Source: Bacilli bacterium (GTDB lineage Bacteria; Bacillota_I; Bacilli_A; ML615J-28; CAG-313). From it: 64,000 nt of DNA. Under the pieces are notes generated by a model, which did no database searches, had not been told where the DNA came from, and worked only from the letters and a program-made list of their open reading frames with translations. Where the stretch lies: NCBI GenBank assembly GCA_045536365.1, contig JAZSNL010000016.1, positions 46,003 through 110,002 of the forward strand. The letters run 5' to 3'. The first letter of the stretch is position 1; each line of letters begins with the position of its first letter. Positions 1 to 64,000 of this stretch are shown here, piece after piece. The translations under genes and the position numbers were made by a program.

Positions 1-3000
1 AACAGTAATACCGTTTAACATGCTTACTCTTGAGAATACTTTTTCTACTAATTCTTGTTCATGTCCTTCGATAATTGCAAGACCGAATGCAGCTTCAACA
101 AGTGATGCAATTGCATATTCATCGTTTGCATTCTTATTATCAAGTTTTCCATATACGCTACCAGCACCGAAATAATCTAATGCGATAATGTCAGAAATCA
201 TTGATACACCAACTTTATAATCAGCTACAAAGTCAGCATCTGTGTAATTAGCATCTGATAATAAGTCTTTAAGGATTTGGAATCTTCCGCCAAGAACTTT
301 ATTATATAATCTAATTGCAAGAGTTCTACCTAAAGTTTCTAATAAGTATGAATCTTCTAATTCAGCTAATGCTTTTTGAGCATAACCTAAGAATTCATTA
401 TTCTTTAATGTAGATAAATCATCTAATTTAACACCGCTAACATTTAATGCATATTTTAATTGAGATAAGAATGCATTACCTAAAGCAGCTTCGTGGTTCC
501 AGTTAATATTAGCTAATTTAGCTTCTAATTCTGGAGTAGACACGTTAAGTTTTCTTACTAAGTAAGTAACTACTGAAGTCAAGTTATCTTTAGAAAGTTC
601 AGATGTAACTAAGAAGTCTACAATACCCATTAATGGATCTGTATTCTTATAGCTTAATTTGCCTTCTAATAAGCCTAATTCAGCAGCATATTCGATTAAT
701 TCATAAACTTCAGGAAGATATTCATTAATTAATTTTTCATTGAATTCTTCAGTAGTTAAAGTTTCAAATAATTCGAATCCAGGAAGTGCAGTAGCTAACA
801 TACGAGCTGCGCCACGTGCAACTGGTAATAATAATTGTCCTAATACAGCTTGATCAGCAACTTGACTTACTAATGAAGTGAAGTCAGCTTGGAATTGATC
901 TGTATTAATAACTGTTAAGTTAGTTCTAGATAATTGTGGAACATATGTCTTAGCGAAGCCATAAGCAGCTTTTGCAAGAGCATATAAACTCTTAACTGTT
1001 TGTTTAGAGCTGATTCCTTCGTAATTTAATTCAAATTCACCAACTGCGTAAACACGGTTAATTGTCTTATCTAAGTATTCGTATAATTTAGCAGGTAAGT
1101 TAGTATTGTTCTTTAATACAGTAGAAAGTAATGTTAAACCATTAGCAGCATCTAAGTTGATAACAGCGTTAGCACCATTTCCGAAGAAGCCCATATTAAC
1201 GAATGCTTTTGCGATATTAGATAAATCAGCTAAGAATTCAACAGCTTTAGCTCTATCAGCATTTACTAATGGAGAATCTGCGTCAACTTTAGCAGCTAAA
1301 GGACCAACAAATTCACTTACTAACCAGTAACCAGCTTCTTCAGCTAATGTAGTTGTAACGAATGCATCATATAATCTAATTGTAGCTTCAACAACAGCTT
1401 CATTTCCTAAAATACCTAATGTACCTAAGTTACCTTTAACATCTAAGAATACTTCATTGAATAATGTTACGAATGCATCTGCATGAGCAGCGTATGCATA
1501 ACCATCAGCATCCCAGTTAACATTAGATAAATCTAATGATGTTAAATCTAAGCCTAAGTAAGAAGAGATGAATTCAACAGCATCTTGTGCTTTATCATCA
1601 ATAATATTTAATCCAAAGAAATCAATAATGATTTCAGCGATATAACTTTCTGCAGCAGCTGTTAATTCAGTACCTGTGCAGTATGCTTGGTAAGCATTAG
1701 AATCGAATAAGTTACGAGCGATTGCAGCAACACTATCTAAGTCTTCTGCTAATTCAGCATTAGTATAAGTACTTAAATCTAATAAGATTAATGCGTTACC
1801 TGATAATGATTTAGTTAATTCACGATAGATTGGTAATGCAACAACATCAACTAATTCAGATGCAGCTAAAGCTTCAAAGAATTCAACTGTTGTTTCATAA
1901 TTATCACGCATGAATAATCTATAAGCTTCTTTAACTAATTCAACTTTACCTAAGTCTTTTAAGCCTTTTAAGTAATAATAAGTTTCTCTAGCTTCATGTA
2001 AACCGTAAGTATTAGCAATTGTTAATGCAGCTTCTAACATACCAGAAACAGCATCTAATTCATTTGCCCAATCGATACTTCTTAATTCATATGCGCTAAT
2101 AGATACACCTAATTTACCACAAGCAGCTTCAACAACTTCAGCATGTTTACCTTGTGCTAAATGTAAATTCCATACAGTTTCTAATGCAAGGATTGCTTTT
2201 TCAACATTTTCAATTGAAATGTTCTTACCATCTCTTACATGTTGTCCTTCATTATACATGAAGTCTAATGTTGCTTGTGCAGCAACTAATAAACTATCGT
2301 AGTCTTCTGCTAATGCTTCAGTGCTTAATCCATTAGGAGCTAAGAAACGAGCACCAGGAATAGAACTATTAGAAAGTTTTTCTAATACGATAGGTAATGC
2401 TTCTGCTAATAATTGAGAACCGCTTAATTCTTGTAAACCTTCAACAGTTTGAGAACCTAATACATAATCAGATACTAAACGTTTCCAATTGAATGTTGAC
2501 ATTGAGAATGCGCGTAATTTAGCAATTGTATCTAAATCTAATTCATTAGCAACAACTGCTAATTTTTCATAAGCAGGAATAAAGTAGTTATTAGCTTCAT
2601 TTACTAAGTCAATATTACTATAATCGATATCTAGAATAGGTTTAGCTAATCTATTAGCAATTTCAGTTTGATATTGTGCAAAGTATTGAGTATTAACAAC
2701 TAATGAGATAACATTAGCGATTTCACTTCTAGTGTAATCAATAACGTAATTTTCTGTACCGTTTAAGTAATCAGAAATAATTGCAGGAGCTCCAAGTGAA
2801 TCTAATTCAGCAAGAACTTCTACTAATGTATCGAAATCAGCAAGTAATGATTCTTGATCTGCGTAGAAACTTAAATCAAATGCTTTAGAAGCTTTGCCAT
2901 CTAATAATGGAGCAACTACTAGATTATATAAATCATAAGCGTTATTTCTTAATACATCTAAGTTAACTAAGTTAGCAACTAATTCTTGAACTAAATCATA

Positions 3001-6000
3001 ATCAGCTTCATCAGCTAATAATTCTAATACAGCATCAAGGTTAACTTTGCTACTTAATTCTTGTAATGTTTGAACATCTAATGCTTCAAGAACATCAAAT
3101 AATTGAGGGATGATAACATCTCTTAAAGCTTTTAAGCTTCTGTCTAATTCAGCAGCAGTGAAATTAGAACCTTCAAAATTGAATTGGCCAAGAGTGAAAC
3201 CATTTACGAAGTCTCTTAATACTAATTCGCCTAAAGCTTCAAATTTACCAAAGAACATATTAGTGTTCATTACTAATTCTAATGCTTCAAGTAATTTAGC
3301 TTCAAGAACATCTAAATCAGCAGATTGAATATTTAATACACCAGAATCTCTAACTGCGATTGCAGCATTGAATAATGCATCAAAGTCTTCTACTAATTGT
3401 TCTTGAGATAAGTCAGCAATTAATAATTCATAATACTCAGGAAGAGCTTTTTCAGCTACAGGAAGTAATACAACTAATACTAAGAAACCAGTTTGTTCAT
3501 AGATAGTAGTATCCATGTAAGCACGAAGAATATCTTTAAGAGTTTCAATAACAGCATCTTTAGTAAATAATGCAGGGTTAAGTTTTGCAGTTGAGAAGTC
3601 CTCAAATGTATGATAAGGGAATTCATCTTGTGCAATAATGTGAGTTGCTGAGTGGTAAATATCACCTAATTTAGCTGCATCACCAGCGAAATCTAATGCG
3701 TTACCATCTACTAATTCAGCAAATCCTAAAGCTTCAACTAATGCAGCACCTCTGCCTACACCATTGAAGTATCTCATACCGAAGATTTCATTTAAGATTG
3801 TCTTAACTGCATGAATTTCAAACCATGGGATTTCAATTTGGTTTTCAAATACAGCTTCAAGATCTAATGAAATTAATACTTCAAGTGCATTTTGAATTCT
3901 AGTGATATCTTCGCCCATAACAGCGTATTTACCATAGATTTCATTTACGCCAGCAAGTGCATATAAATTAGCAGGCATATATTTATCTAAAAGAGGGAAT
4001 AAGATTTCAGATAATAATTTATCATTCTTAGCGTATTCTAATACATTGATAATATGACGTAATTGTTCTTCTTGGTGAGTGAAGTAAACAGATACATCTT
4101 TATAATTAACTTTCTTAATATCGTTAACTGTTTCTAAGTTCCAGTTTCTAGCGAATCCTTGAACTTCATTGATTAAACCAGAAATTGCAGCAACTTCTTC
4201 ATCCATTGTTACATCTGATAAATCAAATAAACCAGTAACTTCAATTCCTTCTAATAAAGCTTCTACAACTTTACCGAAGTTATCTTCAGCTAATACATGA
4301 GTATCAGCTAAGTATTCTAATGCTTCTACAACAGCGTCAAGTTCAGCGAATTGTAAATCAAATTCAGCAGGTACTTGTGCATAATGTAAAGCATTTGTAT
4401 CAACTAATAATACTTCAACGGCGTTAAGTACTTTAACAACGTCAGAAGCTAATTCTTCATTAGTAAATTGACCTTTGAAGAATGTTAAGTTAAAGCCTTT
4501 TTCAGAAGCAAGTTCTAGGCCTTTTTCAAGTAATGGATTTAATCCTAATTGAACTAATTCAAGTTTAACTAATGCTTCAACTACATCTAATGCTTCAATT
4601 AATGATTCAACAGTGTAGAATTGAATATTAGCATAATCTTTATTAACGATGAAGCTTGCGATTTCATCGTAACCGTTTAAGTTAGCTTCAAATAAGAATT
4701 CAGAAGCAGCAGTAATAACTTCTTGGAATAATGCATTTTCAGAAGTGAAATTAATGTGTTCTAATTCAGCAGCGCTAACAGTTAAATCTAATTTAGCAGC
4801 TTTAGCTACTTCATTGATTGCTAATGCGATCCAATCAGTTTCAACTAATGTTAATAATTGGATTTCTTGTAATAATTCGATTGCATTATTTACATAATTG
4901 AAATCAAAGTCATCAACAACAACGTTTTCTAAAATTTCTTTTAATCCAAATGCAACTAATTCATCAAAGATATTTTCGATTACATCTAAGTCAGCTTTTA
5001 ATACTGCTGCATTATATTCACCATCATAAGGTTTTGCAGAAGAACCATTATCAGCTAAAGCAGATAAGAATGAAATATCTAATCCTTTAGAAGATGCTAA
5101 TTCTATAGCATATTCTAATCCCCAACCAAGTGCAGGGTTAGCTAATTGTAAATCTAATACATGATCTACAATTTCAAATGCATGTTTAACATTTGCAAAT
5201 TCGTTTCTTGTCCAGAATTTAGTTTTTGCATATTCTTTAGAATTAATAAATCCAAAGATTGTAGCTAGACCATCAATACCATTTTCACTTAAGAATTGAC
5301 CTAATTCTGTAACAATAACTTGTAATTGTGCGTTTTCTTGACTCCAGTTAATTCCTTCTAATGCAGCTGCATTGAATTCATATGGAAGTTTAGAAGCCAC
5401 TAATTCTAATACGACATTTGCCCATTCACCAGCGAATTTATTTAATGCGTTGATTTCATCAACTTTTGCAATAATTTCATTGATACCAGCAAAATCAAAG
5501 TGTTCAATATCATTTGTATTGATATATTCATATAAACCGCAAGTACGTAATTGTCTTACGATTACTAATACAGTTTCAACATCTTGTACTAATTCTTCTT
5601 GAGATAATTCTCTTAAGAATTTAACATCTAATCCTTTAGACATGCCAGTTCCAGCATAAACAGCTAATTCATAGAATTCATGTAATGCTTCCATGTTAGA
5701 AACAGCTGTAAGGATATCGATTAAGTTGTCAACACATTCTTCATTATAGATATTTAAATCTAAGAAATCTTTATTTGTAAAGAAAGCAATTAATGAAGAT
5801 AATTGAGTTAATCCAAAGTCTTCAACAATAGTATCTAATTCAGAAACGATAGCGTATAATTGAGCAAATTCGTTTTCGATACTAACATTTTCAAAGTCTT
5901 TTTCATCATATCCGAATTGGTAACCTAATTCTAATTTATCAACTAAAATGTTACCAGCATATGCGAATAAGTCTTGAGCATTATCATAAACGATATTTAA

Positions 6001-9000
6001 TTCATATAAGTTACCAATAATATTTGCTGCATAATCTAAATCTAAATCAGCAATATCTTTAGTGAAGATGTATTCTAATGCACCTAAATCAACAGCGTTG
6101 ATTAAGATTTCAACTAGAGTATGAGCATCTTCTAATAATTTTTCTCTGTTGTATTCATATTCGAAATATTCTTCCATAAATACAGCAGGGTAACCCATTG
6201 CATCTAACTTAGCAAAGCCAAGAGCTAATGCGTATGGTAATAAGCTTTCAGTTAATTGTAATTCAAGAACACTTTCAACGATTTCAGCAACTTTATTAAC
6301 GTTAGCTTTATCATTTTCAGTCCAGAAATCAGCATCTTTATATTCATCGCCCTTGAAGAATTCTACAGCACCAGGATAAGAATTTGCTTCGTTTGCTGTT
6401 AAGAATGCACCAAGTTGTTTAACGATATCAACGATAGATTCTTTTTCTTGAGCCCAATCAAATGCGAAATCATCAGCCTCAACAGTTACATTTAATTTAA
6501 CTTTTTCAGCTAATTTGTTTAATCCGAATGCTGTTAATTCAGCTTCGTTGCCATTAATAATATTTAATGCAAGAACTTTATCAACGATAGTTGCTAATAA
6601 GTCTGTATCAATATTATTTAATTCTTTGTTTTTAATAAATTCTAATGCACCTAATGCTACTGCATCTTTAGCAATAGAAGTAATAGCTCTAACATCTTCA
6701 AGAAGTTCTTCACCAGTGTAAGCTAAGAAATCAACATTCATATTTGCATTGTCTGCGATGTCTTTTAAGAATACAACTGCTTCAGGAGCAAGAGATGCTA
6801 AAATTTGTGAATCAGCTAACATAGCTACTGCATCTAATGCATTATAAGCAACATCTTTATATGCAATATAGAATGCAAGATCAGTATAGTTACCAGTTTC
6901 GATAAATGTCATAACATCAGATAAACTGCTTAATTTTGCAGCATCTAATACTTTTTGTAATTGAAGAACAACATTTTGTAACATTGCCATTTCTTCAACA
7001 TAATTAATAGCTTCAGCTTCATCTAAAGTAACAACGAATTCGTTATCGAAATTGATTAAGCTTAATGCATAATTAACACCAAATTCTACTAATTCAGGTT
7101 CAATATCAGCAACTAAGTGTAATTGTTGTACTAATCCTAAAATGTTAGCAGCAGGAGCTAATGAAATTTCTTGAATATCTTTAGTAAAGATATATTCAAT
7201 TGCACCTAATTCAACTGCTTCTAAAGCGATATCTACGATTGTATTTAAATCTTCTGCTAAGCTTTCAGCAGTATATTCAACTTCAAGATAGTATCTTAAG
7301 AATGCAAGTGGTAAGCCAGTTTTGTCAATATATGGACGAATCATATCAGCTGCAACAGGCCATAAAACGCCGATAGTTTGAAGTTGAGTTGCAGGTCTTA
7401 ATACTCTTGCAATACCAGCAACTAATTCATCTGTCCATGATGAATATTCTTTATAAGTGTCTTCAAGGACGAAATTAATAACATCCTTTAAGTATCTAGC
7501 ATTTAATGCTTTAACTAAATCTTCAGATTCTCTAACAATTGATGCTAATAATGCGAATTCTTGTTCGAAGTCAACAGCTTTTATATCATCTAATGTAATA
7601 GTAAAGTCAAGTTTTGCAATGCCGCCAACATAGTTAAGAGCTTCAACATATAATTCATCAATACATTTACTTACTAAATTCAAATCATATAATCTTTCGA
7701 TTGCAGTTGCAACGATATTTAATGATTCAGCATTTAATACTAATTCTGTATTAACTTGATTTTCATAAATTTCAACTAAATCAAGTGGTAATACTAAATC
7801 AATAATTTGAGATAAAGTTAATAAGTCAGCTTGGAAATCTTCAGCTGCCAATTCTCTGAATGCTTTACTACTAATTTCAAATGTGCCTTTTTCATTAGTT
7901 GTTGTAACGATTGGATCTGGAATTAATGGAAGAATTGCTACAACTGCATTACCAACTAATTTAGAACCAGATAATACTGCTAATAAATCAGCTGCGATTG
8001 CGATGTTTTCATTCTTAATTAAAGCACCATCTAAGTATAATTTCTTATCAATAAATAATCTTACATCTTCAACAGTTAAGATATTATTTTCTTCTAAGAA
8101 ATCAGCTAACAATGGGAATAAACCTTGAATTGTTTCAGATTCTTTAGACCAATCTTCGATTGTTTCTAAAGCGAAATCTTCAACTTTAATCTTATCTTGT
8201 TTAGCTAATACGCTTGTTAAGATAGAACTAATTAAATTACTTTCGTAACCTTTTAATAAATTTAATTCAAATACTTTTGCAACGATTTGTTGTAATGCAG
8301 CAACTTTTTCATCACCGAAGTTTAAGTCACCTGTCCAATCGTTTGTTAAATAAGTAAGAATTTCAGTTTCATCAGTTACTAATTGAACGATACTTAATAA
8401 ACTTCTTACATCTTCTGCAAGTTGTTCACCAGTTAATTCAGCTTCTTTCCAGAATGTTAAATCAAAATTATTTTCAAATTTATTTAATAATACTGGGAAT
8501 GCTAATTCAAGAATAACTTCTAAAGTATCTAATTGTGTTAAGTTAGATAATACTGCAATGATTTCTCTTGCATTTTCTACATTTGCGAAATCAGCTTCTA
8601 AATAAGCTTTTTCTTTAATGAATCTATTGAAATCACTAACACTAATTAATCCATTAGCGTCTAATAAATCGCTAATTCCATGTAAAACTACTTTTAATTT
8701 ATCGCCTTCAGCTTTAAAATCGATTCCAGCTAAATCATCTAAAGTAATTTCAACATCAATGTTTTGTTTAGCTAATGTTTCTTTTAAGAAATTGTCATAT
8801 ACCCAAACAATAACTTCTGCGCCTTTACCATCAAACATTGTTACGTCTTTTAACGCATCAATAATGTTGTCGATAATAGCGTTGTCTAATTGTAATGCAC
8901 CATTAGACATAAATTCTTGTGCATTTAATTCGATAGCTTGATCAGCAACATAAACTAATGTTCTGATATCGCTTAATAAGTCTGCACCTGACATATTACT

Positions 9001-12000
9001 AATATCTAAAATATCAACGATACCTTGGAATTGATCAGGAATCATATTCTTTTCTACTACTAGTTTTTCATATAAATCAGGTAATAATAATTCTACTAAT
9101 TTAGAATAAGTTAAATAATTTGTACCTTCTGCTTCATATTGACCAACAATAACTTGTAAAGCATTTACTAAAATTCTGCTGTTTACTTGGTTAGTTAAAT
9201 ATTCTAAGTCAATATTGAATTGGTTTTCATTAAAGAACTTGTAATCATTTAAGATAGGTCTTAATGTTTCGATTGCTTCTAAGATTAATAATCTTTCTTC
9301 AGCAAAATTAATGCCGTCGAAGTAACCTTTTTCAACATCCATAACTTTAAGAACTTTTAATACGATACGTAATACTTGACCTTCATGACCTTCAAATAAA
9401 ACGTTACCTAATAAAACATCAACAATATTTAAGATTCTATCAACTTCATTTAATTTTAAAGTTTCAAGTGGAGCTTTATCGAATGCTACATCAAATACAC
9501 CAATGTACTTAGCATCTTTAACTACAGATAAGATTTCTTGTAAAGCTACTAAGATTTCTTGAGAAGTAACTTCTTCAAGAACGCCTGCTAATGCGCCTTC
9601 ATCTTCGATTGATTTTTCAATTAAAGGTAATACTTTAGTTTGAATAACATCTGGTAAGATTGCAAGAACAATATCAGATTCAATTAATTCATCAATTGCG
9701 TTAATAGCAATATCATAGAATGCATCGTTATTTAATAACTTGTTAACTTCAAATTTGAAATTATTAATATCAACGCCTTCTAATTTAACTAATTCTTTAT
9801 ATTGATCTAAAATTGCTTGTAAAACTTTAATTTCATTTTCCCATTCAACTTCTGAGAAATCTGGAGTTGCAGAAACAATATCAAATTTAACTAATGCTGC
9901 TGTTAATAGACCTTCTTTAGCATTATCATCACCAAGAATATTTAATGTTAATACAGTTTCAATCGCAGCTTTAAGAGTATCAATTGCTTTGTCACTTGTT
10001 AAATCCATTGAAGAAATTTGAAGTGATAAAACATTTAATTCATTTAAGTCTTTAGCTAATTCTAAAATATCTTCAATATCTTCTGTCCATTGTTCATTAG
10101 ATAAATTAGTTAGTTTAATATATCCATTGAATTCTGGTAAGCCATTAGTTTTAAATGTTTGATTTAATACACCATCTAAAACAGGAGCAACAACAACAGG
10201 AATTAAAGAAGAATCAAAAATAGTTGTTAAAGTATCTTTAGCAGTAACAAATTTATCATTATCTTCTAAGATATCAGTAACTAATTCCATACCACCTTTG
10301 AAATCATCTAAACTATCAAAGCCTAATAATTTAAACATATCATAAGCTTCAACTAAATTTAGTAAATCTTCTTTCCAAGCAATAGCATCAGTATTAATTT
10401 CAAAACTTAAGTTACCTGTTAATTTCTTAACAGCTTCTAAGTTAACAGCTACACATGTGCCAATGTTTAATACTAATTCAAAACTTTCCGCTTCAAATAA
10501 TTTTTCAACAACTTCTTTTAATACTTCAGTGTTAAGATCGAATAAATCAATCATTTGTTCTGCTTCAGGATCAAATAATTTTGATGCAGCTTTTAATACT
10601 TCAGTATATGCATCCATTTCTTGTTCCCAATCAACATCCATTAAAGCATTAAAGTTATCTGTTTGACCAGCAGCTTCTAACATTGTATGTAATGATTCAT
10701 TACCTGTTGCATAATTAAATGCAATTGGGATAAGTAATTGATCAAACAAATCTAAGTTAGCAACTTTAACTAGCATTTGAGCAACAGTTTCAAGTTTTTC
10801 TTCATTTCTTAATACTTCTCTGAAGAATTCATTTCCATTAAATCCGTTAAGAGTTTCAATACCTAAGTCTTGGAATGTATCATAGATACCAACTAATTTA
10901 ACTAAATCATTTTTCCAATTGATTCCAGTTAAATCTGGGTTTTTATCCATTGTTCCAATTAAATTTTCAACGGCTTCAATTCTTAATGCAGTATTAACAA
11001 GAACAGGTAATAAGTTATTGATTAATTCAGTATCACCTAAATGTTCAACAACATTAACTAATACATCTGGATTCATTGTTAAGTAATTAAATTCACTTGA
11101 GAAGATATCTAACTTATAAACTTCTTTAACTGCATCAAGGATAAGTTCAATATCTTGATCCCAGTTAATATAACGAAGTTCTAAGAAATCACCTTGTTGA
11201 TTTGCTTTTGTAAGTAAATCTTTTAAGCCAAGTTTTAACATTTCTTCATCTTCATAAAGGAATTCAACTGCAACAGGCATTAATTCAGGTAATAATTGAG
11301 AGTATTTTAATTCATCTAAAGCATTATTAACTTCTGCTTGAGACCATTTAAATAAATCTTCTTTTGCAAATTTACCTTCTAATGCGTTAACTGCATAAAC
11401 GAATGTGATTAATTCTTCACGAACCGGAATTCTTTGAGTTTCAGTTTCAATTACTAATAACGAATCAAAAGTAATTGTACTAAATGAATCACCAAAGAAA
11501 TATGCTGAACCTTCAACTACTTTACCAATACCACTTTCATAGTATGAGTCAACGAAGCCAAATAATAAATCAGCAACTGATTCACCTTCTTCAGATACGT
11601 TTGCTTTATCGCCATCAATCATTTCAGCGATCGCATCTCTTGTCTCAGGAGATGCTTCAGCAAGAACTGAGCAAATTCCAGCGATAGGTGCAAATAAAAT
11701 AATAATTACTGCTAAACCTTTTAACACACCGATAACTGCGCCCCATACATTAGAGCGATATTTCCATGGTTTTGGTGCATCATTAGCGGCAACAGAAACT
11801 ACTACGTCATCCATTCCTAAATCGCTTTCTGATACTACTACAGTTTCTTCAGCTGTTGAATCTTTTTGTTCTTCTGATTCTTCAGCTACTTCTTCTGTAG
11901 CATTTGCAGCTTTCTTTTTCTTAACAGCTCTAACAATTAACCATACAATATGAGTAATTAGGCGAATAATAGGAGTTACTAAGAATGTAACGACTGTGAT

Positions 12001-12381
12001 GGCCATTAATCCTACTCCTCTTACTAAGCCAGAAACCACATTGTAGAATAGGTCATAAGTAGCTTTGCCTTCAATTAATAAACTTTCACCATTAGGAATC
12101 ATTTCTTGTCCTAAAAGAACAACAACATCCCAAATAGTTTTACAGTTTGAGGCATCGCCTTGAACCATACCCTTAAGAAGTTCTACAGCGGCTCCTTTAG
12201 AGTTTAGTAAAGTAGCTGCATCACCGAATATTAGCCATGCAAGAATTAGCATTACTAATATTACAGCTGTCCACGTAAGTTCTCTTCTAGCTTTTGCGAA
12301 GAAGCCCCATACAGCGAACAAGATTACCATTAATAAGCATCCCAAACCTACTAATAGTAAAGCTGAGCTAATAAAATCCAT
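1..12381 (-). CDS. Giant membrane-anchored repeat protein, 5' portion only (start codon at 12379..12381; frame stays open to position 1, so at least 4,127 codons lie in the window and the stop is beyond the left edge). CvpA-like N-terminal membrane domain followed by a long acidic helical repeat region.
   Basis: ATG at 12379-12381 preceded by AAGAGGTG. The hand-translated N-terminus MDFISSALLLVGLGCLLMVILFAVWGFFAKARRELTW has a GF..RE..TW pattern like the first CvpA TM hairpin. The ORF track reports no minus-strand ORF in this frame between 1 and 12381, which can only happen if there is no in-frame stop. Hand translation at 11131-11172 (YINWDQDIELILDA), 10903-10950 (MDKNPDLTGINWKNDL) and 1-60 (EQELVEKVFSRVSMLNGITV) gives clean coding sequence. 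The small plus-strand ORFs in this region are antisense shadows. Confidence 0.85.
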   Translation of the reverse strand, partial: MDFISSALLLVGLGCLLMVILFAVWGFFAKARRELTWTAVILVMLILAWLIFGDAATLLNSKGAAVELLKGMVQGDASNCKTIWDVVVLLGQEMIPNGESLLIEGKATYDLFYNVVSGLVRGVGLMAITVVTFLVTPIIRLITHIVWLIVRAVKKKKAANATEEVAEESEEQKDSTAEETVVVSESDLGMDDVVVSVAANDAPKPWKYRSNVWGAVIGVLKGLAVIIILFAPIAGICSVLAEASPETRDAIAEMIDGDKANVSEEGESVADLLFGFVDSYYESGIGKVVEGSAYFFGDSFSTITFDSLLVIETETQRIPVREELITFVYAVNALEGKFAKEDLFKWSQAEVNNALDELKYSQLLPELMPVAVEFLYEDEEMLKLGLKDLLTKANQQGDFLELRYINWDQDIELILDAVKEVYKLDIFSSEFNYLTMNPDVLVNVVEHLGDTELINNLLPVLVNTALRIEAVENLIGTMDKNPDLTGINWKNDLVKLVGIYDTFQDLGIETLNGFNGNEFFREVLRNEEKLETVAQMLVKVANLDLFDQLLIPIAFNYATGNESLHTMLEAAGQTDNFNALMDVDWEQEMDAYTEVLKAASKLFDPEAEQMIDLFDLNTEVLKEVVEKLFEAESFELVLNIGTCVAVNLEAVKKLTGNLSFEINTDAIAWKEDLLNLVEAYDMFKLLGFDSLDDFKGGMELVTDILEDNDKFVTAKDTLTTIFDSSLIPVVVAPVLDGVLNQTFKTNGLPEFNGYIKLTNLSNEQWTEDIEDILELAKDLNELNVLSLQISSMDLTSDKAIDTLKAAIETVLTLNILGDDNAKEGLLTAALVKFDIVSATPDFSEVEWENEIKVLQAILDQYKELVKLEGVDINNFKFEVNKLLNNDAFYDIAINAIDELIESDIVLAILPDVIQTKVLPLIEKSIEDEGALAGVLEEVTSQEILVALQEILSVVKDAKYIGVFDVAFDKAPLETLKLNEVDRILNIVDVLLGNVLFEGHEGQVLRIVLKVLKVMDVEKGYFDGINFAEERLLILEAIETLRPILNDYKFFNENQFNIDLEYLTNQVNSRILVNALQVIVGQYEAEGTNYLTYSKLVELLLPDLYEKLVVEKNMIPDQFQGIVDILDISNMSGADLLSDIRTLVYVADQAIELNAQEFMSNGALQLDNAIIDNIIDALKDVTMFDGKGAEVIVWVYDNFLKETLAKQNIDVEITLDDLAGIDFKAEGDKLKVVLHGISDLLDANGLISVSDFNRFIKEKAYLEADFANVENAREIIAVLSNLTQLDTLEVILELAFPVLLNKFENNFDLTFWKEAELTGEQLAEDVRSLLSIVQLVTDETEILTYLTNDWTGDLNFGDEKVAALQQIVAKVFELNLLKGYESNLISSILTSVLAKQDKIKVEDFALETIEDWSKESETIQGLFPLLADFLEENNILTVEDVRLFIDKKLYLDGALIKNENIAIAADLLAVLSGSKLVGNAVVAILPLIPDPIVTTTNEKGTFEISSKAFRELAAEDFQADLLTLSQIIDLVLPLDLVEIYENQVNTELVLNAESLNIVATAIERLYDLNLVSKCIDELYVEALNYVGGIAKLDFTITLDDIKAVDFEQEFALLASIVRESEDLVKALNARYLKDVINFVLEDTYKEYSSWTDELVAGIARVLRPATQLQTIGVLWPVAADMIRPYIDKTGLPLAFLRYYLEVEYTAESLAEDLNTIVDIALEAVELGAIEYIFTKDIQEISLAPAANILGLVQQLHLVADIEPELVEFGVNYALSLINFDNEFVVTLDEAEAINYVEEMAMLQNVVLQLQKVLDAAKLSSLSDVMTFIETGNYTDLAFYIAYKDVAYNALDAVAMLADSQILASLAPEAVVFLKDIADNANMNVDFLAYTGEELLEDVRAITSIAKDAVALGALEFIKNKELNNIDTDLLATIVDKVLALNIINGNEAELTAFGLNKLAEKVKLNVTVEADDFAFDWAQEKESIVDIVKQLGAFLTANEANSYPGAVEFFKGDEYKDADFWTENDKANVNKVAEIVESVLELQLTESLLPYALALGFAKLDAMGYPAVFMEEYFEYEYNREKLLEDAHTLVEILINAVDLGALEYIFTKDIADLDLDYAANIIGNLYELNIVYDNAQDLFAYAGNILVDKLELGYQFGYDEKDFENVSIENEFAQLYAIVSELDTIVEDFGLTQLSSLIAFFTNKDFLDLNIYNEECVDNLIDILTAVSNMEALHEFYELAVYAGTGMSKGLDVKFLRELSQEELVQDVETVLVIVRQLRTCGLYEYINTNDIEHFDFAGINEIIAKVDEINALNKFAGEWANVVLELVASKLPYEFNAAALEGINWSQENAQLQVIVTELGQFLSENGIDGLATIFGFINSKEYAKTKFWTRNEFANVKHAFEIVDHVLDLQLANPALGWGLEYAIELASSKGLDISFLSALADNGSSAKPYDGEYNAAVLKADLDVIENIFDELVAFGLKEILENVVVDDFDFNYVNNAIELLQEIQLLTLVETDWIALAINEVAKAAKLDLTVSAAELEHINFTSENALFQEVITAASEFLFEANLNGYDEIASFIVNKDYANIQFYTVESLIEALDVVEALVKLELVQLGLNPLLEKGLELASEKGFNLTFFKGQFTNEELASDVVKVLNAVEVLLVDTNALHYAQVPAEFDLQFAELDAVVEALEYLADTHVLAEDNFGKVVEALLEGIEVTGLFDLSDVTMDEEVAAISGLINEVQGFARNWNLETVNDIKKVNYKDVSVYFTHQEEQLRHIINVLEYAKNDKLLSEILFPLLDKYMPANLYALAGVNEIYGKYAVMGEDITRIQNALEVLISLDLEAVFENQIEIPWFEIHAVKTILNEIFGMRYFNGVGRGAALVEALGFAELVDGNALDFAGDAAKLGDIYHSATHIIAQDEFPYHTFEDFSTAKLNPALFTKDAVIETLKDILRAYMDTTIYEQTGFLVLVVLLPVAEKALPEYYELLIADLSQEQLVEDFDALFNAAIAVRDSGVLNIQSADLDVLEAKLLEALELVMNTNMFFGKFEALGELVLRDFVNGFTLGQFNFEGSNFTAAELDRSLKALRDVIIPQLFDVLEALDVQTLQELSSKVNLDAVLELLADEADYDLVQELVANLVNLDVLRNNAYDLYNLVVAPLLDGKASKAFDLSFYADQESLLADFDTLVEVLAELDSLGAPAIISDYLNGTENYVIDYTRSEIANVISLVVNTQYFAQYQTEIANRLAKPILDIDYSNIDLVNEANNYFIPAYEKLAVVANELDLDTIAKLRAFSMSTFNWKRLVSDYVLGSQTVEGLQELSGSQLLAEALPIVLEKLSNSSIPGARFLAPNGLSTEALAEDYDSLLVAAQATLDFMYNEGQHVRDGKNISIENVEKAILALETVWNLHLAQGKHAEVVEAACGKLGVSISAYELRSIDWANELDAVSGMLEAALTIANTYGLHEARETYYYLKGLKDLGKVELVKEAYRLFMRDNYETTVEFFEALAASELVDVVALPIYRELTKSLSGNALILLDLSTYTNAELAEDLDSVAAIARNLFDSNAYQAYCTGTELTAAAESYIAEIIIDFFGLNIIDDKAQDAVEFISSYLGLDLTSLDLSNVNWDADGYAYAAHADAFVTLFNEVFLDVKGNLGTLGILGNEAVVEATIRLYDAFVTTTLAEEAGYWLVSEFVGPLAAKVDADSPLVNADRAKAVEFLADLSNIAKAFVNMGFFGNGANAVINLDAANGLTLLSTVLKNNTNLPAKLYEYLDKTINRVYAVGEFELNYEGISSKQTVKSLYALAKAAYGFAKTYVPQLSRTNLTVINTDQFQADFTSLVSQVADQAVLGQLLLPVARGAARMLATALPGFELFETLTTEEFNEKLINEYLPEVYELIEYAAELGLLEGKLSYKNTDPLMGIVDFLVTSELSKDNLTSVVTYLVRKLNVSTPELEAKLANINWNHEAALGNAFLSQLKYALNVSGVKLDDLSTLKNNEFLGYAQKALAELEDSYLLETLGRTLAIRLYNKVLGGRFQILKDLLSDANYTDADFVADYKVGVSMISDIIALDYFGAGSVYGKLDNKNANDEYAIASLVEAAFGLAIIEGHEQELVEKVFSRVSMLNGITV

Positions 12382-12416
12382 AATTTCACCTCTTTTATTT
12401 ATGACTTTACTCACTT

Positions 12417-12445
12417 ATTTTACCAAATTATTAAAAATTTTGCAA
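12417..12445 (-). promoter_or_regulatory. Candidate sigma-A promoter for the giant gene: TTGCAA, 17 nt spacer, TGGTAAAAT (extended -10)
   Basis: On the minus strand: ttgcaa (12440-12445), a 17-nt spacer, then tggtaaaat (-10 at 12417-12422 with TG extension). It lies about 35 nt upstream of the ATG at 12381. Confidence 0.35.
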
Positions 12446-12552
12446 GTGATTACTTATATTTTTCAGCAATTTTGATACCATTTTTTTACATTTGTTTTCT
12501 TCTTCTTTAAAACAATAATTTAAAATAAGCTAAAAAATAGGAAATTTTCAAT

Positions 12553-12599
12553 AAGATAAAAAAATAAAAAAGACTTATGCAATTATATGCATAAGTCTT
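12553..12599 (-). terminator. Rho-independent terminator downstream of the 1,041-aa paralog, separating it from the giant gene
   Basis: 12-bp perfect stem aagacttatgca / tgcataagtctt (12570-12581 and 12588-12599) with a 6-nt loop. On the minus strand it is followed by a T-rich tract (complement of 12553-12569). Confidence 0.6.
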
Positions 12600-12614
12600 T
12601 AAAAATATTCCTTT

Positions 12615-15600
12615 TTAAGCTAATCCTAACATCTCTAAAATAGATTTTGCAAGCGCAGATTCTTCAACTCTTTCTTTCAATTCAGTATTAGTTTCCAAGT
12701 TAAAATTATCTGGATCTGCATGATAAATTTCAAATACATCTTCTAAAATTACTGCTTCTTCCTCGAAATTTGCTTCACTTAAATCTATTTCACTACCTAA
12801 ATATTCAGAAGCAACTTCATTAATAACATCCTTTGCAAGTTCATTATTTTCAAGATTTTTCAATTCATCAACCAACTTTTGAACTGTTTCTTCTTCTGTC
12901 ATAGTTTCAGTTGTTAAATTAGTCATTGAATTAGCTAAATCAATTAAACCACCAATATTATCAGCTTGTTCATTTAACACATTTGGATCAGTAAAATCAT
13001 ATTTATATGTTCCGTCATCATTCTTAGGAAGTTTATCATATCCATTAACACCAAGAGTTTCAACTAAAACCGTTCCTAATACTTTACTTGCAATAACGCT
13101 TCCGCTAGCTTCTTTCATTATCGCGCTAACATCAGATCCTTTAATAGAAGATAAATCTTCTGCACCTAATAAGCTTTCACTTGCAATATCATAAACATTT
13201 AATGTTCTATTAATTTCGTTAGTCCAACCATTTGTTTTAATCAATTCTTTTTCAGCAGAATTAAATGTTAAATCAAATGATAAACTATCATCAATATTAG
13301 AAACTAATGTTCCGATTAAATCAAATATAATAGGCTCAAATATTTGAGATTCATTAAAGGCATCTAATACTTTACCTATTTGATTAATTGTTTCTTGATC
13401 TCTTTGACCTGTTTCAGGATCAACTTCTAATATTGTTGTAAAATCTAATGAGCTTAAATCTCCACCACATAAATTAGAAATTTCGATGATTACATTTGCT
13501 AATTTACCAGGTTCTGTTTCCCAATCAACATTTTCAATTTCAAGTGTAATTCCATATTCTTCTAACATTGAATTCAATTCAAACGTATCAATCAAGAAGT
13601 TCATTAATTCAGTTTCATTACCTTTAATTAATCCAATATCAAATATTCTTTCTAATAGGTTTTTAATAGCTTCAGGATTATTTAAATCAATATTTCCCTC
13701 TTCACCAAACAGAATATTTAAATCCTTTAATCCATAAATGATTTCTACAATATTAATCATTTCTGCTTTAAATTCTTCAGAAGTTGTATTTTTTAAAGCT
13801 TCAAAATTTAATATTCCTTGAAGCCCTTCAGGGATTACACTATCTTCTTTTCCTGCTTGTGAGTTATATAAACTTTCTAATAATAATACGCCAGCTTTTC
13901 TAAATAAATCTGATTCAGCTACTTTACTAACGATATCTAGAGTAAGATCTTTATTATCTATAAAGTATTCAAATGAAATATTTTCCGCATTAATAACAGG
14001 AATTACTGAAAGAATAATATCAGCGATTTTTTCCGGTTCAGTTTCCCAGTTAATTTGTAAGTCATCCATTACATTTTCAGGGACATATTCTTTAATTGCT
14101 TCAACGCTTAATAGTGTTTTGATTAGCCCTTCTTCATGTCCATCAATAACAGTTAAATTGAAAATATTTATTATACTTTCCTTAATTAAAACTTCTTCAT
14201 CTTCACTAATAGGATCTAGTTTTTGGCTAGTTCCGTTTATTAATTCTTTACCTACTCCATATATTTTTTGAACTGTATCAACTAACAACACACTATCGTC
14301 TTTTAAAATTTTAAGAAGGTTTTCTTCTGTTATTAATTCTTCTAAATATTGAGTATCAATTTTATCAATTTTAGCTACTAATTCAGACAGTTTTTCCACT
14401 GCAAAAGGTACACCTATCTTATTAATAATTTGTAATTTTAATAATGAATTAACAATATTACCAAAAGAATCTTTTAGTTTAGGGTCTTCAACAATACTTA
14501 ACGGATCATTGATATCTATTTTTAAATCAACTGCTGCTACTGCAACTTCTTGAATAACATCTATTAACGTATCCATTTCTTTATTAATATCTATTTCCTT
14601 AATGCCAGATAAATTAATTTCAACCCCTTCAAAGTCTCCATTATCAACCGCATAACATAAATATTCAAATCCAACAGGTAAAATTATTTTTACTGATTGA
14701 ATATTTTTTAATACATCACATATTTTAGTAACATCTTCTTCTGATACACCCGCAAAATCAAACATCACTTTTTCTTCAGTAACTTCTATTTTAGAAGTTA
14801 TAACTGGTATAATTTGTCTTAAATTAGCATATTCTTCTACAAAATCTAATTTACCGTGTTCTGTTTTAACTGTTAATAGGCTACCAATATATTTAGCATC
14901 TAAAGTTAAATCATTCTTTTTATCTCTTGTGATATTAAATATTTTTCTTGTAATACAAGAATCAAATTGATTATTAAATTCAGTAAATAATTCTTCTGTT
15001 GTTGAATTTGTTAAATCTTTATTAGGGGATTTTAAAAGCATTTCTAATAAGCTATTTAATCCACTCGTATCAGAACTAACAGTCACTTCTTCTGAATTTT
15101 CTGTGTTTTCAATAATTCCATATGTTTGTTCAAAATCATCAATTGCAAGTTTAGTAATTGATAATGTACCGAAAATTGGAATTAAAAACACAATAAAGAA
15201 AACTGCAAATTCTAAGAATCCCATCCCCATTCCTAATAAACGAGAAAATAATGTTTTTCTTTTCTTTACTTTCTTCCCTATTTTTTCATCAACTACTTTG
15301 TCATCAAAAATTAACATATTGAAAAAAGCGAGTATTAATCTTAGTATTGGTCCTATAATAGCAAATATTAAAATTGTACCTACTGTATAAATTACAAATT
15401 TTAAAATTCCTACAGCTACGCTTTCCGCAAAGACTAATAATTCACTATTTGGTACATCTACACTGCCGTTTGTATAAATGTTTTCTTGAATCAATGTCAC
15501 CGCATAGTCTTTAACTGAAGTGAATCCTTCAATAATATTGTATTTACTTATGTCTGTTTCTAATATTTTTACCGCGATACTGCCTAAAAAGATTGCGAGT

Positions 15601-15740
15601 AAAACAAAAGGAACAACTATTGATATTACTCTTCTTGTTGATTTATTAAACCCAATAATAAACCCTCTTAATAAACAAAAAACAAGAGCTATCAATACTA
15701 ATAAATCTAATCCTAAATTAATATATTGTAAAACTGACAT
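12615..15740 (-). CDS. CvpA-like membrane domain fused to an acidic helical repeat region. It is a shorter paralog of the giant protein (about 1,041 aa from the corrected start).
   Basis: ORF track 12615..15791. The internal Met at 15738-15740 has a GGAGG RBS 7 nt upstream and leaves a 34-nt gap to the murA stop, so it is the preferred start. The N-terminus LDLLVLIALVFCLLRGFIIGF... matches the CvpA LRGF motif, with four predicted TM helices. The C-terminal ~800 aa is rich in E/D/L/I/N with recurring motifs INWETEPEK and VDWETEPGK. Confidence 0.8.
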   Translation of the reverse strand: MSVLQYINLGLDLLVLIALVFCLLRGFIIGFNKSTRRVISIVVPFVLLAIFLGSIAVKILETDISKYNIIEGFTSVKDYAVTLIQENIYTNGSVDVPNSELLVFAESVAVGILKFVIYTVGTILIFAIIGPILRLILAFFNMLIFDDKVVDEKIGKKVKKRKTLFSRLLGMGMGFLEFAVFFIVFLIPIFGTLSITKLAIDDFEQTYGIIENTENSEEVTVSSDTSGLNSLLEMLLKSPNKDLTNSTTEELFTEFNNQFDSCITRKIFNITRDKKNDLTLDAKYIGSLLTVKTEHGKLDFVEEYANLRQIIPVITSKIEVTEEKVMFDFAGVSEEDVTKICDVLKNIQSVKIILPVGFEYLCYAVDNGDFEGVEINLSGIKEIDINKEMDTLIDVIQEVAVAAVDLKIDINDPLSIVEDPKLKDSFGNIVNSLLKLQIINKIGVPFAVEKLSELVAKIDKIDTQYLEELITEENLLKILKDDSVLLVDTVQKIYGVGKELINGTSQKLDPISEDEEVLIKESIINIFNLTVIDGHEEGLIKTLLSVEAIKEYVPENVMDDLQINWETEPEKIADIILSVIPVINAENISFEYFIDNKDLTLDIVSKVAESDLFRKAGVLLLESLYNSQAGKEDSVIPEGLQGILNFEALKNTTSEEFKAEMINIVEIIYGLKDLNILFGEEGNIDLNNPEAIKNLLERIFDIGLIKGNETELMNFLIDTFELNSMLEEYGITLEIENVDWETEPGKLANVIIEISNLCGGDLSSLDFTTILEVDPETGQRDQETINQIGKVLDAFNESQIFEPIIFDLIGTLVSNIDDSLSFDLTFNSAEKELIKTNGWTNEINRTLNVYDIASESLLGAEDLSSIKGSDVSAIMKEASGSVIASKVLGTVLVETLGVNGYDKLPKNDDGTYKYDFTDPNVLNEQADNIGGLIDLANSMTNLTTETMTEEETVQKLVDELKNLENNELAKDVINEVASEYLGSEIDLSEANFEEEAVILEDVFEIYHADPDNFNLETNTELKERVEESALAKSILEMLGLA

Positions 15741-15774
15741 GTTTCGCCTCCTAATTAGATTTATTATAGCACAC

Positions 15775-17025
15775 TTAATTTTCCTTTTCAATCATTATTT
15801 TCAATTTTTTTAATTTTTCTTCAATATCTTCATATCCCCTTTTGATAACTTCAAAATTGTTTATAGTTAGTTCTTTAGTTAATGCTGATAATAAAATTAA
15901 AGAAAAACCTCCTCTTAAATCTTTTGCGGTTGCAATGTTTATATTTAAAATACTTTCATCTATAACAATATCATTATTATGAATATAAATGTTTGCACCT
16001 GAAGAAACCAATTCTTCAATTTGTGAAGTTCTTTGTGGATATATTGTATCCGATATTTTTGATTTACCTTGTGCCTTTAACAATAATATTAATATTATTT
16101 GTTGTAAATCTGTTGGAAATTCGGGATATTCACCGGTTTTTATTGTTATAGGTTTTAATACATTAGGTGATTCTATAATAAGTTTTCTTTGTTCATATGT
16201 GATTCTAACATTCATTTTTCTTAATACTTCAATTACTTTTTCTAATTTACATGGATTAACATTTTCTAATATGACTTTACTTTTAGGTATTATCGATGAC
16301 AATATCATATAACTTCCAGCTTCAATTCTGTCAAATGGAATATCATATGTAGTTCCAAATAATTTTTTAACGCCATATATAACTAATTTATTTTCTTTAA
16401 ATAGAATATTAGAACCCATTTGATTTAACATTTCAATTACTGATAATACATCCGGTTCATGTGAATAGTTCTCTATTTCAACTATTTTATTTGAACAAAC
16501 TGTATTAAGTAAAATATTTATAGTTGTCCCTACACTAGGTTTAGGTAGTTTAATAGATATTCTTTTATTTTTTATTTTTCTTTTTTTAATTAATATATAT
16601 CCTTTTTTTAGTATTACTTTATATCCTAATTGTTTAAATGCTTCTAAATGATAATCAATAGGTCTAACTGAAAAATTACAACCTCCTGGTTGTTTTATTT
16701 TTATTTTTCCTTTTCTTGATAGAATTGATCCTATAAAATAATAGGATGCTCGAATGGAAGCTACTTTATCTGATAGGATATTTGTCGATATTTTTTTGAA
16801 ATTCAATCTTAATCTTTTATTTAGTTTGTTATAATCTAATTTCCCTTTTGCTTCTATCGCAATTTCCATCATATTTATTACATCCGTAATAAAAGGAACA
16901 TTATTTAATATCACATCTTCATTAGTTAAAATTGAAGCTGCTATGAGTGGTAAAGTTGTATTTTTAGAACCACTTATATTAATCGTTCCTTTTAAATAAT
17001 TTGGCATTTTTATTTTCATTTTCAT
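15775..17025 (-). CDS. murA: UDP-N-acetylglucosamine 1-carboxyvinyltransferase
   Basis: N-terminal ISGSKNTTLPLIAASIL and the active-site Cys context KQPGGCNFSVRPID are typical of MurA, at 416 aa. Confidence 0.85.
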   Translation of the reverse strand: MKMKIKMPNYLKGTINISGSKNTTLPLIAASILTNEDVILNNVPFITDVINMMEIAIEAKGKLDYNKLNKRLRLNFKKISTNILSDKVASIRASYYFIGSILSRKGKIKIKQPGGCNFSVRPIDYHLEAFKQLGYKVILKKGYILIKKRKIKNKRISIKLPKPSVGTTINILLNTVCSNKIVEIENYSHEPDVLSVIEMLNQMGSNILFKENKLVIYGVKKLFGTTYDIPFDRIEAGSYMILSSIIPKSKVILENVNPCKLEKVIEVLRKMNVRITYEQRKLIIESPNVLKPITIKTGEYPEFPTDLQQIILILLLKAQGKSKISDTIYPQRTSQIEELVSSGANIYIHNNDIVIDESILNINIATAKDLRGGFSLILLSALTKELTINNFEVIKRGYEDIEEKLKKLKIMIEKEN

Positions 17026-17077
17026 ATATATTACCTCGATACAATATATTCCAAGAAAATAAAATTATTATTAATAT

Positions 17078-17106
17078 TTGAAATTTTATCTGTTTTGTGT
17101 TATGAT
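17078..17106 (+). promoter_or_regulatory. Candidate promoter TTGAAA, 17 nt spacer, TGTTATGAT (extended -10) for the fumarase-like gene
   Basis: ttgaaa at 17078-17083, a 17-nt spacer, tatgat at 17101-17106 preceded by TG. The predicted TSS falls at or after 17112, which argues that the real start codon is the downstream ATG at 17136. Confidence 0.4.
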
Positions 17107-17135
17107 ATGTAATGTCGGAAAGTAAGGCGATGAAT

Positions 17136-18257
17136 ATGAAGTACAGAATCGAGAAAGATATTCTCGGAGAGAAGAAAATGCCAAGTGAAGTATATTATGG
17201 CATATATACTCTACGAGGCAAAGAAAATTTTCAAATCACTAAACGCGGTATATGTAGACAATTAATCAAATCAGTAACTATTGTTAAAAAAGCAGCAGCT
17301 AAAGCAAATTATGAAGCCGGTGCATTAGAAGAAAAAGTTGCTGATTCAATCATTTTAGCTTGTGATGAAATATTAAATGGAAGACTTCACGGACAATTTG
17401 TAACTGATTTAATTCAAGGTGGTGCTGGTGAAAGCATTAATATGAATGCAAATGAAGTTATTGCGAATAGAGCTAATGAAATGTTAGGTGGAGAAAAAGG
17501 AAAATATGAATTTGTTGATCCTATTAAACACGTTAACTACGGACAAGCTACTAATGATGTTATTCCTACTGCAGGTAAAATAGCAGTAATTAAACAATTA
17601 AAAAAATTAATTGTTGAATTAAAAAAATTAGAAAATTCTTTTAAAACTAAATCCAAAGAATTTGGGTTTACAAAAACAAGCGAAGAATTCGCTGCTATCG
17701 CAACATTATTATCAAGAGACATTAAACGTATCGAAGGATCTATTAATGATTTATCAGAAATAAACTTAGGCATTAATGCTTTAAAACAAAATACTCGTGG
17801 AGCTGATAAATATTTTAAAAAGATTATTATATATATTAATAAATACTCTGGAGAAACTTTAAGACATAGTAAAAACTTACTTGATTCTACTAGAAGTCTA
17901 GATAGTTTCTTATGGGCAAGCAGTTGTTTGAAAACTCTAGCTGTTGGATTATCAAAAGCCGCTAATGATATTAATATTTTATCTGATCCAGAACATCGTG
18001 AAATTGTCTTACCTATTGTTCAGATCGATAGCAGTAATAAAGAATATAATCCTGTTATAATTGAAATGGTTAACCAAGTAGCATTTTATGTTATGGGATT
18101 AGACGTTACTGTTACAAAAGCTATTGAAGCAGGACAATTATCAAATAATATCTTTTTACCAATTATCTTAACTTCTTTATTTGAATCTATTTCTGTTTTG
18201 AGAAGAGCTTCTAGAACTTTAAGAGAATTAGTAATCGATGACACTAAATTAGCATAA
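17136..18257 (+). CDS. Aspartase/fumarase class II family protein, divergent: degenerate SS loop and no C-terminal domain
   Basis: MKYRIEKDILGE matches the FumC/AspA N-terminus (MEYRIERDTMGE). GGAGESINMNANEVIANRA corresponds to the conserved TGSGTQSNMNVNEVIANRA and NYGQATNDVIP to SQSSNDTFP. The signature GSSIMPGKVNPTQCE is replaced by DSSNKEYNPVIIE. The protein is about 373 aa versus about 460 for FumC. Confidence 0.7.
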   Translation: MKYRIEKDILGEKKMPSEVYYGIYTLRGKENFQITKRGICRQLIKSVTIVKKAAAKANYEAGALEEKVADSIILACDEILNGRLHGQFVTDLIQGGAGESINMNANEVIANRANEMLGGEKGKYEFVDPIKHVNYGQATNDVIPTAGKIAVIKQLKKLIVELKKLENSFKTKSKEFGFTKTSEEFAAIATLLSRDIKRIEGSINDLSEINLGINALKQNTRGADKYFKKIIIYINKYSGETLRHSKNLLDSTRSLDSFLWASSCLKTLAVGLSKAANDINILSDPEHREIVLPIVQIDSSNKEYNPVIIEMVNQVAFYVMGLDVTVTKAIEAGQLSNNIFLPIILTSLFESISVLRRASRTLRELVIDDTKLA

Positions 18258-18259
18258 TA

Positions 18260-18283
18260 AAAGAGCATCAATTGATGCTCTTT
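18260..18283. terminator. Bidirectional intrinsic terminator between the convergent fumarase-like and GH5 genes
   Basis: Perfect 10-bp stem aaagagcatc / gatgctcttt with loop aatt, followed by a T-run on the plus strand and an A-run before it. Confidence 0.5.
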
Positions 18284-19732
18284 TTATTTTAATCCAGCTT
18301 TTGATCTTGTCCATTGCTTATACCAAATTCCCCATTCTTTTAAATGTTCATCTGAGAAATCTGTTAATGTATCATCACTATGTTTAATAATTGAAGCAGA
18401 ACCTGCACTATTAGAAATGTTCCACGCAACATAACTAATATTTCTTTGGTCTAATATTTTATACCAGTTTTGAATTGATGAATAGTTCATCGCTCCATCA
18501 CCTGATGATTCCATACCGCCGTGTTCACTTATAAATACAGGGAATCCTTTATCATAAGCATTTGAAACTTGATATGTATTTTTATGTCCTGCCGCATAGA
18601 AATGATATGTATACATAATATTTTCATATCCTACTAAAGGATCTGCCATTACCGCATTTAAATTAGCTGTCCAGTTTGGATTTCCAACTAGAATAATTCC
18701 ATCTGTGTTTTCTCTAATTTTAGGGATTACTAATTCTGCATATGTTTTACATTGTTTCCATGTAGTTGAACCGTTTGGTTCATTCATAATTTCATATAAA
18801 ACATTATCATAATCTTTAAATTCTTTACTTATTCTACTAAAGAAGTCCATTGCTTCATCTTTATAGTACAAAGGGTTTTTATCATTTGCATCTTCAGCAC
18901 CTACCATGTGCCAGTCAATGATAACGTATAATCCCGCTTCTGTTGCGTATTTAACACCTTGAACTACTAAATTATATAGTCTTTCTTTATTAGCTTCACT
19001 TGTACAATATCCATCTTCTGAAGTATACATTGCAAGTCGAATAACATTTATACCAAATGTATTTTTCAAACTTGAGATTGTTCCTTTGTTAACATATCTA
19101 CTAAACCATTGTAATCCATGTGTACTTAAGCCAATAAGTTGGAATTTTTCACCATTTTTATCAACTAAGTCTGGACCACTTACACTTATTTTACCATGAG
19201 TAAAATAGTCATTTGATAATTTAATAGGAGTTGGAGCTTCATCGTATTTTGCAATGATAGTCATATCTGAATCAAGAACGATAAATTCTTTTGAGTATGA
19301 TGAACCATTTATTCTCCATGAAGAAAAAGCGTATTCTTCAATTGGCAAAATGTAATCTTCTAATCTTAGTTCTGTCCATGGTAAAACTTCGTATTGTTCT
19401 TCAAACATGTCATTATAGTTAATTGTTAGTATAACTGTTCTTTGTTTTTCAAATTCAGCTACTAGCGTTAAATCTTTTGTGACACTAATTTGTGATGTAA
19501 ATAAATTACCTTGTTCATCTTTCCACCCTACAAAGTTGTGTAATTCTTTTTCAGCTTTTGGTAATGAAGATGCTTCTAATATTTGATCTTTTTCTAACTC
19601 AATTGTTTGAAATAATTCTCCATCTACTAATAAATTTACTTTATAGATTTTAGGTCCTTTATCTTTACAACCTATCATAAATAAAGAAATAATTAAAACA
19701 GAAATTATTGTTATAATTGTCTTACGCTTCAT
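18284..19732 (-). CDS. Lipoprotein glycoside hydrolase family 5 endoglucanase (cellulase) with N-terminal Listeria-Bacteroides-type (Flg_new) repeats, copy 1
   Basis: Signal peptide plus lipobox LFMIGC. GH5 catalytic motifs are present: LIGLSTHGLQWF, IMNEPNG (acid/base Glu) and FISEHGG (nucleophile Glu). The N-terminal region carries FVGWKDEQGNLF-type repeats. Confidence 0.8.
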   Translation of the reverse strand: MKRKTIITIISVLIISLFMIGCKDKGPKIYKVNLLVDGELFQTIELEKDQILEASSLPKAEKELHNFVGWKDEQGNLFTSQISVTKDLTLVAEFEKQRTVILTINYNDMFEEQYEVLPWTELRLEDYILPIEEYAFSSWRINGSSYSKEFIVLDSDMTIIAKYDEAPTPIKLSNDYFTHGKISVSGPDLVDKNGEKFQLIGLSTHGLQWFSRYVNKGTISSLKNTFGINVIRLAMYTSEDGYCTSEANKERLYNLVVQGVKYATEAGLYVIIDWHMVGAEDANDKNPLYYKDEAMDFFSRISKEFKDYDNVLYEIMNEPNGSTTWKQCKTYAELVIPKIRENTDGIILVGNPNWTANLNAVMADPLVGYENIMYTYHFYAAGHKNTYQVSNAYDKGFPVFISEHGGMESSGDGAMNYSSIQNWYKILDQRNISYVAWNISNSAGSASIIKHSDDTLTDFSDEHLKEWGIWYKQWTRSKAGLK

Positions 19733-19910
19733 TTGTCTTACCCTTTCTTAATAAATATGTTCCTAGTAAAAATATACCAGCACTTGAATAACTTGTTATT
19801 AATAAAATATATTTCATAAAATCTTTTTTAATTAAAATCATACATACTATTAATGATATAAAAAGTAATATTGAAAAAACTGTTAATAGATAACCTAATA
19901 TTTTATTCAT
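19722..19910 (-). CDS. Small two-TM membrane protein (62 aa), hypothetical
   Basis: Hydrophobic ORF that overlaps the neighbouring genes by a few nt on each side, consistent with translational coupling. Confidence 0.35.
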   Translation of the reverse strand: MNKILGYLLTVFSILLFISLIVCMILIKKDFMKYILLITSYSSAGIFLLGTYLLRKGKTNEA

Positions 19911-21934
19911 TATTCCACCTTAGTTATATTATTGCCTACTTCTACTAAAGCAGACATATTTCGTTCAATTTTAATTTCTTGGTTCGTTGACTCTGTATTG
20001 TAATATGCTAATTGTCCATCTTGCATTTTCACATAGTAATCATTACCATAAACATTTTCCATATCTATTATCGCATTATTTGTAATCATTGAAATAGTTT
20101 CAATTTTTGTATCTTTTAAAATAACAGAACCTTTTTCTTGACCAGTGACTGTTAGCGATTTAATACTTGATTGTAAGCCATATGGATTTTCATCATTAGG
20201 TAAATCATTTTCTACCGCAAATTTAGTTGATAATTTATTATAAACTGTAATCACTGGGTATAATTGTATTTTATTAAATTCTTTTTCAAATTCATTTAAT
20301 TCAACATCTTCTAATGGATTTCCTTTTTTATCAGGAATATTTTCTGAAAGATTGTATAAATATATATTTCCAGAGTTTCCTTCTAATTTAATATTATTAC
20401 TTTTTACATATTCACATATAAAATATGAACCGCTGACAAATGCATCTAATTTGTCTTTTATTATTGTTTTAGTAATAGTAAAAGATGAAGTAGCTTGAAC
20501 AGATACAGTACATAAACTCATATCACTTTCATACATTGTTGTTATTGTGCTTGTTGAGTAATAATTAAAGCTATAACAATTCATTCTGTTTATTGTCATT
20601 TTACCGGAATTGCTGGATAAGTTTACATTAGGAATGTTTTCATTTTTATCATTAAATAAAGGATTAGTAAATTCAATATTCTTAATATCAATATTAGCAG
20701 AACTATTAATTATATTTAATTTTTCACCTTTTGTATTATGAATATTAATATTTCCTTCTAATACATTAATTGAAATATTTTTTATATTATTTGATGTATT
20801 TTTATAAGCTTCTTCTTCTGTTGATGTAATAAGTGTACCTTTATTTGTATTAATTGTTAAAGATTCAATATTGGAATTATATATTTGATATCCACCAGTT
20901 GTAGTTGTTAGTGAAACATCGCCAAGGTTTGATGATAAAATATTAACATTTCCAATTGAAATTGCTAAATCTAAATCAATATAATTATATTTTGATGGTA
21001 ATTTAATAACAACTGTTTGTGTTGGTTCTTTTAATAAATCTAAGAAGTCATATGTTTTATTATCATCAAATTCAATAGTTAAAACATTGTTTTCTGTTTT
21101 TAAATTAAAGTTATGTTCTAATTCATGATAATAAGTGATTAGTATATTATCAATTGTATCATCTGTTGTAATAGTAAAATTTGCGGTAGAGCCTTTATAT
21201 ACTATTTTTTCTAAATTATTTTCAGTTACTTCATACTCTTCTGTAATACTATTGATATTATTATTACTACGATATAAGTATCCTTTTGTTGTAATATTTA
21301 ATACTGCTGAACCGATTAAAATAAAGAAAACGACTATTGCGATTTTCACTAATACTTTTTCTTTTTTAAAGAGTTTATTGATTGTTCCACTTATTGAGAA
21401 ATTTGCAATTTTTTCATTAATTTCTTTCTTTTTTAATTGTTGATATGATCCTGTTATAAAATACATAATTATTAAATAACATAAATCAACAAAATATATA
21501 AATATTACTAGTTCAACTATTAGTAATAATATTCCCGATATTATTAATGATATTTGATCTAATAGTTCAAATTTGTTTGTTTGTGTTAATAATTTAATTA
21601 AATTAACTGACATTGATCCAAAGATAAATGTTATATAAGCAAATATTGCAAGTATTATTAATGATACAACTATTGAAGTAATAAAGTTAACTATTGCTTG
21701 TCGTTTCATTGCTTTTTTTCTTAATTCAATATAAGCAACACCTTTTGTTTTATAAATATCTTCAGCTATTGCTTTAGGACTAGGAAATGAAGCGATAACT
21801 TTTTCTTCTTTTTCTCCATAATCAATAGCAGTATTTATTTTTTGTTGATAAAACTTAATTATTTCATTTTGATCTTTTGGTTTTAAATATTTAAGTTCTT
21901 CAGCTAATTGTGTTAAAAATTCTCTTTGATCCAT
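19910..21934 (-). CDS. DUF1700-like N-terminal domain, transmembrane segments and a C-terminal DUF4097-like (putative adhesin/LiaG-like beta-rich) repeat domain
   Basis: The N-terminus MDQREFLTQLAEELKYLKPKDQNEIIKFYQQKI...SPKAIAEDIYK matches the DUF1700 pattern. Several TM helices occupy residues ~90-210. The C-terminal half is Asn/Thr/Ser-rich with repeated GNVNI/ITTTTGG-type beta-strand repeats. Confidence 0.55.
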   Translation of the reverse strand: MDQREFLTQLAEELKYLKPKDQNEIIKFYQQKINTAIDYGEKEEKVIASFPSPKAIAEDIYKTKGVAYIELRKKAMKRQAIVNFITSIVVSLIILAIFAYITFIFGSMSVNLIKLLTQTNKFELLDQISLIISGILLLIVELVIFIYFVDLCYLIIMYFITGSYQQLKKKEINEKIANFSISGTINKLFKKEKVLVKIAIVVFFILIGSAVLNITTKGYLYRSNNNINSITEEYEVTENNLEKIVYKGSTANFTITTDDTIDNILITYYHELEHNFNLKTENNVLTIEFDDNKTYDFLDLLKEPTQTVVIKLPSKYNYIDLDLAISIGNVNILSSNLGDVSLTTTTGGYQIYNSNIESLTINTNKGTLITSTEEEAYKNTSNNIKNISINVLEGNINIHNTKGEKLNIINSSANIDIKNIEFTNPLFNDKNENIPNVNLSSNSGKMTINRMNCYSFNYYSTSTITTMYESDMSLCTVSVQATSSFTITKTIIKDKLDAFVSGSYFICEYVKSNNIKLEGNSGNIYLYNLSENIPDKKGNPLEDVELNEFEKEFNKIQLYPVITVYNKLSTKFAVENDLPNDENPYGLQSSIKSLTVTGQEKGSVILKDTKIETISMITNNAIIDMENVYGNDYYVKMQDGQLAYYNTESTNQEIKIERNMSALVEVGNNITKVE

Positions 21935-22011
21935 AATTTATATCTCCTATATTTATTTTACCAAAAAAGTGCTTCAAAGTCAATTAATAGAGTTTCGTTA
22001 TTATATAAAAT

Positions 22012-22038
22012 AAAACACTATGTTTAACATAGTGTTTT
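22012..22038 (-). terminator. Hairpin terminator downstream of GH5 copy 2
   Basis: 11-bp stem aaaacactatg / catagtgtttt with loop tttaa, 3 nt after the stop codon. Confidence 0.45.
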
Positions 22039-22040
22039 AA

Positions 22041-23486
22041 TTATTTCATTTGTGCTTTGTTTCTTGTCCATTGCTTATACCATTTTCCCCACTCAGTTAA
22101 ATGTTCATCTGAGAAGTCAGTTAAAGTATCATTTCCGTTCTTAATAATTGATGATGAGCATAAGCTATTAGATAAATTCCACGCAACATAACTAATATTT
22201 CTTTGGTCTAATATTTTATACCAGTTTTGAATTGATGAATAATCGATTGCACCATCACCTGATGATTCCATACCACCGTGTTCACTTATAAATACAGGGA
22301 AACCTTTAGAGTAAGCATTAGTTACTTGATATGTATTTTTATGATCTGCCGCATAGAAATGATATGTATACATAATATTTTCATATCCTGTTATTGGATC
22401 AGCCATTACCGCATTCAAATTTGAAGTCCAGTTTGGATTACCTAATAGAATAATACCATCTGTATTTTCTCTAATTTTAGGGATTACTAATTCTGCATAT
22501 GTTTTACATTGTTTCCATGTAGTTGAACCATTTGGTTCATTCATAATTTCATATAAAACATTATCATAATCTTTAAATTCTTTACTTATTCTACTAAAGA
22601 AATCCATTGCTTCATCTTTATAATATAATGGGTTTTTATCATTTACATCTTCAGCACCTACCATGTGCCAGTCAATAATAACATAAAGGCCCACTTCTGT
22701 TGCGTATTTAACACCTTGAACTACTAAGTTATATAGTCTTTCGCGATTATTAGGATTATCACAATAGCCATCCTCTGAGGTTGTTAAAGCTAGTCTAATA
22801 ACATTAATTCCATAAGTGTTTTTAATTGCCGCAAAAGTTCCTTTGTTAACATATCTACTAAACCATTGTAATCCATGTGTACTTAAACCAATAAGCTGGA
22901 ATTTTTCACCATTTTTATCGACTAAGTCTGGACCACTTACACTTATTTTACCATGAGTAAAATAGTCATTATCTAAATTAAGTGGTGTTGGTGAATCCAT
23001 ATATATAGCGTCTATTCTCATATCAGAATCTAATATGATAAATTCTTTTGAATATGAAGAACCATTGATTTTCCATGATGCAAAAGCATATTCTTCTATT
23101 GGTAAAATATATTGATCTAAATATATTTCTGTCCATGTTAAAACTTCATATTGTTCTTCGAACATATCGTTATAATTAATAGTTAAGATGGCGGTAGGTA
23201 GTTTTTGGAATTCAGCTGTTATTGTTTTATCACAAGTAATTACTATGTCAGTTGTTATTAAATTACCTAGTTCATCTTTCCATCCAATAAAACGATATAA
23301 ATCTTTATTTGCTGTAGGAAAAGAATTATATTGTAATATTTCATTTGAAATTATTTCTTTTGTTTCTACTGTTTTATTATCAATAATAAATTTTACTTCG
23401 TATGTTTCTTCTTTATTCTTACAGCCTAATAAAAATAGTGAACAAATAATAATAGAAAGAATTGATATCACAAATCTCTTTTTCAT
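22041..23486 (-). CDS. Lipoprotein GH5 endoglucanase with Flg_new-type repeats, copy 2 (paralog of 18284..19732)
   Basis: ORF track 22041..23528. The preferred start is the Met at 23484-23486 (MKKRFVISILSIIICSLFLLGC, signal peptide plus lipobox) with an AGGAGG RBS. The catalytic half is about 90% identical to copy 1 at nucleotide level, for example at 22660-22760 versus 18900-19000. Confidence 0.8.
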   Translation of the reverse strand: MKKRFVISILSIIICSLFLLGCKNKEETYEVKFIIDNKTVETKEIISNEILQYNSFPTANKDLYRFIGWKDELGNLITTDIVITCDKTITAEFQKLPTAILTINYNDMFEEQYEVLTWTEIYLDQYILPIEEYAFASWKINGSSYSKEFIILDSDMRIDAIYMDSPTPLNLDNDYFTHGKISVSGPDLVDKNGEKFQLIGLSTHGLQWFSRYVNKGTFAAIKNTYGINVIRLALTTSEDGYCDNPNNRERLYNLVVQGVKYATEVGLYVIIDWHMVGAEDVNDKNPLYYKDEAMDFFSRISKEFKDYDNVLYEIMNEPNGSTTWKQCKTYAELVIPKIRENTDGIILLGNPNWTSNLNAVMADPITGYENIMYTYHFYAADHKNTYQVTNAYSKGFPVFISEHGGMESSGDGAIDYSSIQNWYKILDQRNISYVAWNLSNSLCSSSIIKNGNDTLTDFSDEHLTEWGKWYKQWTRNKAQMK

Positions 23487-23511
23487 ACATTCCTCCTTTT
23501 TATAAAAAAAA

Positions 23512-23529
23512 TATGCTTTTAAAAGCATA
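23512..23529 (-). terminator. Hairpin after the tRNA pair
   Basis: Perfect palindrome tatgctttt / aaaagcata, followed on the minus strand by a T-run (complement of 23497-23511). Confidence 0.4.
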
Positions 23530-23542
23530 CAAATTTTAAAGA

Positions 23543-23618
23543 TGGTAGGGCTAAATGGATTCGAACCATTGAAATGACGGAGTCAAAGTCCGTTGCCTTA
23601 CCGCTTGGCTATAGCCCT
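23543..23618 (-). tRNA. tRNA-Gln (anticodon UUG), 76 nt with encoded CCA
   Basis: Reverse complement reads AGGGCUAUAGCCAAGCGGUAAGGCAACGGACUUUGACUCCGUCAUUUCAAUGGUUCGAAUCCAUUUAGCCCUACCA. It folds as a cloverleaf with anticodon loop CUUUGAC, T-loop TTCGAAT and a 7-bp acceptor stem, and is almost identical to B. subtilis tRNA-Gln. Confidence 0.9.
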
Positions 23619-23625
23619 ATAAAGA

Positions 23626-23710
23626 TGGTGGAAGGGGACGGATTCGAACCATCGAACTCGGAGAGAGCGGATTTACAGTCCGCCGCGTTTAGCCACTTCG
23701 CTACCCTTCC
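23626..23710 (-). tRNA. tRNA-Tyr (anticodon GUA), 85 nt with long variable arm and encoded CCA
   Basis: Reverse complement reads GGAAGGGUAGCGAAGUGGCUAAACGCGGCGGACUGUAAAUCCGCUCUCUCCGAGUUCGAUGGUUCGAAUCCGUCCCCUUCCACCA. The anticodon loop is CUGUAAA and it is near-identical to Bacillus tRNA-Tyr. Confidence 0.9.
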
Positions 23711-23758
23711 ATTTATTCTAACAGATGTGAACAAGGCGTACCATCACATCGCTAGAAT

Positions 23759-23788
23759 ATTATACTACATTTATTATTTTTTGTAAAT
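23759..23788 (-). promoter_or_regulatory. Promoter of the tRNA-Tyr/tRNA-Gln operon: TTTACA, 17 nt spacer, TATAAT
   Basis: Minus strand reads tttaca, then aaaaataataaatgtag (17 nt), then tataat. The -10 is at 23759-23764 and the -35 at about 23783-23788. Confidence 0.5.
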
Positions 23789-23803
23789 AGTTTTGATAAT
23801 TTT

Positions 23804-24529
23804 TTACACAATTTCTTCAATATAATTTACATAAGGCAATTCTGCTATGCCTTTTATGATTTCTTTATTGTTGTTTTTACGTTCAATTGCGATTTCAAAA
23901 TCAACTGTATAAACTGTTAAACCTGTTCCATCATATGCGTGATTAGGTTCAAGTGAAGAAATAATTAATTGATTTTCTCTTGTGTATTTTATAAAATCTT
24001 TTACGTGTTCAATATTATCAATTTCAATATAAATTCTAATATTCTTAGAACGATTTCTAAAAAAGTTTTCTACTCTAGGTAATAATGTTAAAGAAGCAAG
24101 AATTAATAATCCTGTTACAATTGCTGCTGTATAAAATCCTGCTCCTATTGCAAGACCTACACAGGCAGAAGCCCATAAACCGGCTGCAGTTGTTAATCCT
24201 CTTACTTGACTTCGAGATGTAATTAAAATAGATCCAGCACCTAAAAAACCTATTCCGCTAATTACTTGTGCACCAAGTCTTGTCGCATCACCTGAATCAA
24301 ATGTAACAACAGTGTATTGATTCACTAACATTGCAAGAGTAGCACCTACACATACTAATATATATGTTCTAAATCCCGCCGCATGTCTTTTAGTTGCTCT
24401 TTCTACACCGATTGCTCCACCAAATAGTACTGCTAATACTAATCTTAATAATATTGACCAAATATTAATATTAAATGACCAATCTCCTAATATTTGAGAA
24501 ATTGGATCAACTATTGCTGATAATAACAT
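23804..24529 (-). CDS. MgtC/SapB family membrane protein
   Basis: GGAIGVERATKRHAAGFRTY motif; N-terminal polytopic domain plus a soluble C-terminal domain; 241 aa. Confidence 0.75.
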   Translation of the reverse strand: MLLSAIVDPISQILGDWSFNINIWSILLRLVLAVLFGGAIGVERATKRHAAGFRTYILVCVGATLAMLVNQYTVVTFDSGDATRLGAQVISGIGFLGAGSILITSRSQVRGLTTAAGLWASACVGLAIGAGFYTAAIVTGLLILASLTLLPRVENFFRNRSKNIRIYIEIDNIEHVKDFIKYTRENQLIISSLEPNHAYDGTGLTVYTVDFEIAIERKNNNKEIIKGIAELPYVNYIEEIV

Positions 24530-24559
24530 AATAGGCCTCCTTGTCGTTTCTTTTTTTGA

Positions 24560-25066
24560 TTATAACATATTTTGTTCTAAATAGCAAATATTAACTATTT
24601 TTTCTAATTTTTTTACATAATTTATTCTTTTCAACATTCCTTCTTTTATTATAAATTTAAGACTATTGAATATATTAATAAGAATCTTTTTAAATAATGA
24701 ATATATAATCTGATCATAAAATAAATTAATTACAAATTTAGAAATATAGGGCTGGATTTTATTAATAAGAATTATTACTTTATCTAATAGTTTGTGTAAT
24801 ATATTCTGAATATAGCTAAAGTATATAAACCAACTGAATATAAAAAATAAGATAAAATAGATTGGAATATACCCATCTGATAATTTATAACTAAATACAT
24901 ATGTAATATATATTTGTATGCTTATAAAAATTATTTCACTTATTCTTTTTCTTTTAGATAGTTTATTATTTAAATATATAAAAACATCATATGATATTGA
25001 TAAATAAAAACCAAATATTATTAATCCTAATATAATTATTAGTTCTTCTTTTAATGGATGAATCAT
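24560..25066 (-). CDS. yabQ: Membrane protein, probable spore cortex protein YabQ homolog
   Basis: Hydrophobic 168-aa ORF whose stop overlaps the yabP start (ATGA overlap), the same arrangement as Bacillus yabP-yabQ. The assignment rests on context. Confidence 0.45.
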   Translation of the reverse strand: MIHPLKEELIIILGLIIFGFYLSISYDVFIYLNNKLSKRKRISEIIFISIQIYITYVFSYKLSDGYIPIYFILFFIFSWFIYFSYIQNILHKLLDKVIILINKIQPYISKFVINLFYDQIIYSLFKKILINIFNSLKFIIKEGMLKRINYVKKLEKIVNICYLEQNML

Positions 25067-25350
25067 TTAAATACTTTTCCAAAGAAATTTCCTTTTTCTT
25101 TTTTCTTTTCACTATTTAAATAAATCATTGAATCAATATTACCACTTATCCAAAGTATACCTTTTTCAATATCTAAATGTTGCATTTCTAAATTTGAACC
25201 TTTTACTGATAGTATTCCTAAATTAGTATTAATAACAAATTCTTCACTATTTAGACTTTCTATTTTTTTTACTCCTGTTACCTCTAAATTAGTTCTATTT
25301 TTTAATTTTAATTCTTGTTTGTTCATTTCGTTTTTCACATCATAATTCAT
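25063..25350 (-). CDS. yabP: Sporulation protein YabP
   Basis: The 95-aa protein LEVTGVKKIESLNSEEFVINTNLGILSVKGSNLEMQHLDIEKGILWISGNI matches the YabP family pattern (VxGV..VxSFD.EEF...T..G.L.I.G.NL....L). Confidence 0.8.
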   Translation of the reverse strand: MNYDVKNEMNKQELKLKNRTNLEVTGVKKIESLNSEEFVINTNLGILSVKGSNLEMQHLDIEKGILWISGNIDSMIYLNSEKKKEKGNFFGKVFK

Positions 25351-25461
25351 ATTACCACTCCTTATATAAATATATGAATATATTTATTTTTTAGAACTTT
25401 TTTATTTTTTACCATTTCAATACAAAATTTATTCAAAATATGATAAAATATAAAAAAATAA

Positions 25462-26973
<1,512 letters not shown>

Positions 26974-26977
26974 AAAT

Positions 26978-27007
26978 AAAACATTTCAGGATATCCTGAA
27001 ATGTTTT
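26978..27007. terminator. Bidirectional terminator between convergent lysS and the M42 peptidase gene
   Basis: Stem aaaacatttcagg / cctgaaatgtttt (13 bp) with loop atat, followed by tttttatttt. Confidence 0.6.
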
Positions 27008-27008
27008 T

Positions 27009-28019
27009 TTATTTTAATATATATTTCATAATTAATTTATATGTATTTTCTAAAGCATTATAATGTGTTCTTTCCATACCATGAGATGCGTGAATACCAG
27101 GTCCAATTAAAGCACATTTAACATCATTGCCTGCTTTTAAAGCAGCTGTTGCATCTGAAGAATAAAATGGATATACATCTACTGCATATAATAATTTTTC
27201 TTCTTTTGCAATATTTATTAATTTAGTAGTCATATCATAATCATATGGTCCACCAGCATCTTTTGCACAAATAGAAACCATTTCTTCATTACATTGTAAA
27301 TCAAGTCCGATACATCCCATATCTACTGCTAGTATTTCATTTATTTCAGGAATATTAGCTGCGCCATGCCCTGTTTCTTCATATGTTGAAAAAACGATTT
27401 TTAGATTATGATTTGGAATTATGTTTTCTTCTTTAATTGTTCTCAATACTTCTAGTAAAAGAAAAGCACCACCTTGATCATCTAGGAATCTTGTTTTAAT
27501 ATATTTAGATGTTGTATATTCAAATTTAGGATTTATTGATATGATATCTCCGTTTTGAATTCCTAAGTTTTCAACATCTTTTTTAGAATATACTAATTCA
27601 TCAATTCTTATTTCCATTGTTTCTTCACTTCGTTCTTTTGTTCTTGCGTCTTTATATACATGAACACTTGGACTTGTTGATAAAACTGTTCCAGAATATT
27701 CTTTGTTATCTCTTGTATGAATAGTGCAATATTCTCCATCATAAGTAGGTAGAATAGGACCACCTAATGTTGTAAATGCAAGTTTACCGTTTGGCTTAAT
27801 TGATCTTACCATTAATCCTAGCGTATCAATGTGTGCGAATAAGCCTAAATTATAATCATCTTTTCCTTTAACTTCTACTATTAGATTTCCTTTTTGGTTT
27901 TTTGATGTTGTATATCCTAATGTTTTAATGTATTTATCTAAGAATTCAATTTTTCTTTGTGTATATCCTGTTGGGCTTGGTATTTTTAATAATTCTTCTA
28001 ATAATTCAATTTTTAACAT
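27009..28019 (-). CDS. M42 family metallopeptidase (glutamyl aminopeptidase/CelM-like)
   Basis: 336 aa with metal-binding motifs of the FrvX/YsdC family (FAHIDTLG, DDQGG, ETGHGAA). Confidence 0.7.
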   Translation of the reverse strand: MLKIELLEELLKIPSPTGYTQRKIEFLDKYIKTLGYTTSKNQKGNLIVEVKGKDDYNLGLFAHIDTLGLMVRSIKPNGKLAFTTLGGPILPTYDGEYCTIHTRDNKEYSGTVLSTSPSVHVYKDARTKERSEETMEIRIDELVYSKKDVENLGIQNGDIISINPKFEYTTSKYIKTRFLDDQGGAFLLLEVLRTIKEENIIPNHNLKIVFSTYEETGHGAANIPEINEILAVDMGCIGLDLQCNEEMVSICAKDAGGPYDYDMTTKLINIAKEEKLLYAVDVYPFYSSDATAALKAGNDVKCALIGPGIHASHGMERTHYNALENTYKLIMKYILK

Positions 28020-28900
28020 TAGTTCACCTTCTTTGTATGTGATAAGATTTCAATTAATTCTTCTTTAGAGAAATAATATTTTTCTCCGCAGAAATGACAT
28101 GTTGTTTCAATATCTTTTTCAAAAGTATCAATCATGTCTTTTACTTCTTCATATCCTAGTGATAAAATACCGCGACTGAATTTATCTTTACTACAATTAC
28201 ATTTATATTCAACTGGTATTTCTTCTAGTATTCTTGCATCTTCTGCAACATTTTTAATTATTTGTTCAAGTGTTAAACCACTTGTTAACATTTCTGTCAT
28301 TGTAGGTAATAATTGTATTCTTTTTTCTAATTCAATAATTGTTTCTTCTGGAGTATTTGGTAATACTTGTACTATTAATCCTCCTGAAACAACAGCTTCT
28401 GAATCAGTATTTACTAATACACCTAATGATACTGCAGAAGGTACTTGTTCACTTACCATAAAATAGTAAGCAAAGTCTTCACCTAATTCACCGTTAATTA
28501 TTGGTGTAGAACCAATAAATGGTTCTTTTAATTTTAAGTCTTTGATTACATTAATAAATCCGCTATCTCCGATTGTTGCTTTAACGTTTAATCTTTCGTC
28601 TACATATTCGAAATGACAATGTGGGTTTTCACAATAAGCTCTTATATGTCCGTGCGCATCCGCATCTGCCATCATTCTTCCAATAGGGCCATTTCCTTCA
28701 ATTTTAATTGTAACAGTTTCTTCAAGTTTTAGCATTGCGCCCATCATTACCGTAACGCTCATTAGTCTTCCCATTGCGTCTAATGCGCTTGGTAAATAAT
28801 TTAATCTATTACCAATTTCATTTAATGCGTTTGTTGTTGTAGCACAATATATTCTTACACTATTATTACAGCCTAAAGCTTTTACAATTCTATCTTCCAT
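28019..28900 (-). CDS. hslO: 33 kDa redox-regulated chaperonin Hsp33
   Basis: C-terminal CxC...CxxC zinc redox switch (CNCSKDKF...CHFCGEKY); 293 aa. Confidence 0.9.
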   Translation of the reverse strand: MEDRIVKALGCNNSVRIYCATTTNALNEIGNRLNYLPSALDAMGRLMSVTVMMGAMLKLEETVTIKIEGNGPIGRMMADADAHGHIRAYCENPHCHFEYVDERLNVKATIGDSGFINVIKDLKLKEPFIGSTPIINGELGEDFAYYFMVSEQVPSAVSLGVLVNTDSEAVVSGGLIVQVLPNTPEETIIELEKRIQLLPTMTEMLTSGLTLEQIIKNVAEDARILEEIPVEYKCNCSKDKFSRGILSLGYEEVKDMIDTFEKDIETTCHFCGEKYYFSKEELIEILSHTKKVN

Positions 28901-29001
28901 AATATCACCTTCTCTAATATTAATTATATCATAATGAGATAATATTCTTGCAATAAATAATAAAATTTAGTAAAATTGATATATAAAAAGAGGTATTAAT
29001 T

Positions 29002-29541
29002 ATGAATGTTTATGAAGATTATAAAAGTTATATGAATGAATATGCATCTTTATTAAAAAAATTTAATGATGCTAATTCAAAAATATTAATATGTGTATCT
29101 GATGTTATTAAAGTAACTGATTATATTTATCAAAAATTTAATAATAATGAAACTATTACTGAAGAAGAAAAAGAAATATTTGACATAGGATATGGATATT
29201 TAAGTAATGTTTTAAGTGATATTAAAACTTTTTATTATGATTATTTCGATAAAGACTTAGAAGAATTTGAAAAAAGAGTTGATTTAATTATCCTTGCAAT
29301 ATATGTAGATGATTATGTATGTTATTTAGAAAATAATGATTATATGAATGATGAATTAAAAGAAGAGTTAAAAAATATTGCTTATAAACTAGATAATATG
29401 CTTGCAAGTAAATCTCAAGTTGATGAAAAAACTGTTAAAAATATTGAAGCTCACGTATTAAGCTTATCTAGTTATCATAGTAGTTTTAGACCTGTTTATT
29501 TAATTTTCTCTATGATGATTGAAGAATTAGTAATATATTAA
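29002..29541 (+). CDS. Hypothetical acidic protein (179 aa)
   Basis: ORF with an AAAGAGGT RBS and no recognisable domain. Confidence 0.45.
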   Translation: MNVYEDYKSYMNEYASLLKKFNDANSKILICVSDVIKVTDYIYQKFNNNETITEEEKEIFDIGYGYLSNVLSDIKTFYYDYFDKDLEEFEKRVDLIILAIYVDDYVCYLENNDYMNDELKEELKNIAYKLDNMLASKSQVDEKTVKNIEAHVLSLSSYHSSFRPVYLIFSMMIEELVIY

Positions 29542-29542
29542 A

Positions 29543-29569
29543 AAAGAAGCATTTTATAAATGCTTCTTT
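29543..29569. terminator. Bidirectional terminator hairpin that overlaps the maf stop codon
   Basis: aaagaagcattt / aaatgcttcttt inverted repeat followed by atttttg. Confidence 0.5.
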
Positions 29570-30108
29570 ATTTTTGTATATAGCTCACATATAGGAAGTC
29601 CCATTACATTATAATAATCACCATCTATTTTTTCTATATAACGACAAGACATTCCTTGTATTGCATAAGCACCTGCTTTATCATAAACATTTTCAAGTGT
29701 TATGTATTCTAATATATTTTCTTTTGTCAATTCTTTAAATGTAACATATGTTTCTACTGCAAATACTTCTTTTTCTTTTTTTGAATATATTGCAACACCT
29801 GTAATTACTTGATGAGTTCTATTTGATAAAGTTGATAACATTTCTATTGCTTCTTCTTTGTTTCTAGGCTTCCCTAATATTTTGTTATCTATTACTACAA
29901 TTGTATCTGCTCCTATAACAATATCATCTTGATGATTCTTATATATATCTAATGCTTTTTGAATTGCAAGGGATTGAACAGTTTCAGATGGAGTTAATGT
30001 AGGATCAATAGTTTCCTCACATGATGAAGGAATTACTTTATGTTCAATATGTGCAAGTGATAGAATTTCTGTTCTTCTTGGTGATGCTGATGCAAGGATA
30101 ATAGCCAT
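29554..30108 (-). CDS. maf: Maf-like nucleoside triphosphate pyrophosphatase
   Basis: MAIILASASPRRTEIL and the GADT motif of the Maf family; 184 aa. Confidence 0.85.
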   Translation of the reverse strand: MAIILASASPRRTEILSLAHIEHKVIPSSCEETIDPTLTPSETVQSLAIQKALDIYKNHQDDIVIGADTIVVIDNKILGKPRNKEEAIEMLSTLSNRTHQVITGVAIYSKKEKEVFAVETYVTFKELTKENILEYITLENVYDKAGAYAIQGMSCRYIEKIDGDYYNVMGLPICELYTKIKKHL

Positions 30109-30190
30109 AGTTAGTACCTCTCTTTTATATTATTATACTATAATTTAATCTTTTTTTCAGTAAAATAAAAAACATTCTTTCGAATGTTTT

Positions 30191-30919
30191 TTATATTCTT
30201 TTTAAAAATTCCTTTGTTCTTTCGTATTTAGCATTATTAAATATTTGATCTGGAGTTCCTTTTTCTAAAACTACACCTTGATCCATAAAAATTATTTCAT
30301 TTGCTGCTTCTTTTGCAAAAGTCATTTCATGTGTAACAATTATCATTGTCATACCAGACTTTGCAAGTTCTTTCATTACTTCTAATACTTCTCCGACCAT
30401 TTCTGGATCAAGAGCAGAAGTAGGTTCATCAAATAAGATAACTTCTGGATTCATTGTTAATGCTCTTGCGATAGCTACACGTTGTTTTTGACCACCTGAT
30501 AGGCTTCTTGTATCTGCATGAATAAAGTCTTGCATTCCTACTTGACATAAGTATTTTTCAGCAATTTCTCTTGCTTCTTGTTTTGGTCTTTTTAATACTT
30601 TCGTTTGTGCAATCATGCAGTTTTCAATTACATTCATATTTTCAAATAAATTGAATGATTGAAATACCATACCGATGTTTTGACGTATATTATCTATATT
30701 AACTGATTTATCGTTTATATTTATTCCTTTAAAATAAATTTCACCACTAGTTGGTTGTTCTAATAAATTAATACATCTTAATAATGTTGATTTACCACTG
30801 CCAGATGATCCGATGATTGCGGTAACAGATCCTTTATAGATATCTAGATTTACACCTTTTAATACTTCTAAAGAATCAAAGTTTTTATATAGATTTTTTA
30901 TTTCAATTATTTTTTCCAT
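30191..30919 (-). CDS. Polar amino acid ABC transporter ATP-binding protein
   Basis: Walker [10 protein letters not shown], signature [15 protein letters not shown] and Walker [12 protein letters not shown]; GlnQ/HisP-like. Confidence 0.9.
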
Positions 30920-30927
30920 ATTATCAC

Positions 30928-32025
30928 CTAATTAGAACTTGGTAATGGTTTTGAAACAAGGTTCATACGTTTTTCTAATAAACCAAGTAGTTTTGATATA
31001 CCTAAAGTTAAGCATAAATAAATTATTGCTGCGATAAAATAAGCATCTCCTGTTCCACCTTTACCATTTATCATACCTACTACATAGAATAAGTCGATTA
31101 CTGATACTACATTTAATACAGATGTATCTTTTATATTAATAATAAATTCATTACAAATAGCAGGTAAAGAATTTTTAATTCCTTGAGGTAAAATAACATG
31201 AGTCATTGCTTGAGTTCTTGTCATACCTAAACTTCTAGCCGCTTCCATTTGTCCTTTATTTAAAGATTCAATACCGCCTCGTAATACTTCTACTAAGTAT
31301 GCGGTAGTATTTAGACTTACTGTTATTAAACCTACTCTTGTTGCGGATAAGATTTCATTAACTGTTTGTTGATTTACTCCAAAGAAATTTACTATTATAA
31401 GAGGTAAAAAGTAATAAATTATTATTGCTTGTACCATCATTGGTGTACCTCTAAAAATAGTTACATATATTTTTACAAATCCTATCGCTATTTTTTTAAG
31501 GAATGCGGTAAATTCATTATCTTTTGGAGTAATTTCTTGTGTTCTAAATACTATAAACATTAAAGCAAGAATTAACCCAATTGCTGTACCAGCTAAACTT
31601 ATCCATATTGTTGTCCAAACACCCATTAATATCATTGGGTATTTATTTATACATATATATGCTAGTCTATAATGCAATGCTAATGCACTAATTTCTTCTA
31701 ATGTTGAATTTGCTGCAATTATAAATGTTCTTACTATTCCTAGTATTAAACAATCAATTACGACTAAAAGAAATATTACTATTGTTATTAAATATAGAAT
31801 TCTTTTAATTTTTTGATTTTTAAACACACATAAAATTAATATTTCTGCTATTAATAGAAGAATAGAAACTATTGTTAATATTAATCCAAGTGTGTTATTA
31901 AATATTCTAATTCCTCGAAGTGATGTATTAAAATAGATATATAATCCATATATACTAGTTATTAAAGTAAATAGTATATATAAACAATTTTCATATTTTC
32001 CTTTTTTATTAAAAAAATTAATCAT
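30928..32025 (-). CDS. Amino acid ABC transporter permease (HisM/GlnP family) with an extra ~130-aa N-terminal hydrophobic extension
   Basis: The C-terminal ~220 aa show the permease EAA-loop region ([21 protein letters not shown]). The N-terminal extension is made of TM segments. Confidence 0.8.
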
Positions 32026-32837
32026 TATTCAGCGTTTTTAGCGATAGCTTGATCCATTAGTTGCATTCTTTCTTCTTCTGAAATAGAGGCTAGAACTTGA
32101 CTAATTTTTTCATTTAGTTCGCTTTCTCCTTTTCTTATTGCAATTGCAACACTAACATCTTCTTCTGATACATTAAATCCAGATTCTAATTTAATATATG
32201 TTAATTTAGGATTTGTTTTAATGATTCCTTTTGCAACTGGTTCTTCTAAAATTGTAATATCTGCTCTTTTTGTTGAAATAGCTGTAATAATTGTAGTAAC
32301 ATCTGCAAGTGGTGTTAAATGGTTAACTCCTTCTAATTGATCAATTAAACTATCATATAAAGTTTCAATTTGACCTACTACATTTGCGCCTTCAAAATCA
32401 CTTAGTGTTTTACCATTAATATACTTTGAATCTTTTTCCATCACTAAAACGTGTGTAGAACGATAATATGGAGCAGTAAAATCAACACTTGCTCTTCTTT
32501 CTTCTGTATTACTCATACCTGCTATAATTGCATCAATTTTACCTGTTGATAATGCTGTTATTAATCCATCCCATTCAATTGCTTTAATAACTAGTCTATA
32601 TCCTAATTGATCAGCTATCTTTTTTGCTATTTGTACATCATATCCTTCTGCATATAATTTAGTTCCATCAATAGGATAGTTAGTATCTGTTTGAAACATT
32701 TCAGTCCAGTTAAATGGAGCATACGCACATTCCATACCTACTGTAAATGTTGGACGGTTATCTGGTTCTGGTTCCTTACAACTTGCTATGCTTAGTGTTG
32801 TTAATAAAATTGCGATTGTTAAAATTATTTTTTTCAT
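32025..32837 (-). CDS. Amino acid ABC transporter substrate-binding lipoprotein
   Basis: Track start 32873. The preferred start is MKKIILTIAILLTTLSIASC at 32837 with an AAGGAG RBS and a lipobox. Family 3 SBP fold motifs are present. Confidence 0.85.
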   Translation of the reverse strand: MKKIILTIAILLTTLSIASCKEPEPDNRPTFTVGMECAYAPFNWTEMFQTDTNYPIDGTKLYAEGYDVQIAKKIADQLGYRLVIKAIEWDGLITALSTGKIDAIIAGMSNTEERRASVDFTAPYYRSTHVLVMEKDSKYINGKTLSDFEGANVVGQIETLYDSLIDQLEGVNHLTPLADVTTIITAISTKRADITILEEPVAKGIIKTNPKLTYIKLESGFNVSEEDVSVAIAIRKGESELNEKISQVLASISEEERMQLMDQAIAKNAE

Positions 32838-32861
32838 ATTTTTCTCCTTTTCTAAAATGAA

Positions 32862-32887
32862 AAAAAGCGTCATTATGACGCTTTTTT
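32862..32887 (-). terminator. Attenuator/terminator hairpin immediately upstream of the ABC transporter RBS
   Basis: aaaaaagcgtca...tgacgctttttt inverted repeat with T-runs. It sits between a ~190-nt leader and the RBS at 32843-32849. Confidence 0.55.
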
Positions 32888-33074
32888 ATTACATATTAAT
32901 AATTACAGCGCCTCTACAAAATTCTGTAGGAGTGTTATAGGTATTTCCTATAACCCCACCAAATAATTATGCCTAATTATTCAGTTCGGCGATGGTTGCC
33001 TTTCAATACTTTCTTCGTATGCCTACTCCAGTATTTACTTTTCTGCATCGCTACCTCTATATATTTATTTTTAC
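32888..33074 (-). promoter_or_regulatory. About 190-nt structured 5' leader of the amino-acid ABC operon. It is a candidate riboswitch, possibly lysine (L-box) type, but the class is unconfirmed.
   Basis: The minus-strand leader carries AGAGGUAGCG, GGAGUAGGCAUACGAAG and CAUCGCCGAAC motifs in the same order as L-box GAGGCGC...GGAG...UCGCCGAAG. It also has an 8-bp hairpin (guuauagg / ccuauaac) and the terminator above. Its own promoter lies upstream. Confidence 0.3.
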
Positions 33075-33080
33075 GTTATT

Positions 33081-33109
33081 ATTATACCATTAATTAGAAT
33101 ATTTTTAAA
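33081..33109 (-). promoter_or_regulatory. Candidate promoter for the leader and ABC operon: TTTAAA, 17 nt spacer, TGGTATAAT (extended -10)
   Basis: Minus strand reads tggtataat (the -10 is the complement of 33081-33086, with the TG extension). A weak -35 tttaaa lies at 33104-33109. Confidence 0.35.
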
Positions 33110-33128
33110 CTAATATGCTCTATAATTT

Positions 33129-33386
33129 CTAATTTCTATCAGTTTCACTTACAAGTTCATACATAAGAGGAGCATCTACTTTTTTAGTAGAATCAATTAA
33201 TGATACAACCCTTACTACTATTGTTTTTTTACCATAATTAATTGTTATAACATCTCCAACTTTTACTTCTTTAGATGGTTTTGCTACAACACCATTTACT
33301 AAAACATGTTCTGCTGAACTTGCTTCTTTTGCAAGAGTTCTTCTTTTAATTAATCTTGAAACTTTTAAATATTTATCAAGACGCAT
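33129..33386 (-). CDS. yabO: S4-domain RNA-binding protein (YabO/Hsp15-like)
   Basis: The 85-aa protein [21 protein letters not shown] has an S4 fold signature. Its position downstream of ftsH matches Bacillus. Confidence 0.75.
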   Translation of the reverse strand: MRLDKYLKVSRLIKRRTLAKEASSAEHVLVNGVVAKPSKEVKVGDVITINYGKKTIVVRVVSLIDSTKKVDAPLMYELVSETDRN

Positions 33387-35446
33387 TATTCTTCCTCTTT
33401 TGGTTCTTCAATAACTTCTTCAGTTTCTTCTTTTGATTCTTCAATAACTTGGTCAGCTTTTTCTTCTTCAGTGTAATATACTACATCTGGTTCTTCAGGG
33501 GCTTCTGCTGCTTTTTGAGCTTCTTCAGCCATCTTAGCTTTTTTCTTTTCCCACCAAGTTAGTTGGCCAGTATTAACTAATTCATCAATATCTTCTTTAG
33601 TTAATGTTTCGATTTCAACTAGATGTTGAGCAATTAAGTCTAATAATTTACGATTTTCAATTAATGTTTCTTTACCTAATTCATAACATTCATTGATAAT
33701 CTTTCTAACTTCTTGGTCAATTTCTAAGGCAACTTGATCTGAGAAGTTCTTATCTTTCATATAATCTCTGCCTAGGAATACATTACCTCTATCTGTTTCA
33801 TATTGAATAGGACCTAATGAACTCATACCATATTCAGTAACCATTGATCTTGCAATAGCAGTAGCTCTACGAAAATCATCATAAGCTCCCGTTGTCATTT
33901 GATTAAATACTACTTCTTCAGCAATTCTACCAGCTAAATAACTTGTAATCATTGCCATTAATTCTTGTTTAGTATTTGTAAATGTTTCTTGTTCAGGAAC
34001 TAATAAATTATATCCTCCTGCTGTACCACGAGGTATAATAGTAACCTTTTGAACACGTGCTGCGTGTTTTAATTTGATACCTATTACAGCATGACCAGCT
34101 TCATGGTATGCAGTTAAAGCTTTTTCTGTTTCTGTATATTTCTTAGATTTCTTTGCAGGACCCATAATTACACGGTCAATTGCTTCAGAAATATGATAAA
34201 TTTTAATTTCACGACAATTTTCTCTTGCTGCAAGTAATGCTGCTTCATTAAGTAAATTTTCTAAATCTGCACCACTAAATCCTGGAGTTTGTTTTGCAAT
34301 TTCACCGAAATTAACTCTTGGTGAAATACGTTTATTTCTTGCATGAACTTTTAATATTTCTTCTCTTGCTTTAACATCAGGTAAACCAATTGTGATTTGT
34401 CTATCGAAACGACCAGGTCTTAATAAAGCAGGGTCTAAGATATCTGCTCTATTAGTTGCAGCCATAACAATAATACCGCTGTTACCTGCAAATCCATCCA
34501 TTTCAACTAGTAATTGATTTAGTGTTTGTTCTCTTTCATCATGTCCACCACCAAGACCAGCGCCTCTTTGACGACCTACTGCGTCAATTTCATCAATGAA
34601 AATGATACAAGGAGCATTTTGTTTAGCGATTTTAAACATATCTCTAACACGGCTCGCACCAACACCAACAAACATTTCAACAAAGTCTGAACCTGAAATA
34701 GTGTAGAATGGAACATTTGCTTCACCCGCAACAGCTCTCGCAAGTAAAGTTTTACCTGTACCAGGTCTACCTACTAATAAAATACCTTTTGGAATTCTAG
34801 CTCCCATATCAAAATATTTTTTAGGGCTCTTTAAGAAGTCAACGATTTCCACCATTTCTTCTTTTTCTTCATCTAATCCTGCTACATCTTTGAAAGTAAC
34901 ACCAGATTTTCTTGATACTCTTGCTCTGCTCTTACCAAAATCAAATGCTTGATTATTTCCTTTATTAGCTTTCATAACTGATGATACTACAAATATTGCA
35001 ATACCAATCATTACAATAATACTTAAAAGTGATAACCATGGGAATGAAGTTGGAATTGCAAGTTCAACAATTTTGAATCCTGCTCCTTCAACCTTTGATA
35101 ATTCACTTATCATTTGATATGTTTCCCAAGTAACTAATGAAGTAAATGTTGAATATCCACCTACCGCATTTTTAAATTCTTCTTTAAAAGTACCTGTTAC
35201 TTTAATCAATTCATTATGATTTGTTGTTTCAAAATATATTTCATTAATAACTATTGGATCTGATAAAACAATTTTACCATTAACATCATATGTATAAATG
35301 TATTGTTCAAATTGTGCTTGAGTTAATTCTTTGTTTTTCTTTGCTCCTGCTAAAGCATATACTACCATTGAAATCGCAATTGCAGCTAAAACAAAGATAA
35401 CAATTAAATTACCAGGTCCTAATTTTCTTCTTTTAATCTCTGACAT
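33386..35446 (-). CDS. ftsH: ATP-dependent zinc metalloprotease FtsH
   Basis: AAA Walker A GPPGTGKT-like (GRPGTGKT), SRH region and HEAGHA zinc motif; 686 aa. Confidence 0.95.
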
Positions 35447-35464
35447 TTTAATTCCTCTTCCTTT

Positions 35465-36733
35465 CTAATGTTTTATAACATATCCTAAAATTGCAGTAAC
35501 TATATCATTTTCACATAATAATAGAATATTTCTTCTTTCTAAGGAAGGAACTTTTTTATTTGTTAAGTAATCACTTACTGATATAGTACCGACTTTAGTC
35601 TTTATTTTATCACCGTTTTTTCTTGTTCGTATAATAATCGGTAAACCTTTTATATTATACCATAAATTACCTTTATTTGTATTAAAATAACAACAATTTT
35701 TATCGACTATTAACTTATTATTATCTAATAAATCATAAGTTCCTGCTTCAGTTATTTCTAAATAAAAATTTTTTTCGGAAATATCAAAATTAACAAATTG
35801 AATATATCCATATTCTTTAATCATTGTTAATTCTAAATTAATTTTAGATATGATTTTATTTTTATCACTTTTAATTTGTTTAATAATATCATCAATACAG
35901 GTTTTAGATAAATTAAATTTTCTTAAAATTCTAAATAAAATTTGAACTTGTAAATATTCAGTTAATTTTAAATATTCATCTATTTTAAATTGAATTAATA
36001 TTTCATTATTATTATTTTTTACTAAAACATGGTTTTTTATAAAGGAAACTTTTTCTTTTTCTAATAATTCATTTGCAGATAAAATTGTTTTATTATAATA
36101 ACTTATTGCTTCATATAAATTAGGGTTTTCTTCTAATAAGATTGGTGTTATATATTTTCTTATACGATTTCTTGTATAATCATCTGAATAATTAGAATCA
36201 TCTTGATAATAGAAAATATTATTTTTTACCGCATATTCCATTATTTCTTTTTTTGAATTTTCTAATAAAGGTCTAAAAATATAATAATTTTCTTTTTTAG
36301 TTAACTCTTCAATACCTGCATATCCTTTTAATGAAGATGATTTTAACAATCTCATTATAATAGTTTCTAAATTATCATCCGCATGATGAGCAGTGATTAA
36401 ATAATCTGCGTTTTCTTTCTCCATAATTTCATCAAAAAATTGATATCTTTGATCTCTTGCCCATTCTTGAAAATTACTTTCTTCATAATGTGGAAGAACT
36501 TTAACGTAACATTTTAATCCTTTTTCTAAACAATATTTTTTAATATATTCTTCTTCTAAAGTAGATTGAGTTCTTTTTTGATGATTAATGTGGGAAATAA
36601 TTATTTTACTATTTTTTGTATAGTTTAATAGTAAATTTAATAATACCATTGAATCAATGCCTGTTGAACACGCAAGAACAATAGTTTTATTATTTAGTTG
36701 TTCTTTAATTTTGTCAATTGCTTTTTTCAACAT
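35465..36733 (-). CDS. tilS: tRNA(Ile)-lysidine synthetase
   Basis: PP-loop motif ACSTGIDSMVL (an SGGxDS variant); conserved position upstream of ftsH. Confidence 0.85.
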   Translation of the reverse strand: MLKKAIDKIKEQLNNKTIVLACSTGIDSMVLLNLLLNYTKNSKIIISHINHQKRTQSTLEEEYIKKYCLEKGLKCYVKVLPHYEESNFQEWARDQRYQFFDEIMEKENADYLITAHHADDNLETIIMRLLKSSSLKGYAGIEELTKKENYYIFRPLLENSKKEIMEYAVKNNIFYYQDDSNYSDDYTRNRIRKYITPILLEENPNLYEAISYYNKTILSANELLEKEKVSFIKNHVLVKNNNNEILIQFKIDEYLKLTEYLQVQILFRILRKFNLSKTCIDDIIKQIKSDKNKIISKINLELTMIKEYGYIQFVNFDISEKNFYLEITEAGTYDLLDNNKLIVDKNCCYFNTNKGNLWYNIKGLPIIIRTRKNGDKIKTKVGTISVSDYLTNKKVPSLERRNILLLCENDIVTAILGYVIKH

Positions 36734-36760
36734 ATTATTTATTCCCTTTCATTATTATGT

Positions 36761-36789
36761 ATTATACTATTTTTTTTACTTTTTGTAAA
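36761..36789 (-). promoter_or_regulatory. Promoter for tilS-ftsH-yabO: TTTACA, 17 nt spacer, TATAAT
   Basis: Minus strand reads tttaca, aaaagtaaaaaaaatag, tataat. The -10 is the complement of 36761-36766 and the -35 the complement of 36784-36789. Confidence 0.5.
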
Positions 36790-36831
36790 GGTTTAAGTGA
36801 TATATTTCAGTTTTTTCACACATTAAAATAA

Positions 36832-36854
36832 AAAAGTGTAGAAACTACACTTTT
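36832..36854 (-). terminator. Terminator of the murF-ddl operon
   Basis: aaaagtgtag / ctacactttt stem with a 3-nt loop, followed by a T-run on the minus strand. It abuts the ddl stop codon. Confidence 0.55.
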
Positions 36855-37977
36855 ATTTTTTTAGTTTTTCTCCTTTATTAAAAAGGACATTTGAATTAAA
36901 TGTTTTAATATATTTTAATTTTTGTTTTTGTTCATACAAAGCATTTTTAATTTGTTTATCTATTAATTCAGTAAATGATATTTCATATAAATAATACGCA
37001 AGAGATCCAGGAATTGTGTTTATTTCATTAACGTATATTTTATTATTTAAATTATCATATAAATAATCTATTCTTATAATTCCTTTAAATGATAATGAAC
37101 TATATATTTTTTTAGTATATTCAGATATTTGTTCTTTTAATTCGTTAGAAATATCTGCAGGAATAATTCTAGAACTTTGATTTTGTTGTTTATTTATATA
37201 TTTATCTGTAAAAGTTAATAATTCATTATTTGTTGATACTTCTTCAATTTGTGATATTTGGTATTTGGATATTTCTCTATAAATTGATTGATTAAACTCT
37301 CGATATTGTTCTAAAGCTGGTTCAATTAATAACTTTTCAGAATATTTGAAGGATTCCATTATAAATTGATACGCTTCTTCTAAAGTATGAGCAATTTTAA
37401 TTCCAATGCTGGAGCCCAAATTATAAGGTTTTATAATAATAGGTAATGTTATTTCATCTAATTTTTTTGATAATTGATTGTGATTATATGTATGTTTATT
37501 TAATGTAACATATGGTAGAGTTGGTATTTTTAACGATTCTAAAACGTATTTAGTTACTATTTTGTCTTGAGCAATAGAACTAGACAAGATATCTGATGAT
37601 GTATATGGCACATTTAAGAAATCTAAATATCCTGATAGTGTTCCATCTTCTATATTAGCACCATGAACTGTTGGAATGAATATATCTATGTAGTCTATTT
37701 TTCTTCTTTTAGATATATCTAAATAATATAATAAATGGTTTTCATTGTAAAAGGTTACTACTTTACATTTATTAAAATTTCCTTTTTTATATGTTTCAAG
37801 ATCAAATAATGATTTATGAGTTAATATTTCATTATTTTTAGTAATGTAAAAAGGTATAACTTGATATTTTTCTTTATCTATTTCATGATAAACTTGTAAT
37901 GCGGTGAGAATGGATATATCATGTTCTACACTTTGACCTCCAAAAATAATGCCTACTTTTAGTTTTTCATTTAACAT
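36853..37977 (-). CDS. ddl: D-alanine--D-alanine ligase
   Basis: N-terminal KVGIIFGGQSVEHDISILTA and the ATP-grasp C-terminal region; 374 aa. Confidence 0.85.
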   Translation of the reverse strand: MLNEKLKVGIIFGGQSVEHDISILTALQVYHEIDKEKYQVIPFYITKNNEILTHKSLFDLETYKKGNFNKCKVVTFYNENHLLYYLDISKRRKIDYIDIFIPTVHGANIEDGTLSGYLDFLNVPYTSSDILSSSIAQDKIVTKYVLESLKIPTLPYVTLNKHTYNHNQLSKKLDEITLPIIIKPYNLGSSIGIKIAHTLEEAYQFIMESFKYSEKLLIEPALEQYREFNQSIYREISKYQISQIEEVSTNNELLTFTDKYINKQQNQSSRIIPADISNELKEQISEYTKKIYSSLSFKGIIRIDYLYDNLNNKIYVNEINTIPGSLAYYLYEISFTELIDKQIKNALYEQKQKLKYIKTFNSNVLFNKGEKLKK

Positions 37978-39547
37978 TTTTATTCCTTTCTAAAAAATTA
38001 TCTGGTAAGTCATTTTCTATTAAAATACTCACTTCATAATTTTGATTTAAATGTTTTGATAGGATATGTTGATAAGCTTCTTTAAAGCTTTCATATATAT
38101 ATACATTATTAGTTTTATTTATTTCTTGTAAATAATTATATATATATTTTGATGATTGATTATTTATTAAATATATTTCATCAAATACAAATAATTCTTT
38201 TGAAATGTTTTCATTATATTGTTTTTGTGAAGTATTTAGATCAACAAGTCCTGGTGTGATGATTATTTTATATGTATTCATTTGACTTAATACTTTTATT
38301 GCGTTGGAAAAGCCTTTTATATTTGAATTATAGCTGTCATCAAAAAGATATATATTTTGTTCTTTTGATAATGATAATCGATGAGGAATGGATTCCATAT
38401 TGTAAATAGATTCAGCGAATTCTTCATCTGTTATAAATATATTAAATCTTTCTAAGGCTTTAATTACACCATAAGACAAGAGAATATTATATATATTATG
38501 GTAACCTAATAGTAATGTATCAATGTTTATTTTTTTATTATTATAATTAATATTAAAATTAGTTGTTAATTTATTATTTGTATTATTAAACTTTATATCT
38601 GTTGATGTAATATCTGTTTCCTTATTATCTATTCCTATTTTTATAATATTTTTATTTTTAATATTTCTTTTTTTAATATATTCATTATCATAGTTTAATA
38701 TTGGAATTGCTGAAGAATAATCGACTATTTCGAATTTTGAATTAATGATGTTATTTATATTTTTAAATGTTTCTAGATGTTGTTCTCCTATATCAGTTAT
38801 AACAACAATATCAGGGTTGATTAATTTTGTCATTTCTTTTATTTCATTTGGTCTAAATGCACCCATTTCACAAATAAAAATTTCAATATTATTATTTAAT
38901 TGTTCGTTAATTGTTTTTGTTATTCCTTGTAAAGTATTATAAGATTTAGGTGTTGTGAGGGTAAAGAAATGATCAGATAAAATATTGTTTATAATATTTT
39001 TTGTTGATGTTTTTCCATAACTTCCTGTTACCGCAATTTTTATTAATTTTTTGTTATGTTTTAATTTCTTTTCTGCATTATTTACATAGTATCTTGTTAT
39101 CATTTTTTCTAAAGGTTGATTAATAATATTTGTTATGATAATTAAATATGGTATTAATAATAAGTTTAATGAATAAATGAATAGAGTTATTTTATTATAG
39201 AATAGTGTTGTTATTATTAGAATTGTTGATATTAATAAAATATTTGTAATTATTAATCTTATTATTCTTTTTGTTATTTTTAATTTAATTATAAATTCAT
39301 CTTTAAAATGTAATGATATTATAGAAAATAATATTATTATTAACTGAATATACCAATACTTAATTGTTGTAGATATGATAATAAAATATGAAAGAATTAT
39401 ATATGGTTTAAGATAATAATTTGATAAGTGTTTTAAGAGTTTTTTATTATCATAGTGTTCTTGTTGATATATATTTAGGGTATAATAATATGTTTTCGTT
39501 ATTAAAAGGGTTAAAGATAAATATTTAAGTATTTGAAATATGATCAT
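37967..39547 (-). CDS. murF: UDP-N-acetylmuramoyl-tripeptide--D-alanyl-D-alanine ligase with an atypical hydrophobic N-terminal ~150 aa
   Basis: Mur ligase P-loop IAVTGSYGKTSTKN at about residue 175. It is adjacent to ddl and overlaps it by 11 nt. The N-terminal region is strongly hydrophobic (predicted TM helices) rather than the usual soluble N-domain. Confidence 0.75.
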   Translation of the reverse strand: MIIFQILKYLSLTLLITKTYYYTLNIYQQEHYDNKKLLKHLSNYYLKPYIILSYFIIISTTIKYWYIQLIIILFSIISLHFKDEFIIKLKITKRIIRLIITNILLISTILIITTLFYNKITLFIYSLNLLLIPYLIIITNIINQPLEKMITRYYVNNAEKKLKHNKKLIKIAVTGSYGKTSTKNIINNILSDHFFTLTTPKSYNTLQGITKTINEQLNNNIEIFICEMGAFRPNEIKEMTKLINPDIVVITDIGEQHLETFKNINNIINSKFEIVDYSSAIPILNYDNEYIKKRNIKNKNIIKIGIDNKETDITSTDIKFNNTNNKLTTNFNINYNNKKINIDTLLLGYHNIYNILLSYGVIKALERFNIFITDEEFAESIYNMESIPHRLSLSKEQNIYLFDDSYNSNIKGFSNAIKVLSQMNTYKIIITPGLVDLNTSQKQYNENISKELFVFDEIYLINNQSSKYIYNYLQEINKTNNVYIYESFKEAYQHILSKHLNQNYEVSILIENDLPDNFLERNKNVK

Positions 39548-40315
39548 TTATTCACCTATGAATTCTTTTATATCTTTTATAATTTCTTTTTCTTTATTAA
39601 TATATGAAAAATGGTCTGTTTCATATGCTTTTAAAATACTGTTTTCTATATATTTATACATTTTCACCGCATCTTTATAAGGTGTTATTGTATCATTTAT
39701 TCCCCAAATAATAAGTGTTTTTGTGTTTATTTGTTTTAGGTTTTTTGTTAAATCTTCTTTTACTATTTTAGATAGGGTTTGTTTCATTATAATAGAAGAA
39801 GATTGATAATCTTTACTTCCTGATGTGTTTATTAGTTGATTGTATTTAATGATGTTTTTTGTTAGTTTATAATATTTCTTTTTTATTTTATATTTTAAGG
39901 TCAAAAGAGAGCGTTTTACGGACTTTTTCCTTAATCCAGCACTATTTATTAGGATTAATGATTTAATGTTATTATTTATAGATGCGTATTTAACCGCAAT
40001 TCTTCCACCGAATGAGTGTCCTATTATAATAGGGTTATGAATATTTAAATCACTAATGAATTGATTTAAAAATAACACATAATCATTTAAATCAAATGGA
40101 ATATATGGTTCTGTACTATTTCCAAATCCTATTAAGTCTATTAAATAACATTTATAGTTTAATAATTGATTTGCTATATCATAAAATGTTTCTTTTGACT
40201 GACCCCATCCATGTAGAAATATTATAGGTGGTCCTTCACCTTTTATTTCATAGTTTATATATATATCTTGATAATAATAATCGATAGTATCACCTTCCTT
40301 TAAAATTATATTCAT
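39548..40315 (-). CDS. Alpha/beta hydrolase fold protein (esterase/lipase-like)
   Basis: Nucleophile elbow IIGHSFGG and an HGWGQS oxyanion region; 255 aa. Confidence 0.7.
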   Translation of the reverse strand: MNIILKEGDTIDYYYQDIYINYEIKGEGPPIIFLHGWGQSKETFYDIANQLLNYKCYLIDLIGFGNSTEPYIPFDLNDYVLFLNQFISDLNIHNPIIIGHSFGGRIAVKYASINNNIKSLILINSAGLRKKSVKRSLLTLKYKIKKKYYKLTKNIIKYNQLINTSGSKDYQSSSIIMKQTLSKIVKEDLTKNLKQINTKTLIIWGINDTITPYKDAVKMYKYIENSILKAYETDHFSYINKEKEIIKDIKEFIGE

Positions 40316-40356
40316 TTATTGTTTATTTTATTAATATAATTATATAGGAGGTTTTT

Positions 40357-40995
40357 ATGTATATTAATGATCATTACCCTTTTGATGTTTTACCATTAAA
40401 TTTTAATCCTGGGCTTATGAAGGATTTTTGTAATTGTGGCGTTTTGTATTTTCATCATGATGAGTTATATCGTAAAAGTGTTGAAATGTTAAATTATTTA
40501 TTATGTAATTATCCTGATTTTCATAGTTGGAGTTTAGAAGAGTTAATTTTCAACGATAAGTATTTACCTGAACAAATAAGGTTAGATATTGTTTATTATG
40601 CGGGAAAGGTATATAATCATCAAATATATTTTAATAGTTTATGTAATAATTCTATTTATGATGAATCATTGGATGTTGTAAAACAATTGTGTAAAACATA
40701 TGGAAGTATTGATGAATTTAAAAAGTTGTTTATTGAAATTGTTAATAATTATAAGTATTCGGGATATATATGGGTAGTATGTAATAATCAAAAAGAAGTT
40801 TTTATTTATTCTAGTGATAATGAAGATACTTTAGTAAAAGATAATTTATATCAATTGTTTGGTATTGATTTATGGGAGCATAGTTATATATGTTGTATGA
40901 ATAAAAATGAATATGTTTGTAGTTTTTTAAATCATCTTAATTGGCAATATATTAATTATGAGTATTTAGAAGCCATAAAAAAACTAACCTATTAG
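40357..40995 (+). CDS. Fe/Mn superoxide dismutase family protein, divergent and Cys-rich
   Basis: DVLPLNFNPGL...YFHH corresponds to the SOD N-terminal LPxLPY...HH ligand region. NHQIYFNSL matches NHSIFWTNL and GIDLWEHSYI matches DVWEHAYY (Asp and His metal ligands). The HHxKHH motif is altered to HHDELY. Confidence 0.5.
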   Translation: MYINDHYPFDVLPLNFNPGLMKDFCNCGVLYFHHDELYRKSVEMLNYLLCNYPDFHSWSLEELIFNDKYLPEQIRLDIVYYAGKVYNHQIYFNSLCNNSIYDESLDVVKQLCKTYGSIDEFKKLFIEIVNNYKYSGYIWVVCNNQKEVFIYSSDNEDTLVKDNLYQLFGIDLWEHSYICCMNKNEYVCSFLNHLNWQYINYEYLEAIKKLTY

Positions 40996-41006
40996 GTTAG
41001 TTTTTC

Positions 41007-42419
41007 TTATCCGATAGAATCTTTCATTTCTAATTTAATTAATTGATTTAATTCTACTGCATATTCCATTGGTAATTCTTTTGCAAAAGGTTCGATGAAG
41101 CCCATTACTATCATTTCTGTTGCTTGTTCTTCAGTTAATCCTCTACTCATTAAATAGAATAATTGTTCTTCACTTACTTTTGAAACTGTTGCTTCATGTT
41201 CAATGTATGATGAGTCATTTTCTACTATATTTGTAGGAATAGTATCACTAGTAGATATATCATCAAGAATGATAGTATCACATTCTACGTGTGATTTAGC
41301 TCCTATTGCTTTTTTACCATGTCTTACAAGGCCTCGGTAATTTACTTTACCTCCTCCTCTACAAATTGATTTAGAAATAATTTGACTTGTTGTATTAGGT
41401 GCTAAATGAATCATTTTTGCGCCTGTATCTTGATATTGTCCTTTACCTGCAAATGCTATTGAAATAGTTGTTCCTTTTGCTCCTTCACCAGCAAGGACAC
41501 ATGCAGGATATTTCATATTAATACTTGATCCTATATTACCATCAATCCATTCCATATGTCCTCCTGCTTGAACAAGAGTTCTTTTTGTAACTAAATTAAT
41601 AATATTATTAGACCAGTTTTGTACTGTTGAATAACGACAATATGCATTTTCTTTAACATATATTTCAACTACAGCTGCGTGTAATGAATAAGCTGAATAT
41701 TGAGGTGCTGTACATCCTTCTACGTAATGTACGCTTGCACCTTCATCTACTATTATTAATGTTCTTTCAAATTGTCCCATATTCTCAGTATTAATTCTAA
41801 AGTATGATTGTAATGGTTTTTCTAATTTAACACCTTTAGGTACATATATAAATGAACCACCACTCCATACAGCTGTATTTAATGAAGCAAACATGTTATC
41901 TGTAGTTGGAACTATTTTTGCAAAATATTCTTTAACGATATCAGGATATAATCTAACTGCTGTATCTGTATCACAGAAAAGTACCCCTAATTCTTCTAAT
42001 TCTTTTAAAGTATTATGGTATACAACTTCTGATTCAAATTGTGTAGAAACACCAGCTAAGTATTTTTGTTCTGCTTCACGAATACCTAATTTATCAAATG
42101 TATCTTTAATAGCTTGAGGAACTTTATCCCAATCATTTTCTGTTTTTTTACTTGATTTAATGTAATATATATATTCATCAAAATCTATACTATCTAAACT
42201 AGGTCCAAATGTTGGCCATTTCTTTTCCATGAATGCATGATATGCTTTTAGTCTTATATCTAACATCCAATCAGGTTCATTTTTCATTTTTGAGATTAAT
42301 CGAACTGTATCTTCATTTAATCCTTTACCTGTATCAAAAACATTTTCAACATCAGTGGACCAACCATGTTTATAATCACCAACTATTGTTGATGCATTTG
42401 GTTTATTGTCTTTACTCAT
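41007..42419 (-). CDS. sufB: Fe-S cluster assembly protein SufB
   Basis: 470 aa with strong SufB similarity throughout, including the C-terminal [13 protein letters not shown]. Confidence 0.9.
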
Positions 42420-42855
42420 CGCTCTTTTCTCCTAGTTCACCATGTAATAACGCGTCTAATGCACGCCAACTAAGTGTTGCGCATTTTGCACGAGGAGGGA
42501 AGTTATGTATATTTATATATACAATAGCTTCTTCTAATTTATCCTCATCTTCTGGAAGATTTCCTTTTATTAATTCATAGAAATCAGTTATAATTTCTTC
42601 TGCTTCTTTTACTGTTTTACCAATTAATGTTTCGCTCATAACTGATGCTGATGAACAACAGATTGCGCATCCTGATCCTTCATGTCTGATATCAGTTATT
42701 ATTCCATTTTCTAATTTTGCTTGAACTGTTATATCATCACCACAAGAAGGATTTTTAAATCTTAATGTAGCATATCCTTCTTTTAATCCTTTGTTACGAG
42801 GATATTTACTATGTTCTTTTATTACTTGTCCGTATAATTCTGATATTTGGCTCAT
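42412..42855 (-). CDS. sufU: Fe-S cluster assembly scaffold SufU (IscU/NifU-like)
   Basis: Conserved Cys triad (CGD, GCAIC context); 147 aa. Confidence 0.85.
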
Positions 42856-42856
42856 A

Positions 42857-44068
42857 TTACCACTCCTTGAAATATTCTGCAGCTTCTTTGCAGATACTTA
42901 CAAATTTATCGATATCTTCTTTTGTATTATATACATATACACATGCACGTAATGTACCTAGTTGTTCTAACCATTTAGTTATTAATTGTGCACAATGATG
43001 TCCAGCTCTTAAAGCTACATTAGCTTGATCAAAGAATGTTGCAGCATCATGAGGATGTGCATCATATATATTAAAACTAATTACTCCTGTATCAGCATAA
43101 GGATTAAATATTTTAATTCCTTCAATCTTGCTTAATTGTTCTAAACAATATTCATGTAATAATTTTTCGTGTTCTTGAATAGTTTCATATCCTATTGAAT
43201 CAATGTATCTAATTGCTTCTTTAAATGCAATTGCTTCTGCAATAGGAGGTGTACCTGTTTCAAATTTATAAGGTGCATCTTTATATTCTGAATCATATTT
43301 TTCAACAAAATCATTCATGTCACCACCGAATTCAATCGGATTCATTTTTTGTAGTAATTTATATTTACCATAAAGAATACCAAATCCAGTAGGACCAAAC
43401 ATTTTATGAGCAGAGAATGCAAGGAAATCGGCATCGATTTTCTTGACATCTATTTTCATATGAGGTACAGCTTGTGCCGCATCAACTATTACTACTGCAT
43501 TTTTTTCATGAGCCAATTTAATTATTTCTTCAATAGGAGTAATATAACCCATTACATTTGATACATATGTTACTGCAACAACTTTTGTTTTATCAGTTAA
43601 TACTTTTTTAAATGCATCAACTGTAATTCTGCCTGTACTATCTAATTCTATATATTTTAATACTGCTTTTTTAACTTTTGCAATATGTTGCCAAGGTAAT
43701 AGATTACTATGGTGTTCAAGTTCTGAAACGATTATTTCATCACCTTCATTAATATTATCCATTCCGTAGCTCATCGCAACTAAATTTAATCCGTTACTTG
43801 CGCCTTTTGTATAAACTACTTCGTTTGTTTTTGCGTTTATGAATTTAGCTACTATTTCTCTTGTTTCTTCATATTCTTCTGTTGCGTGATAGCTTAATCC
43901 ATAAACTCCACGGTTTACATTTACACCATATTTTTGATAATATTCATTTAATTTATCTATTACGCATTGTGGTTTTAAAGAAGTAGCACATGTATCTAGA
44001 TATACTAGTGATGGATTATTAATTAAAACTGGAAAATCTTTTTTAAGATTTAAATCATATTTTTTCAT
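42857..44068 (-). CDS. sufS: Cysteine desulfurase SufS
   Basis: PLP-lysine context SAHKMFGPTGFGILYGK and the catalytic RAGHHCAQ loop; 403 aa. Confidence 0.9.
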   Translation of the reverse strand: MKKYDLNLKKDFPVLINNPSLVYLDTCATSLKPQCVIDKLNEYYQKYGVNVNRGVYGLSYHATEEYEETREIVAKFINAKTNEVVYTKGASNGLNLVAMSYGMDNINEGDEIIVSELEHHSNLLPWQHIAKVKKAVLKYIELDSTGRITVDAFKKVLTDKTKVVAVTYVSNVMGYITPIEEIIKLAHEKNAVVIVDAAQAVPHMKIDVKKIDADFLAFSAHKMFGPTGFGILYGKYKLLQKMNPIEFGGDMNDFVEKYDSEYKDAPYKFETGTPPIAEAIAFKEAIRYIDSIGYETIQEHEKLLHEYCLEQLSKIEGIKIFNPYADTGVISFNIYDAHPHDAATFFDQANVALRAGHHCAQLITKWLEQLGTLRACVYVYNTKEDIDKFVSICKEAAEYFKEW

Positions 44069-44086
44069 ATGCTCCTCCTTTTTATT

Positions 44087-44860
44087 TTATAGTGCTTTTA
44101 AAATTGAATTTGTAATTTGTTCTTTGATTTGTTCATCTTTAATACAATCAAGTAAAGGTTGAATATAGCTCATTGTCATCATTTTAGATGCTTCTGATTC
44201 ACTTATACCTCTACTCATTAAATAGAACATATCTTCTTGATTTAATGAACCGATAGCTGCACTATGGCTTGCGGTTACATCATATTCGTCAATAAATAGA
44301 TTTGGTTGTGCTTTAATTGCTGCATTTTTACCAATCGTTAATCCCTTTGACATTTGTCTCGCATCAGATCCTGATGCTTTTTGTTTTATTGTTCCATTGT
44401 TATCTAAATTGATTTTGCTTTCATCTTCTGCTATTGCGTAGTTTTCAATTAAACTTGTTGTATGTTTAACGGGATGATATATTTCTACTTTATTATTAAT
44501 AATACCTTTTTCTCTACTAATAATAACATTAACTATATGACAATTAGAACCTATGCCTTCTAATATTATTTCTTGATTAAAATTAATTGTTTGATTTGAT
44601 AATATAACGTTATATATATTTAATGTTGCGTTTGTATTAAGATATGCTTTTATAATACAATTGGTATTGGCAAAATCATTAAATGTTAATAAATTTGTTA
44701 CTGAATTTTCATTTAATTCAAGGTTATATAAACTTTCTTTTTGATTTAATATTTTATATATATTTGTATTTATATTATCTTTTACATTAATAGTTAATTG
44801 ATTATTATCGATATGAAGATATTGTTCACTACTTTTATTAATCTCCATTTTATTAATCAT
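44087..44860 (-). CDS. sufD: Fe-S cluster assembly protein SufD (short form)
   Basis: C-terminal FYLMSRGISESEA SufB/D signature, between sufC and sufS; 257 aa. Confidence 0.7.
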   Translation of the reverse strand: MINKMEINKSSEQYLHIDNNQLTINVKDNINTNIYKILNQKESLYNLELNENSVTNLLTFNDFANTNCIIKAYLNTNATLNIYNVILSNQTINFNQEIILEGIGSNCHIVNVIISREKGIINNKVEIYHPVKHTTSLIENYAIAEDESKINLDNNGTIKQKASGSDARQMSKGLTIGKNAAIKAQPNLFIDEYDVTASHSAAIGSLNQEDMFYLMSRGISESEASKMMTMSYIQPLLDCIKDEQIKEQITNSILKAL

Positions 44861-44862
44861 AA

Positions 44863-45681
44863 CTATTTAATCTCTTCCTTAACTGCACAAGTGCCTAATA
44901 TTCTTGCTTTAGAAGGTTCTTCATCTTCTTCAATGCCTAGTTCTTCTTTAATCCAGTCATAGCCTAGTTCATCTACTTTTTGAATTAACTCTAAACCACC
45001 ACTTTTTACGACTTGTCCGTTCATTAAAATATGTACTTTATCTACACTTAAATAATCTAATAATCTTTCGTAGTGAGTAATTATTAATGCTCCAAAGTCT
45101 TCTGATTTCATTGCGTTAACATTTTCTCCTACTATTCTTAAAGCGTCAACGTCTAAGCCTGAATCAATTTCATCTAGTAAAGCAAATTTTGGTTTTAATA
45201 GTTTCATTTGAAGAATTTCGTTTCTTTTCTTTTCTCCTCCTGAAAAACCTTCGTTAACATAACGATGTGGAAGATCTGGATTCATTTTTAATTCAGATAC
45301 TGCTTTATCTAATGATTTAATAAATTTAAATAATGATATTCTTTCTCCTTCAGCTAATCTTGCTTGAAGAGCTGTTTTAATAAAATCTGAATTTGTTACT
45401 CCACTTATTTCACTTGGATATTGCATCGCAAGGAATAATCCTTTTCTGCTTCTTTCATCAACTGACATTTTTAATACATCTTCACCATCAAGTAAAATTT
45501 GTCCTTCAGTTACTTGATATTTATAATGTCCCATAATTGTAGAAGCAAGTGTAGATTTTCCTGTTCCATTTGGACCCATAATTACATGGAATTCGCCTGT
45601 ATTTAGTTCTAAATTTACGCCTTTTAATATTTCTTTTCCTTCAACACTTACGTGTAAATTAATAATTTGTAATTTTGACAT
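44863..45681 (-). CDS. sufC: Fe-S cluster assembly ATPase SufC
   Basis: Walker A GPNGTGKST, ABC signature FSGGEKKR; 272 aa. Confidence 0.9.
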   Translation of the reverse strand: MSKLQIINLHVSVEGKEILKGVNLELNTGEFHVIMGPNGTGKSTLASTIMGHYKYQVTEGQILLDGEDVLKMSVDERSRKGLFLAMQYPSEISGVTNSDFIKTALQARLAEGERISLFKFIKSLDKAVSELKMNPDLPHRYVNEGFSGGEKKRNEILQMKLLKPKFALLDEIDSGLDVDALRIVGENVNAMKSEDFGALIITHYERLLDYLSVDKVHILMNGQVVKSGGLELIQKVDELGYDWIKEELGIEEDEEPSKARILGTCAVKEEIK

Positions 45682-45692
45682 ATATACCTCTT

Positions 45693-46508
45693 CTAAGCTA
45701 ATTGTATATTTTTACCTACTTCTAAGAATAAAGCTACTGCTTCACCATCTCTTAGAACGATTATTGCGCCTTCAGCAAATTCGATTGCCTCATCTAAGCT
45801 TGTTTGTTTTCTTTCACCTATACATATCCAACCTTGTTTTGAATCGTAATATGTATCTGCTCTTTTTAAGATTTGGATTATTTCTTTTTTATTTGGTTTA
45901 TGATCTCCTAAATCAACAGTTAAATTTCCTTTTATTGTGTTAGGTAATTTAAATTTTTTAGGATACCATATTGAGCACGGAAATACACCTGATGGGTATA
46001 GTACTTCAAGTGTATCAAAATCTACTTCTACACCACCAAATGTTATTCCAAATGAAATTAATAAATTTTGTAATTCATGTTCTTTTATCATACATTTATC
46101 ATAATTAAATGTTACTTTTTGATCAAGTTGATTACATGGTTCATAATTAAACCTAACCTTAACATCTAATTCTGATACGGGATGAAAGTTTTTATATCTA
46201 GCTGTATATTTAACTATAATATCAGTTTCTTTTTGATAATTATAGATTTGTTTAACATTTCTTTTTTTAGAAAAATAACTCATATACCAACTACTTAGAG
46301 GAAACATGATTAGAATGAATATTGATAAAGCTGTATATGCGGGAGAAAATGATTTATTTATAGTAAATATAATAACAAATACTAATAGTATTACAGAAAA
46401 TATTGTATTTATTATTGGCATTACTATTCTTGGTTTATTTTCTTTTAGTGTTTTATCAAAGTCTTTTGGGCTATTATATTTATTCATTTTACAGTCCTCC
46501 TTTTTCAA
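45693..46508 (-). CDS. Hypothetical membrane protein (271 aa)
   Basis: ORF with two N-terminal TM helices and no recognisable domain. Confidence 0.45.
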   Translation of the reverse strand: MKKEDCKMNKYNSPKDFDKTLKENKPRIVMPIINTIFSVILLVFVIIFTINKSFSPAYTALSIFILIMFPLSSWYMSYFSKKRNVKQIYNYQKETDIIVKYTARYKNFHPVSELDVKVRFNYEPCNQLDQKVTFNYDKCMIKEHELQNLLISFGITFGGVEVDFDTLEVLYPSGVFPCSIWYPKKFKLPNTIKGNLTVDLGDHKPNKKEIIQILKRADTYYDSKQGWICIGERKQTSLDEAIEFAEGAIIVLRDGEAVALFLEVGKNIQLA

Positions 46509-46546
46509 TTACTTATTATACCACTTTTTGCCTATTTAATCAAATA

Positions 46547-46576
46547 AAAAGTCATAACATAATTGTTATGACTTTT
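46547..46576 (-). terminator. Terminator downstream of the small lipoprotein gene
   Basis: 13-bp stem aaaagtcataaca / tgttatgactttt with loop taat. Confidence 0.5.
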
Positions 46577-46580
46577 TTTG

Positions 46581-46907
46581 TTATTCTTCTTCGATTTCGT
46601 ATTCTTTATATGAAGCAGATTTTGCAACTCCATCCTCAATTAGAATTGTTAATATTTTTTTAACATTACCTTTTTCTTCTGTTAAAGTAATAAATCCACC
46701 TCTATGGCCAAATGCTTCTATAGTAGCATCTTCAGCTTCATCGCCTAAATCTTTCATTACTTTTTCGTAAGTAACCCATTTCTTTTGTTCAGCTTTTTCG
46801 TTGATTTTGTCAGCGTATTTTTGATTACATTTGCTGCAACCAGTTAAGAAAGTAACGCTTAAAACAACTACTAATACTAAAGATAAAACTTTAATAAATT
46901 TTTTCAT
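46581..46907 (-). CDS. Small secreted lipoprotein (108 aa)
   Basis: Signal peptide with lipobox LTGCSKC. Shares the motif YEKVMKDLGDEAED with the next gene. Confidence 0.6.
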   Translation of the reverse strand: MKKFIKVLSLVLVVVLSVTFLTGCSKCNQKYADKINEKAEQKKWVTYEKVMKDLGDEAEDATIEAFGHRGGFITLTEEKGNVKKILTILIEDGVAKSASYKEYEIEEE

Positions 46908-46988
46908 TTTAAATTTCCTCCCTTGTTAAAGTATTACTATTATAATACTTTTATGTTTTTTTTGCAAGATAATAATCTTTGAAAAAAT

Positions 46989-47011
46989 AAAAAGGCTGAG
47001 TAATCAGCCTT
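46989..47011. terminator. Bidirectional hairpin terminator
   Basis: aaaaaggctga gtaa tcagccttttt with T- and A-runs on either side. Confidence 0.55.
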
Positions 47012-47014
47012 TTT

Positions 47015-47398
47015 TTATTTTTCCTGAGGATTTCTAAAATCATACCAATAACCATCATTACGATTTATCATATTATCTCCAACGAAGCTAATTCTAATAT
47101 AATAGATTTCTTTACCTTTTTCTATTTTCTTATCTGCATCTTCGATATTTTTTGCGCCTTTAAACCAATAGTAATCTATACCACCTGCTAATTTTTTCAT
47201 ATCATCAGGTTCACCTAATAGTTTAACAACTTCTTCGTATGACATTGTTTTTTTAATAGTATCAAAATTTTTAGGATTAACTTTTGTATTAGTTACTATT
47301 ATTCCAACTACAACACCTACAAGTAGTAAGGCTATTATTGTTTCAAATATAATGAAGGTTTTATTAGATTTTTTATTTTGATTTTTATTTTGTTTCAT
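47015..47398 (-). CDS. Membrane-anchored small protein (127 aa), paralog of 46581..46907
   Basis: N-terminal TM anchor. SYEEVVKLLGEPDD is homologous to the neighbouring lipoprotein. Confidence 0.55.
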   Translation of the reverse strand: MKQNKNQNKKSNKTFIIFETIIALLLVGVVVGIIVTNTKVNPKNFDTIKKTMSYEEVVKLLGEPDDMKKLAGGIDYYWFKGAKNIEDADKKIEKGKEIYYIRISFVGDNMINRNDGYWYDFRNPQEK

Positions 47399-47413
47399 TA
47401 TCTTCCCTATAGA

Positions 47414-50400
47414 TTATAAAGAGTAATCCATTGATAAGTATCTCTTATACATCTTATAACGTCTTTGAGCTTCTTCTTTATTTTTCTTTAATAATTCTTC
47501 AGCAGCTGCAGGGTTGATATTCTTTAATTGAGCGTAACGTGTTTCACTCATTAAGTATTCATCATATAAGTCCCAATTTGGTTCTTTAGAATCGATTTGT
47601 AATGGATTTTGACCAACTTCAGCAAGACGAGGGTCGAATCTTAATAATGTCCAGTAACCACATTCAACAGCAAGTTTAGCTTGTTCTTGAGATTTACCCA
47701 TACCACGTCTTAAACCATGGTTAATACATGGAGAGTAAGCGATAACGATAGATGGTCCTGGATATGCTTCTGCTTCACGCATAGCTTTTAATAATTGTAA
47801 TTGGCTAGCACCGTGTGAAACATATGCAACATATACATGTCCATAACTCATAGCGATTGCAGCTAAGTCTTTCTTCTTACCGTTTTTACCAGCAGCTGTA
47901 AATTTAGCAATTGAAGCTGTTGGACTTGATTTAGAAGATTGACCACCTGTATTTGAGTAAACTTCTGTATCTAATACTAAGATATTAATATCTTCTTGGT
48001 TTGCGATAACATGGTCTAAGCCTCCGTAACCGATGTCATATGCCCATCCGTCACCACCAAGAATCCATTGAGAACGTTTAACTAAATGATCTTTTAATCC
48101 TAATAATTTTTGTGCTCTTTCGCTTCCGCATTTTTCTAATAATGGTAATAATTCATCACGTACTTCTTTAGTAGCTTGATAATCATTTCTGTTTTCTAAC
48201 CATTTTGTGAATAAGCCAGCAACTTGTTCAGAACAGCATCCTTCAGCTAATGCTTCTTCCATGATAGTAGCGATTTGATCTCTTAATGCAAGAGAAGCAA
48301 CTTTCATACCGAAACCGAATTCTGCGTTATCTTCGAATAAAGAGTTAGCCCAAGCTGGACCTTTACCTTCATTATTAGTTGTATAAGGAGTAGCAGGATA
48401 ACTACCACCATAGATTGAAGAACAACCTGTAGCGTTAGCAACTACCATATGATCACCGAATAATTGAGTGATTAATTTAACATAAGGAGTTTCTCCACAT
48501 CCACCGCATGCACCAGAGAATTCAAATAAAGGTTGTGCAAATTGGCTGTTTTTAGGATTTGCCATCTTATCAACTAAGAAGTCTTTATAAGATACTCCGT
48601 TAAAGAAGTATTTAGCAATTTTTTCTTGTTTATTATCAAGAGCTTCAGCGATAGGAACCATCTTAAGTGCTTTTTCGCCTTTCTTACCAGGACAAGTATT
48701 AACACAAACTTCACAACCAGTACAGTCTAATGTAGAAATTTGGATTGAATATTTTAATCCTTCGAAGCCTTTACCAATAGGGTTAATAACTACTGTGCCT
48801 TCAGGAGCGTTAGCCATTTCTTCTTCTGTTGCAAGGAATGGTCTAATTACAGCATGAGGACATACGAATGAACATTGGTTACATTGAATACAGTTTTCAC
48901 TAATCCATGTAGGAACGAAGTTAGCAGTTCCACGTTTTTCATGAGCTGCAGCACCATTAGGCATAGTACCATCTTCATAACCATTGAATGCAGAAACAGG
49001 TAAATCATAACCTTTAATTGCGTTAATAGGATCAGCGATTGTCTTAACGAAATGAGGACGAGATTCATCAACAGCTTTAACTTCTGCTTCTAAGTTAGCC
49101 CATTCAGCTTTAACTTCAACTTCTTGTAAACCTTCAGCACCTTTATCGATTGCATTGTAGTTTAATTGAACGATATGTTCACCTTTTTTACCATAAGTTT
49201 TAGCAGCATATTTCTTCATTAAATCTTGAGCTTCTGAATAAGGCATAATTTGTTCATTTAATTTGAAGAATGCAGATTGTAAAATAGTATTAGTACGTCC
49301 GCCTAATCCGATTTCACGTGCTAAGCTTACTGCATCGATAATATAGAATTTAGCATGTTTTTCAGCTAATTGTTTTTTGAATGAATTTGGTAAATGTTCT
49401 TCTAATTCTTCTGCTGATCTAACAGTATTTAGTAAGAATACACCACCATCTTTTAAACAACTTAACATATCATATTTTTCAACATATGATTCTAAACTAC
49501 AGCTTACGAAGTCAGCTTGGTTAACTAAATAAGGAGCGTTAATTGGTTTAGGACCAAAACGTAAGTGAGAACGAGTTACGCCACCACTCTTCTTAGAGTC
49601 ATAAGCGAAATATGCTTGTGCATATTGATCAGTATTATCACCAATGATTTTAATAGTGTTTTTGTTTGCACCAACAGTACCATCACTACCTAAACCATAG
49701 AATACTAATTCAGATGTACCTTCTAATAATTTGATTTCTTTTCCAACAGGAATACTTAAATGAGTAACATCATCTTCGATACCTACTGTGAATGAATCAA
49801 ATGCAGCACCTACTAAATGATCAAATACAGCAATCATTTGAGCTGGTGTAGTATCTTTACTAGAAAGACCATATCTACCACCGATAATTAATGGAGCATT
49901 TTCTTTTCCATAGTATGCACTCTTAACATCTAAGTATAGAGGTTCACCGATTGAACCAGGTTCTTTAGTACGGTCTAATACAGCAATTTTTTGAACTGTA
50001 GAAGGCATTACTTTGAATAAATATTCAGTTGAGAATGGACGATATAAGTGAACAGTAACACAACCAACTTTGCGTCCATTAGCGTTTAAATAATCAACAA
50101 CTTGTTTAATAGTTTCAGTAACAGAACCCATAGCGATAACAACTTCTGTTGCATCTTCAGCACCATAGTATACAAATGGAGCATAATTTCTTCCTGTAAC
50201 TTCACTAATTTTAGCCATATAATCTGCAACTACTGCAGGTACAGCGTCGTAATATTTATTTTGAGCTTCTCTAGTTTGGAAATAAACGTCATCATTTTGA
50301 GCAGAACCACGAGTAACAGGGTGTTCAAATGATAAAGCACGTTTTCTAAAGTTTTCAACAGCTTCACGATCTAATAATTTATCAAATACTTCGTAATCCA

Positions 50401-50959
50401 TAACTTCTACTTTTTGGATTTCATGAGAAGTTCTGAAACCATCAAAGAAATGTAAGAAAGGAACACTAGTTTTGATTGCAGATAAGTGTGCAACACCTGC
50501 TAAGTCCATAACTTCTTGAACACTTGATGTAGCTAACATCGCAAAACCAGTTTGACGACAAGCCATAACGTCTTGGTGGTCACCAAAAATTGATAAAGCT
50601 TGTGCAGCAAGAGCTCTTGCAGAAACATGGATAACACCTGGTAATAATTCACCTGCGATTTTATACATGTTAGGTACTTTTAATAGTAAACCTTGGCTGG
50701 CAGTAAATGTAGTAGTTAAAGCACCAGCTTGTAGAGAACCGTGAACTGAACCAGCAGCACCAGCTTCAGATTGCATTTCTACAATTTTAACAGGCATACC
50801 AAATAAATTCTTTTTACCTTTAGAAGCCCATTCTTCAGCATATTCAGCCATTGGAGAAGATGGAGTGATAGGATAAATTCCAGCTACTTCAGTAAAGGCA
50901 TACGCAGCATGTGCAGCCGCTTGATTTCCATCCATTGATTGGAAAACTTTTTTTGACAT
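47414..50959 (-). CDS. nifJ: Pyruvate:ferredoxin (flavodoxin) oxidoreductase, single-polypeptide PFOR
   Basis: 1181 aa with the canonical PFOR N-terminus (GNQAAAHAAYAFTEVAGIYPITPSSPMAE), two 4Fe-4S ferredoxin CxxCxxCxxxCP motifs and a TPP-binding domain. Confidence 0.95.
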   Translation of the reverse strand: MSKKVFQSMDGNQAAAHAAYAFTEVAGIYPITPSSPMAEYAEEWASKGKKNLFGMPVKIVEMQSEAGAAGSVHGSLQAGALTTTFTASQGLLLKVPNMYKIAGELLPGVIHVSARALAAQALSIFGDHQDVMACRQTGFAMLATSSVQEVMDLAGVAHLSAIKTSVPFLHFFDGFRTSHEIQKVEVMDYEVFDKLLDREAVENFRKRALSFEHPVTRGSAQNDDVYFQTREAQNKYYDAVPAVVADYMAKISEVTGRNYAPFVYYGAEDATEVVIAMGSVTETIKQVVDYLNANGRKVGCVTVHLYRPFSTEYLFKVMPSTVQKIAVLDRTKEPGSIGEPLYLDVKSAYYGKENAPLIIGGRYGLSSKDTTPAQMIAVFDHLVGAAFDSFTVGIEDDVTHLSIPVGKEIKLLEGTSELVFYGLGSDGTVGANKNTIKIIGDNTDQYAQAYFAYDSKKSGGVTRSHLRFGPKPINAPYLVNQADFVSCSLESYVEKYDMLSCLKDGGVFLLNTVRSAEELEEHLPNSFKKQLAEKHAKFYIIDAVSLAREIGLGGRTNTILQSAFFKLNEQIMPYSEAQDLMKKYAAKTYGKKGEHIVQLNYNAIDKGAEGLQEVEVKAEWANLEAEVKAVDESRPHFVKTIADPINAIKGYDLPVSAFNGYEDGTMPNGAAAHEKRGTANFVPTWISENCIQCNQCSFVCPHAVIRPFLATEEEMANAPEGTVVINPIGKGFEGLKYSIQISTLDCTGCEVCVNTCPGKKGEKALKMVPIAEALDNKQEKIAKYFFNGVSYKDFLVDKMANPKNSQFAQPLFEFSGACGGCGETPYVKLITQLFGDHMVVANATGCSSIYGGSYPATPYTTNNEGKGPAWANSLFEDNAEFGFGMKVASLALRDQIATIMEEALAEGCCSEQVAGLFTKWLENRNDYQATKEVRDELLPLLEKCGSERAQKLLGLKDHLVKRSQWILGGDGWAYDIGYGGLDHVIANQEDINILVLDTEVYSNTGGQSSKSSPTASIAKFTAAGKNGKKKDLAAIAMSYGHVYVAYVSHGASQLQLLKAMREAEAYPGPSIVIAYSPCINHGLRRGMGKSQEQAKLAVECGYWTLLRFDPRLAEVGQNPLQIDSKEPNWDLYDEYLMSETRYAQLKNINPAAAEELLKKNKEEAQRRYKMYKRYLSMDYSL

Positions 50960-50992
50960 AATTTTATTCCTCCTAGGTTTTATTTCGTTCTT

Positions 50993-51022
50993 ATTATAAC
51001 ATAAACCCCATTTTTTTTCAAA
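50993..51022 (-). promoter_or_regulatory. PFOR promoter: TTGAAA, 17 nt spacer, TATAAT
   Basis: Minus strand reads ttgaaa, aaaaatggggtttatgt, tataat; an AGGAGG RBS lies before the ATG. Confidence 0.45.
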
Positions 51023-51039
51023 TATATTATCTTATAAGT

Positions 51040-51081
51040 TTTTTTTATAAAAAAAGTGAAACTAAACCATATTAGTTTCAC
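51040..51081 (-). terminator. Terminator after the hypothetical membrane protein gene
   Basis: 10-bp stem gtgaaactaa / ttagtttcac with a 6-nt loop, followed by a T-run on the minus strand. Confidence 0.5.
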
Positions 51082-51089
51082 TAATTTAT

Positions 51090-51755
51090 CTATGCCTTTT
51101 TCAAAGATGTATCTGAGAACACTTTCTGCATCAACGCAACCCATAAACTAAACACTATTGACCAAAAAAGAATAGTTAACGCATTTGAATTTTGTGAATT
51201 CAACAACATTGTCAATATCCCTTTTGTGCCTATATTCCCCGCATTATTAATAAAATTAATAGGTATTAAATTTCCAATATTAATTAAACATATCACAAAA
51301 AACGCTGATTCAATTAATCCTAAAAATATTTTTGGTTGATATGTTGTTAAATTACCAAAAATCGATTTAATAAAAATAACAAACAATGTAATAATAAGTA
51401 TTAAATATACTAACAAAATTAAAAATAAAGATAAAGGATTAATCCACAAAGTAAATAATTCATTCATTTTACCGACAAATGTTTTAGATTCTAAAGTTCT
51501 ATATATATCATAATCATATTTTACATAACTGACAAACATTTTCATTAAATCTGTTAAATATATATCGTTTGAAATTTCATAGTCGTTATTTTCTAAATAT
51601 CCACATTCATTTAATGTTTCAATAAATGAACCTTCTGTTAATATTTCTTCACTTTTAATTCGATATACAGGATAAACGAAAACACTTACTAAAGAAATTG
51701 TCATAATAATCAAAATAATAAAACTACAAATTTTTTTAAACATAATTACCTCCAA
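51090..51755 (-). CDS. Hypothetical polytopic membrane protein (221 aa)
   Basis: Hydrophobic ORF with no recognisable domain. Confidence 0.45.
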   Translation of the reverse strand: MEVIMFKKICSFIILIIMTISLVSVFVYPVYRIKSEEILTEGSFIETLNECGYLENNDYEISNDIYLTDLMKMFVSYVKYDYDIYRTLESKTFVGKMNELFTLWINPLSLFLILLVYLILIITLFVIFIKSIFGNLTTYQPKIFLGLIESAFFVICLINIGNLIPINFINNAGNIGTKGILTMLLNSQNSNALTILFWSIVFSLWVALMQKVFSDTSLKKA

Positions 51756-51818
51756 TTTATAATTAGTATTACCATTATTTTTATTTTTATGATATAATTA
51801 TCAAAAAGAGGTGTTGTT

Positions 51819-53462
51819 ATGAAAGCTTTATTAATCGGCATCAACGCAAAATATATACATCCAACAATGTCAATATATCAACTTAAATACAATACTAATT
51901 ATGAGTGTGACATTAAAGAATTTACGATTAAAGAAGGAATTGATAAAATATATTTATCAATTAAAAACTTATTATTAACTAACAATTACGATCTTATCGG
52001 TTTTTCTTGTTACCTTTGGAATATCGAATTAATATGCTCTTTATCAAAAGTTATTAAACAAAATTTTCCTAACATTAAAATACTTTTAGGCGGACCAGAA
52101 GTCTGTTATGAAGCTGATTATTTCTTTAATATTCTTCCTATTGATTACATTATTTTTTCTGAAGGGGAAGAATCTTTCGAATGTTTATTAAAATATTTAG
52201 ACAACTTAATCAGCATTGATAAAGTTCCAAATTTATATTATTTAAGTAATGAAAAAGAATTAAGATATACCTATTCATCTCTTCCTGATTTATCAAAAAT
52301 CAACCTTGCAACACTCCATGTAGAAGATAAAGTTAACCGAATTATATATGTAGAATCTAGTAGAGGATGTCCTTATAATTGTAGTTATTGTGTTGCATCA
52401 TTAGAAAAAAGAGTTCGCTTTTTTAATAAAGAAGAAGTATTTAAAATACTATATGAATTAATGGTATCAAAAGTTAAAACAATAAAATTTTTAGATAGAA
52501 CTTTTAACGCAAATGAAAAATATATGTTAGACATATTAGATTTTATTGAGAAACACAATATCTGTAGTGTATTTCAATTTGAAATTGTTATTGAGAAAAT
52601 GTCTGATGAAACGATAAACAGAATTTTAAATCTAAAAAATTCTCATTTAAGATTTGAAATTGGTATTCAGTCAACAAACAATTTAACTAATGAAACAGTT
52701 GGAAGACATCAAAACTTTGATAAATTACGTGAAAAAACTTTTAAATTAAATCATTGTAATCATGTAGACTTACATCTTGATTTGATTGCTGGATTACCAT
52801 ATGAAGATATATCTTCTTTTAAAAGAAGTTTTAATGAAGCTTTTTTACTTGAAGGAAAAGAATTGCAATTAGGATTCTTAAAATTCTTACGAGGAACAAA
52901 AATGATGGATTACATTAATGAACATAAGTATATTTATGATAAGAAACCTCCTTATGAAATTATTCAAAATAAATATTTATCAAAAGAAGATTTATCTTTA
53001 ACTCACATCATCGAGGATAGTTTAAATTATTATTATAACAATTCAACAAAAGATAATCGACAACGTTTAAAAAAGAGTTTTACTTATTTATTTAACAACA
53101 AACTTATTGACAACCCTTGGAATTTCTTTTTTGAACTATCTAATTATATTCCTAAATCAAAACAATTAAATGATTTATTTATTTCTTTTGATAATTATTT
53201 TAAAGATAAGGATTATTATAATGAAATTCATTATTTTATAATTCAAGACTATCTAGAAAATTATTTAGTTAAACCTACAATATGGTGGGGTAAAAATAAT
53301 TTAATTTCAACGTATCAAGAATTAATATTAAATAATATACCTAGTTTAAATCAACACATTTTATTTAATTATTGTGTTGTTGTGGAAGGTAACAATGAAA
53401 TATATGTTATAAAATATTATAATTATAAACATGATATATATATAATAAAAAAGAGTTCGTAA
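51819..53462 (+). CDS. B12-binding domain radical SAM protein (DUF4080-type)
   Basis: The N-terminal region resembles a B12-binding domain. Radical SAM CxxxCxxC motif SRGCPYNCSYCVAS; 547 aa. Confidence 0.75.
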   Translation: MKALLIGINAKYIHPTMSIYQLKYNTNYECDIKEFTIKEGIDKIYLSIKNLLLTNNYDLIGFSCYLWNIELICSLSKVIKQNFPNIKILLGGPEVCYEADYFFNILPIDYIIFSEGEESFECLLKYLDNLISIDKVPNLYYLSNEKELRYTYSSLPDLSKINLATLHVEDKVNRIIYVESSRGCPYNCSYCVASLEKRVRFFNKEEVFKILYELMVSKVKTIKFLDRTFNANEKYMLDILDFIEKHNICSVFQFEIVIEKMSDETINRILNLKNSHLRFEIGIQSTNNLTNETVGRHQNFDKLREKTFKLNHCNHVDLHLDLIAGLPYEDISSFKRSFNEAFLLEGKELQLGFLKFLRGTKMMDYINEHKYIYDKKPPYEIIQNKYLSKEDLSLTHIIEDSLNYYYNNSTKDNRQRLKKSFTYLFNNKLIDNPWNFFFELSNYIPKSKQLNDLFISFDNYFKDKDYYNEIHYFIIQDYLENYLVKPTIWWGKNNLISTYQELILNNIPSLNQHILFNYCVVVEGNNEIYVIKYYNYKHDIYIIKKSS

Positions 53463-53470
53463 GAACTCTT

Positions 53471-54325
53471 TTATTTTTTTATAAATATTTCTTGATAAAC
53501 ATCCGCTTTTTTAATGTTTCTATCTAATGCAACTTTTTTCATCGCATCTTTAGAATTAAATCCTTGATCAATATAAAATTGATAATGTTCTTTAATGGTT
53601 TTTGAATTTAATTCTTCTTGTATATCAGTAGAAGTAGCTCCTTCAATTATTAAAACCATTTCACCTTTTAATTCATCTACCACTTCTAATATTTCAGAAA
53701 CATGTCCTCTTAAATACTCTTCGTATTTTTTTGTTAATTCACGACATAATACCATATATCTATTTTCAAAAACTTCTAAAATAAATTCTAATGTTTCTTT
53801 TATTCGGTGAGGAGATTCATAGATAATTAAAGTTTCTGTTTTATATTTTAGTTCTTCTAACATTTGTTTTCTTTTTCCAGATCTTGAATTTAAAAAACCA
53901 TGATAATAAAAACTATTAGTAGTTATACCAGAACCAACTAGCGCAGTTATTGAAGCTGATGGACCAGGAACTACAACAACATCAATATCGTTTTCGATCG
54001 CAGAACGAGACGCAAGAAAGCCAGGATCACTTATTAACGGCATCCCTGCATCGCTTACTACCGCAATATTTTTTCCGCTTTTAATTTCCTCTATTAATGG
54101 ATTTGTAAGTTCATTTTCATTAAAAACATGATAGCTCTTAAGCGGTGTCTTTATATTAAAATGAGCTAATAATAATGCGGTAACACGAGTATCTTCACAA
54201 TATATGCTATCAACCATTTTTAAAGTGTCAACTGCTCTAAATGTCATATCATCAAAGTTGCCTATAGGAGTACCTACTAAGTATAATTTAGCTGAATTAT
54301 TTAAGTTCGTCTTTTGTCTTTTCAT
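53471..54325 (-). CDS. rsmI: 16S rRNA (cytidine1402-2'-O)-methyltransferase
   Basis: LYLVGTPIGNFDDMTFRAVDTLKMVDSIYCEDTRVT (tetrapyrrole-methylase-like RsmI); conserved position. Confidence 0.85.
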   Translation of the reverse strand: MKRQKTNLNNSAKLYLVGTPIGNFDDMTFRAVDTLKMVDSIYCEDTRVTALLLAHFNIKTPLKSYHVFNENELTNPLIEEIKSGKNIAVVSDAGMPLISDPGFLASRSAIENDIDVVVVPGPSASITALVGSGITTNSFYYHGFLNSRSGKRKQMLEELKYKTETLIIYESPHRIKETLEFILEVFENRYMVLCRELTKKYEEYLRGHVSEILEVVDELKGEMVLIIEGATSTDIQEELNSKTIKEHYQFYIDQGFNSKDAMKKVALDRNIKKADVYQEIFIKK

Positions 54326-55058
54326 TAGTTTCTCCTTTGAAATTATATACTTTTAATAGTTCTTCGGTAGATTGATTATTTTCATCAGTTATATATAATG
54401 GTTGTAATATTTTTAATTGATTTGGTTTTCCGTTCTTTCGTGTTTCAATTAAAACCAGTTCTGCTTCATCTTTATTAATTGTTGAATATACATATCTAAT
54501 TCTTGTTGGTTCAAGATTATTCTTTTTAAGTATTTCAACTAGTTCAAATAATCTTTCAGGGATATGTACAAATGAAAATGTTCCTCCATCTTTTAGAAGA
54601 TACTTTGCGATTGCAGCAATTTCTTCGAATGTTATTTTTATTTCATGTCTTGCAATAGACTTGTATTCATTATTATTTATATTAAGTTGTTCTTTAAAAT
54701 AAGGAGGATTTGTTAAAACAACATCAAATGATGATGGTAAAAAATGTTTTTTAATATTTTTCATATCATCATGTATCGGTATTATTTGTTCTTCTAAATT
54801 GTTTAATTTAACACTTTCAACAAACATATCATATATATCTTTTTGAATTTCAATTCCATATATTTTTGTATTTGTTCTTAAAGTTAAATATAGAGGTATA
54901 TATCCAGTACCTGTGCCTAAGTCTATAATGTTTTTATCTTTTTGTTTGATAGTAACAAAATCTGCTAATATTGTCGAATCAGTTGAAAAGTTTAAAATAG
55001 AAGGATCAATTATAATTTTTAATCCTTCATATCCTAATAAATTAACTATTTTTTTCAT
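54297..55058 (-). CDS. Methyltransferase small-domain protein (YabB/tRNA m6A37 MTase-like)
   Basis: SAM motif DLGTGTGYIP and the N6-adenine MTase motif TNPPYF. It sits in the yabB position of the tmk-holB-yaaT cluster. Confidence 0.75.
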   Translation of the reverse strand: MKKIVNLLGYEGLKIIIDPSILNFSTDSTILADFVTIKQKDKNIIDLGTGTGYIPLYLTLRTNTKIYGIEIQKDIYDMFVESVKLNNLEEQIIPIHDDMKNIKKHFLPSSFDVVLTNPPYFKEQLNINNNEYKSIARHEIKITFEEIAAIAKYLLKDGGTFSFVHIPERLFELVEILKKNNLEPTRIRYVYSTINKDEAELVLIETRKNGKPNQLKILQPLYITDENNQSTEELLKVYNFKGETNEKTKDELK

Positions 55059-56094
55059 GTTGTTTTGCTTTTTTATGTTTGAAGTGTTTATTTTTATTAT
55101 AAGGTTTTTTCTTATGTTTCTTTTCTTCTGAACGATTTACTTCAACAACATTTGTTTTTGTTTCGATTACTACATTTTCTTCTTCGTTTAAAGGTTCAAC
55201 AATTTGATTTTCTTCTTCTTTAACTTCTTCTGTATTATCTATTATTTCTACTGTAGTTACAACTTCAGTAGTTTCTTTGCCTTTTTTAAGATTTACGACT
55301 TCTACTTTTGAAGCTTCATGAGCTGTTGGCATACCATTAGGATTTTCTTGTGTTCTAACGATTTTCTTAATATAATCAACGCCTACTACTTTACAGCAAT
55401 CACATGTTGGTGTTTTTACATATGTTCCTACACCAGGAATTTCTTTTCTTAATTCCTTATATAATTCGCTTTCATATGCGATACAACACATTAGTTTTCC
55501 ACAAGCTCCGCTGATTTTAGCGTTATTCAAGCTCATAGATTGTTCTTTTGCCATTTTCATAGTTACAAAATCGAATTCTCTTAAATATTTTTGACAACAT
55601 AATACTTGTCCACATGTTCCTATTCCGCCAATAATACGAGCAGCTTCTCTAGGACCAATTTGACGAAGTTCAATTCTTGTTTTGAATTCAGAAGCAAGAA
55701 GTTTTAATAATTCTCTAAAGTCTACGCGATCATCAGATGAATAGTAGAATATAAGTTTAGAATGATCTAATGTGTATTCACAATATAGAGGTTTCATATC
55801 TAAACTTAATTGATTAACATATTTTTTAAAAATAACAAAGTTTTTTTCTGCTTGCTCATTATTTCTTTTTTCATCTTCTAAATCTTTTTTAGTAGCTTTA
55901 CGTAGAATAGGTTTTAATTCGTATTCTATTTGTTCTTCTTCGACATCTCTGTTTCCGATAATAACAAGGCCTAATTCAACACCTCTTACAGTTTCTACTA
56001 CTACGTAGTCACCTTTTTCAAAAGTTGTATTAAGAGGATCAAAATAATATATTCGACCCATTCCTTTAAATTGTATTCCGACTATTGTAATCAT
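55042..56094 (-). CDS. ricT: PSP1 domain regulatory protein RicT/YaaT with a C-terminal Lys-rich tail
   Basis: PSP1 domain with its Cys cluster (CGQVLCCQKY, CGKLMCCIAYE) and a ~90-aa acidic then K/H-rich extension; 350 aa. Confidence 0.8.
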   Translation of the reverse strand: MITIVGIQFKGMGRIYYFDPLNTTFEKGDYVVVETVRGVELGLVIIGNRDVEEEQIEYELKPILRKATKKDLEDEKRNNEQAEKNFVIFKKYVNQLSLDMKPLYCEYTLDHSKLIFYYSSDDRVDFRELLKLLASEFKTRIELRQIGPREAARIIGGIGTCGQVLCCQKYLREFDFVTMKMAKEQSMSLNNAKISGACGKLMCCIAYESELYKELRKEIPGVGTYVKTPTCDCCKVVGVDYIKKIVRTQENPNGMPTAHEASKVEVVNLKKGKETTEVVTTVEIIDNTEEVKEEENQIVEPLNEEENVVIETKTNVVEVNRSEEKKHKKKPYNKNKHFKHKKAKQHEKNS

Positions 56095-56107
56095 AGTCTT
56101 ATACCTC

Positions 56108-57073
56108 CTATAATTCTATAAATAAACTTGTATAGAATAAATCTAAATTAACATTGTAATTAAGACGTTCTTGATATTTATTTATTAATTCTAATTTTCT
56201 TACTATTTCCTGTTGATCAATAGAAGATGTTTTCACATGTGCTAATATATCTTCAAAATAACCATAACTTTGATTAGTTGTTTTCTTATATATTTCTTGA
56301 TATATTAAAATTAATATGTCTAAAAAAGCACGGTGATAAAATTTTTCTGATTGATTTAATAGTAATTCTTTTGATTCAAAGTATTTAACAAAAGGATTTT
56401 TTTCCTGAATATCTTCTTTTACTATTTTTTTAGCTAAATTAAGAATATCAGCTATAATTCCTTCTTCTAAATGTTTATTTATTTCTTTTTCATCAGTTGT
56501 TATAGTTGATAAAACATAAGACATATCAAGACTAATTCCTTTATCTACAAGATTTGTGATAATATATCTTGAAGAAATAGGTTTGAAATGAATTAATTGA
56601 CAACGAGATATTATAGTATCCAACACTTTTCCCTTATTTGTTGTAAGTAAAAAAGTATAGTGATTGTCAATTGGTTCTTCTAAAAACTTTAATAAGGCAT
56701 TACCACCCGAATTATTAAGTTTATCTACATCTTTTACTATTGCGATTTTAGGTCCTGATTCTAAACTTGTCATAGAGAATTCAGTTATTAATTCTTCTAT
56801 TTGTTCTTTTCTTATCATATCGTCAATTGGTTCAATTACTAAAACATTCAAATGACTGTTTGCGGTAACGCGATTACAAGTATTGCAACGCATACAAGGA
56901 CCATTATCTTCATGGCATAATAATTTCATCGCCATATATAAAGCCATTTCATAAGTTCCGCTACCTGTATTTCCTTCAAAAAGATAGGCGTGAACTAATT
57001 TATTCTTTTTATAACTATTTTCTAAAATAGTTAAAATATCTTTTTGATATACTGATAGTTCTGATATTTTCAT
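56108..57073 (-). CDS. holB: DNA polymerase III delta' subunit
   Basis: AAA-like GNTGSGTYEMAL and the zinc module CHEDNGPCMRCNTCNRV; follows tmk. Confidence 0.8.
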   Translation of the reverse strand: MKISELSVYQKDILTILENSYKKNKLVHAYLFEGNTGSGTYEMALYMAMKLLCHEDNGPCMRCNTCNRVTANSHLNVLVIEPIDDMIRKEQIEELITEFSMTSLESGPKIAIVKDVDKLNNSGGNALLKFLEEPIDNHYTFLLTTNKGKVLDTIISRCQLIHFKPISSRYIITNLVDKGISLDMSYVLSTITTDEKEINKHLEEGIIADILNLAKKIVKEDIQEKNPFVKYFESKELLLNQSEKFYHRAFLDILILIYQEIYKKTTNQSYGYFEDILAHVKTSSIDQQEIVRKLELINKYQERLNYNVNLDLFYTSLFIEL

Positions 57074-57075
57074 AT

Positions 57076-57705
57076 TTATTGTTCCTTTACAAAATTCATT
57101 ATTATTTCAACAGCTTGATTACAAACTTCTTCTTTAGAACATTCTCCATTAATAACTTTAATTCTTTGAGGAAATTGTTGTGCAAGATATTGATATCCAC
57201 GATATACTTTTTCTTGGAATGATAATCCTTCTAATTCTAAGCGGTCTAATTCACGGTTATCTAATGATATTCTTGATAGTCCTACCTCAGGTCTAACTTG
57301 AACAAATAAAGTTAAATCAGGAAGTTTTCCTTCTACTGCAAACATATTTAAATTATAAATTTCTTCTATTCCAATATTACGCGCAAGACCTTGATATACA
57401 AGTGAACTATCTAAAAATCTATCACATAATACAATATTTCCTTTTTCAAGAGCAGGTAAAACTGTTTTAATTAAATGTTCTCTTCTACTTGCGGCATATA
57501 ATAAAGCTTCAGTACGGTCATCCATTCCTAGATTTTTAGGATCTAATATTAATGTTCTTATTTTTTCAGCGATTGTACTTCCACCTGGTTCTCTAGTCAA
57601 AGTAACTGTATATCCTGCTTCTTCTAAAATTTGTTTTGCTTTTGCAATAACGCTTGATTTTCCAGATCCATCATTTCCTTCAAATGTTATAAATAAACCT
57701 TTCAT
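57076..57705 (-). CDS. tmk: Thymidylate kinase
   Basis: P-loop FITFEGNDGSGKSS, DRF motif (CDRFLDSSLVYQG) and the LID region. Confidence 0.9.
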   Translation of the reverse strand: MKGLFITFEGNDGSGKSSVIAKAKQILEEAGYTVTLTREPGGSTIAEKIRTLILDPKNLGMDDRTEALLYAASRREHLIKTVLPALEKGNIVLCDRFLDSSLVYQGLARNIGIEEIYNLNMFAVEGKLPDLTLFVQVRPEVGLSRISLDNRELDRLELEGLSFQEKVYRGYQYLAQQFPQRIKVINGECSKEEVCNQAVEIIMNFVKEQ

Positions 57706-57838
57706 AACAAATACCTCTTCTTATGTTTTTATCATTATATATATTATAACACGAATTACTCGTTTCTTAAAGTAAAACGTTATGAAAATTTTTTAATATT
57801 TTTAAAAAAATATACAAATAATATAATGAGGTGATAAA

Positions 57839-58039
57839 ATGAATAAATATTTTAAAAACGGCATTTTTAATAATCTAGGAAAAAAATATTATGAAGATGT
57901 AGAAATAAGTAAAGAATTAGATGAAGAAAAAGAAACGAAGCAAGATAAATTAGATGACGCTGCTTCTTCAGCTTATAACAAAGCTCAACGAAAAAGAAAG
58001 AATAAAGAAAAACAAGTTCAAAATAAAAAAGTAAGATAA
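57839..58039 (+). CDS. Small lysine/glutamate-rich hypothetical protein (66 aa)
   Basis: ORF with a GAGGTGA RBS and an upstream TATAAT, divergent from tmk. The composition is low-complexity, so the call is tentative. Confidence 0.3.
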   Translation: MNKYFKNGIFNNLGKKYYEDVEISKELDEEKETKQDKLDDAASSAYNKAQRKRKNKEKQVQNKKVR

Positions 58040-58052
58040 TATCTTACTTTTT

Positions 58053-58775
58053 TTAATACCATATATTATATAAATATAAGCCTTGTGCAGGAGCAGTCCA
58101 TGGAACAAGCTTTCTATTCTTAGATTCAATAATATTAATAACTTCTTTAGGCTCTATTTTACCTGAACCTACTTTAATCATTAACGCAACAATAATTCTT
58201 ACCATATTATGTAAGAAACCATCACCTATTATCGAGAAAGTTAAAATATTGTTTTCTATTGATAAGTCAAATGATTCAATTGTTCTAATCATATTATCTT
58301 CTTTTTTCTTAGAAAAACTAGTAAAATCATGTGTTCCTATTATATATGTCATAGCTTCCTTTATTTTAGATATATCTAATTTATATGGATAAAAATATTG
58401 ATAATTCGCTTTTAAAGGATCATATTCATTTAGGGATACAATATAGCGATATTCTTTTTTCTTTGCTGAAAGTCTTGCGTGAAAAGTTTCATCTGTAATT
58501 TCCACTTCTTTTATATATATATAAGGAGAAACCCTTTTATTTAGAATTTTCTTTAAAGATTGTGGAGGTATATATATATCTGTATCAAAATGAGCGTATT
58601 GATTTACCGCATGCACTAACGCATCAGTTCTTCCTGCGCCTTTTATCAACACTTCTTTTTTAAATATTAATTTTAAAGCTTCTTCAATAGTACCTTGTAT
58701 TGATACTAATTTAGTCTGTCTTTGAAATCCGTGGAATGTAGTTCCATCATAACTTATTACTAATTTATATCTCAT
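58053..58775 (-). CDS. truA: tRNA pseudouridine(38-40) synthase
   Basis: Catalytic motif GAGRTDALVHA; conserved position after ecfT. Confidence 0.9.
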   Translation of the reverse strand: MRYKLVISYDGTTFHGFQRQTKLVSIQGTIEEALKLIFKKEVLIKGAGRTDALVHAVNQYAHFDTDIYIPPQSLKKILNKRVSPYIYIKEVEITDETFHARLSAKKKEYRYIVSLNEYDPLKANYQYFYPYKLDISKIKEAMTYIIGTHDFTSFSKKKEDNMIRTIESFDLSIENNILTFSIIGDGFLHNMVRIIVALMIKVGSGKIEPKEVINIIESKNRKLVPWTAPAQGLYLYNIWY

Positions 58776-59794
58776 TATAATATACCTCTATTTAGCAAAA
58801 CAGTTACTGTTATTACAGATATCATAATTAGTAATCCAAATGAAATCATCAATATATCTTTAACTGTCATTTTTGAAACATTTATTTTTGTTCTTGGAGC
58901 GCCAGGTATATATCCTCTTGCTTCCATCGCATCGGCAAGGTCAGTTGCACGTTTAATTGAGATAACAAACATTGGAATTAATAATGATATTATTTGTCTA
59001 ATTTGATTACCTAGCTTACCTTCATTAAAATCAGCGCCTCTTGATGCTTGAGCTTTTAAAATTTTATCTGTTTCATTAAATAATGTAGGAATAAATCTTA
59101 ATGATATTGACATCATCATTGCGAAAATGGAAGTTTTTATTTTTAATTTTTCTAAAGGTTTTAATAATCCTTCTATTCCGTTTGCAAGATCAGTAGGCTT
59201 AGTTGTTAATGATAGAATTGTTGATGTTAATATTACTATTAATAGTCTTATTATTAATAGTATTGCCATATATAGACCACTTTGATAAAACTTAATATTG
59301 TACGTAACTAAAGTGTTATCAATAATTGAATATTGTAATATATATATACATGTTATTAATATTATTATGAAAAAGAAAGTTTTAAAAGGTAAATATTTTC
59401 TGATTGAGAAAAATAATATTAATATTCCTATAACAATAATAATATTTAAATATGAGAAATTCATTGTTAATTGATAATATATATCCGGATTGTCTCTATT
59501 TATCAATAATTGAATTACCCCCGCAAATACTGCTATGAAAACCATTTGTTTTAAGCTTTTTAAAAAATTAATAATAGGAACTTTGGTTAATATTATTAAA
59601 GTTAAAACTATTAATCCCATTACGCCTAATATTATATAGCTATATAATATTAAATCTCCTTTAGTAGGAACAACAAATGCTGCTATCATCATTAGTAATG
59701 TAAATACAATTTTTGTTTTAGGATCTAATTTATGTATTATACTATTACCATGATAATATTGACCGAATACCATTTTATCATTCATATCGGTCAC
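58775..59794 (-). CDS. ecfT: Energy-coupling factor transporter transmembrane component
   Basis: CbiQ family: N-terminus FGQYYHGNSIIHKLDPKTK and the C-terminal coupling helices AMEARGY; 339 aa. Confidence 0.8.
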   Translation of the reverse strand: MTDMNDKMVFGQYYHGNSIIHKLDPKTKIVFTLLMMIAAFVVPTKGDLILYSYIILGVMGLIVLTLIILTKVPIINFLKSLKQMVFIAVFAGVIQLLINRDNPDIYYQLTMNFSYLNIIIVIGILILFFSIRKYLPFKTFFFIIILITCIYILQYSIIDNTLVTYNIKFYQSGLYMAILLIIRLLIVILTSTILSLTTKPTDLANGIEGLLKPLEKLKIKTSIFAMMMSISLRFIPTLFNETDKILKAQASRGADFNEGKLGNQIRQIISLLIPMFVISIKRATDLADAMEARGYIPGAPRTKINVSKMTVKDILMISFGLLIMISVITVTVLLNRGIL

Positions 59795-60626
59795 CTTTTT
59801 TAATTAACTCTAGAAGTTCCTCTTTTGATAGAGGTATTGATTCATAGTCAATTAATCCTTTTAATTTCAATTCTGAGGCTAATTTAGCCGCATTTGGCAA
59901 GTCTAAAGAATATTTGTTAATAAGTGTAGGGTTATTAAATAATTCTTTTGTTGAACCATCAAAAACAATATTACCCTCACTTAATACTATTACTCTTGTT
60001 GCGTGTTTTGCGACAATGTTCATATCATGAGATATTACTATTATTGTTTTATTTGTTTCTTTTCTAATATCTTCCAATAATTGTAATAGTTCAAGTTTCC
60101 CTTTTGGATCTAATCCTACAGTAGGTTCATCTAATACTAATATATCAGGATTACTTGCAAGAACTCCTGCTATTGCAACTCTTCTCATTTGACCACCGGA
60201 TAAAGCAAATGGAGATTTTTCATATATTTCTTTTGGTAAACGAACTAACTCACATGATTTTATTGCTGCTTCTTTTGCTTCTTCTGAAGTTTTACCAAAG
60301 TTTTTTGGTCCAAACATTACATCTTTAATAACAGTTTCTTCAAATAATTGATATTCAGGAAATTGAAATACTAATCCAACTTGACTTCTAATATGTTTAA
60401 CTGATTTACCTTTTTTAACTAATTCGTTATTAAAATATAATTTACCATCTGTAGGATATAATAAAGCGTTTAAATGTTGAACTAATGTTGTTTTCCCACT
60501 TCCTGTATGTCCTACTATAAATATAAATTCATTTTTTTCATTAATATTTAAATTAATATTCGATAATGTTGATTTGGAAGCTTTTTTAGAATATTTAAAA
60601 CTTACATCTTGAAAGTTAATTCCCAT
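59778..60626 (-). CDS. ecfA2: Energy-coupling factor transporter ATPase
   Basis: Walker A GHTGSGKTT, signature LSGGQMRRVAIAGVLA; the second of a tandem pair. Confidence 0.85.
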   Translation of the reverse strand: MGINFQDVSFKYSKKASKSTLSNINLNINEKNEFIFIVGHTGSGKTTLVQHLNALLYPTDGKLYFNNELVKKGKSVKHIRSQVGLVFQFPEYQLFEETVIKDVMFGPKNFGKTSEEAKEAAIKSCELVRLPKEIYEKSPFALSGGQMRRVAIAGVLASNPDILVLDEPTVGLDPKGKLELLQLLEDIRKETNKTIIVISHDMNIVAKHATRVIVLSEGNIVFDGSTKELFNNPTLINKYSLDLPNAAKLASELKLKGLIDYESIPLSKEELLELIKKGDRYE

Positions 60627-61411
60627 AAAGCCTCACATATTTTATCTCTATTTTTAATATTTTCATTTTTTAAAGAATCTATAATTTCTATTCCTTCTAA
60701 TGTAACTAACCCACAAGCTTCCAATAATTGAGTGTTTTTAAATACATTATTAGGAGTATCAGATAAAACTACTTTTCCTTCGTTAATAACCATTACTTTA
60801 TCAGCAAAAACAGCTTCTTCTAAATTATGAGTTATAACTATAATAGTTTTATTTTGTTTTTCCTTTAGTTCTTTAATTGTATTAATTACTTCTTTAGTAC
60901 CTAACGGGTCTAACATTGATGTTGATTCATCGAATATTATTAATTCATTTTCCATTGCAAGGGCACCTGCTAAAGCAACTCTTTGCTTTTGCCCTCCAGA
61001 TAAAAGTTCAGGATTACTATCTAAATATTTTTCCATATTTAACATTTTAATGTACTTATTTATTTGACAGTTCATCTCATCAATAGACATACATCTGTTT
61101 TCTAATCCAAAAGCTATATCATCTTTAACAGTAACTCCTACAAATTGATTATCCGGATTTTGAAATATGATGCCCATTTTTAATCTTAGTTCATCTATTG
61201 TTTCTTCCGATACTAAAGTATCATTAATATATATATTTCCAGAATTAGGAGTTAATAAACCCATAATCAGTTTTGCAATAGTGCTTTTACCACTACCGTT
61301 ATGGCCAAGTATTGCAATCATTTCATTATTATTAATAGTAAACGATACGTTTTTTAATACATTTTCTTCATCTTCATAATTAAATGAAACGTTTTTAAAT
61401 TCTACTTTCAT
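60602..61411 (-). CDS. ecfA1: Energy-coupling factor transporter ATPase
   Basis: Walker A GHNGSGKST, signature [16 protein letters not shown]. Confidence 0.85.
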   Translation of the reverse strand: MKVEFKNVSFNYEDEENVLKNVSFTINNNEMIAILGHNGSGKSTIAKLIMGLLTPNSGNIYINDTLVSEETIDELRLKMGIIFQNPDNQFVGVTVKDDIAFGLENRCMSIDEMNCQINKYIKMLNMEKYLDSNPELLSGGQKQRVALAGALAMENELIIFDESTSMLDPLGTKEVINTIKELKEKQNKTIIVITHNLEEAVFADKVMVINEGKVVLSDTPNNVFKNTQLLEACGLVTLEGIEIIDSLKNENIKNRDKICEALWELTFKM

Positions 61412-61530
61412 ATTTAACTCCTTTCTTTATATATATATTATACCACTTTTTAGCTTCTTTTTCAATTGTTAAACAAAAAAAGGAATATTGAATTCATTTG
61501 TTTTTAAACAAATTCAATGTTCCTTTTCTA

Positions 61531-62211
61531 TTATATAATAATATCTATTAAATTCATTAATCCTATTACTATTTTTTCAACTACAAAAATTAATAAAGAA
61601 CCTGTTCCAAGTGCACTTCCGATAATATTACTTACAATAATAATACCGAATATAATTATCATTCCATATTTTTGATATGACATATATTTATAATACGATT
61701 CATTAGGTAAAAATATTCCTACTATTTTAGATCCATCCAGTGGAGGTACAGGTATTAAGTTGAATATTCCTAAACTTACATTTATTCTTGCAAGATACAA
61801 AAAGAAAGTATATAAAATTAAACATATAATATTATTAAACTTACTTGTTATTACTACTATTATTAATGATAAAAAAGCTATAATAAAATTAGTTAATGGT
61901 CCTGCAAGTGCAACTAAAGCCATTCCTTGTTTAGGTTTTCTATAATATAAAGGATTGACTCTTACTGGTTTTGCCCATCCAAATCTAAAAAATATTAAAC
62001 ATAGAAGTCCTACTAAATCAAAATGTTTCATTGGATCTAATGTTAATCTTCCTTCATCTTTAGGAGTAGGATCTCCTAATAAATATGATACATATCCGTG
62101 TGCTAATTCGTGTAATACTATTGCAATAAAAGCACAAGGTACTGTTATTAATAACCCTATTAATTGCATATCCTTTTTAATCCCTTTCTTTAATTTAATA
62201 TTATTATACAC
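61531..62211 (-). CDS. M50 (site-2 protease) family zinc metalloprotease, short form
   Basis: HELAHG zinc motif in a TM helix and NLIPVPPLDGSK (LDG motif); 226 aa. Confidence 0.7.
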   Translation of the reverse strand: MYNNIKLKKGIKKDMQLIGLLITVPCAFIAIVLHELAHGYVSYLLGDPTPKDEGRLTLDPMKHFDLVGLLCLIFFRFGWAKPVRVNPLYYRKPKQGMALVALAGPLTNFIIAFLSLIIVVITSKFNNIICLILYTFFLYLARINVSLGIFNLIPVPPLDGSKIVGIFLPNESYYKYMSYQKYGMIIIFGIIIVSNIIGSALGTGSLLIFVVEKIVIGLMNLIDIII

Positions 62212-62277
62212 AAATTCATTTACTTTTACAATTATAAAGATAGAAAAAATCAGGTTCGTTAGAACCTGATTGTTTTA

Positions 62278-62640
62278 TTAAATAAATTCAATGATTGCCA
62301 TTTCAGCAGCGTCACCGCGTCTAGGACCAAGTTTTAAAACTCTTGTATATCCACCGTTACGGTCAGCATATTTAGGAGCAATTTCATTAAATAATTTTTG
62401 TAAAGCATATTGACCTTGTTCATCAGTTTCAAAACGGATGAATGAAGCTGCTTGACGGCGAGAAGCAAGAGTATTTTTCTTACCTAAAGTAACCATTTTA
62501 TCAGCAACACGTTGCAAGTCTTTAGCTTTTTCAAGAGTAGTTTCAATTCTACCATTTAAAATTAAATCTGTAATTAAGTCGCGGAATAAAGCTTTTCTTT
62601 GACTAGCTTTACGACCAAATGTACGATATCCTAATGCCAT
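62278..62640 (-). CDS. rplQ: 50S ribosomal protein L17
   Basis: [22 protein letters not shown]...[11 protein letters not shown], canonical L17. Confidence 0.95.
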
Positions 62641-62655
62641 AGTTTTGTTCTCCTT

Positions 62656-63756
62656 TTATTCTTCATCATCATCTTCATCGTCATCATCAAATGAAGAAGT
62701 GCTATTTTTTAAATCTAATCCAATTTCTCTAAGTTTTTGAACAACTTCTTTTAATGATTTACGTCCTAGATTACGAACTTTCATCATTTCTTCTTCTGTC
62801 TTTTGAGTTAATTCTCCAACTGTATTAATATTAGCGCGTTTTAAACAGTTATATGAACGAACTGATAAATCTAAATCTTCGATCTTCATATCTAATTTGC
62901 TATTAGTTACTTTTTCTTCTTTTTGAATCATGTATTCACGCTCTTGAATATATTCATTAAGATTTTGAATAACCATAAAATGAGATACTAAGAATTTAGA
63001 TGCTAACGCTAAAGCGTTAGTTGCAGTAATACTACCATTAGTCCAAACTTCCATTGTTAATAAATCACAATCGAAGTTATCTTCATAACGTGTTTTAACT
63101 ACATCATACTTACATCTTAAAACTGGAGTAAAAATTGAATCTATTGGAAGACGATCAATAACACGAGCATTACCTTCTTTACAGAAGCGTTTATTTTCTT
63201 CTGCACTTACATATCCTACACCGTTTCTAACAAATAAGTTCATATGAACTTTAGCTCCAGGAGCTAATGTTAAAATTGGTTGTTCAGGATTTACTACTTG
63301 AATATCTTCAGTAGATGCTGTATTAATATCACCTGCAGTGATAACTTTTTCATATACTAAACTTCCATCTTTATTTAATTTCTTTTGTGCTTCTAAAGAT
63401 GGTAATTCAACATCTAATTCTAAACGATATTGATCTTCTGGTTGTCCATAGTCACCATGAAGATTTTTATCAGCATTAATAGTAAAGATAATGTTCTTTA
63501 AATTTAAGATAATTTCAGTAACATCTTCTCTTACACCTTCAACTGCACAGAATTCATGATGAACTCCGTCCATTTCAATCGCGAAAATGGCTGCACCAGG
63601 AAGGCTTGATAACATTACACGACGAAGTGAGTTACCGATTGTCATACCATAACCACGTTCAAGTGGTGAAATTTTTAATTTACAGTAATTACTATCATCA
63701 ACACAATTGTCTTTTACAATTTCAAGTGTTGGTGTAATAAATTCAGGTCTTCTCAT
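62656..63756 (-). CDS. rpoA: DNA-directed RNA polymerase alpha subunit, with a poly-acidic C-terminal tail
   Basis: PLERGYGMTIGNSLRRVMLSSLPGAA in the N-terminal domain. The alpha-CTD is present and the protein ends SSFDDDDEDDDEE. Confidence 0.95.
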   Translation of the reverse strand: MRRPEFITPTLEIVKDNCVDDSNYCKLKISPLERGYGMTIGNSLRRVMLSSLPGAAIFAIEMDGVHHEFCAVEGVREDVTEIILNLKNIIFTINADKNLHGDYGQPEDQYRLELDVELPSLEAQKKLNKDGSLVYEKVITAGDINTASTEDIQVVNPEQPILTLAPGAKVHMNLFVRNGVGYVSAEENKRFCKEGNARVIDRLPIDSIFTPVLRCKYDVVKTRYEDNFDCDLLTMEVWTNGSITATNALALASKFLVSHFMVIQNLNEYIQEREYMIQKEEKVTNSKLDMKIEDLDLSVRSYNCLKRANINTVGELTQKTEEEMMKVRNLGRKSLKEVVQKLREIGLDLKNSTSSFDDDDEDDDEE

Positions 63757-63820
63757 TTATTTCCTCCTTGATTATAAATGATTTTTAATGTTTAAACTTC
63801 CCAACAAAAATAAATATTTA

Positions 63821-64000
63821 TTATCCGCGAGGAGCTTTAGGTGCACGGCAACCATTATGAGGAACTGGAGTAACGTCTTGAATAGAAACGATATCTAAAC
63901 CAGCTACTTGTAAAGAACGGATTGCAGCTTCACGACCAGGTCCTGGACCTTTAACAACTACTTCAACTTTTGACATACCATTATCGATAGCCACTTTAGC
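63821..64000 (-). CDS. rpsK: 30S ribosomal protein S11, 3' portion only (5' end beyond the window)
   Basis: The reverse-complement translation ends ...[26 protein letters not shown], the conserved S11 C-terminus. Its position upstream of rpoA fits. Confidence 0.85.

Follow-up and report, generated by a model that had tools for sequence, protein, structure and literature searches.

Gene conversion as a cause of concerted evolution between duplicated genes has its classic case in tufA and tufB of enterobacteria. For the cellulases described here, the closest known systems are the GH5_2 endoglucanases B. agaradhaerens Cel5A (1A3H/1H5V), B. subtilis EglS (3PZT) and Cel5A 6GJF, the last of which is a reconstructed ancestral protein. 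An extracellular GH5 domain combined with small Flg_new repeats of the beta-grasp type has been described for RuGH5a, a xanthanase of the anaerobic gut Firmicute Ruminococcaceae UCG13 that carries Listeria-Bacteroides repeats (Flg_new, PF09479; bioRxiv 10.1101/2021.06.02.446819). HAAS domains have been proposed to signal to PadR-type factors and are stated to always neighbour a PadR-like gene, while the toastrack (DUF4097) domain, present in the envelope-stress proteins LiaG and YvlB, is regarded as intracellular (Ravi et al, 2024, PMC11237479).

Here we analysed a 64-kb stretch of DNA (the window), in which a preliminary description had noticed two GH5 genes bracketing a DUF1700 (HAAS)/DUF4097 protein and a small two-TM protein. 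Open reading frames and Pfam searches confirmed this arrangement, with both GH5 genes on the minus strand at the coordinates first assigned to them. The locus is chromosomal, and the host is an uncultured, low-GC, spore-forming Bacilli lineage of the ruminant gut. Along the minus strand the order is tRNA-Tyr, tRNA-Gln, GH5 copy B, HAAS/toastrack, 62-aa protein and GH5 copy A; other neighbours in the window are MgtC, YabP/YabQ, LysS, an aspA-like gene and MurA. We are fairly confident that the locus represents an old pair of GH5_2-type lipoprotein paralogues, partially converted, around an older tRNA-HAAS/toastrack unit. The features are as follows.

23787-23759, minus strand: promoter-like site TTTACA-17-TATAAT by tRNA-Tyr (sequence pattern)
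23626..23710, minus strand: tRNA-Tyr (GTA), opening the upstream transcription unit (ARAGORN)
23543..23618, minus strand: tRNA-Gln (TTG) (ARAGORN)
23513..23528, minus strand: weak hairpin ATGCTTTTAAAAGCAT with a T-run, between tRNA-Gln and the copy B ribosome-binding site (read from sequence)
22041..23486, minus strand: GH5 copy B (upstream type), 481 aa (ORF and Pfam)
22725..22859, minus strand: copy-B-specific segment, codons 210-254, reading 'RLALTTSEDGYCDNPNNRE', 71% nt identical to copy A
22527-22541, minus strand: copy B NEP (located in sequence)
22272-22289, minus strand: copy B ISEHGG (located in sequence)
22011..22039, minus strand: terminator-like hairpin, 13 pairs with a T-run, directly after copy B
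21955..21983, minus strand: promoter-like site TTGACT-17-TG-n-TAAAAT ahead of the HAAS gene
19910..21934, minus strand: HAAS/three-helix/toastrack (DUF4097) membrane protein, 674 aa (Pfam, AlphaFold, Foldseek)
19722..19910, minus strand: 62-aa two-helix membrane protein (ORF; no Pfam family)
18284..19732, minus strand: GH5 copy A (downstream type), 482 aa (ORF, Pfam, AlphaFold, Foldseek)
19103..19237, minus strand: second putative conversion tract, codons 166-210, copy B partner 22860-22994, 91% nt, dS 0.30
18770-18784, minus strand: copy A NEP (located in sequence)
18515-18532, minus strand: copy A ISEHGG (located in sequence)
18413..18967, minus strand: main putative conversion tract, copy A codons 256-440, copy B partner 22170-22724, 92% nt
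18259..18284, no strand assigned: hairpin of 11 pairs where copy A and the aspA-like gene converge

Both GH5 proteins matched PF00150 over profile positions 1-270 of 272, with E-values of 3e-53 and 3e-52 and scores of 181.4 and 178 bits against a cut-off of 23.5 bits. As originally proposed, the acid/base NEP and the nucleophile ISEHGG are kept in both copies, where they align with the catalytic glutamates of 6gjf and 4xzw, as do a conserved Arg, His, His-x-Tyr and Trp; the catalytic and conserved residues were invariant across 28 family members. The AlphaFold model of copy A (pLDDT 90.6) adopts a (beta/alpha)8 barrel, which Foldseek superimposed on 6gjf and 1a3h with target TM-scores of 0.93-0.94 and rmsd of 1.6-1.8 Å. 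The best solved relatives were all Bacillus, Thermobifida or Erwinia-type GH5 endoglucanases; two of the related PDB entries, 1tvn and 1egz, are titled 'family GH 5-2', and we take all the top solved relatives to be GH5_2 enzymes. Judged by these closest structures, the two proteins are putative GH5 subfamily 2-type endo-beta-1,4-glucanases, the substrate assignment following from family membership only, and each would cleave chains of beta-1,4-glucan by the familiar two-glutamate retaining mechanism. A longer copy B frame reaching 23528 was considered and rejected because the ATG at 23486 follows AAAGGAGG.

The lipoprotein signal peptides attributed to both enzymes were also borne out: each copy begins with a basic n-region and a hydrophobic core that lead to a lipobox Cys, both signals end G-C with Cys22, and this Cys22 did not vary among 28 family members. 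The G+LPPv2 lipobox pattern accepts copy A; in copy B a single residue, the Leu at -2, breaks it, and a less strict lipobox of the PROSITE type tolerates this residue. Each enzyme is thus predicted to be lipidated and is probably tethered via Cys22 to the outer face of the membrane. The Flg_new-type repeats reported earlier held up less well in the two proteins themselves, since copy A scored 19.5 bits against the PF09479 cut-off of 27 and copy B gave no hit. Nevertheless, 15 of 20 family members matched Flg_new at E≤0.01 (best 6e-7) and 6 of 20 matched Flg_new_2, and in the AlphaFold model residues 29-96 and 100-165 each form a beta module. These two Flg_new-like modules may hold the enzyme out from the membrane.

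The tRNA genes described as lying immediately upstream were recovered by ARAGORN at 23543-23710, on the same strand as the GH5 genes, and L003, L006, L007, L022 and L026 have this tRNA pair ahead of the locus as well. The L-numbered comparison loci are related contigs, all of them assembled from short-read metagenomes, where near-identical paralogues risk being mis-phased. Directly before copy B there was neither a promoter match nor room for one, so that copy B is probably transcribed by read-through from the tRNA promoter, ending at its own hairpin. The weak hairpin at 23513..23528 also follows tRNA-Gln in L022, and a hairpin occupies the position after copy B in all lineages, including L022, which has no copy B. 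Copy A would be the last gene of a three-gene operon (HAAS/toastrack, 62-aa protein, GH5) driven by the site at 21955..21983, where the block ATTAATTGACTTT...TTTTTG.TAAAATAA is invariant at five loci whose HAAS proteins are 51-68% identical. Within this putative operon the HAAS stop and the start of the 62-aa gene overlap (ATGA) and the end of the 62-aa gene overlaps the copy A start by 11 nt, and overlapping stop and start codons are kept in every cellulase-bearing lineage. The hairpin at 18259..18284 is likely a two-way terminator.

In the 674-aa protein, HAAS lies at the N-terminus (PF22564, 41.8 bits, cut-off 27, profile positions 1-54 of 55) and is followed by three long membrane-spanning helices and then by ~440 aa of beta-helical toastrack (DUF4097, PF13349, 69 bits, cut-off 22.9). 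Its AlphaFold model (pLDDT 86.6) shows helices at 66-117, 124-168 and 194-216 and beta structure at 230-666, and the best Foldseek matches were the DUF4097 'putative adhesin' structures 4opw, 3ljy, 3jx8 and 4qrk, with TM-scores that are low owing to the size difference. Assignment as LiaG (NCBIfam NF049997) was rejected, with 33.5 bits against an equivalog cut-off of 285. Given the Lys-rich loop at 163-197, the modelled toastrack most likely faces the cell exterior, as the enzymes do. Across homologues, HAAS residues 1-80 are almost invariant and the toastrack part diverges. The 62-aa protein found no family in a Pfam search; it is conserved in L022, L006, L004 and L028 (motif CMILIKK.FMKYLLL) and is absent beside the HAAS homologues of L024 and L026, which have no cellulase. 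No PadR gene was detected among the small ORFs scanned in the window, in the immediate neighbourhood of the HAAS gene or in the Pfam-annotated flanks of L022, L024, L026, L003, L006 and L028, which is mildly unusual for a HAAS gene.

That the membrane protein senses or organises something for the cellulases is a conjecture drawn from gene order alone. It could be extended to a functional module of HAAS/toastrack, 62-aa protein and GH5 enzyme, in which the membrane protein senses or scaffolds beta-glucan breakdown and its HAAS domain signals to a PadR-type regulator encoded elsewhere, so that it would be more than a neighbour that lent the cellulase its promoter. The overlapping stop and start codons and the invariant promoter are in line with such a module, as are the signalling role proposed for HAAS (PMC11237479), the predicted location of the toastrack outside the cell, like the lipoproteins, and the pairing of a near-invariant HAAS 1-80 with a diverging toastrack, a pattern that would suit a constant partner in the cytoplasm and an external ligand that changes. 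However, HAAS/toastrack homologues occur without any cellulase, which makes the HAAS-cellulase pairing secondary, PadR genes are missing from the scanned ORFs and related loci, and the view of the toastrack as intracellular (PMC11237479) conflicts with the extracellular topology of our model; we therefore regard the module as unlikely. Still more doubtful is a dedicated surface module of HAAS/toastrack, 62-aa protein and cellulase in which an extracellular toastrack senses or organises beta-glucan breakdown and signals without an adjacent PadR. If true, it would give the toastrack a new role outside envelope stress and define a PadR-uncoupled branch of the HAAS family.

The two genes had been described as ~90% identical, but this level is reached only in the tracts 18413-18967 and 19103-19237. 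Overall, pairwise alignment gave 80% nt and 78% aa identity, above the ~70% nt that the preliminary description had set as its lower line. Nucleotide identity rose to 87% in the catalytic part and fell to 68% in the N-terminal third (58% aa for the N-terminal parts), and the copies share exact runs of 50-71 nt. The stretches offered as an example, 18890-18990 and 22650-22750, are 32% identical as written, being 3 nt out of register; at the true offset of 3757 (18890-18990 versus 22647-22747) the near-identity is real, at 90%. It had also been suggested that the repeats could drive recombination or inversion. The copies are direct repeats on the same strand, 3.8 kb apart, an orientation that excludes inversion and allows deletion, duplication or conversion, and recombination has left its trace as a mosaic conversion signal.

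In the main tract, dS between the copies was 0.24-0.39 versus ~1.2 elsewhere in the gene, and informative sites favoured same-genome pairing over orthology by 57:4 and 65:1; in the second tract the corresponding counts were 9:0 and 7:1. A segment permutation test was significant for the main tract (p=0.0005; third positions with mismatches allowed, p=0.01), whereas the window pair did not reach significance in a strict exact-run test restricted to third positions (p=0.19). As significance was reached only with mismatches allowed (p about 0.01), the tracts in the window are not fresh. In L006, one tract has a dS of 0.01 and 88 consecutive polymorphic sites are identical (p≤0.0003). This tract of ~285 nt is 99-100% identical between the paralogues of L006 and of L028, an independent assembly, with flanks at 65-90%. 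The sequence mosaic, as expected from conversion, indicates that the catalytic parts are kept alike by gene conversion. Conversion between the direct repeats would have repeatedly homogenised most of the catalytic domain, leaving the N-terminal modules, the C-terminal tip and a 45-codon segment copy-specific.

Strong purifying selection also adds to the similarity, as dN in the tracts is only 0.014-0.06. Could selection account for all of it, with the N-terminal modules free to drift and no conversion at all? Besides the low dN, the identity of 81-86% between catalytic domains of lineages whose MurA is 62% identical would fit this reading, as would the p-value of the exact-run test. On the other hand, synonymous divergence itself is three- to five-fold lower inside the tracts, adjacent segments group oppositely (17:6 for orthology next to 57:4 for same-genome pairing), and selection at the protein level cannot make same-genome paralogues share synonymous states that are missing in their orthologues. 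Together with the near-perfect tract of L006 and L028, this leaves an explanation without conversion improbable.

The copy-specific segment is 71% nt identical between the copies versus 91-92% in its flanks. Across codons 211-255, informative sites supported orthology (upstream versus downstream type) over same-genome pairing by 17:6 and 16:4, and the copy B signature recurs in the upstream copies of L006 and L004. In this segment copy B has a Thr where copy A and the solved GH5_2 enzymes have a substrate-site Tyr. By its spacing to the conserved His, this Tyr corresponds to Tyr101 of AaCel5A, which is listed among the predicted substrate-coordinating residues (PMC11926323). The substrate-site segment thus appears to be protected from conversion, and the Tyr/Thr difference suggests that the two enzymes have divided labour. 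Such a division between surface cellulases of an uncultured ruminant-gut Bacilli lineage is open to testing.

The comparison with related genomes also bore on the age of the pair. The GH5-HAAS-small-GH5 layout recurs in L003, L006, L004 and L028, and it is kept in lineages whose HAAS and MurA proteins are only 51-52% and 61-62% identical to those of the window; MurA identities of 61-76% mean that the related contigs do not belong to the same species as the window. Together with a paralogue dS of ~1.2 in three of six segments, those outside the conversion tracts, and the orthology signal at codons 211-255, this speaks against a recent duplication, which the preliminary description had proposed. 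On these sequence comparisons the pair is an old duplication, predating lineages now ~38% apart in MurA. Cellulase number and position vary, and in sister lineages both genes lie downstream in tandem. In L022, without copy B, tRNA-Gln is directly upstream of the HAAS gene. No cellulase is present in L024, where tRNA-Gln is followed by the HAAS gene, or in L026, with tRNAs, HAAS, a full-length aspA and MurA. The tRNA-HAAS adjacency in these two loci makes the tRNA-HAAS/toastrack backbone ancestral and older than the cellulases. The cellulases would be lineage-specific additions around this tRNA-Tyr/tRNA-Gln/HAAS-toastrack unit, made before the lineages split.

The block had been read as an accessory island, and this is half right, in that the cellulases are lineage-specific and neither L024 nor L026 has them. 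A glycan-degradation island acquired horizontally beside the tRNAs and duplicated recently, its copies alike for lack of time, would also be compatible with the adjoining tRNA genes, the absence of cellulases from more distant relatives that share the flanking genes, their changing number and position between sister lineages and the near-identical stretches of up to 71 nt. It is already contradicted, and in our judgement very unlikely: the layout is conserved at 62% MurA identity, dS reaches ~1.2 in half of the segments, the N-terminal parts have diverged to 58% aa identity, the copy-type signatures are orthologous across lineages and tRNA and HAAS genes were neighbours ancestrally, whether or not cellulases were present. 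Moreover, we found no integrase or other mobility genes in the window and no flanking direct repeats; block GC (22-30%) shows no anomaly against 20-37% across the window; only the tRNAs gave plasmid or phage matches; and every lineage sampled from the clade carries the block, with only cellulase position and copy number varying. The locus does not qualify as a tRNA-integrated genomic island. Least probable of all, that short-read assemblers created the mosaic and the bracket layout through paralogue switching or contig misjoins, as the exact runs of 50-71 nt, the several related contigs that break near the locus and three 'reciprocally swapped' sites between the window and L003 in the most identical stretch might suggest, is hard to reconcile with a layout and an identity profile that recur in independently made assemblies whose samples and source studies differ (window and L003; L006 and L028), with intact reading frames, distinct N-termini and distinct flanks in both copies, and with contig breaks that fall at tRNA genes and not at the cellulases.

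The preferred reading, an old paralogue pair with partial conversion, makes this an ordinary, well-behaved pair and ordinary biology, not a recently acquired island. The finding matters mainly as a correction, since an apparently fresh duplication or island proves to be an old pair evolving in concert, and the similarity of neighbouring copies is accordingly a poor clock here. Of more specialist interest is a HAAS/toastrack gene without its supposedly universal PadR partner, translationally coupled to a cellulase.

Compared with known systems, the enzymes are like the GH5_2 endoglucanases in matching them at E-values of 1e-61 to 1e-69 across the whole catalytic domain. They differ in being lipoproteins, in carrying two Flg_new-like modules at the N-terminus in place of a cellulose-binding module at the C-terminus, and in the residue after the nucleophile, a His (ISEHGG) where the aligned solved enzymes have Trp (TEWG). 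With RuGH5a they share the pairing of an extracellular GH5 domain with Flg_new-like repeats; however, RuGH5a is a far larger protein with three CBMs that falls outside the GH5 subfamilies, whereas the window proteins are compact (482 aa), lipid-anchored and of GH5_2 type, with a weak sub-threshold repeat match. The fusion of HAAS via membrane helices to a toastrack is an architecture described for HAAS-PadR dyads and LiaG/YvlB toastrack proteins (PMC11237479). Unlike those dyads, neither the window nor any related locus has an adjacent PadR-type gene, and unlike toastrack envelope-stress loci there is no PspC or LiaI-LiaF gene near the window HAAS, whose neighbours are cellulases and a novel 62-aa protein. 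Finally, as in tufA/tufB, old duplicates are more alike within a genome than orthologues over part of their length, as a mosaic in which converted tracts stand beside copy-specific segments that escaped conversion. Differing from that case in that its copies are direct, only 3.8 kb apart and partially converted, with a substrate-site segment apparently protected, the window pair provides a clean small example of partial gene conversion.

The locus occupies the minus strand from 23710 down to 18284, in a window of low GC content (about 20-37% per kb), and comprises in transcriptional order:

First in minus-strand order from 23710, minus strand: tRNA-Tyr and tRNA-Gln
22041-23486, minus strand: GH5 gene, upstream type (copy B), 481 aa
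19910-21934, minus strand: HAAS/toastrack (DUF1700-TM-DUF4097) membrane protein gene, 674 aa
19722-19910, minus strand: small gene for a two-helix protein, 62 aa
18284-19732, minus strand: GH5 gene, downstream type (copy A), 482 aa

The gene coordinates in the preliminary description were correct, including the start of copy B. Its ORF is formally open up to 23528, and we placed the start at 23486 because that ATG is preceded by AAAGGAGG and the longer ORF would run into a hairpin just 3' of tRNA-Gln. A terminator-like hairpin directly follows copy B, and a promoter-like site that is invariant across five loci precedes the HAAS gene. The HAAS stop and small-gene start overlap (ATGA), the small gene and copy A overlap by 11 nt, and a further hairpin fills the gap between copy A and a convergent aspA-like gene. 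Taken together, these signals suggest two transcription units, one formed by the tRNAs and copy B (through read-through) and the other by the HAAS gene, the small gene and copy A.

Other genes in the window deserve mention. YabP and YabQ sporulation genes (24560-25350, minus strand) and a MurA gene are present, so the host, although very low in GC, is a walled and probably spore-forming Firmicute. The first 12.4 kb has no listed ORF, since a single giant gene on the minus strand fills positions 1 to about 12400 and extends past the window edge; the corresponding proteins of related contigs have 4861-4910 aa without a recorded Pfam match, and the adjoining 1058-aa protein (12615-15791, minus strand) likewise lacks any Pfam match. 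The aspA-like lyase gene (17112-18257, plus strand) is a conserved degenerate form, seen only in the cellulase-bearing clade. Compared with a full-length 473-aa homologue (contig L026), its product lacks 13 aa with the GRTHLQEA motif, the GSSIMPGK loop (DSS--NKE in the window) and the C-terminal ~90 aa. Its identity between lineages is nevertheless 79-92%, against only 51-68% for their HAAS proteins, and it resembles a non-catalytic derivative maintained by selection.

Both GH5 proteins matched PF00150 (Pfam; E about 1e-53), and their best solved relatives were the endoglucanases 6gjf, 4xzw, 1a3h/1h5v, 3pzt, 1lf1, 2cks, 1egz and 1tvn (E 1e-69 to 1e-28), which we take to be members of GH5 subfamily 2, as the PDB titles of two of them state. 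The AlphaFold model of copy A (pLDDT 90.6) gave a target TM-score of 0.93-0.94 against solved endoglucanases. In agreement with the preliminary description, the acid/base (NEP) and nucleophile (ISEHGG) residues are intact in both copies and align with those of the solved enzymes; the conserved Arg, His, His-x-Tyr and Trp are also kept, and all these residues are invariant across 28 family members. The solved GH5_2 enzymes carry a Trp after the nucleophile (TEWG), whereas the window copies have a His (ISEHGG; 18515-18532 and 22272-22289) that is nearly invariant in the family. The lipoprotein signal peptides were likewise confirmed: both N-termini have a basic and then hydrophobic signal with a G-C end and an invariant Cys22, copy A passing the strict lipobox pattern and copy B missing it only at position -2. 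The proposed Flg_new-type repeats fared less well. Copy A has two modelled beta modules at residues 29-165 and 15 of 20 family members match Flg_new, but copy A scores below the threshold and copy B gives no match, leaving this identity of the N-terminal modules plausible and weakly supported. As far as homology can tell, the pair appear to be ordinary GH5_2-type surface endoglucanases of an uncultured Bacilli lineage.

The two copies had been described as ~90% identical, but alignment gave 80% nucleotide and 78% amino acid identity (87% nt in the catalytic part, 68% in the N-terminal part). Values of 91-92% were limited to two tracts, 19103-19237 (codons 166-210) and 18413-18967 (codons 256-440), separated by a segment (18968-19102; codons 211-255) of only 71%. 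The stretch offered as an example (18890-18990 versus 22650-22750) is quoted three bases out of register; at the true offset of 3757 its identity is 90%. Since the copies are direct repeats, the suggested repeat-driven inversion is excluded.

The sliding identity between the copies is a mosaic, and several lines of evidence point to gene conversion. We counted parsimony-informative sites in quartets formed by both window copies and both copies of a related contig, L006 or L004. Codons 211-255 paired orthologues at 17 (L006) and 16 (L004) sites and same-genome copies at 6 and 4; codons 256-440 paired orthologues at 4 and 1 sites and same-genome copies at 57 and 65. Neighbour-joining topologies agreed with these counts, with bootstrap values that looked unreliable (<80% for near-identical sequences) and carry no weight here. 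Between the window copies, dS was about 1.2 in codons 23-165, 211-255 and 441-482, and 0.24-0.39 in codons 166-210 and 256-440. Purifying selection alone might be thought to explain the similarity of the catalytic halves, and it is strong (dN 0.014-0.06 within tracts), but the sharing of synonymous states within a genome is beyond its reach. A mismatch-tolerant segment test supported conversion in the window pair (p=0.0005; third positions alone p=0.01). A strict exact-run (GENECONV-style) test on third positions alone was not significant for this pair (p=0.19), so its conversion tracts are not recent; we replaced this test with the mismatch-tolerant test, the quartet counts and dS by segment. 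In L006, the paralogues are alike at 88 consecutive polymorphic sites (codons 346-439; dS 0.01, p<=0.0003), and the independently assembled L028 has the same identity profile. The paralogue pair is a textbook case of partial concerted evolution.

Within the species, the cellulase genes of the window differ at 39 sites from those of contig L003 (L003:5329-6777 and L003:1575-3020). The alleles at alignment positions 864, 867 and 960 have reciprocally changed places, copy A of the window having the state of copy B in L003 and copy B of the window that of copy A in L003. At codon 173 of copy B all three bases differ, the L003 version being that of copy A. These patterns reflect either ongoing exchange within the species or assembly mis-phasing.

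In every lineage compared, codons 211-255 distinguish the two copy types by a conserved signature, 'RLAMYTSEDGYCTSEANKE' for downstream copies and 'RL(A/S)LTTSE(D/G)GYCDNP...' for upstream copies. Counting from the conserved His in the THG triad, the Tyr in AMYT (Tyr236 of copy A, near the TSEANK/DNPNNR loop) is 31 residues further on, just as Tyr101 is from His70 in AaCel5A; all upstream-type copies have Thr in place of this Tyr. Docking of AaCel5A placed His70 and Tyr101 among the predicted substrate-coordinating residues, and His70 was equated with the -2-subsite His35 of BaCel5A (PMC11926323). We based the Tyr equivalence on that residue list and the conserved spacing; a literature search on 'Tyr66' of BaCel5A found no direct mention. 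We infer a difference between the two enzymes at a substrate subsite, with selection opposing conversion across that site. In the sister lineage, the second tandem copy combines both signatures (upstream-type ALTT... with downstream-type TSEANKE), which fits a history of exchange.

For the age of the duplication, we compared independent metagenome assemblies with the same neighbourhood (MgtC, tRNAs, the locus, the short aspA-like gene, MurA, a ~1040-aa protein and a ~4900-aa giant protein), whose record names suggest ruminant-gut studies.

Layouts of the locus in related contigs
L003: GH5, HAAS/toastrack, small protein, GH5; same species as the window, 98-100% identity
L006, L004, L028: GH5, HAAS/toastrack, small protein, GH5; HAAS 51-52%, MurA 61-62% identical to the window
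L022, L001, L002, L027: tRNA, HAAS, small protein, GH5, GH5, without the upstream copy; HAAS 68%, MurA 76% identical to the window

L001 was assigned to the tandem layout because its upstream 91 nt encode the tail of the small protein. In these sister lineages, the two cellulase genes lie head-to-tail, 9 nt apart (L022:12218-15124, L001:92-2998, L027:1167-4073), downstream of the small-protein gene, and no copy precedes the HAAS gene. Copy B of the window sits exactly between two hairpins that are neighbours in L022. Two further contigs, L026 and L024, have HAAS/toastrack homologues (27-30% identical) and no cellulase, the homologue adjoining this tRNA pair in L026 and following tRNA-Gln directly in L024. 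The tRNA-HAAS/toastrack unit is therefore ancestral and the cellulases were added later, their number and position having since changed. The shared layout at 61-62% MurA and 51-52% HAAS identity shows that the duplication is old. Lineages whose neighbouring MurA (15775-17025) is only 61-62% identical still have 81-86% identity in the cellulase catalytic domains; as dS is saturated (about 1-1.5), this reflects unusually strong amino-acid constraint on the enzyme rather than recent transfer.

Signs of mobility were not seen either: the locus lacks an integrase and flanking repeats, its base composition is not unusual, and in blastn searches against plasmid and phage records only the tRNA genes matched. 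What had been observed was largely right except for the identity figure and the orientation; the recent-island interpretation is not supported. The nearest named relatives of the lineage are ruminant-gut MAGs. No exact match to copy A was found in the assembly index, and none of the 105 pattern hits in a HAAS-alignment scan of species-representative genomes was a relative, so the clade is not represented at this locus among them. Their nearest full-length cellulase relative (53% identical; 'Bacilli bacterium RGIG9028', water deer rectum) adjoins a transglutaminase-like gene, a context unrelated to the window and uninformative for synteny. Its upstream 113-121-aa and 592-aa genes were considered as PadR and HAAS and rejected, being P-II and a transglutaminase-like protein.

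Finally, the DUF1700/DUF4097 membrane protein between the copies was borne out: its HAAS domain is complete and scores 41.8 bits, and its DUF4097 toastrack region scores 69 bits. In its model (pLDDT 86.6), the HAAS helices are accompanied by three long membrane helices and by a beta-structured part of about 440 residues, which resembles crystal structures of DUF4097 'putative adhesin' proteins. Residues 1-80, in the HAAS part, hardly vary between proteins that are 50% identical overall. The 62-aa protein is conserved in every cellulase-bearing lineage and absent beside the cellulase-less HAAS homologues (L024, L026); it has no known family, a Pfam scan at E<=1 returning only noise. The link between toastrack protein and cellulase is conserved within the clade and secondary in origin, and could be functional or the cellulase could simply be borrowing a promoter. 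According to Ravi et al (PMC11237479), HAAS always adjoins a standalone PadR-type regulator. We found no PadR-type gene beside the HAAS gene in the window or in the related loci that could be read, an unusual feature of this HAAS locus, and such a gene may lie elsewhere in the genome. Given the three membrane helices and the Lys-rich loop before the last one (9 K/R), the toastrack part should lie outside the cell and the HAAS domain on the opposite side, whereas Ravi et al (PMC11237479) favour an intracellular toastrack.

Follow-up and report, generated by a model that had tools for sequence, protein, structure and literature searches.

What controls the amino-acid ABC transporter operon that follows yabO in this stretch of DNA, a window of 64 kb? 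All features concerned are located on the minus strand, and the leader in question separates the operon from an S4-domain gene (yabO/hslR-like, 33386-33129). An earlier note had proposed a candidate L-box-like riboswitch for this leader, arranged for transcription attenuation and acting on an amino-acid ABC importer. The analysis given here agrees with that proposal in its main points, and the leader is very probably a lysine riboswitch (L box), a genetic OFF switch that works by transcription attenuation of the importer operon.

The identity of the RNA was assessed by a search of the entire window against all 4227 families of Rfam 15. One match, to RF00168 (Lysine), was found at 33067-32898 (minus strand) with 95.2 bits, where the gathering score is 30, and with an E value of 6e-24 that takes in the whole 64 kb and all families; it runs over model positions 1-182, which is the full length. 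RF00168 was the sole cis-regulatory match in the window. The earlier note had also reported that no T-box or SAM-I motif could be recognized in the leader, and this was correct, as neither the T-box model (RF00230) nor that of SAM-I gave a match at E <= 1 in a permissive-filter Rfam search of the 601 nt from 32700 to 33300. Other RNA families that appeared in the searches (preQ1-II at 26 bits against 47, AgrB, STnc40 and others) were rejected as sub-threshold chance matches lying on the terminator and the ribosome binding site.

The aptamer so predicted (32898-33067, minus strand) is 170 nt long and forms a five-way junction of the helices P1-P5, with P1 made of 33061-33057 paired with 32908-32904. 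Its core motifs are AGAGG (33058-33054), GAAAGG (33004-32999), UCGCCGAA (32992-32985), UGGGG (32958-32954), ACU (32933-32931) and the J5/1 sequence AGGCG (32913-32909). In the alignment with the model, AGAGGUaGCGA, AGUA, GAAAGG, UCGCCGAA, UGGGG, the L4 loop AAAUA and the final ...GCGCU all fall on the matching RF00168 consensus elements. Candidate kink-turn and loop E elements of P2 are provided by AGUA (33039-33036) and GAAAGG, and the L4 pentaloop AAAUA (32946-32942) would be available for the P2-L4 contact; the columns of these elements are invariant or nearly so. Three motifs had been quoted in the earlier note as signs of a lysine riboswitch, namely AGAGGUAGCG (33058-33049), GGAGUAGG (33029-33022) and CAUCGCCGAAC (32994-32984). 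All are present, and the first and third lie on the conserved AGAGGuGCG and UCGCCGAA, but the GGAG of the second belongs to the P2/L2 region and not to the core. The 3' core element GAGGCGCU (32915-32908), missing from that list, is present as well. The leader also folds better than expected by chance (z = -5.8), with none of 200 shuffled sequences folding equally well. Several features count against the assignment: the P1 core is short and AU-rich, with 5 pairs; the Rfam alignment of P5 is poor, its posterior probability being low and some of its pairs being marked as non-canonical; and, as described below, one highly conserved core position departs from the consensus, J5/1 has one nucleotide more, and the usual L2-L3 complementarity is lacking.

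In the lysC riboswitch of B. subtilis, lysine is read by G40-C110, G111, A112 and G144-U170 (PMC3384330). The motifs that make these contacts are intact in the present aptamer: AGAGG, GCCGAA (C32988-G32987-A32986), UGG (32958-32956) and ACU (U32931) agree with the Rfam consensus and do not vary among the eight aligned sequences described below. We infer from this conservation of known ligand-contact nucleotides, together with the homology, that the ligand of the aptamer is lysine.

A sigma-70-type promoter was predicted just ahead of the aptamer (33081-33109, minus strand). It consists of the -35 element TTTAAA (33109-33104), a spacer of 17 nt and the extended -10 element TGGTATAAT (33089-33081), giving 10 of 12 matches with the TG extension present, so the dedicated extended -10 promoter claimed for this gene can be kept. 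A -35/-10 pair just 5' of the aptamer was seen in each of the 7 related loci that carry the riboswitch. Transcription would begin near 33076-33073 (about 33074). From this predicted start, the leader measures approximately 237 nt to the ATG and approximately 188 nt to the terminator, and so the length of about 190 nt given earlier applies to the part that ends at the terminator and not to the distance to the start codon. The ribosome binding site, AAAGGAG (32850-32844), and the ATG at 32837-32835 together span 32835-32850 on the minus strand and serve the substrate-binding protein gene. The longer open reading frame, with a start at 32873, begins within the terminator loop. The N-terminus read from 32837 is MKKIILTIAILLTTLSIASC, a lipoprotein signal with a lipobox, and of 6 metagenome contigs from the same species, 5 had been given this start by gene callers, for a protein of 270 aa. 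The correction of the start to 32837 made in the earlier note is thus sound, and the annotation of the binding-protein gene should be set at this position and not at 32873.

Between the aptamer and the ribosome binding site there is an intrinsic terminator (32855-32887, minus strand), with the stem AAAAAAGCGUCA/UGACGCUUUUUU at 32887-32861, the loop UAA and a tract of 7 U that extends to 32855. The stem has 12 pairs around the GC core GCGUCA/UGACGC, and the hairpin has a predicted energy of -12.8 kcal/mol. The T-flanked terminator hairpin that had been noticed upstream of the ribosome binding site is therefore real as a sequence feature. Within the 1.6 kb scanned, 2 terminator-like sites were detected against 0.3 expected.

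The earlier proposal of an attenuation layout implied a second structure that would exclude the terminator, and a candidate for it was found on folding. In this antiterminator (32877-32912, minus strand), GGCGCU at 32912-32907 pairs with AGCGUC at 32882-32877. The former takes four bases from the end of J5/1 and two from the beginning of the P1 3' strand, while the latter is part of the terminator 5' arm, and the combination of P1 and terminator on the one hand and the antiterminator on the other are therefore mutually exclusive. A small hairpin of 6 bp (32902-32897 with 32891-32886) is located inside the antiterminator. The antiterminator core itself amounts to only 6 bp, one of which is a G-U pair. 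The minimum free energy (MFE) structure of the full leader contains the antiterminator; the centroid structure contains P1 and the terminator. In a transcript ending after the terminator 5' arm and loop, the antiterminator fold has -48.8 kcal/mol and the P1 fold -44.1 kcal/mol (4.7 in favour of the antiterminator), whereas with the complete terminator present the P1 plus terminator fold reaches -57.3 against -53.5 kcal/mol (3.8 in favour of termination). The calculated energies are those of the layout expected for a kinetically controlled OFF switch. The 3' tail folded alone at equilibrium always gave the terminator. This had been considered as evidence against an antiterminator, and it was discarded when transcripts ending before the terminator 3' arm were folded.

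The same arrangement was found in relatives. Folding of four related loci (L007, L009, L010 and L013) showed antiterminators formed between the terminator (its 5' arm or its loop) and the P1 3' strand, the neighbouring J5/1 or the two together, with energies of -7 to -14 kcal/mol before the terminator 3' arm exists, and an equivalent arrangement was read by eye in a further one (L008). The terminator and antiterminator sequences themselves differ among the five folded loci, that is, these four and the present one. A canonical terminator between the aptamer and the ribosome binding site was seen in the six related loci in which the expression platform was read.

Control could in principle be exerted mainly on translation, by occlusion of the ribosome binding site or through mRNA decay, for which the lysC gene of E. 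coli offers a precedent. In the MFE structure of the full leader, the freed U tract (32867-32859) does pair with the region of the ribosome binding site (32852-32844). However, this pairing contributes just -5.5 kcal/mol, is a generic match of a U run to a purine run, and would be present when the switch is ON, opposite to what such a control requires. In addition, the ribosome binding site is outside both of the alternative helices, and the terminator with its 7 U stands between it and the aptamer, as do the terminators of the six relatives. We therefore consider translational control highly improbable as the main mode and retain transcription attenuation.

With attenuation, the switch may be pictured as follows. 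Transcription would proceed from the dedicated extended -10 promoter, approximately 7 nt 5' of the aptamer, and the five-way junction would fold as it emerges. At high lysine, binding would lock J5/1 and P1 and make GGCGCU unavailable; with this sequence sequestered during the short decision window, the terminator stem and its U tract could form, and RNA polymerase would halt approximately 20 nt before the start codon. At low lysine, P1 would not be stabilized, and the GGCGCU-AGCGUC helix together with the small P6-like hairpin could form and block the terminator. The operon for the binding lipoprotein, permease and ATPase would then be transcribed, with more lysine uptake as the result. Termination, the start site and the binding of lysine are all inferred in this scheme.

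How the leader is conserved was determined from relatives, which were collected by a search with the binding protein, taking one genome per species. This produced 8 loci (L007-L014): two from MAGs labelled Staphylococcaceae (76-78% identity), one from an Acholeplasmatales MAG, three from Erysipelothrix, one from Clostridium sp. CAG:568 and one from a Clostridiales MAG. RF00168 was detected directly 5' of the orthologous binding-protein gene in 7 of the 8, in Acholeplasmatales, Erysipelothrix, Clostridium sp. CAG:568 and two MAGs, at 64-100 bits (69.3 bits each in L011 and L012). The exception was L014, the sole locus among the 8 with no RF00168 match. The order binding protein-permease-ATPase was kept in all 8. 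In these loci, the 3 kb flanking the binding-protein gene on either side gave no match to ftsH, yabO or maf, and the riboswitch and the operon hence appear to travel as a unit.

The aptamer of the present locus and those of the 7 riboswitch-carrying relatives were aligned. In this alignment of 8 sequences, 92% of the cells hold standard pairs as compared with 70% in shuffled alignments. Compensatory double changes occur in 31 of 47 pairs, and at least one such pair was found in each of the 7 helices counted; in P3, 10 of 12 pairs covary. The covariation score was 0.606 against 0.195 for shuffles, with none of 500 shuffles as high, and slid controls did not exceed 0.14. The few SNPs among conspecific contigs are either at unpaired positions or keep the pairing, as does the G-U to A-U change at 32924. 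Both the strong covariation and the pair-preserving SNPs point to selection on the fold.

These observations bear on a further explanation, by which the hairpin would do no more than end transcription of the ftsH-yabO unit upstream, and the aptamer would be a relic without function. In its favour, the 1.6 kb scanned showed no second terminator in the interval from the yabO stop (33129) to the leader. Because of that lack of a terminator, the switch may in addition receive transcripts that read through from ftsH-yabO. However, both a dedicated promoter and the aptamer precede the hairpin, the unit of aptamer, terminator and operon is present in relatives that have no match to ftsH, yabO or maf in the flanking 3 kb, and the covariation and the SNPs speak for selection on the fold. 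The relic explanation has almost no chance of being right.

Comparison with the well-studied lysC L box of B. subtilis showed a close agreement. Both are RF00168 aptamers with a five-way junction, and both work as OFF attenuators, the P1 3' strand being used either in P1 or in an antiterminator, the rival of an intrinsic terminator. In B. subtilis the helix P6 is located between P1 and the terminator as part of a large antiterminator domain (PMC3082890), and the small hairpin inside the antiterminator is similarly placed in the present leader. The ligand-contact nucleotides of B. subtilis lysC (PMC3384330) are conserved here, as described above. In contrast to the lysC riboswitch, which controls aspartokinase, the riboswitch of this locus precedes an importer. 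There are also differences of structure: the base after ACU in J4/5 is C instead of G, J5/1 is longer by one nucleotide, and the apex of P2 is shorter by 4 nt. In addition, the kissing helix of 5 bp between L2 and L3 in B. subtilis has its counterpart here in two GGCA tetraloops with 2 complementary bases. With the asd riboswitch of T. maritima, for which crystal structures are available (e.g. PDB 3DIL), the present aptamer has in common the core motifs of the junction as well as the AAAUA pentaloop of L4 for the P2-L4 contact. However, the T. maritima riboswitch has a L2-L3 kiss of 6 bp, formed by residues 44-49 with 95-100 (PMC3764141), where only GC could pair with GC in this locus, and it has a G141.A162 pair, position 141 being C in the sequence studied here.

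The loops in question were compared in some detail. The apex of L2 (33017-33026, minus strand) is a GGCA tetraloop at 33023-33020 closed by GUA/UAC; the loop is invariant in the 8 sequences, and the closing pairs are 100% paired, with 3 of 3 covarying. The P3 hairpin (32959-32984, minus strand) carries a second GGCA tetraloop, L3, at 32973-32970, which we propose as the 2-bp kissing partner of L2. The octamer UAGGCAUA ends both L2 and L3 and gives rise to the stem-closed GGCA tetraloops. The usual L2-L3 complementarity of 5-6 bp is absent from this aptamer, only GC with GC (2 bp) being possible. The six kissing pairs have been described as 'poorly conserved' among lysine riboswitches (PMC3764141).

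The departures from the usual core are shared by a wider group. C32930 in place of the near-invariant G after ACU (J4/5; G141 of T. maritima) and a J5/1 of 5 nt, one longer than usual, have counterparts in all 7 riboswitch-carrying relatives and in 14 loci from metagenomes. In T. maritima, the pair G141.A162 is part of the purine quartet G11-G163-G141-A162 beneath the binding pocket (PMC3764141). This second-shell layer is highly conserved, but we do not take it to define the family. The metagenome sample was assembled from 120 loci selected by the core pattern, many of them GC-rich chance matches, and a filter for AGUA reduced it to 55 distinct sequences. Two types could be distinguished. Type A, with 38 sequences, has ACUG-UCAC...GUGG-AGNGCU and mostly long L2/L3 complementarity. 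Type B, with 14 sequences besides the present locus and its 7 relatives, has ACUC-CUNC...GNAG-(A/U)GG(C/A)GCU, and its loops, where both are readable, are with few exceptions GGYR and GRCR tetraloops. Among 32 sequences with both loops readable as tetraloops, GGCR-GGCR occurred 15 times and GGUA-GAC(A/G) 3 times. The central dinucleotides stay Watson-Crick complementary, with an exchange of C-G for U-A in 3 of 3 GGUA cases, which would fit a loop-loop contact of two base pairs. It appears that the L2-L3 kiss of 5-6 bp has been replaced in these RNAs by a putative 2-bp tetraloop contact. An analogy, and no more than an analogy, is offered by the ACGR tetraloop dimer of guanidine-II (mini-ykkC) riboswitches (PMC5486947), where stem-closed tetraloops touch via their central two nucleotides, in the manner proposed for L2 and L3. 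That class is unrelated, and its loop-loop contact is the ligand site, whereas the contact here would be a peripheral scaffold contact.

The two types also differ in the genes that they precede. In the sample, type A was found before asd, lysA, lysC, dapA, a LysP-type permease gene and NhaC as well as before 10 homologous SBP-permease-ATPase operons. Type B precedes the ABC operon in 10 of 12 assessable loci, and the other two have a Na:Ala-family symporter and an APC permease; none of the 12 has it before a biosynthesis gene. The enrichment of type B for the ABC operon is significant by Fisher test (p = 0.004), a value that includes no correction for shared ancestry and that comes from a small, pattern-selected sample.

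One could conclude from these data that the present RNA is a look-alike with changed ligand specificity or threshold, a variant 'type B' that senses some other basic amino acid or a lysine derivative. The differences in the core (ACUC for ACUG at J4/5, the J5/1 of 5 nt and the GGCR tetraloops in L2 and L3) are indeed shared by a coherent sub-lineage, one of them affects a member of the purine quartet under the pocket, and in the sample this sub-lineage was met only in front of transporter genes. On the other hand, the nucleotides experimentally shown to read lysine are all conserved, the association with the operon may reflect co-inheritance of one riboswitch lineage with it, and canonical type A aptamers precede the same transporter family in 10 other loci, a regulon that suggests the same ligand for type B. 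Such a look-alike is accordingly very unlikely. The simplest reading, given the conserved direct contacts and the control of the same transporter family by type A switches, is that type B differs in structure but has kept lysine as its ligand and has been inherited together with transporter operons. An altered ligand or threshold for type B as a whole seems to us decidedly unlikely. The more daring proposal that type B is a structurally distinct lineage with a minimal GGCR-GGCR kiss, dedicated to transporters in the sample and, in its boldest form, set to another lysine threshold or ligand than type A, is also unlikely. If this sizeable sub-lineage has not yet been described, it would offer a compact natural system in which to ask how far the aptamer depends on its peripheral tertiary structure, and its features are the only part of this locus of wider interest.

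The operon behind the riboswitch begins with the gene for the substrate-binding lipoprotein (32025-32837, minus strand), a protein of 270 aa of the polar amino-acid type SBP_bac_3 (PF00497, 100.9 bits). It is followed by the genes for an ABC permease of 365 aa (30928-32025, minus strand), with BPD_transp_1 at residues 177-355, and for an ABC ATPase of 242 aa (30191-30919, minus strand) that is GlnQ/TcyN/HisP-like. With RF00168 directly 5' of these three genes, the control of an amino-acid ABC importer suggested in the earlier note is confirmed at the level of gene arrangement. An operon that combines SBP_bac_3 with a BPD_transp_1 permease and an ATPase of the ABC type is what is expected of LysXY-type importers. 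The riboswitch is 5' of the operon in 7 of 8 genome loci and in 20 metagenome loci, 10 of the latter with canonical type A aptamers, which places the three-gene ABC system in the lysine regulon.

The specificity could not be read from the binding-protein sequence. Its best NCBIfam match was TIGR01096 (the lysine/arginine/ornithine SBP subfamily) with 96.8 bits against a cutoff of 256, it scored below every NCBIfam equivalog cutoff, and the solved chains nearest to it (E about 1e-26) belong to ABC binding proteins for amino acids in general. The assignment of the substrate therefore rests on regulation, and by this regulatory association the transported substrate is probably lysine. Lysine riboswitches 5' of lysX-lysY (COG0834) ABC systems have been reported as scattered in Firmicutes, Actinobacteria, Fusobacteria and Onion yellows phytoplasma (Mukherjee et al. 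2017, PMC5584792; also Rodionov et al. 2003 as cited there). In the literature examined, no experimental lysine transport was found for the lysX-lysY-type family.

The present locus shares its regulatory logic and its protein families with the lysX-lysY riboswitch systems (PMC5584792). It adds one more case, from an uncultured bacterium of low GC content, to a riboswitch class that is well known and to a regulatory setting that has been published. The riboswitch suggests that lysine uptake in this organism, whose genome is small, is matched to the lysine level inside the cell. The host differs from those of the published systems in being uncultured and of low GC content (about 27%), its nearest genome matches being the MAGs labelled Staphylococcaceae and then Acholeplasmatales and Erysipelothrix. 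A further difference is that the system consists here of three separate genes, the permease having a clade-specific N-terminal extension. This extra stretch of approximately 125 aa was kept only in the closest relatives (L007, L008 and L111). The ATPase was identical on 15 metagenome contigs, with the same gene order.

Among the sampled sequences, the core of the lysine riboswitch (RF00168) was found to occur in two subtypes. The majority subtype has the core ACUG-UCAC...GUGG-AGNGCU, and the aptamer in the window belongs to the second, here called type B, with the core ACUC-CUAC...GUAG-AGGCGCU (32933-32907). Fourteen metagenome loci were also classed as type B. In this subtype a C occupies the position of G141 of the T. 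maritima riboswitch and J5/1 is longer by one nucleotide. The genes downstream of type B aptamers were, in this sample, transporter genes only.

The window aptamer carries stem-closed GGCA tetraloops at both L2 (33026-33017) and P3/L3 (32984-32959), and the octamer UAGGCAUA is identical at the two sites. The observation extends to loci L007-L009, L023, L044, L053, L060, L078, L088, L097, L106, L111, L112, L116 and L123. In a wider sample, among sequences where both loops were readable as tetraloops, the pairing was GGCR-GGCR in 15 cases and GGUA-GACR in three. These pairing counts suggest that a tetraloop kiss of 2 bp may stand in place of the usual L2-L3 helix of 5-6 bp.

When the full leader was folded, the U tract of the terminator (32867-32859) paired with the RBS (32852-32844) in the minimum free energy structure, in which the antiterminator was formed. 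Since the energy of this pairing is only -5.5 kcal/mol, it is probably a generic match of a U run to a purine run and without function.

The riboswitch and the three-gene operon of the importer are kept as a unit, and their neighbors are not, as judged by comparing the eight related loci with an orthologous binding protein (L007-L014) with window 29554-35446. No matches to FtsH, YabO or Maf were found in L007-L014 in the region covered, which reached 3 kb to either side of the gene for the binding protein. Conservation of the unit next to differing neighbors suggests that the cassette may move or insert independently. A gathering-mode cmscan of ten loci together missed two RF00168 matches of 69 bits, and both were recovered by a smaller search (L011, 2674-2847; L012, 2743-2916), so absences from large batched scans need rechecking. 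At its N-terminus the ABC permease is extended by a hydrophobic stretch of about 125 aa (residues 1-125; window 32025-31650), which is conserved in the closest relatives only (L007, L008 and L111) and is missing in the orthologues from Acholeplasmatales, Erysipelothrix and CAG:568.

Several other features of the window were recorded. A single reading frame without stop codons, at least 4138 aa long and with a TM-like segment at its N-terminus, runs off the window start (1-12414, minus strand) and is preceded by a 1058-aa ORF (12615-15791, minus strand); neither had a Pfam match at E <= 1e-3. Between Maf and Hsp33, the opposite strand carries a 179-aa ORF (29002-29541, plus strand) for which no Pfam hit is recorded; it is conserved in all five conspecific contigs reaching that position. 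At 36001-40000, where a D-Ala-D-Ala ligase-like gene and the ORFs beyond it sit, GC falls to 21%, compared with about 27-30% elsewhere, and GC skew is positive, unlike in the adjoining regions. Two adjacent tRNA genes (RF00005 in Rfam) are located on the minus strand at 23546-23618 and 23629-23710, with scores of 66.5 and 60.2 bits, respectively.
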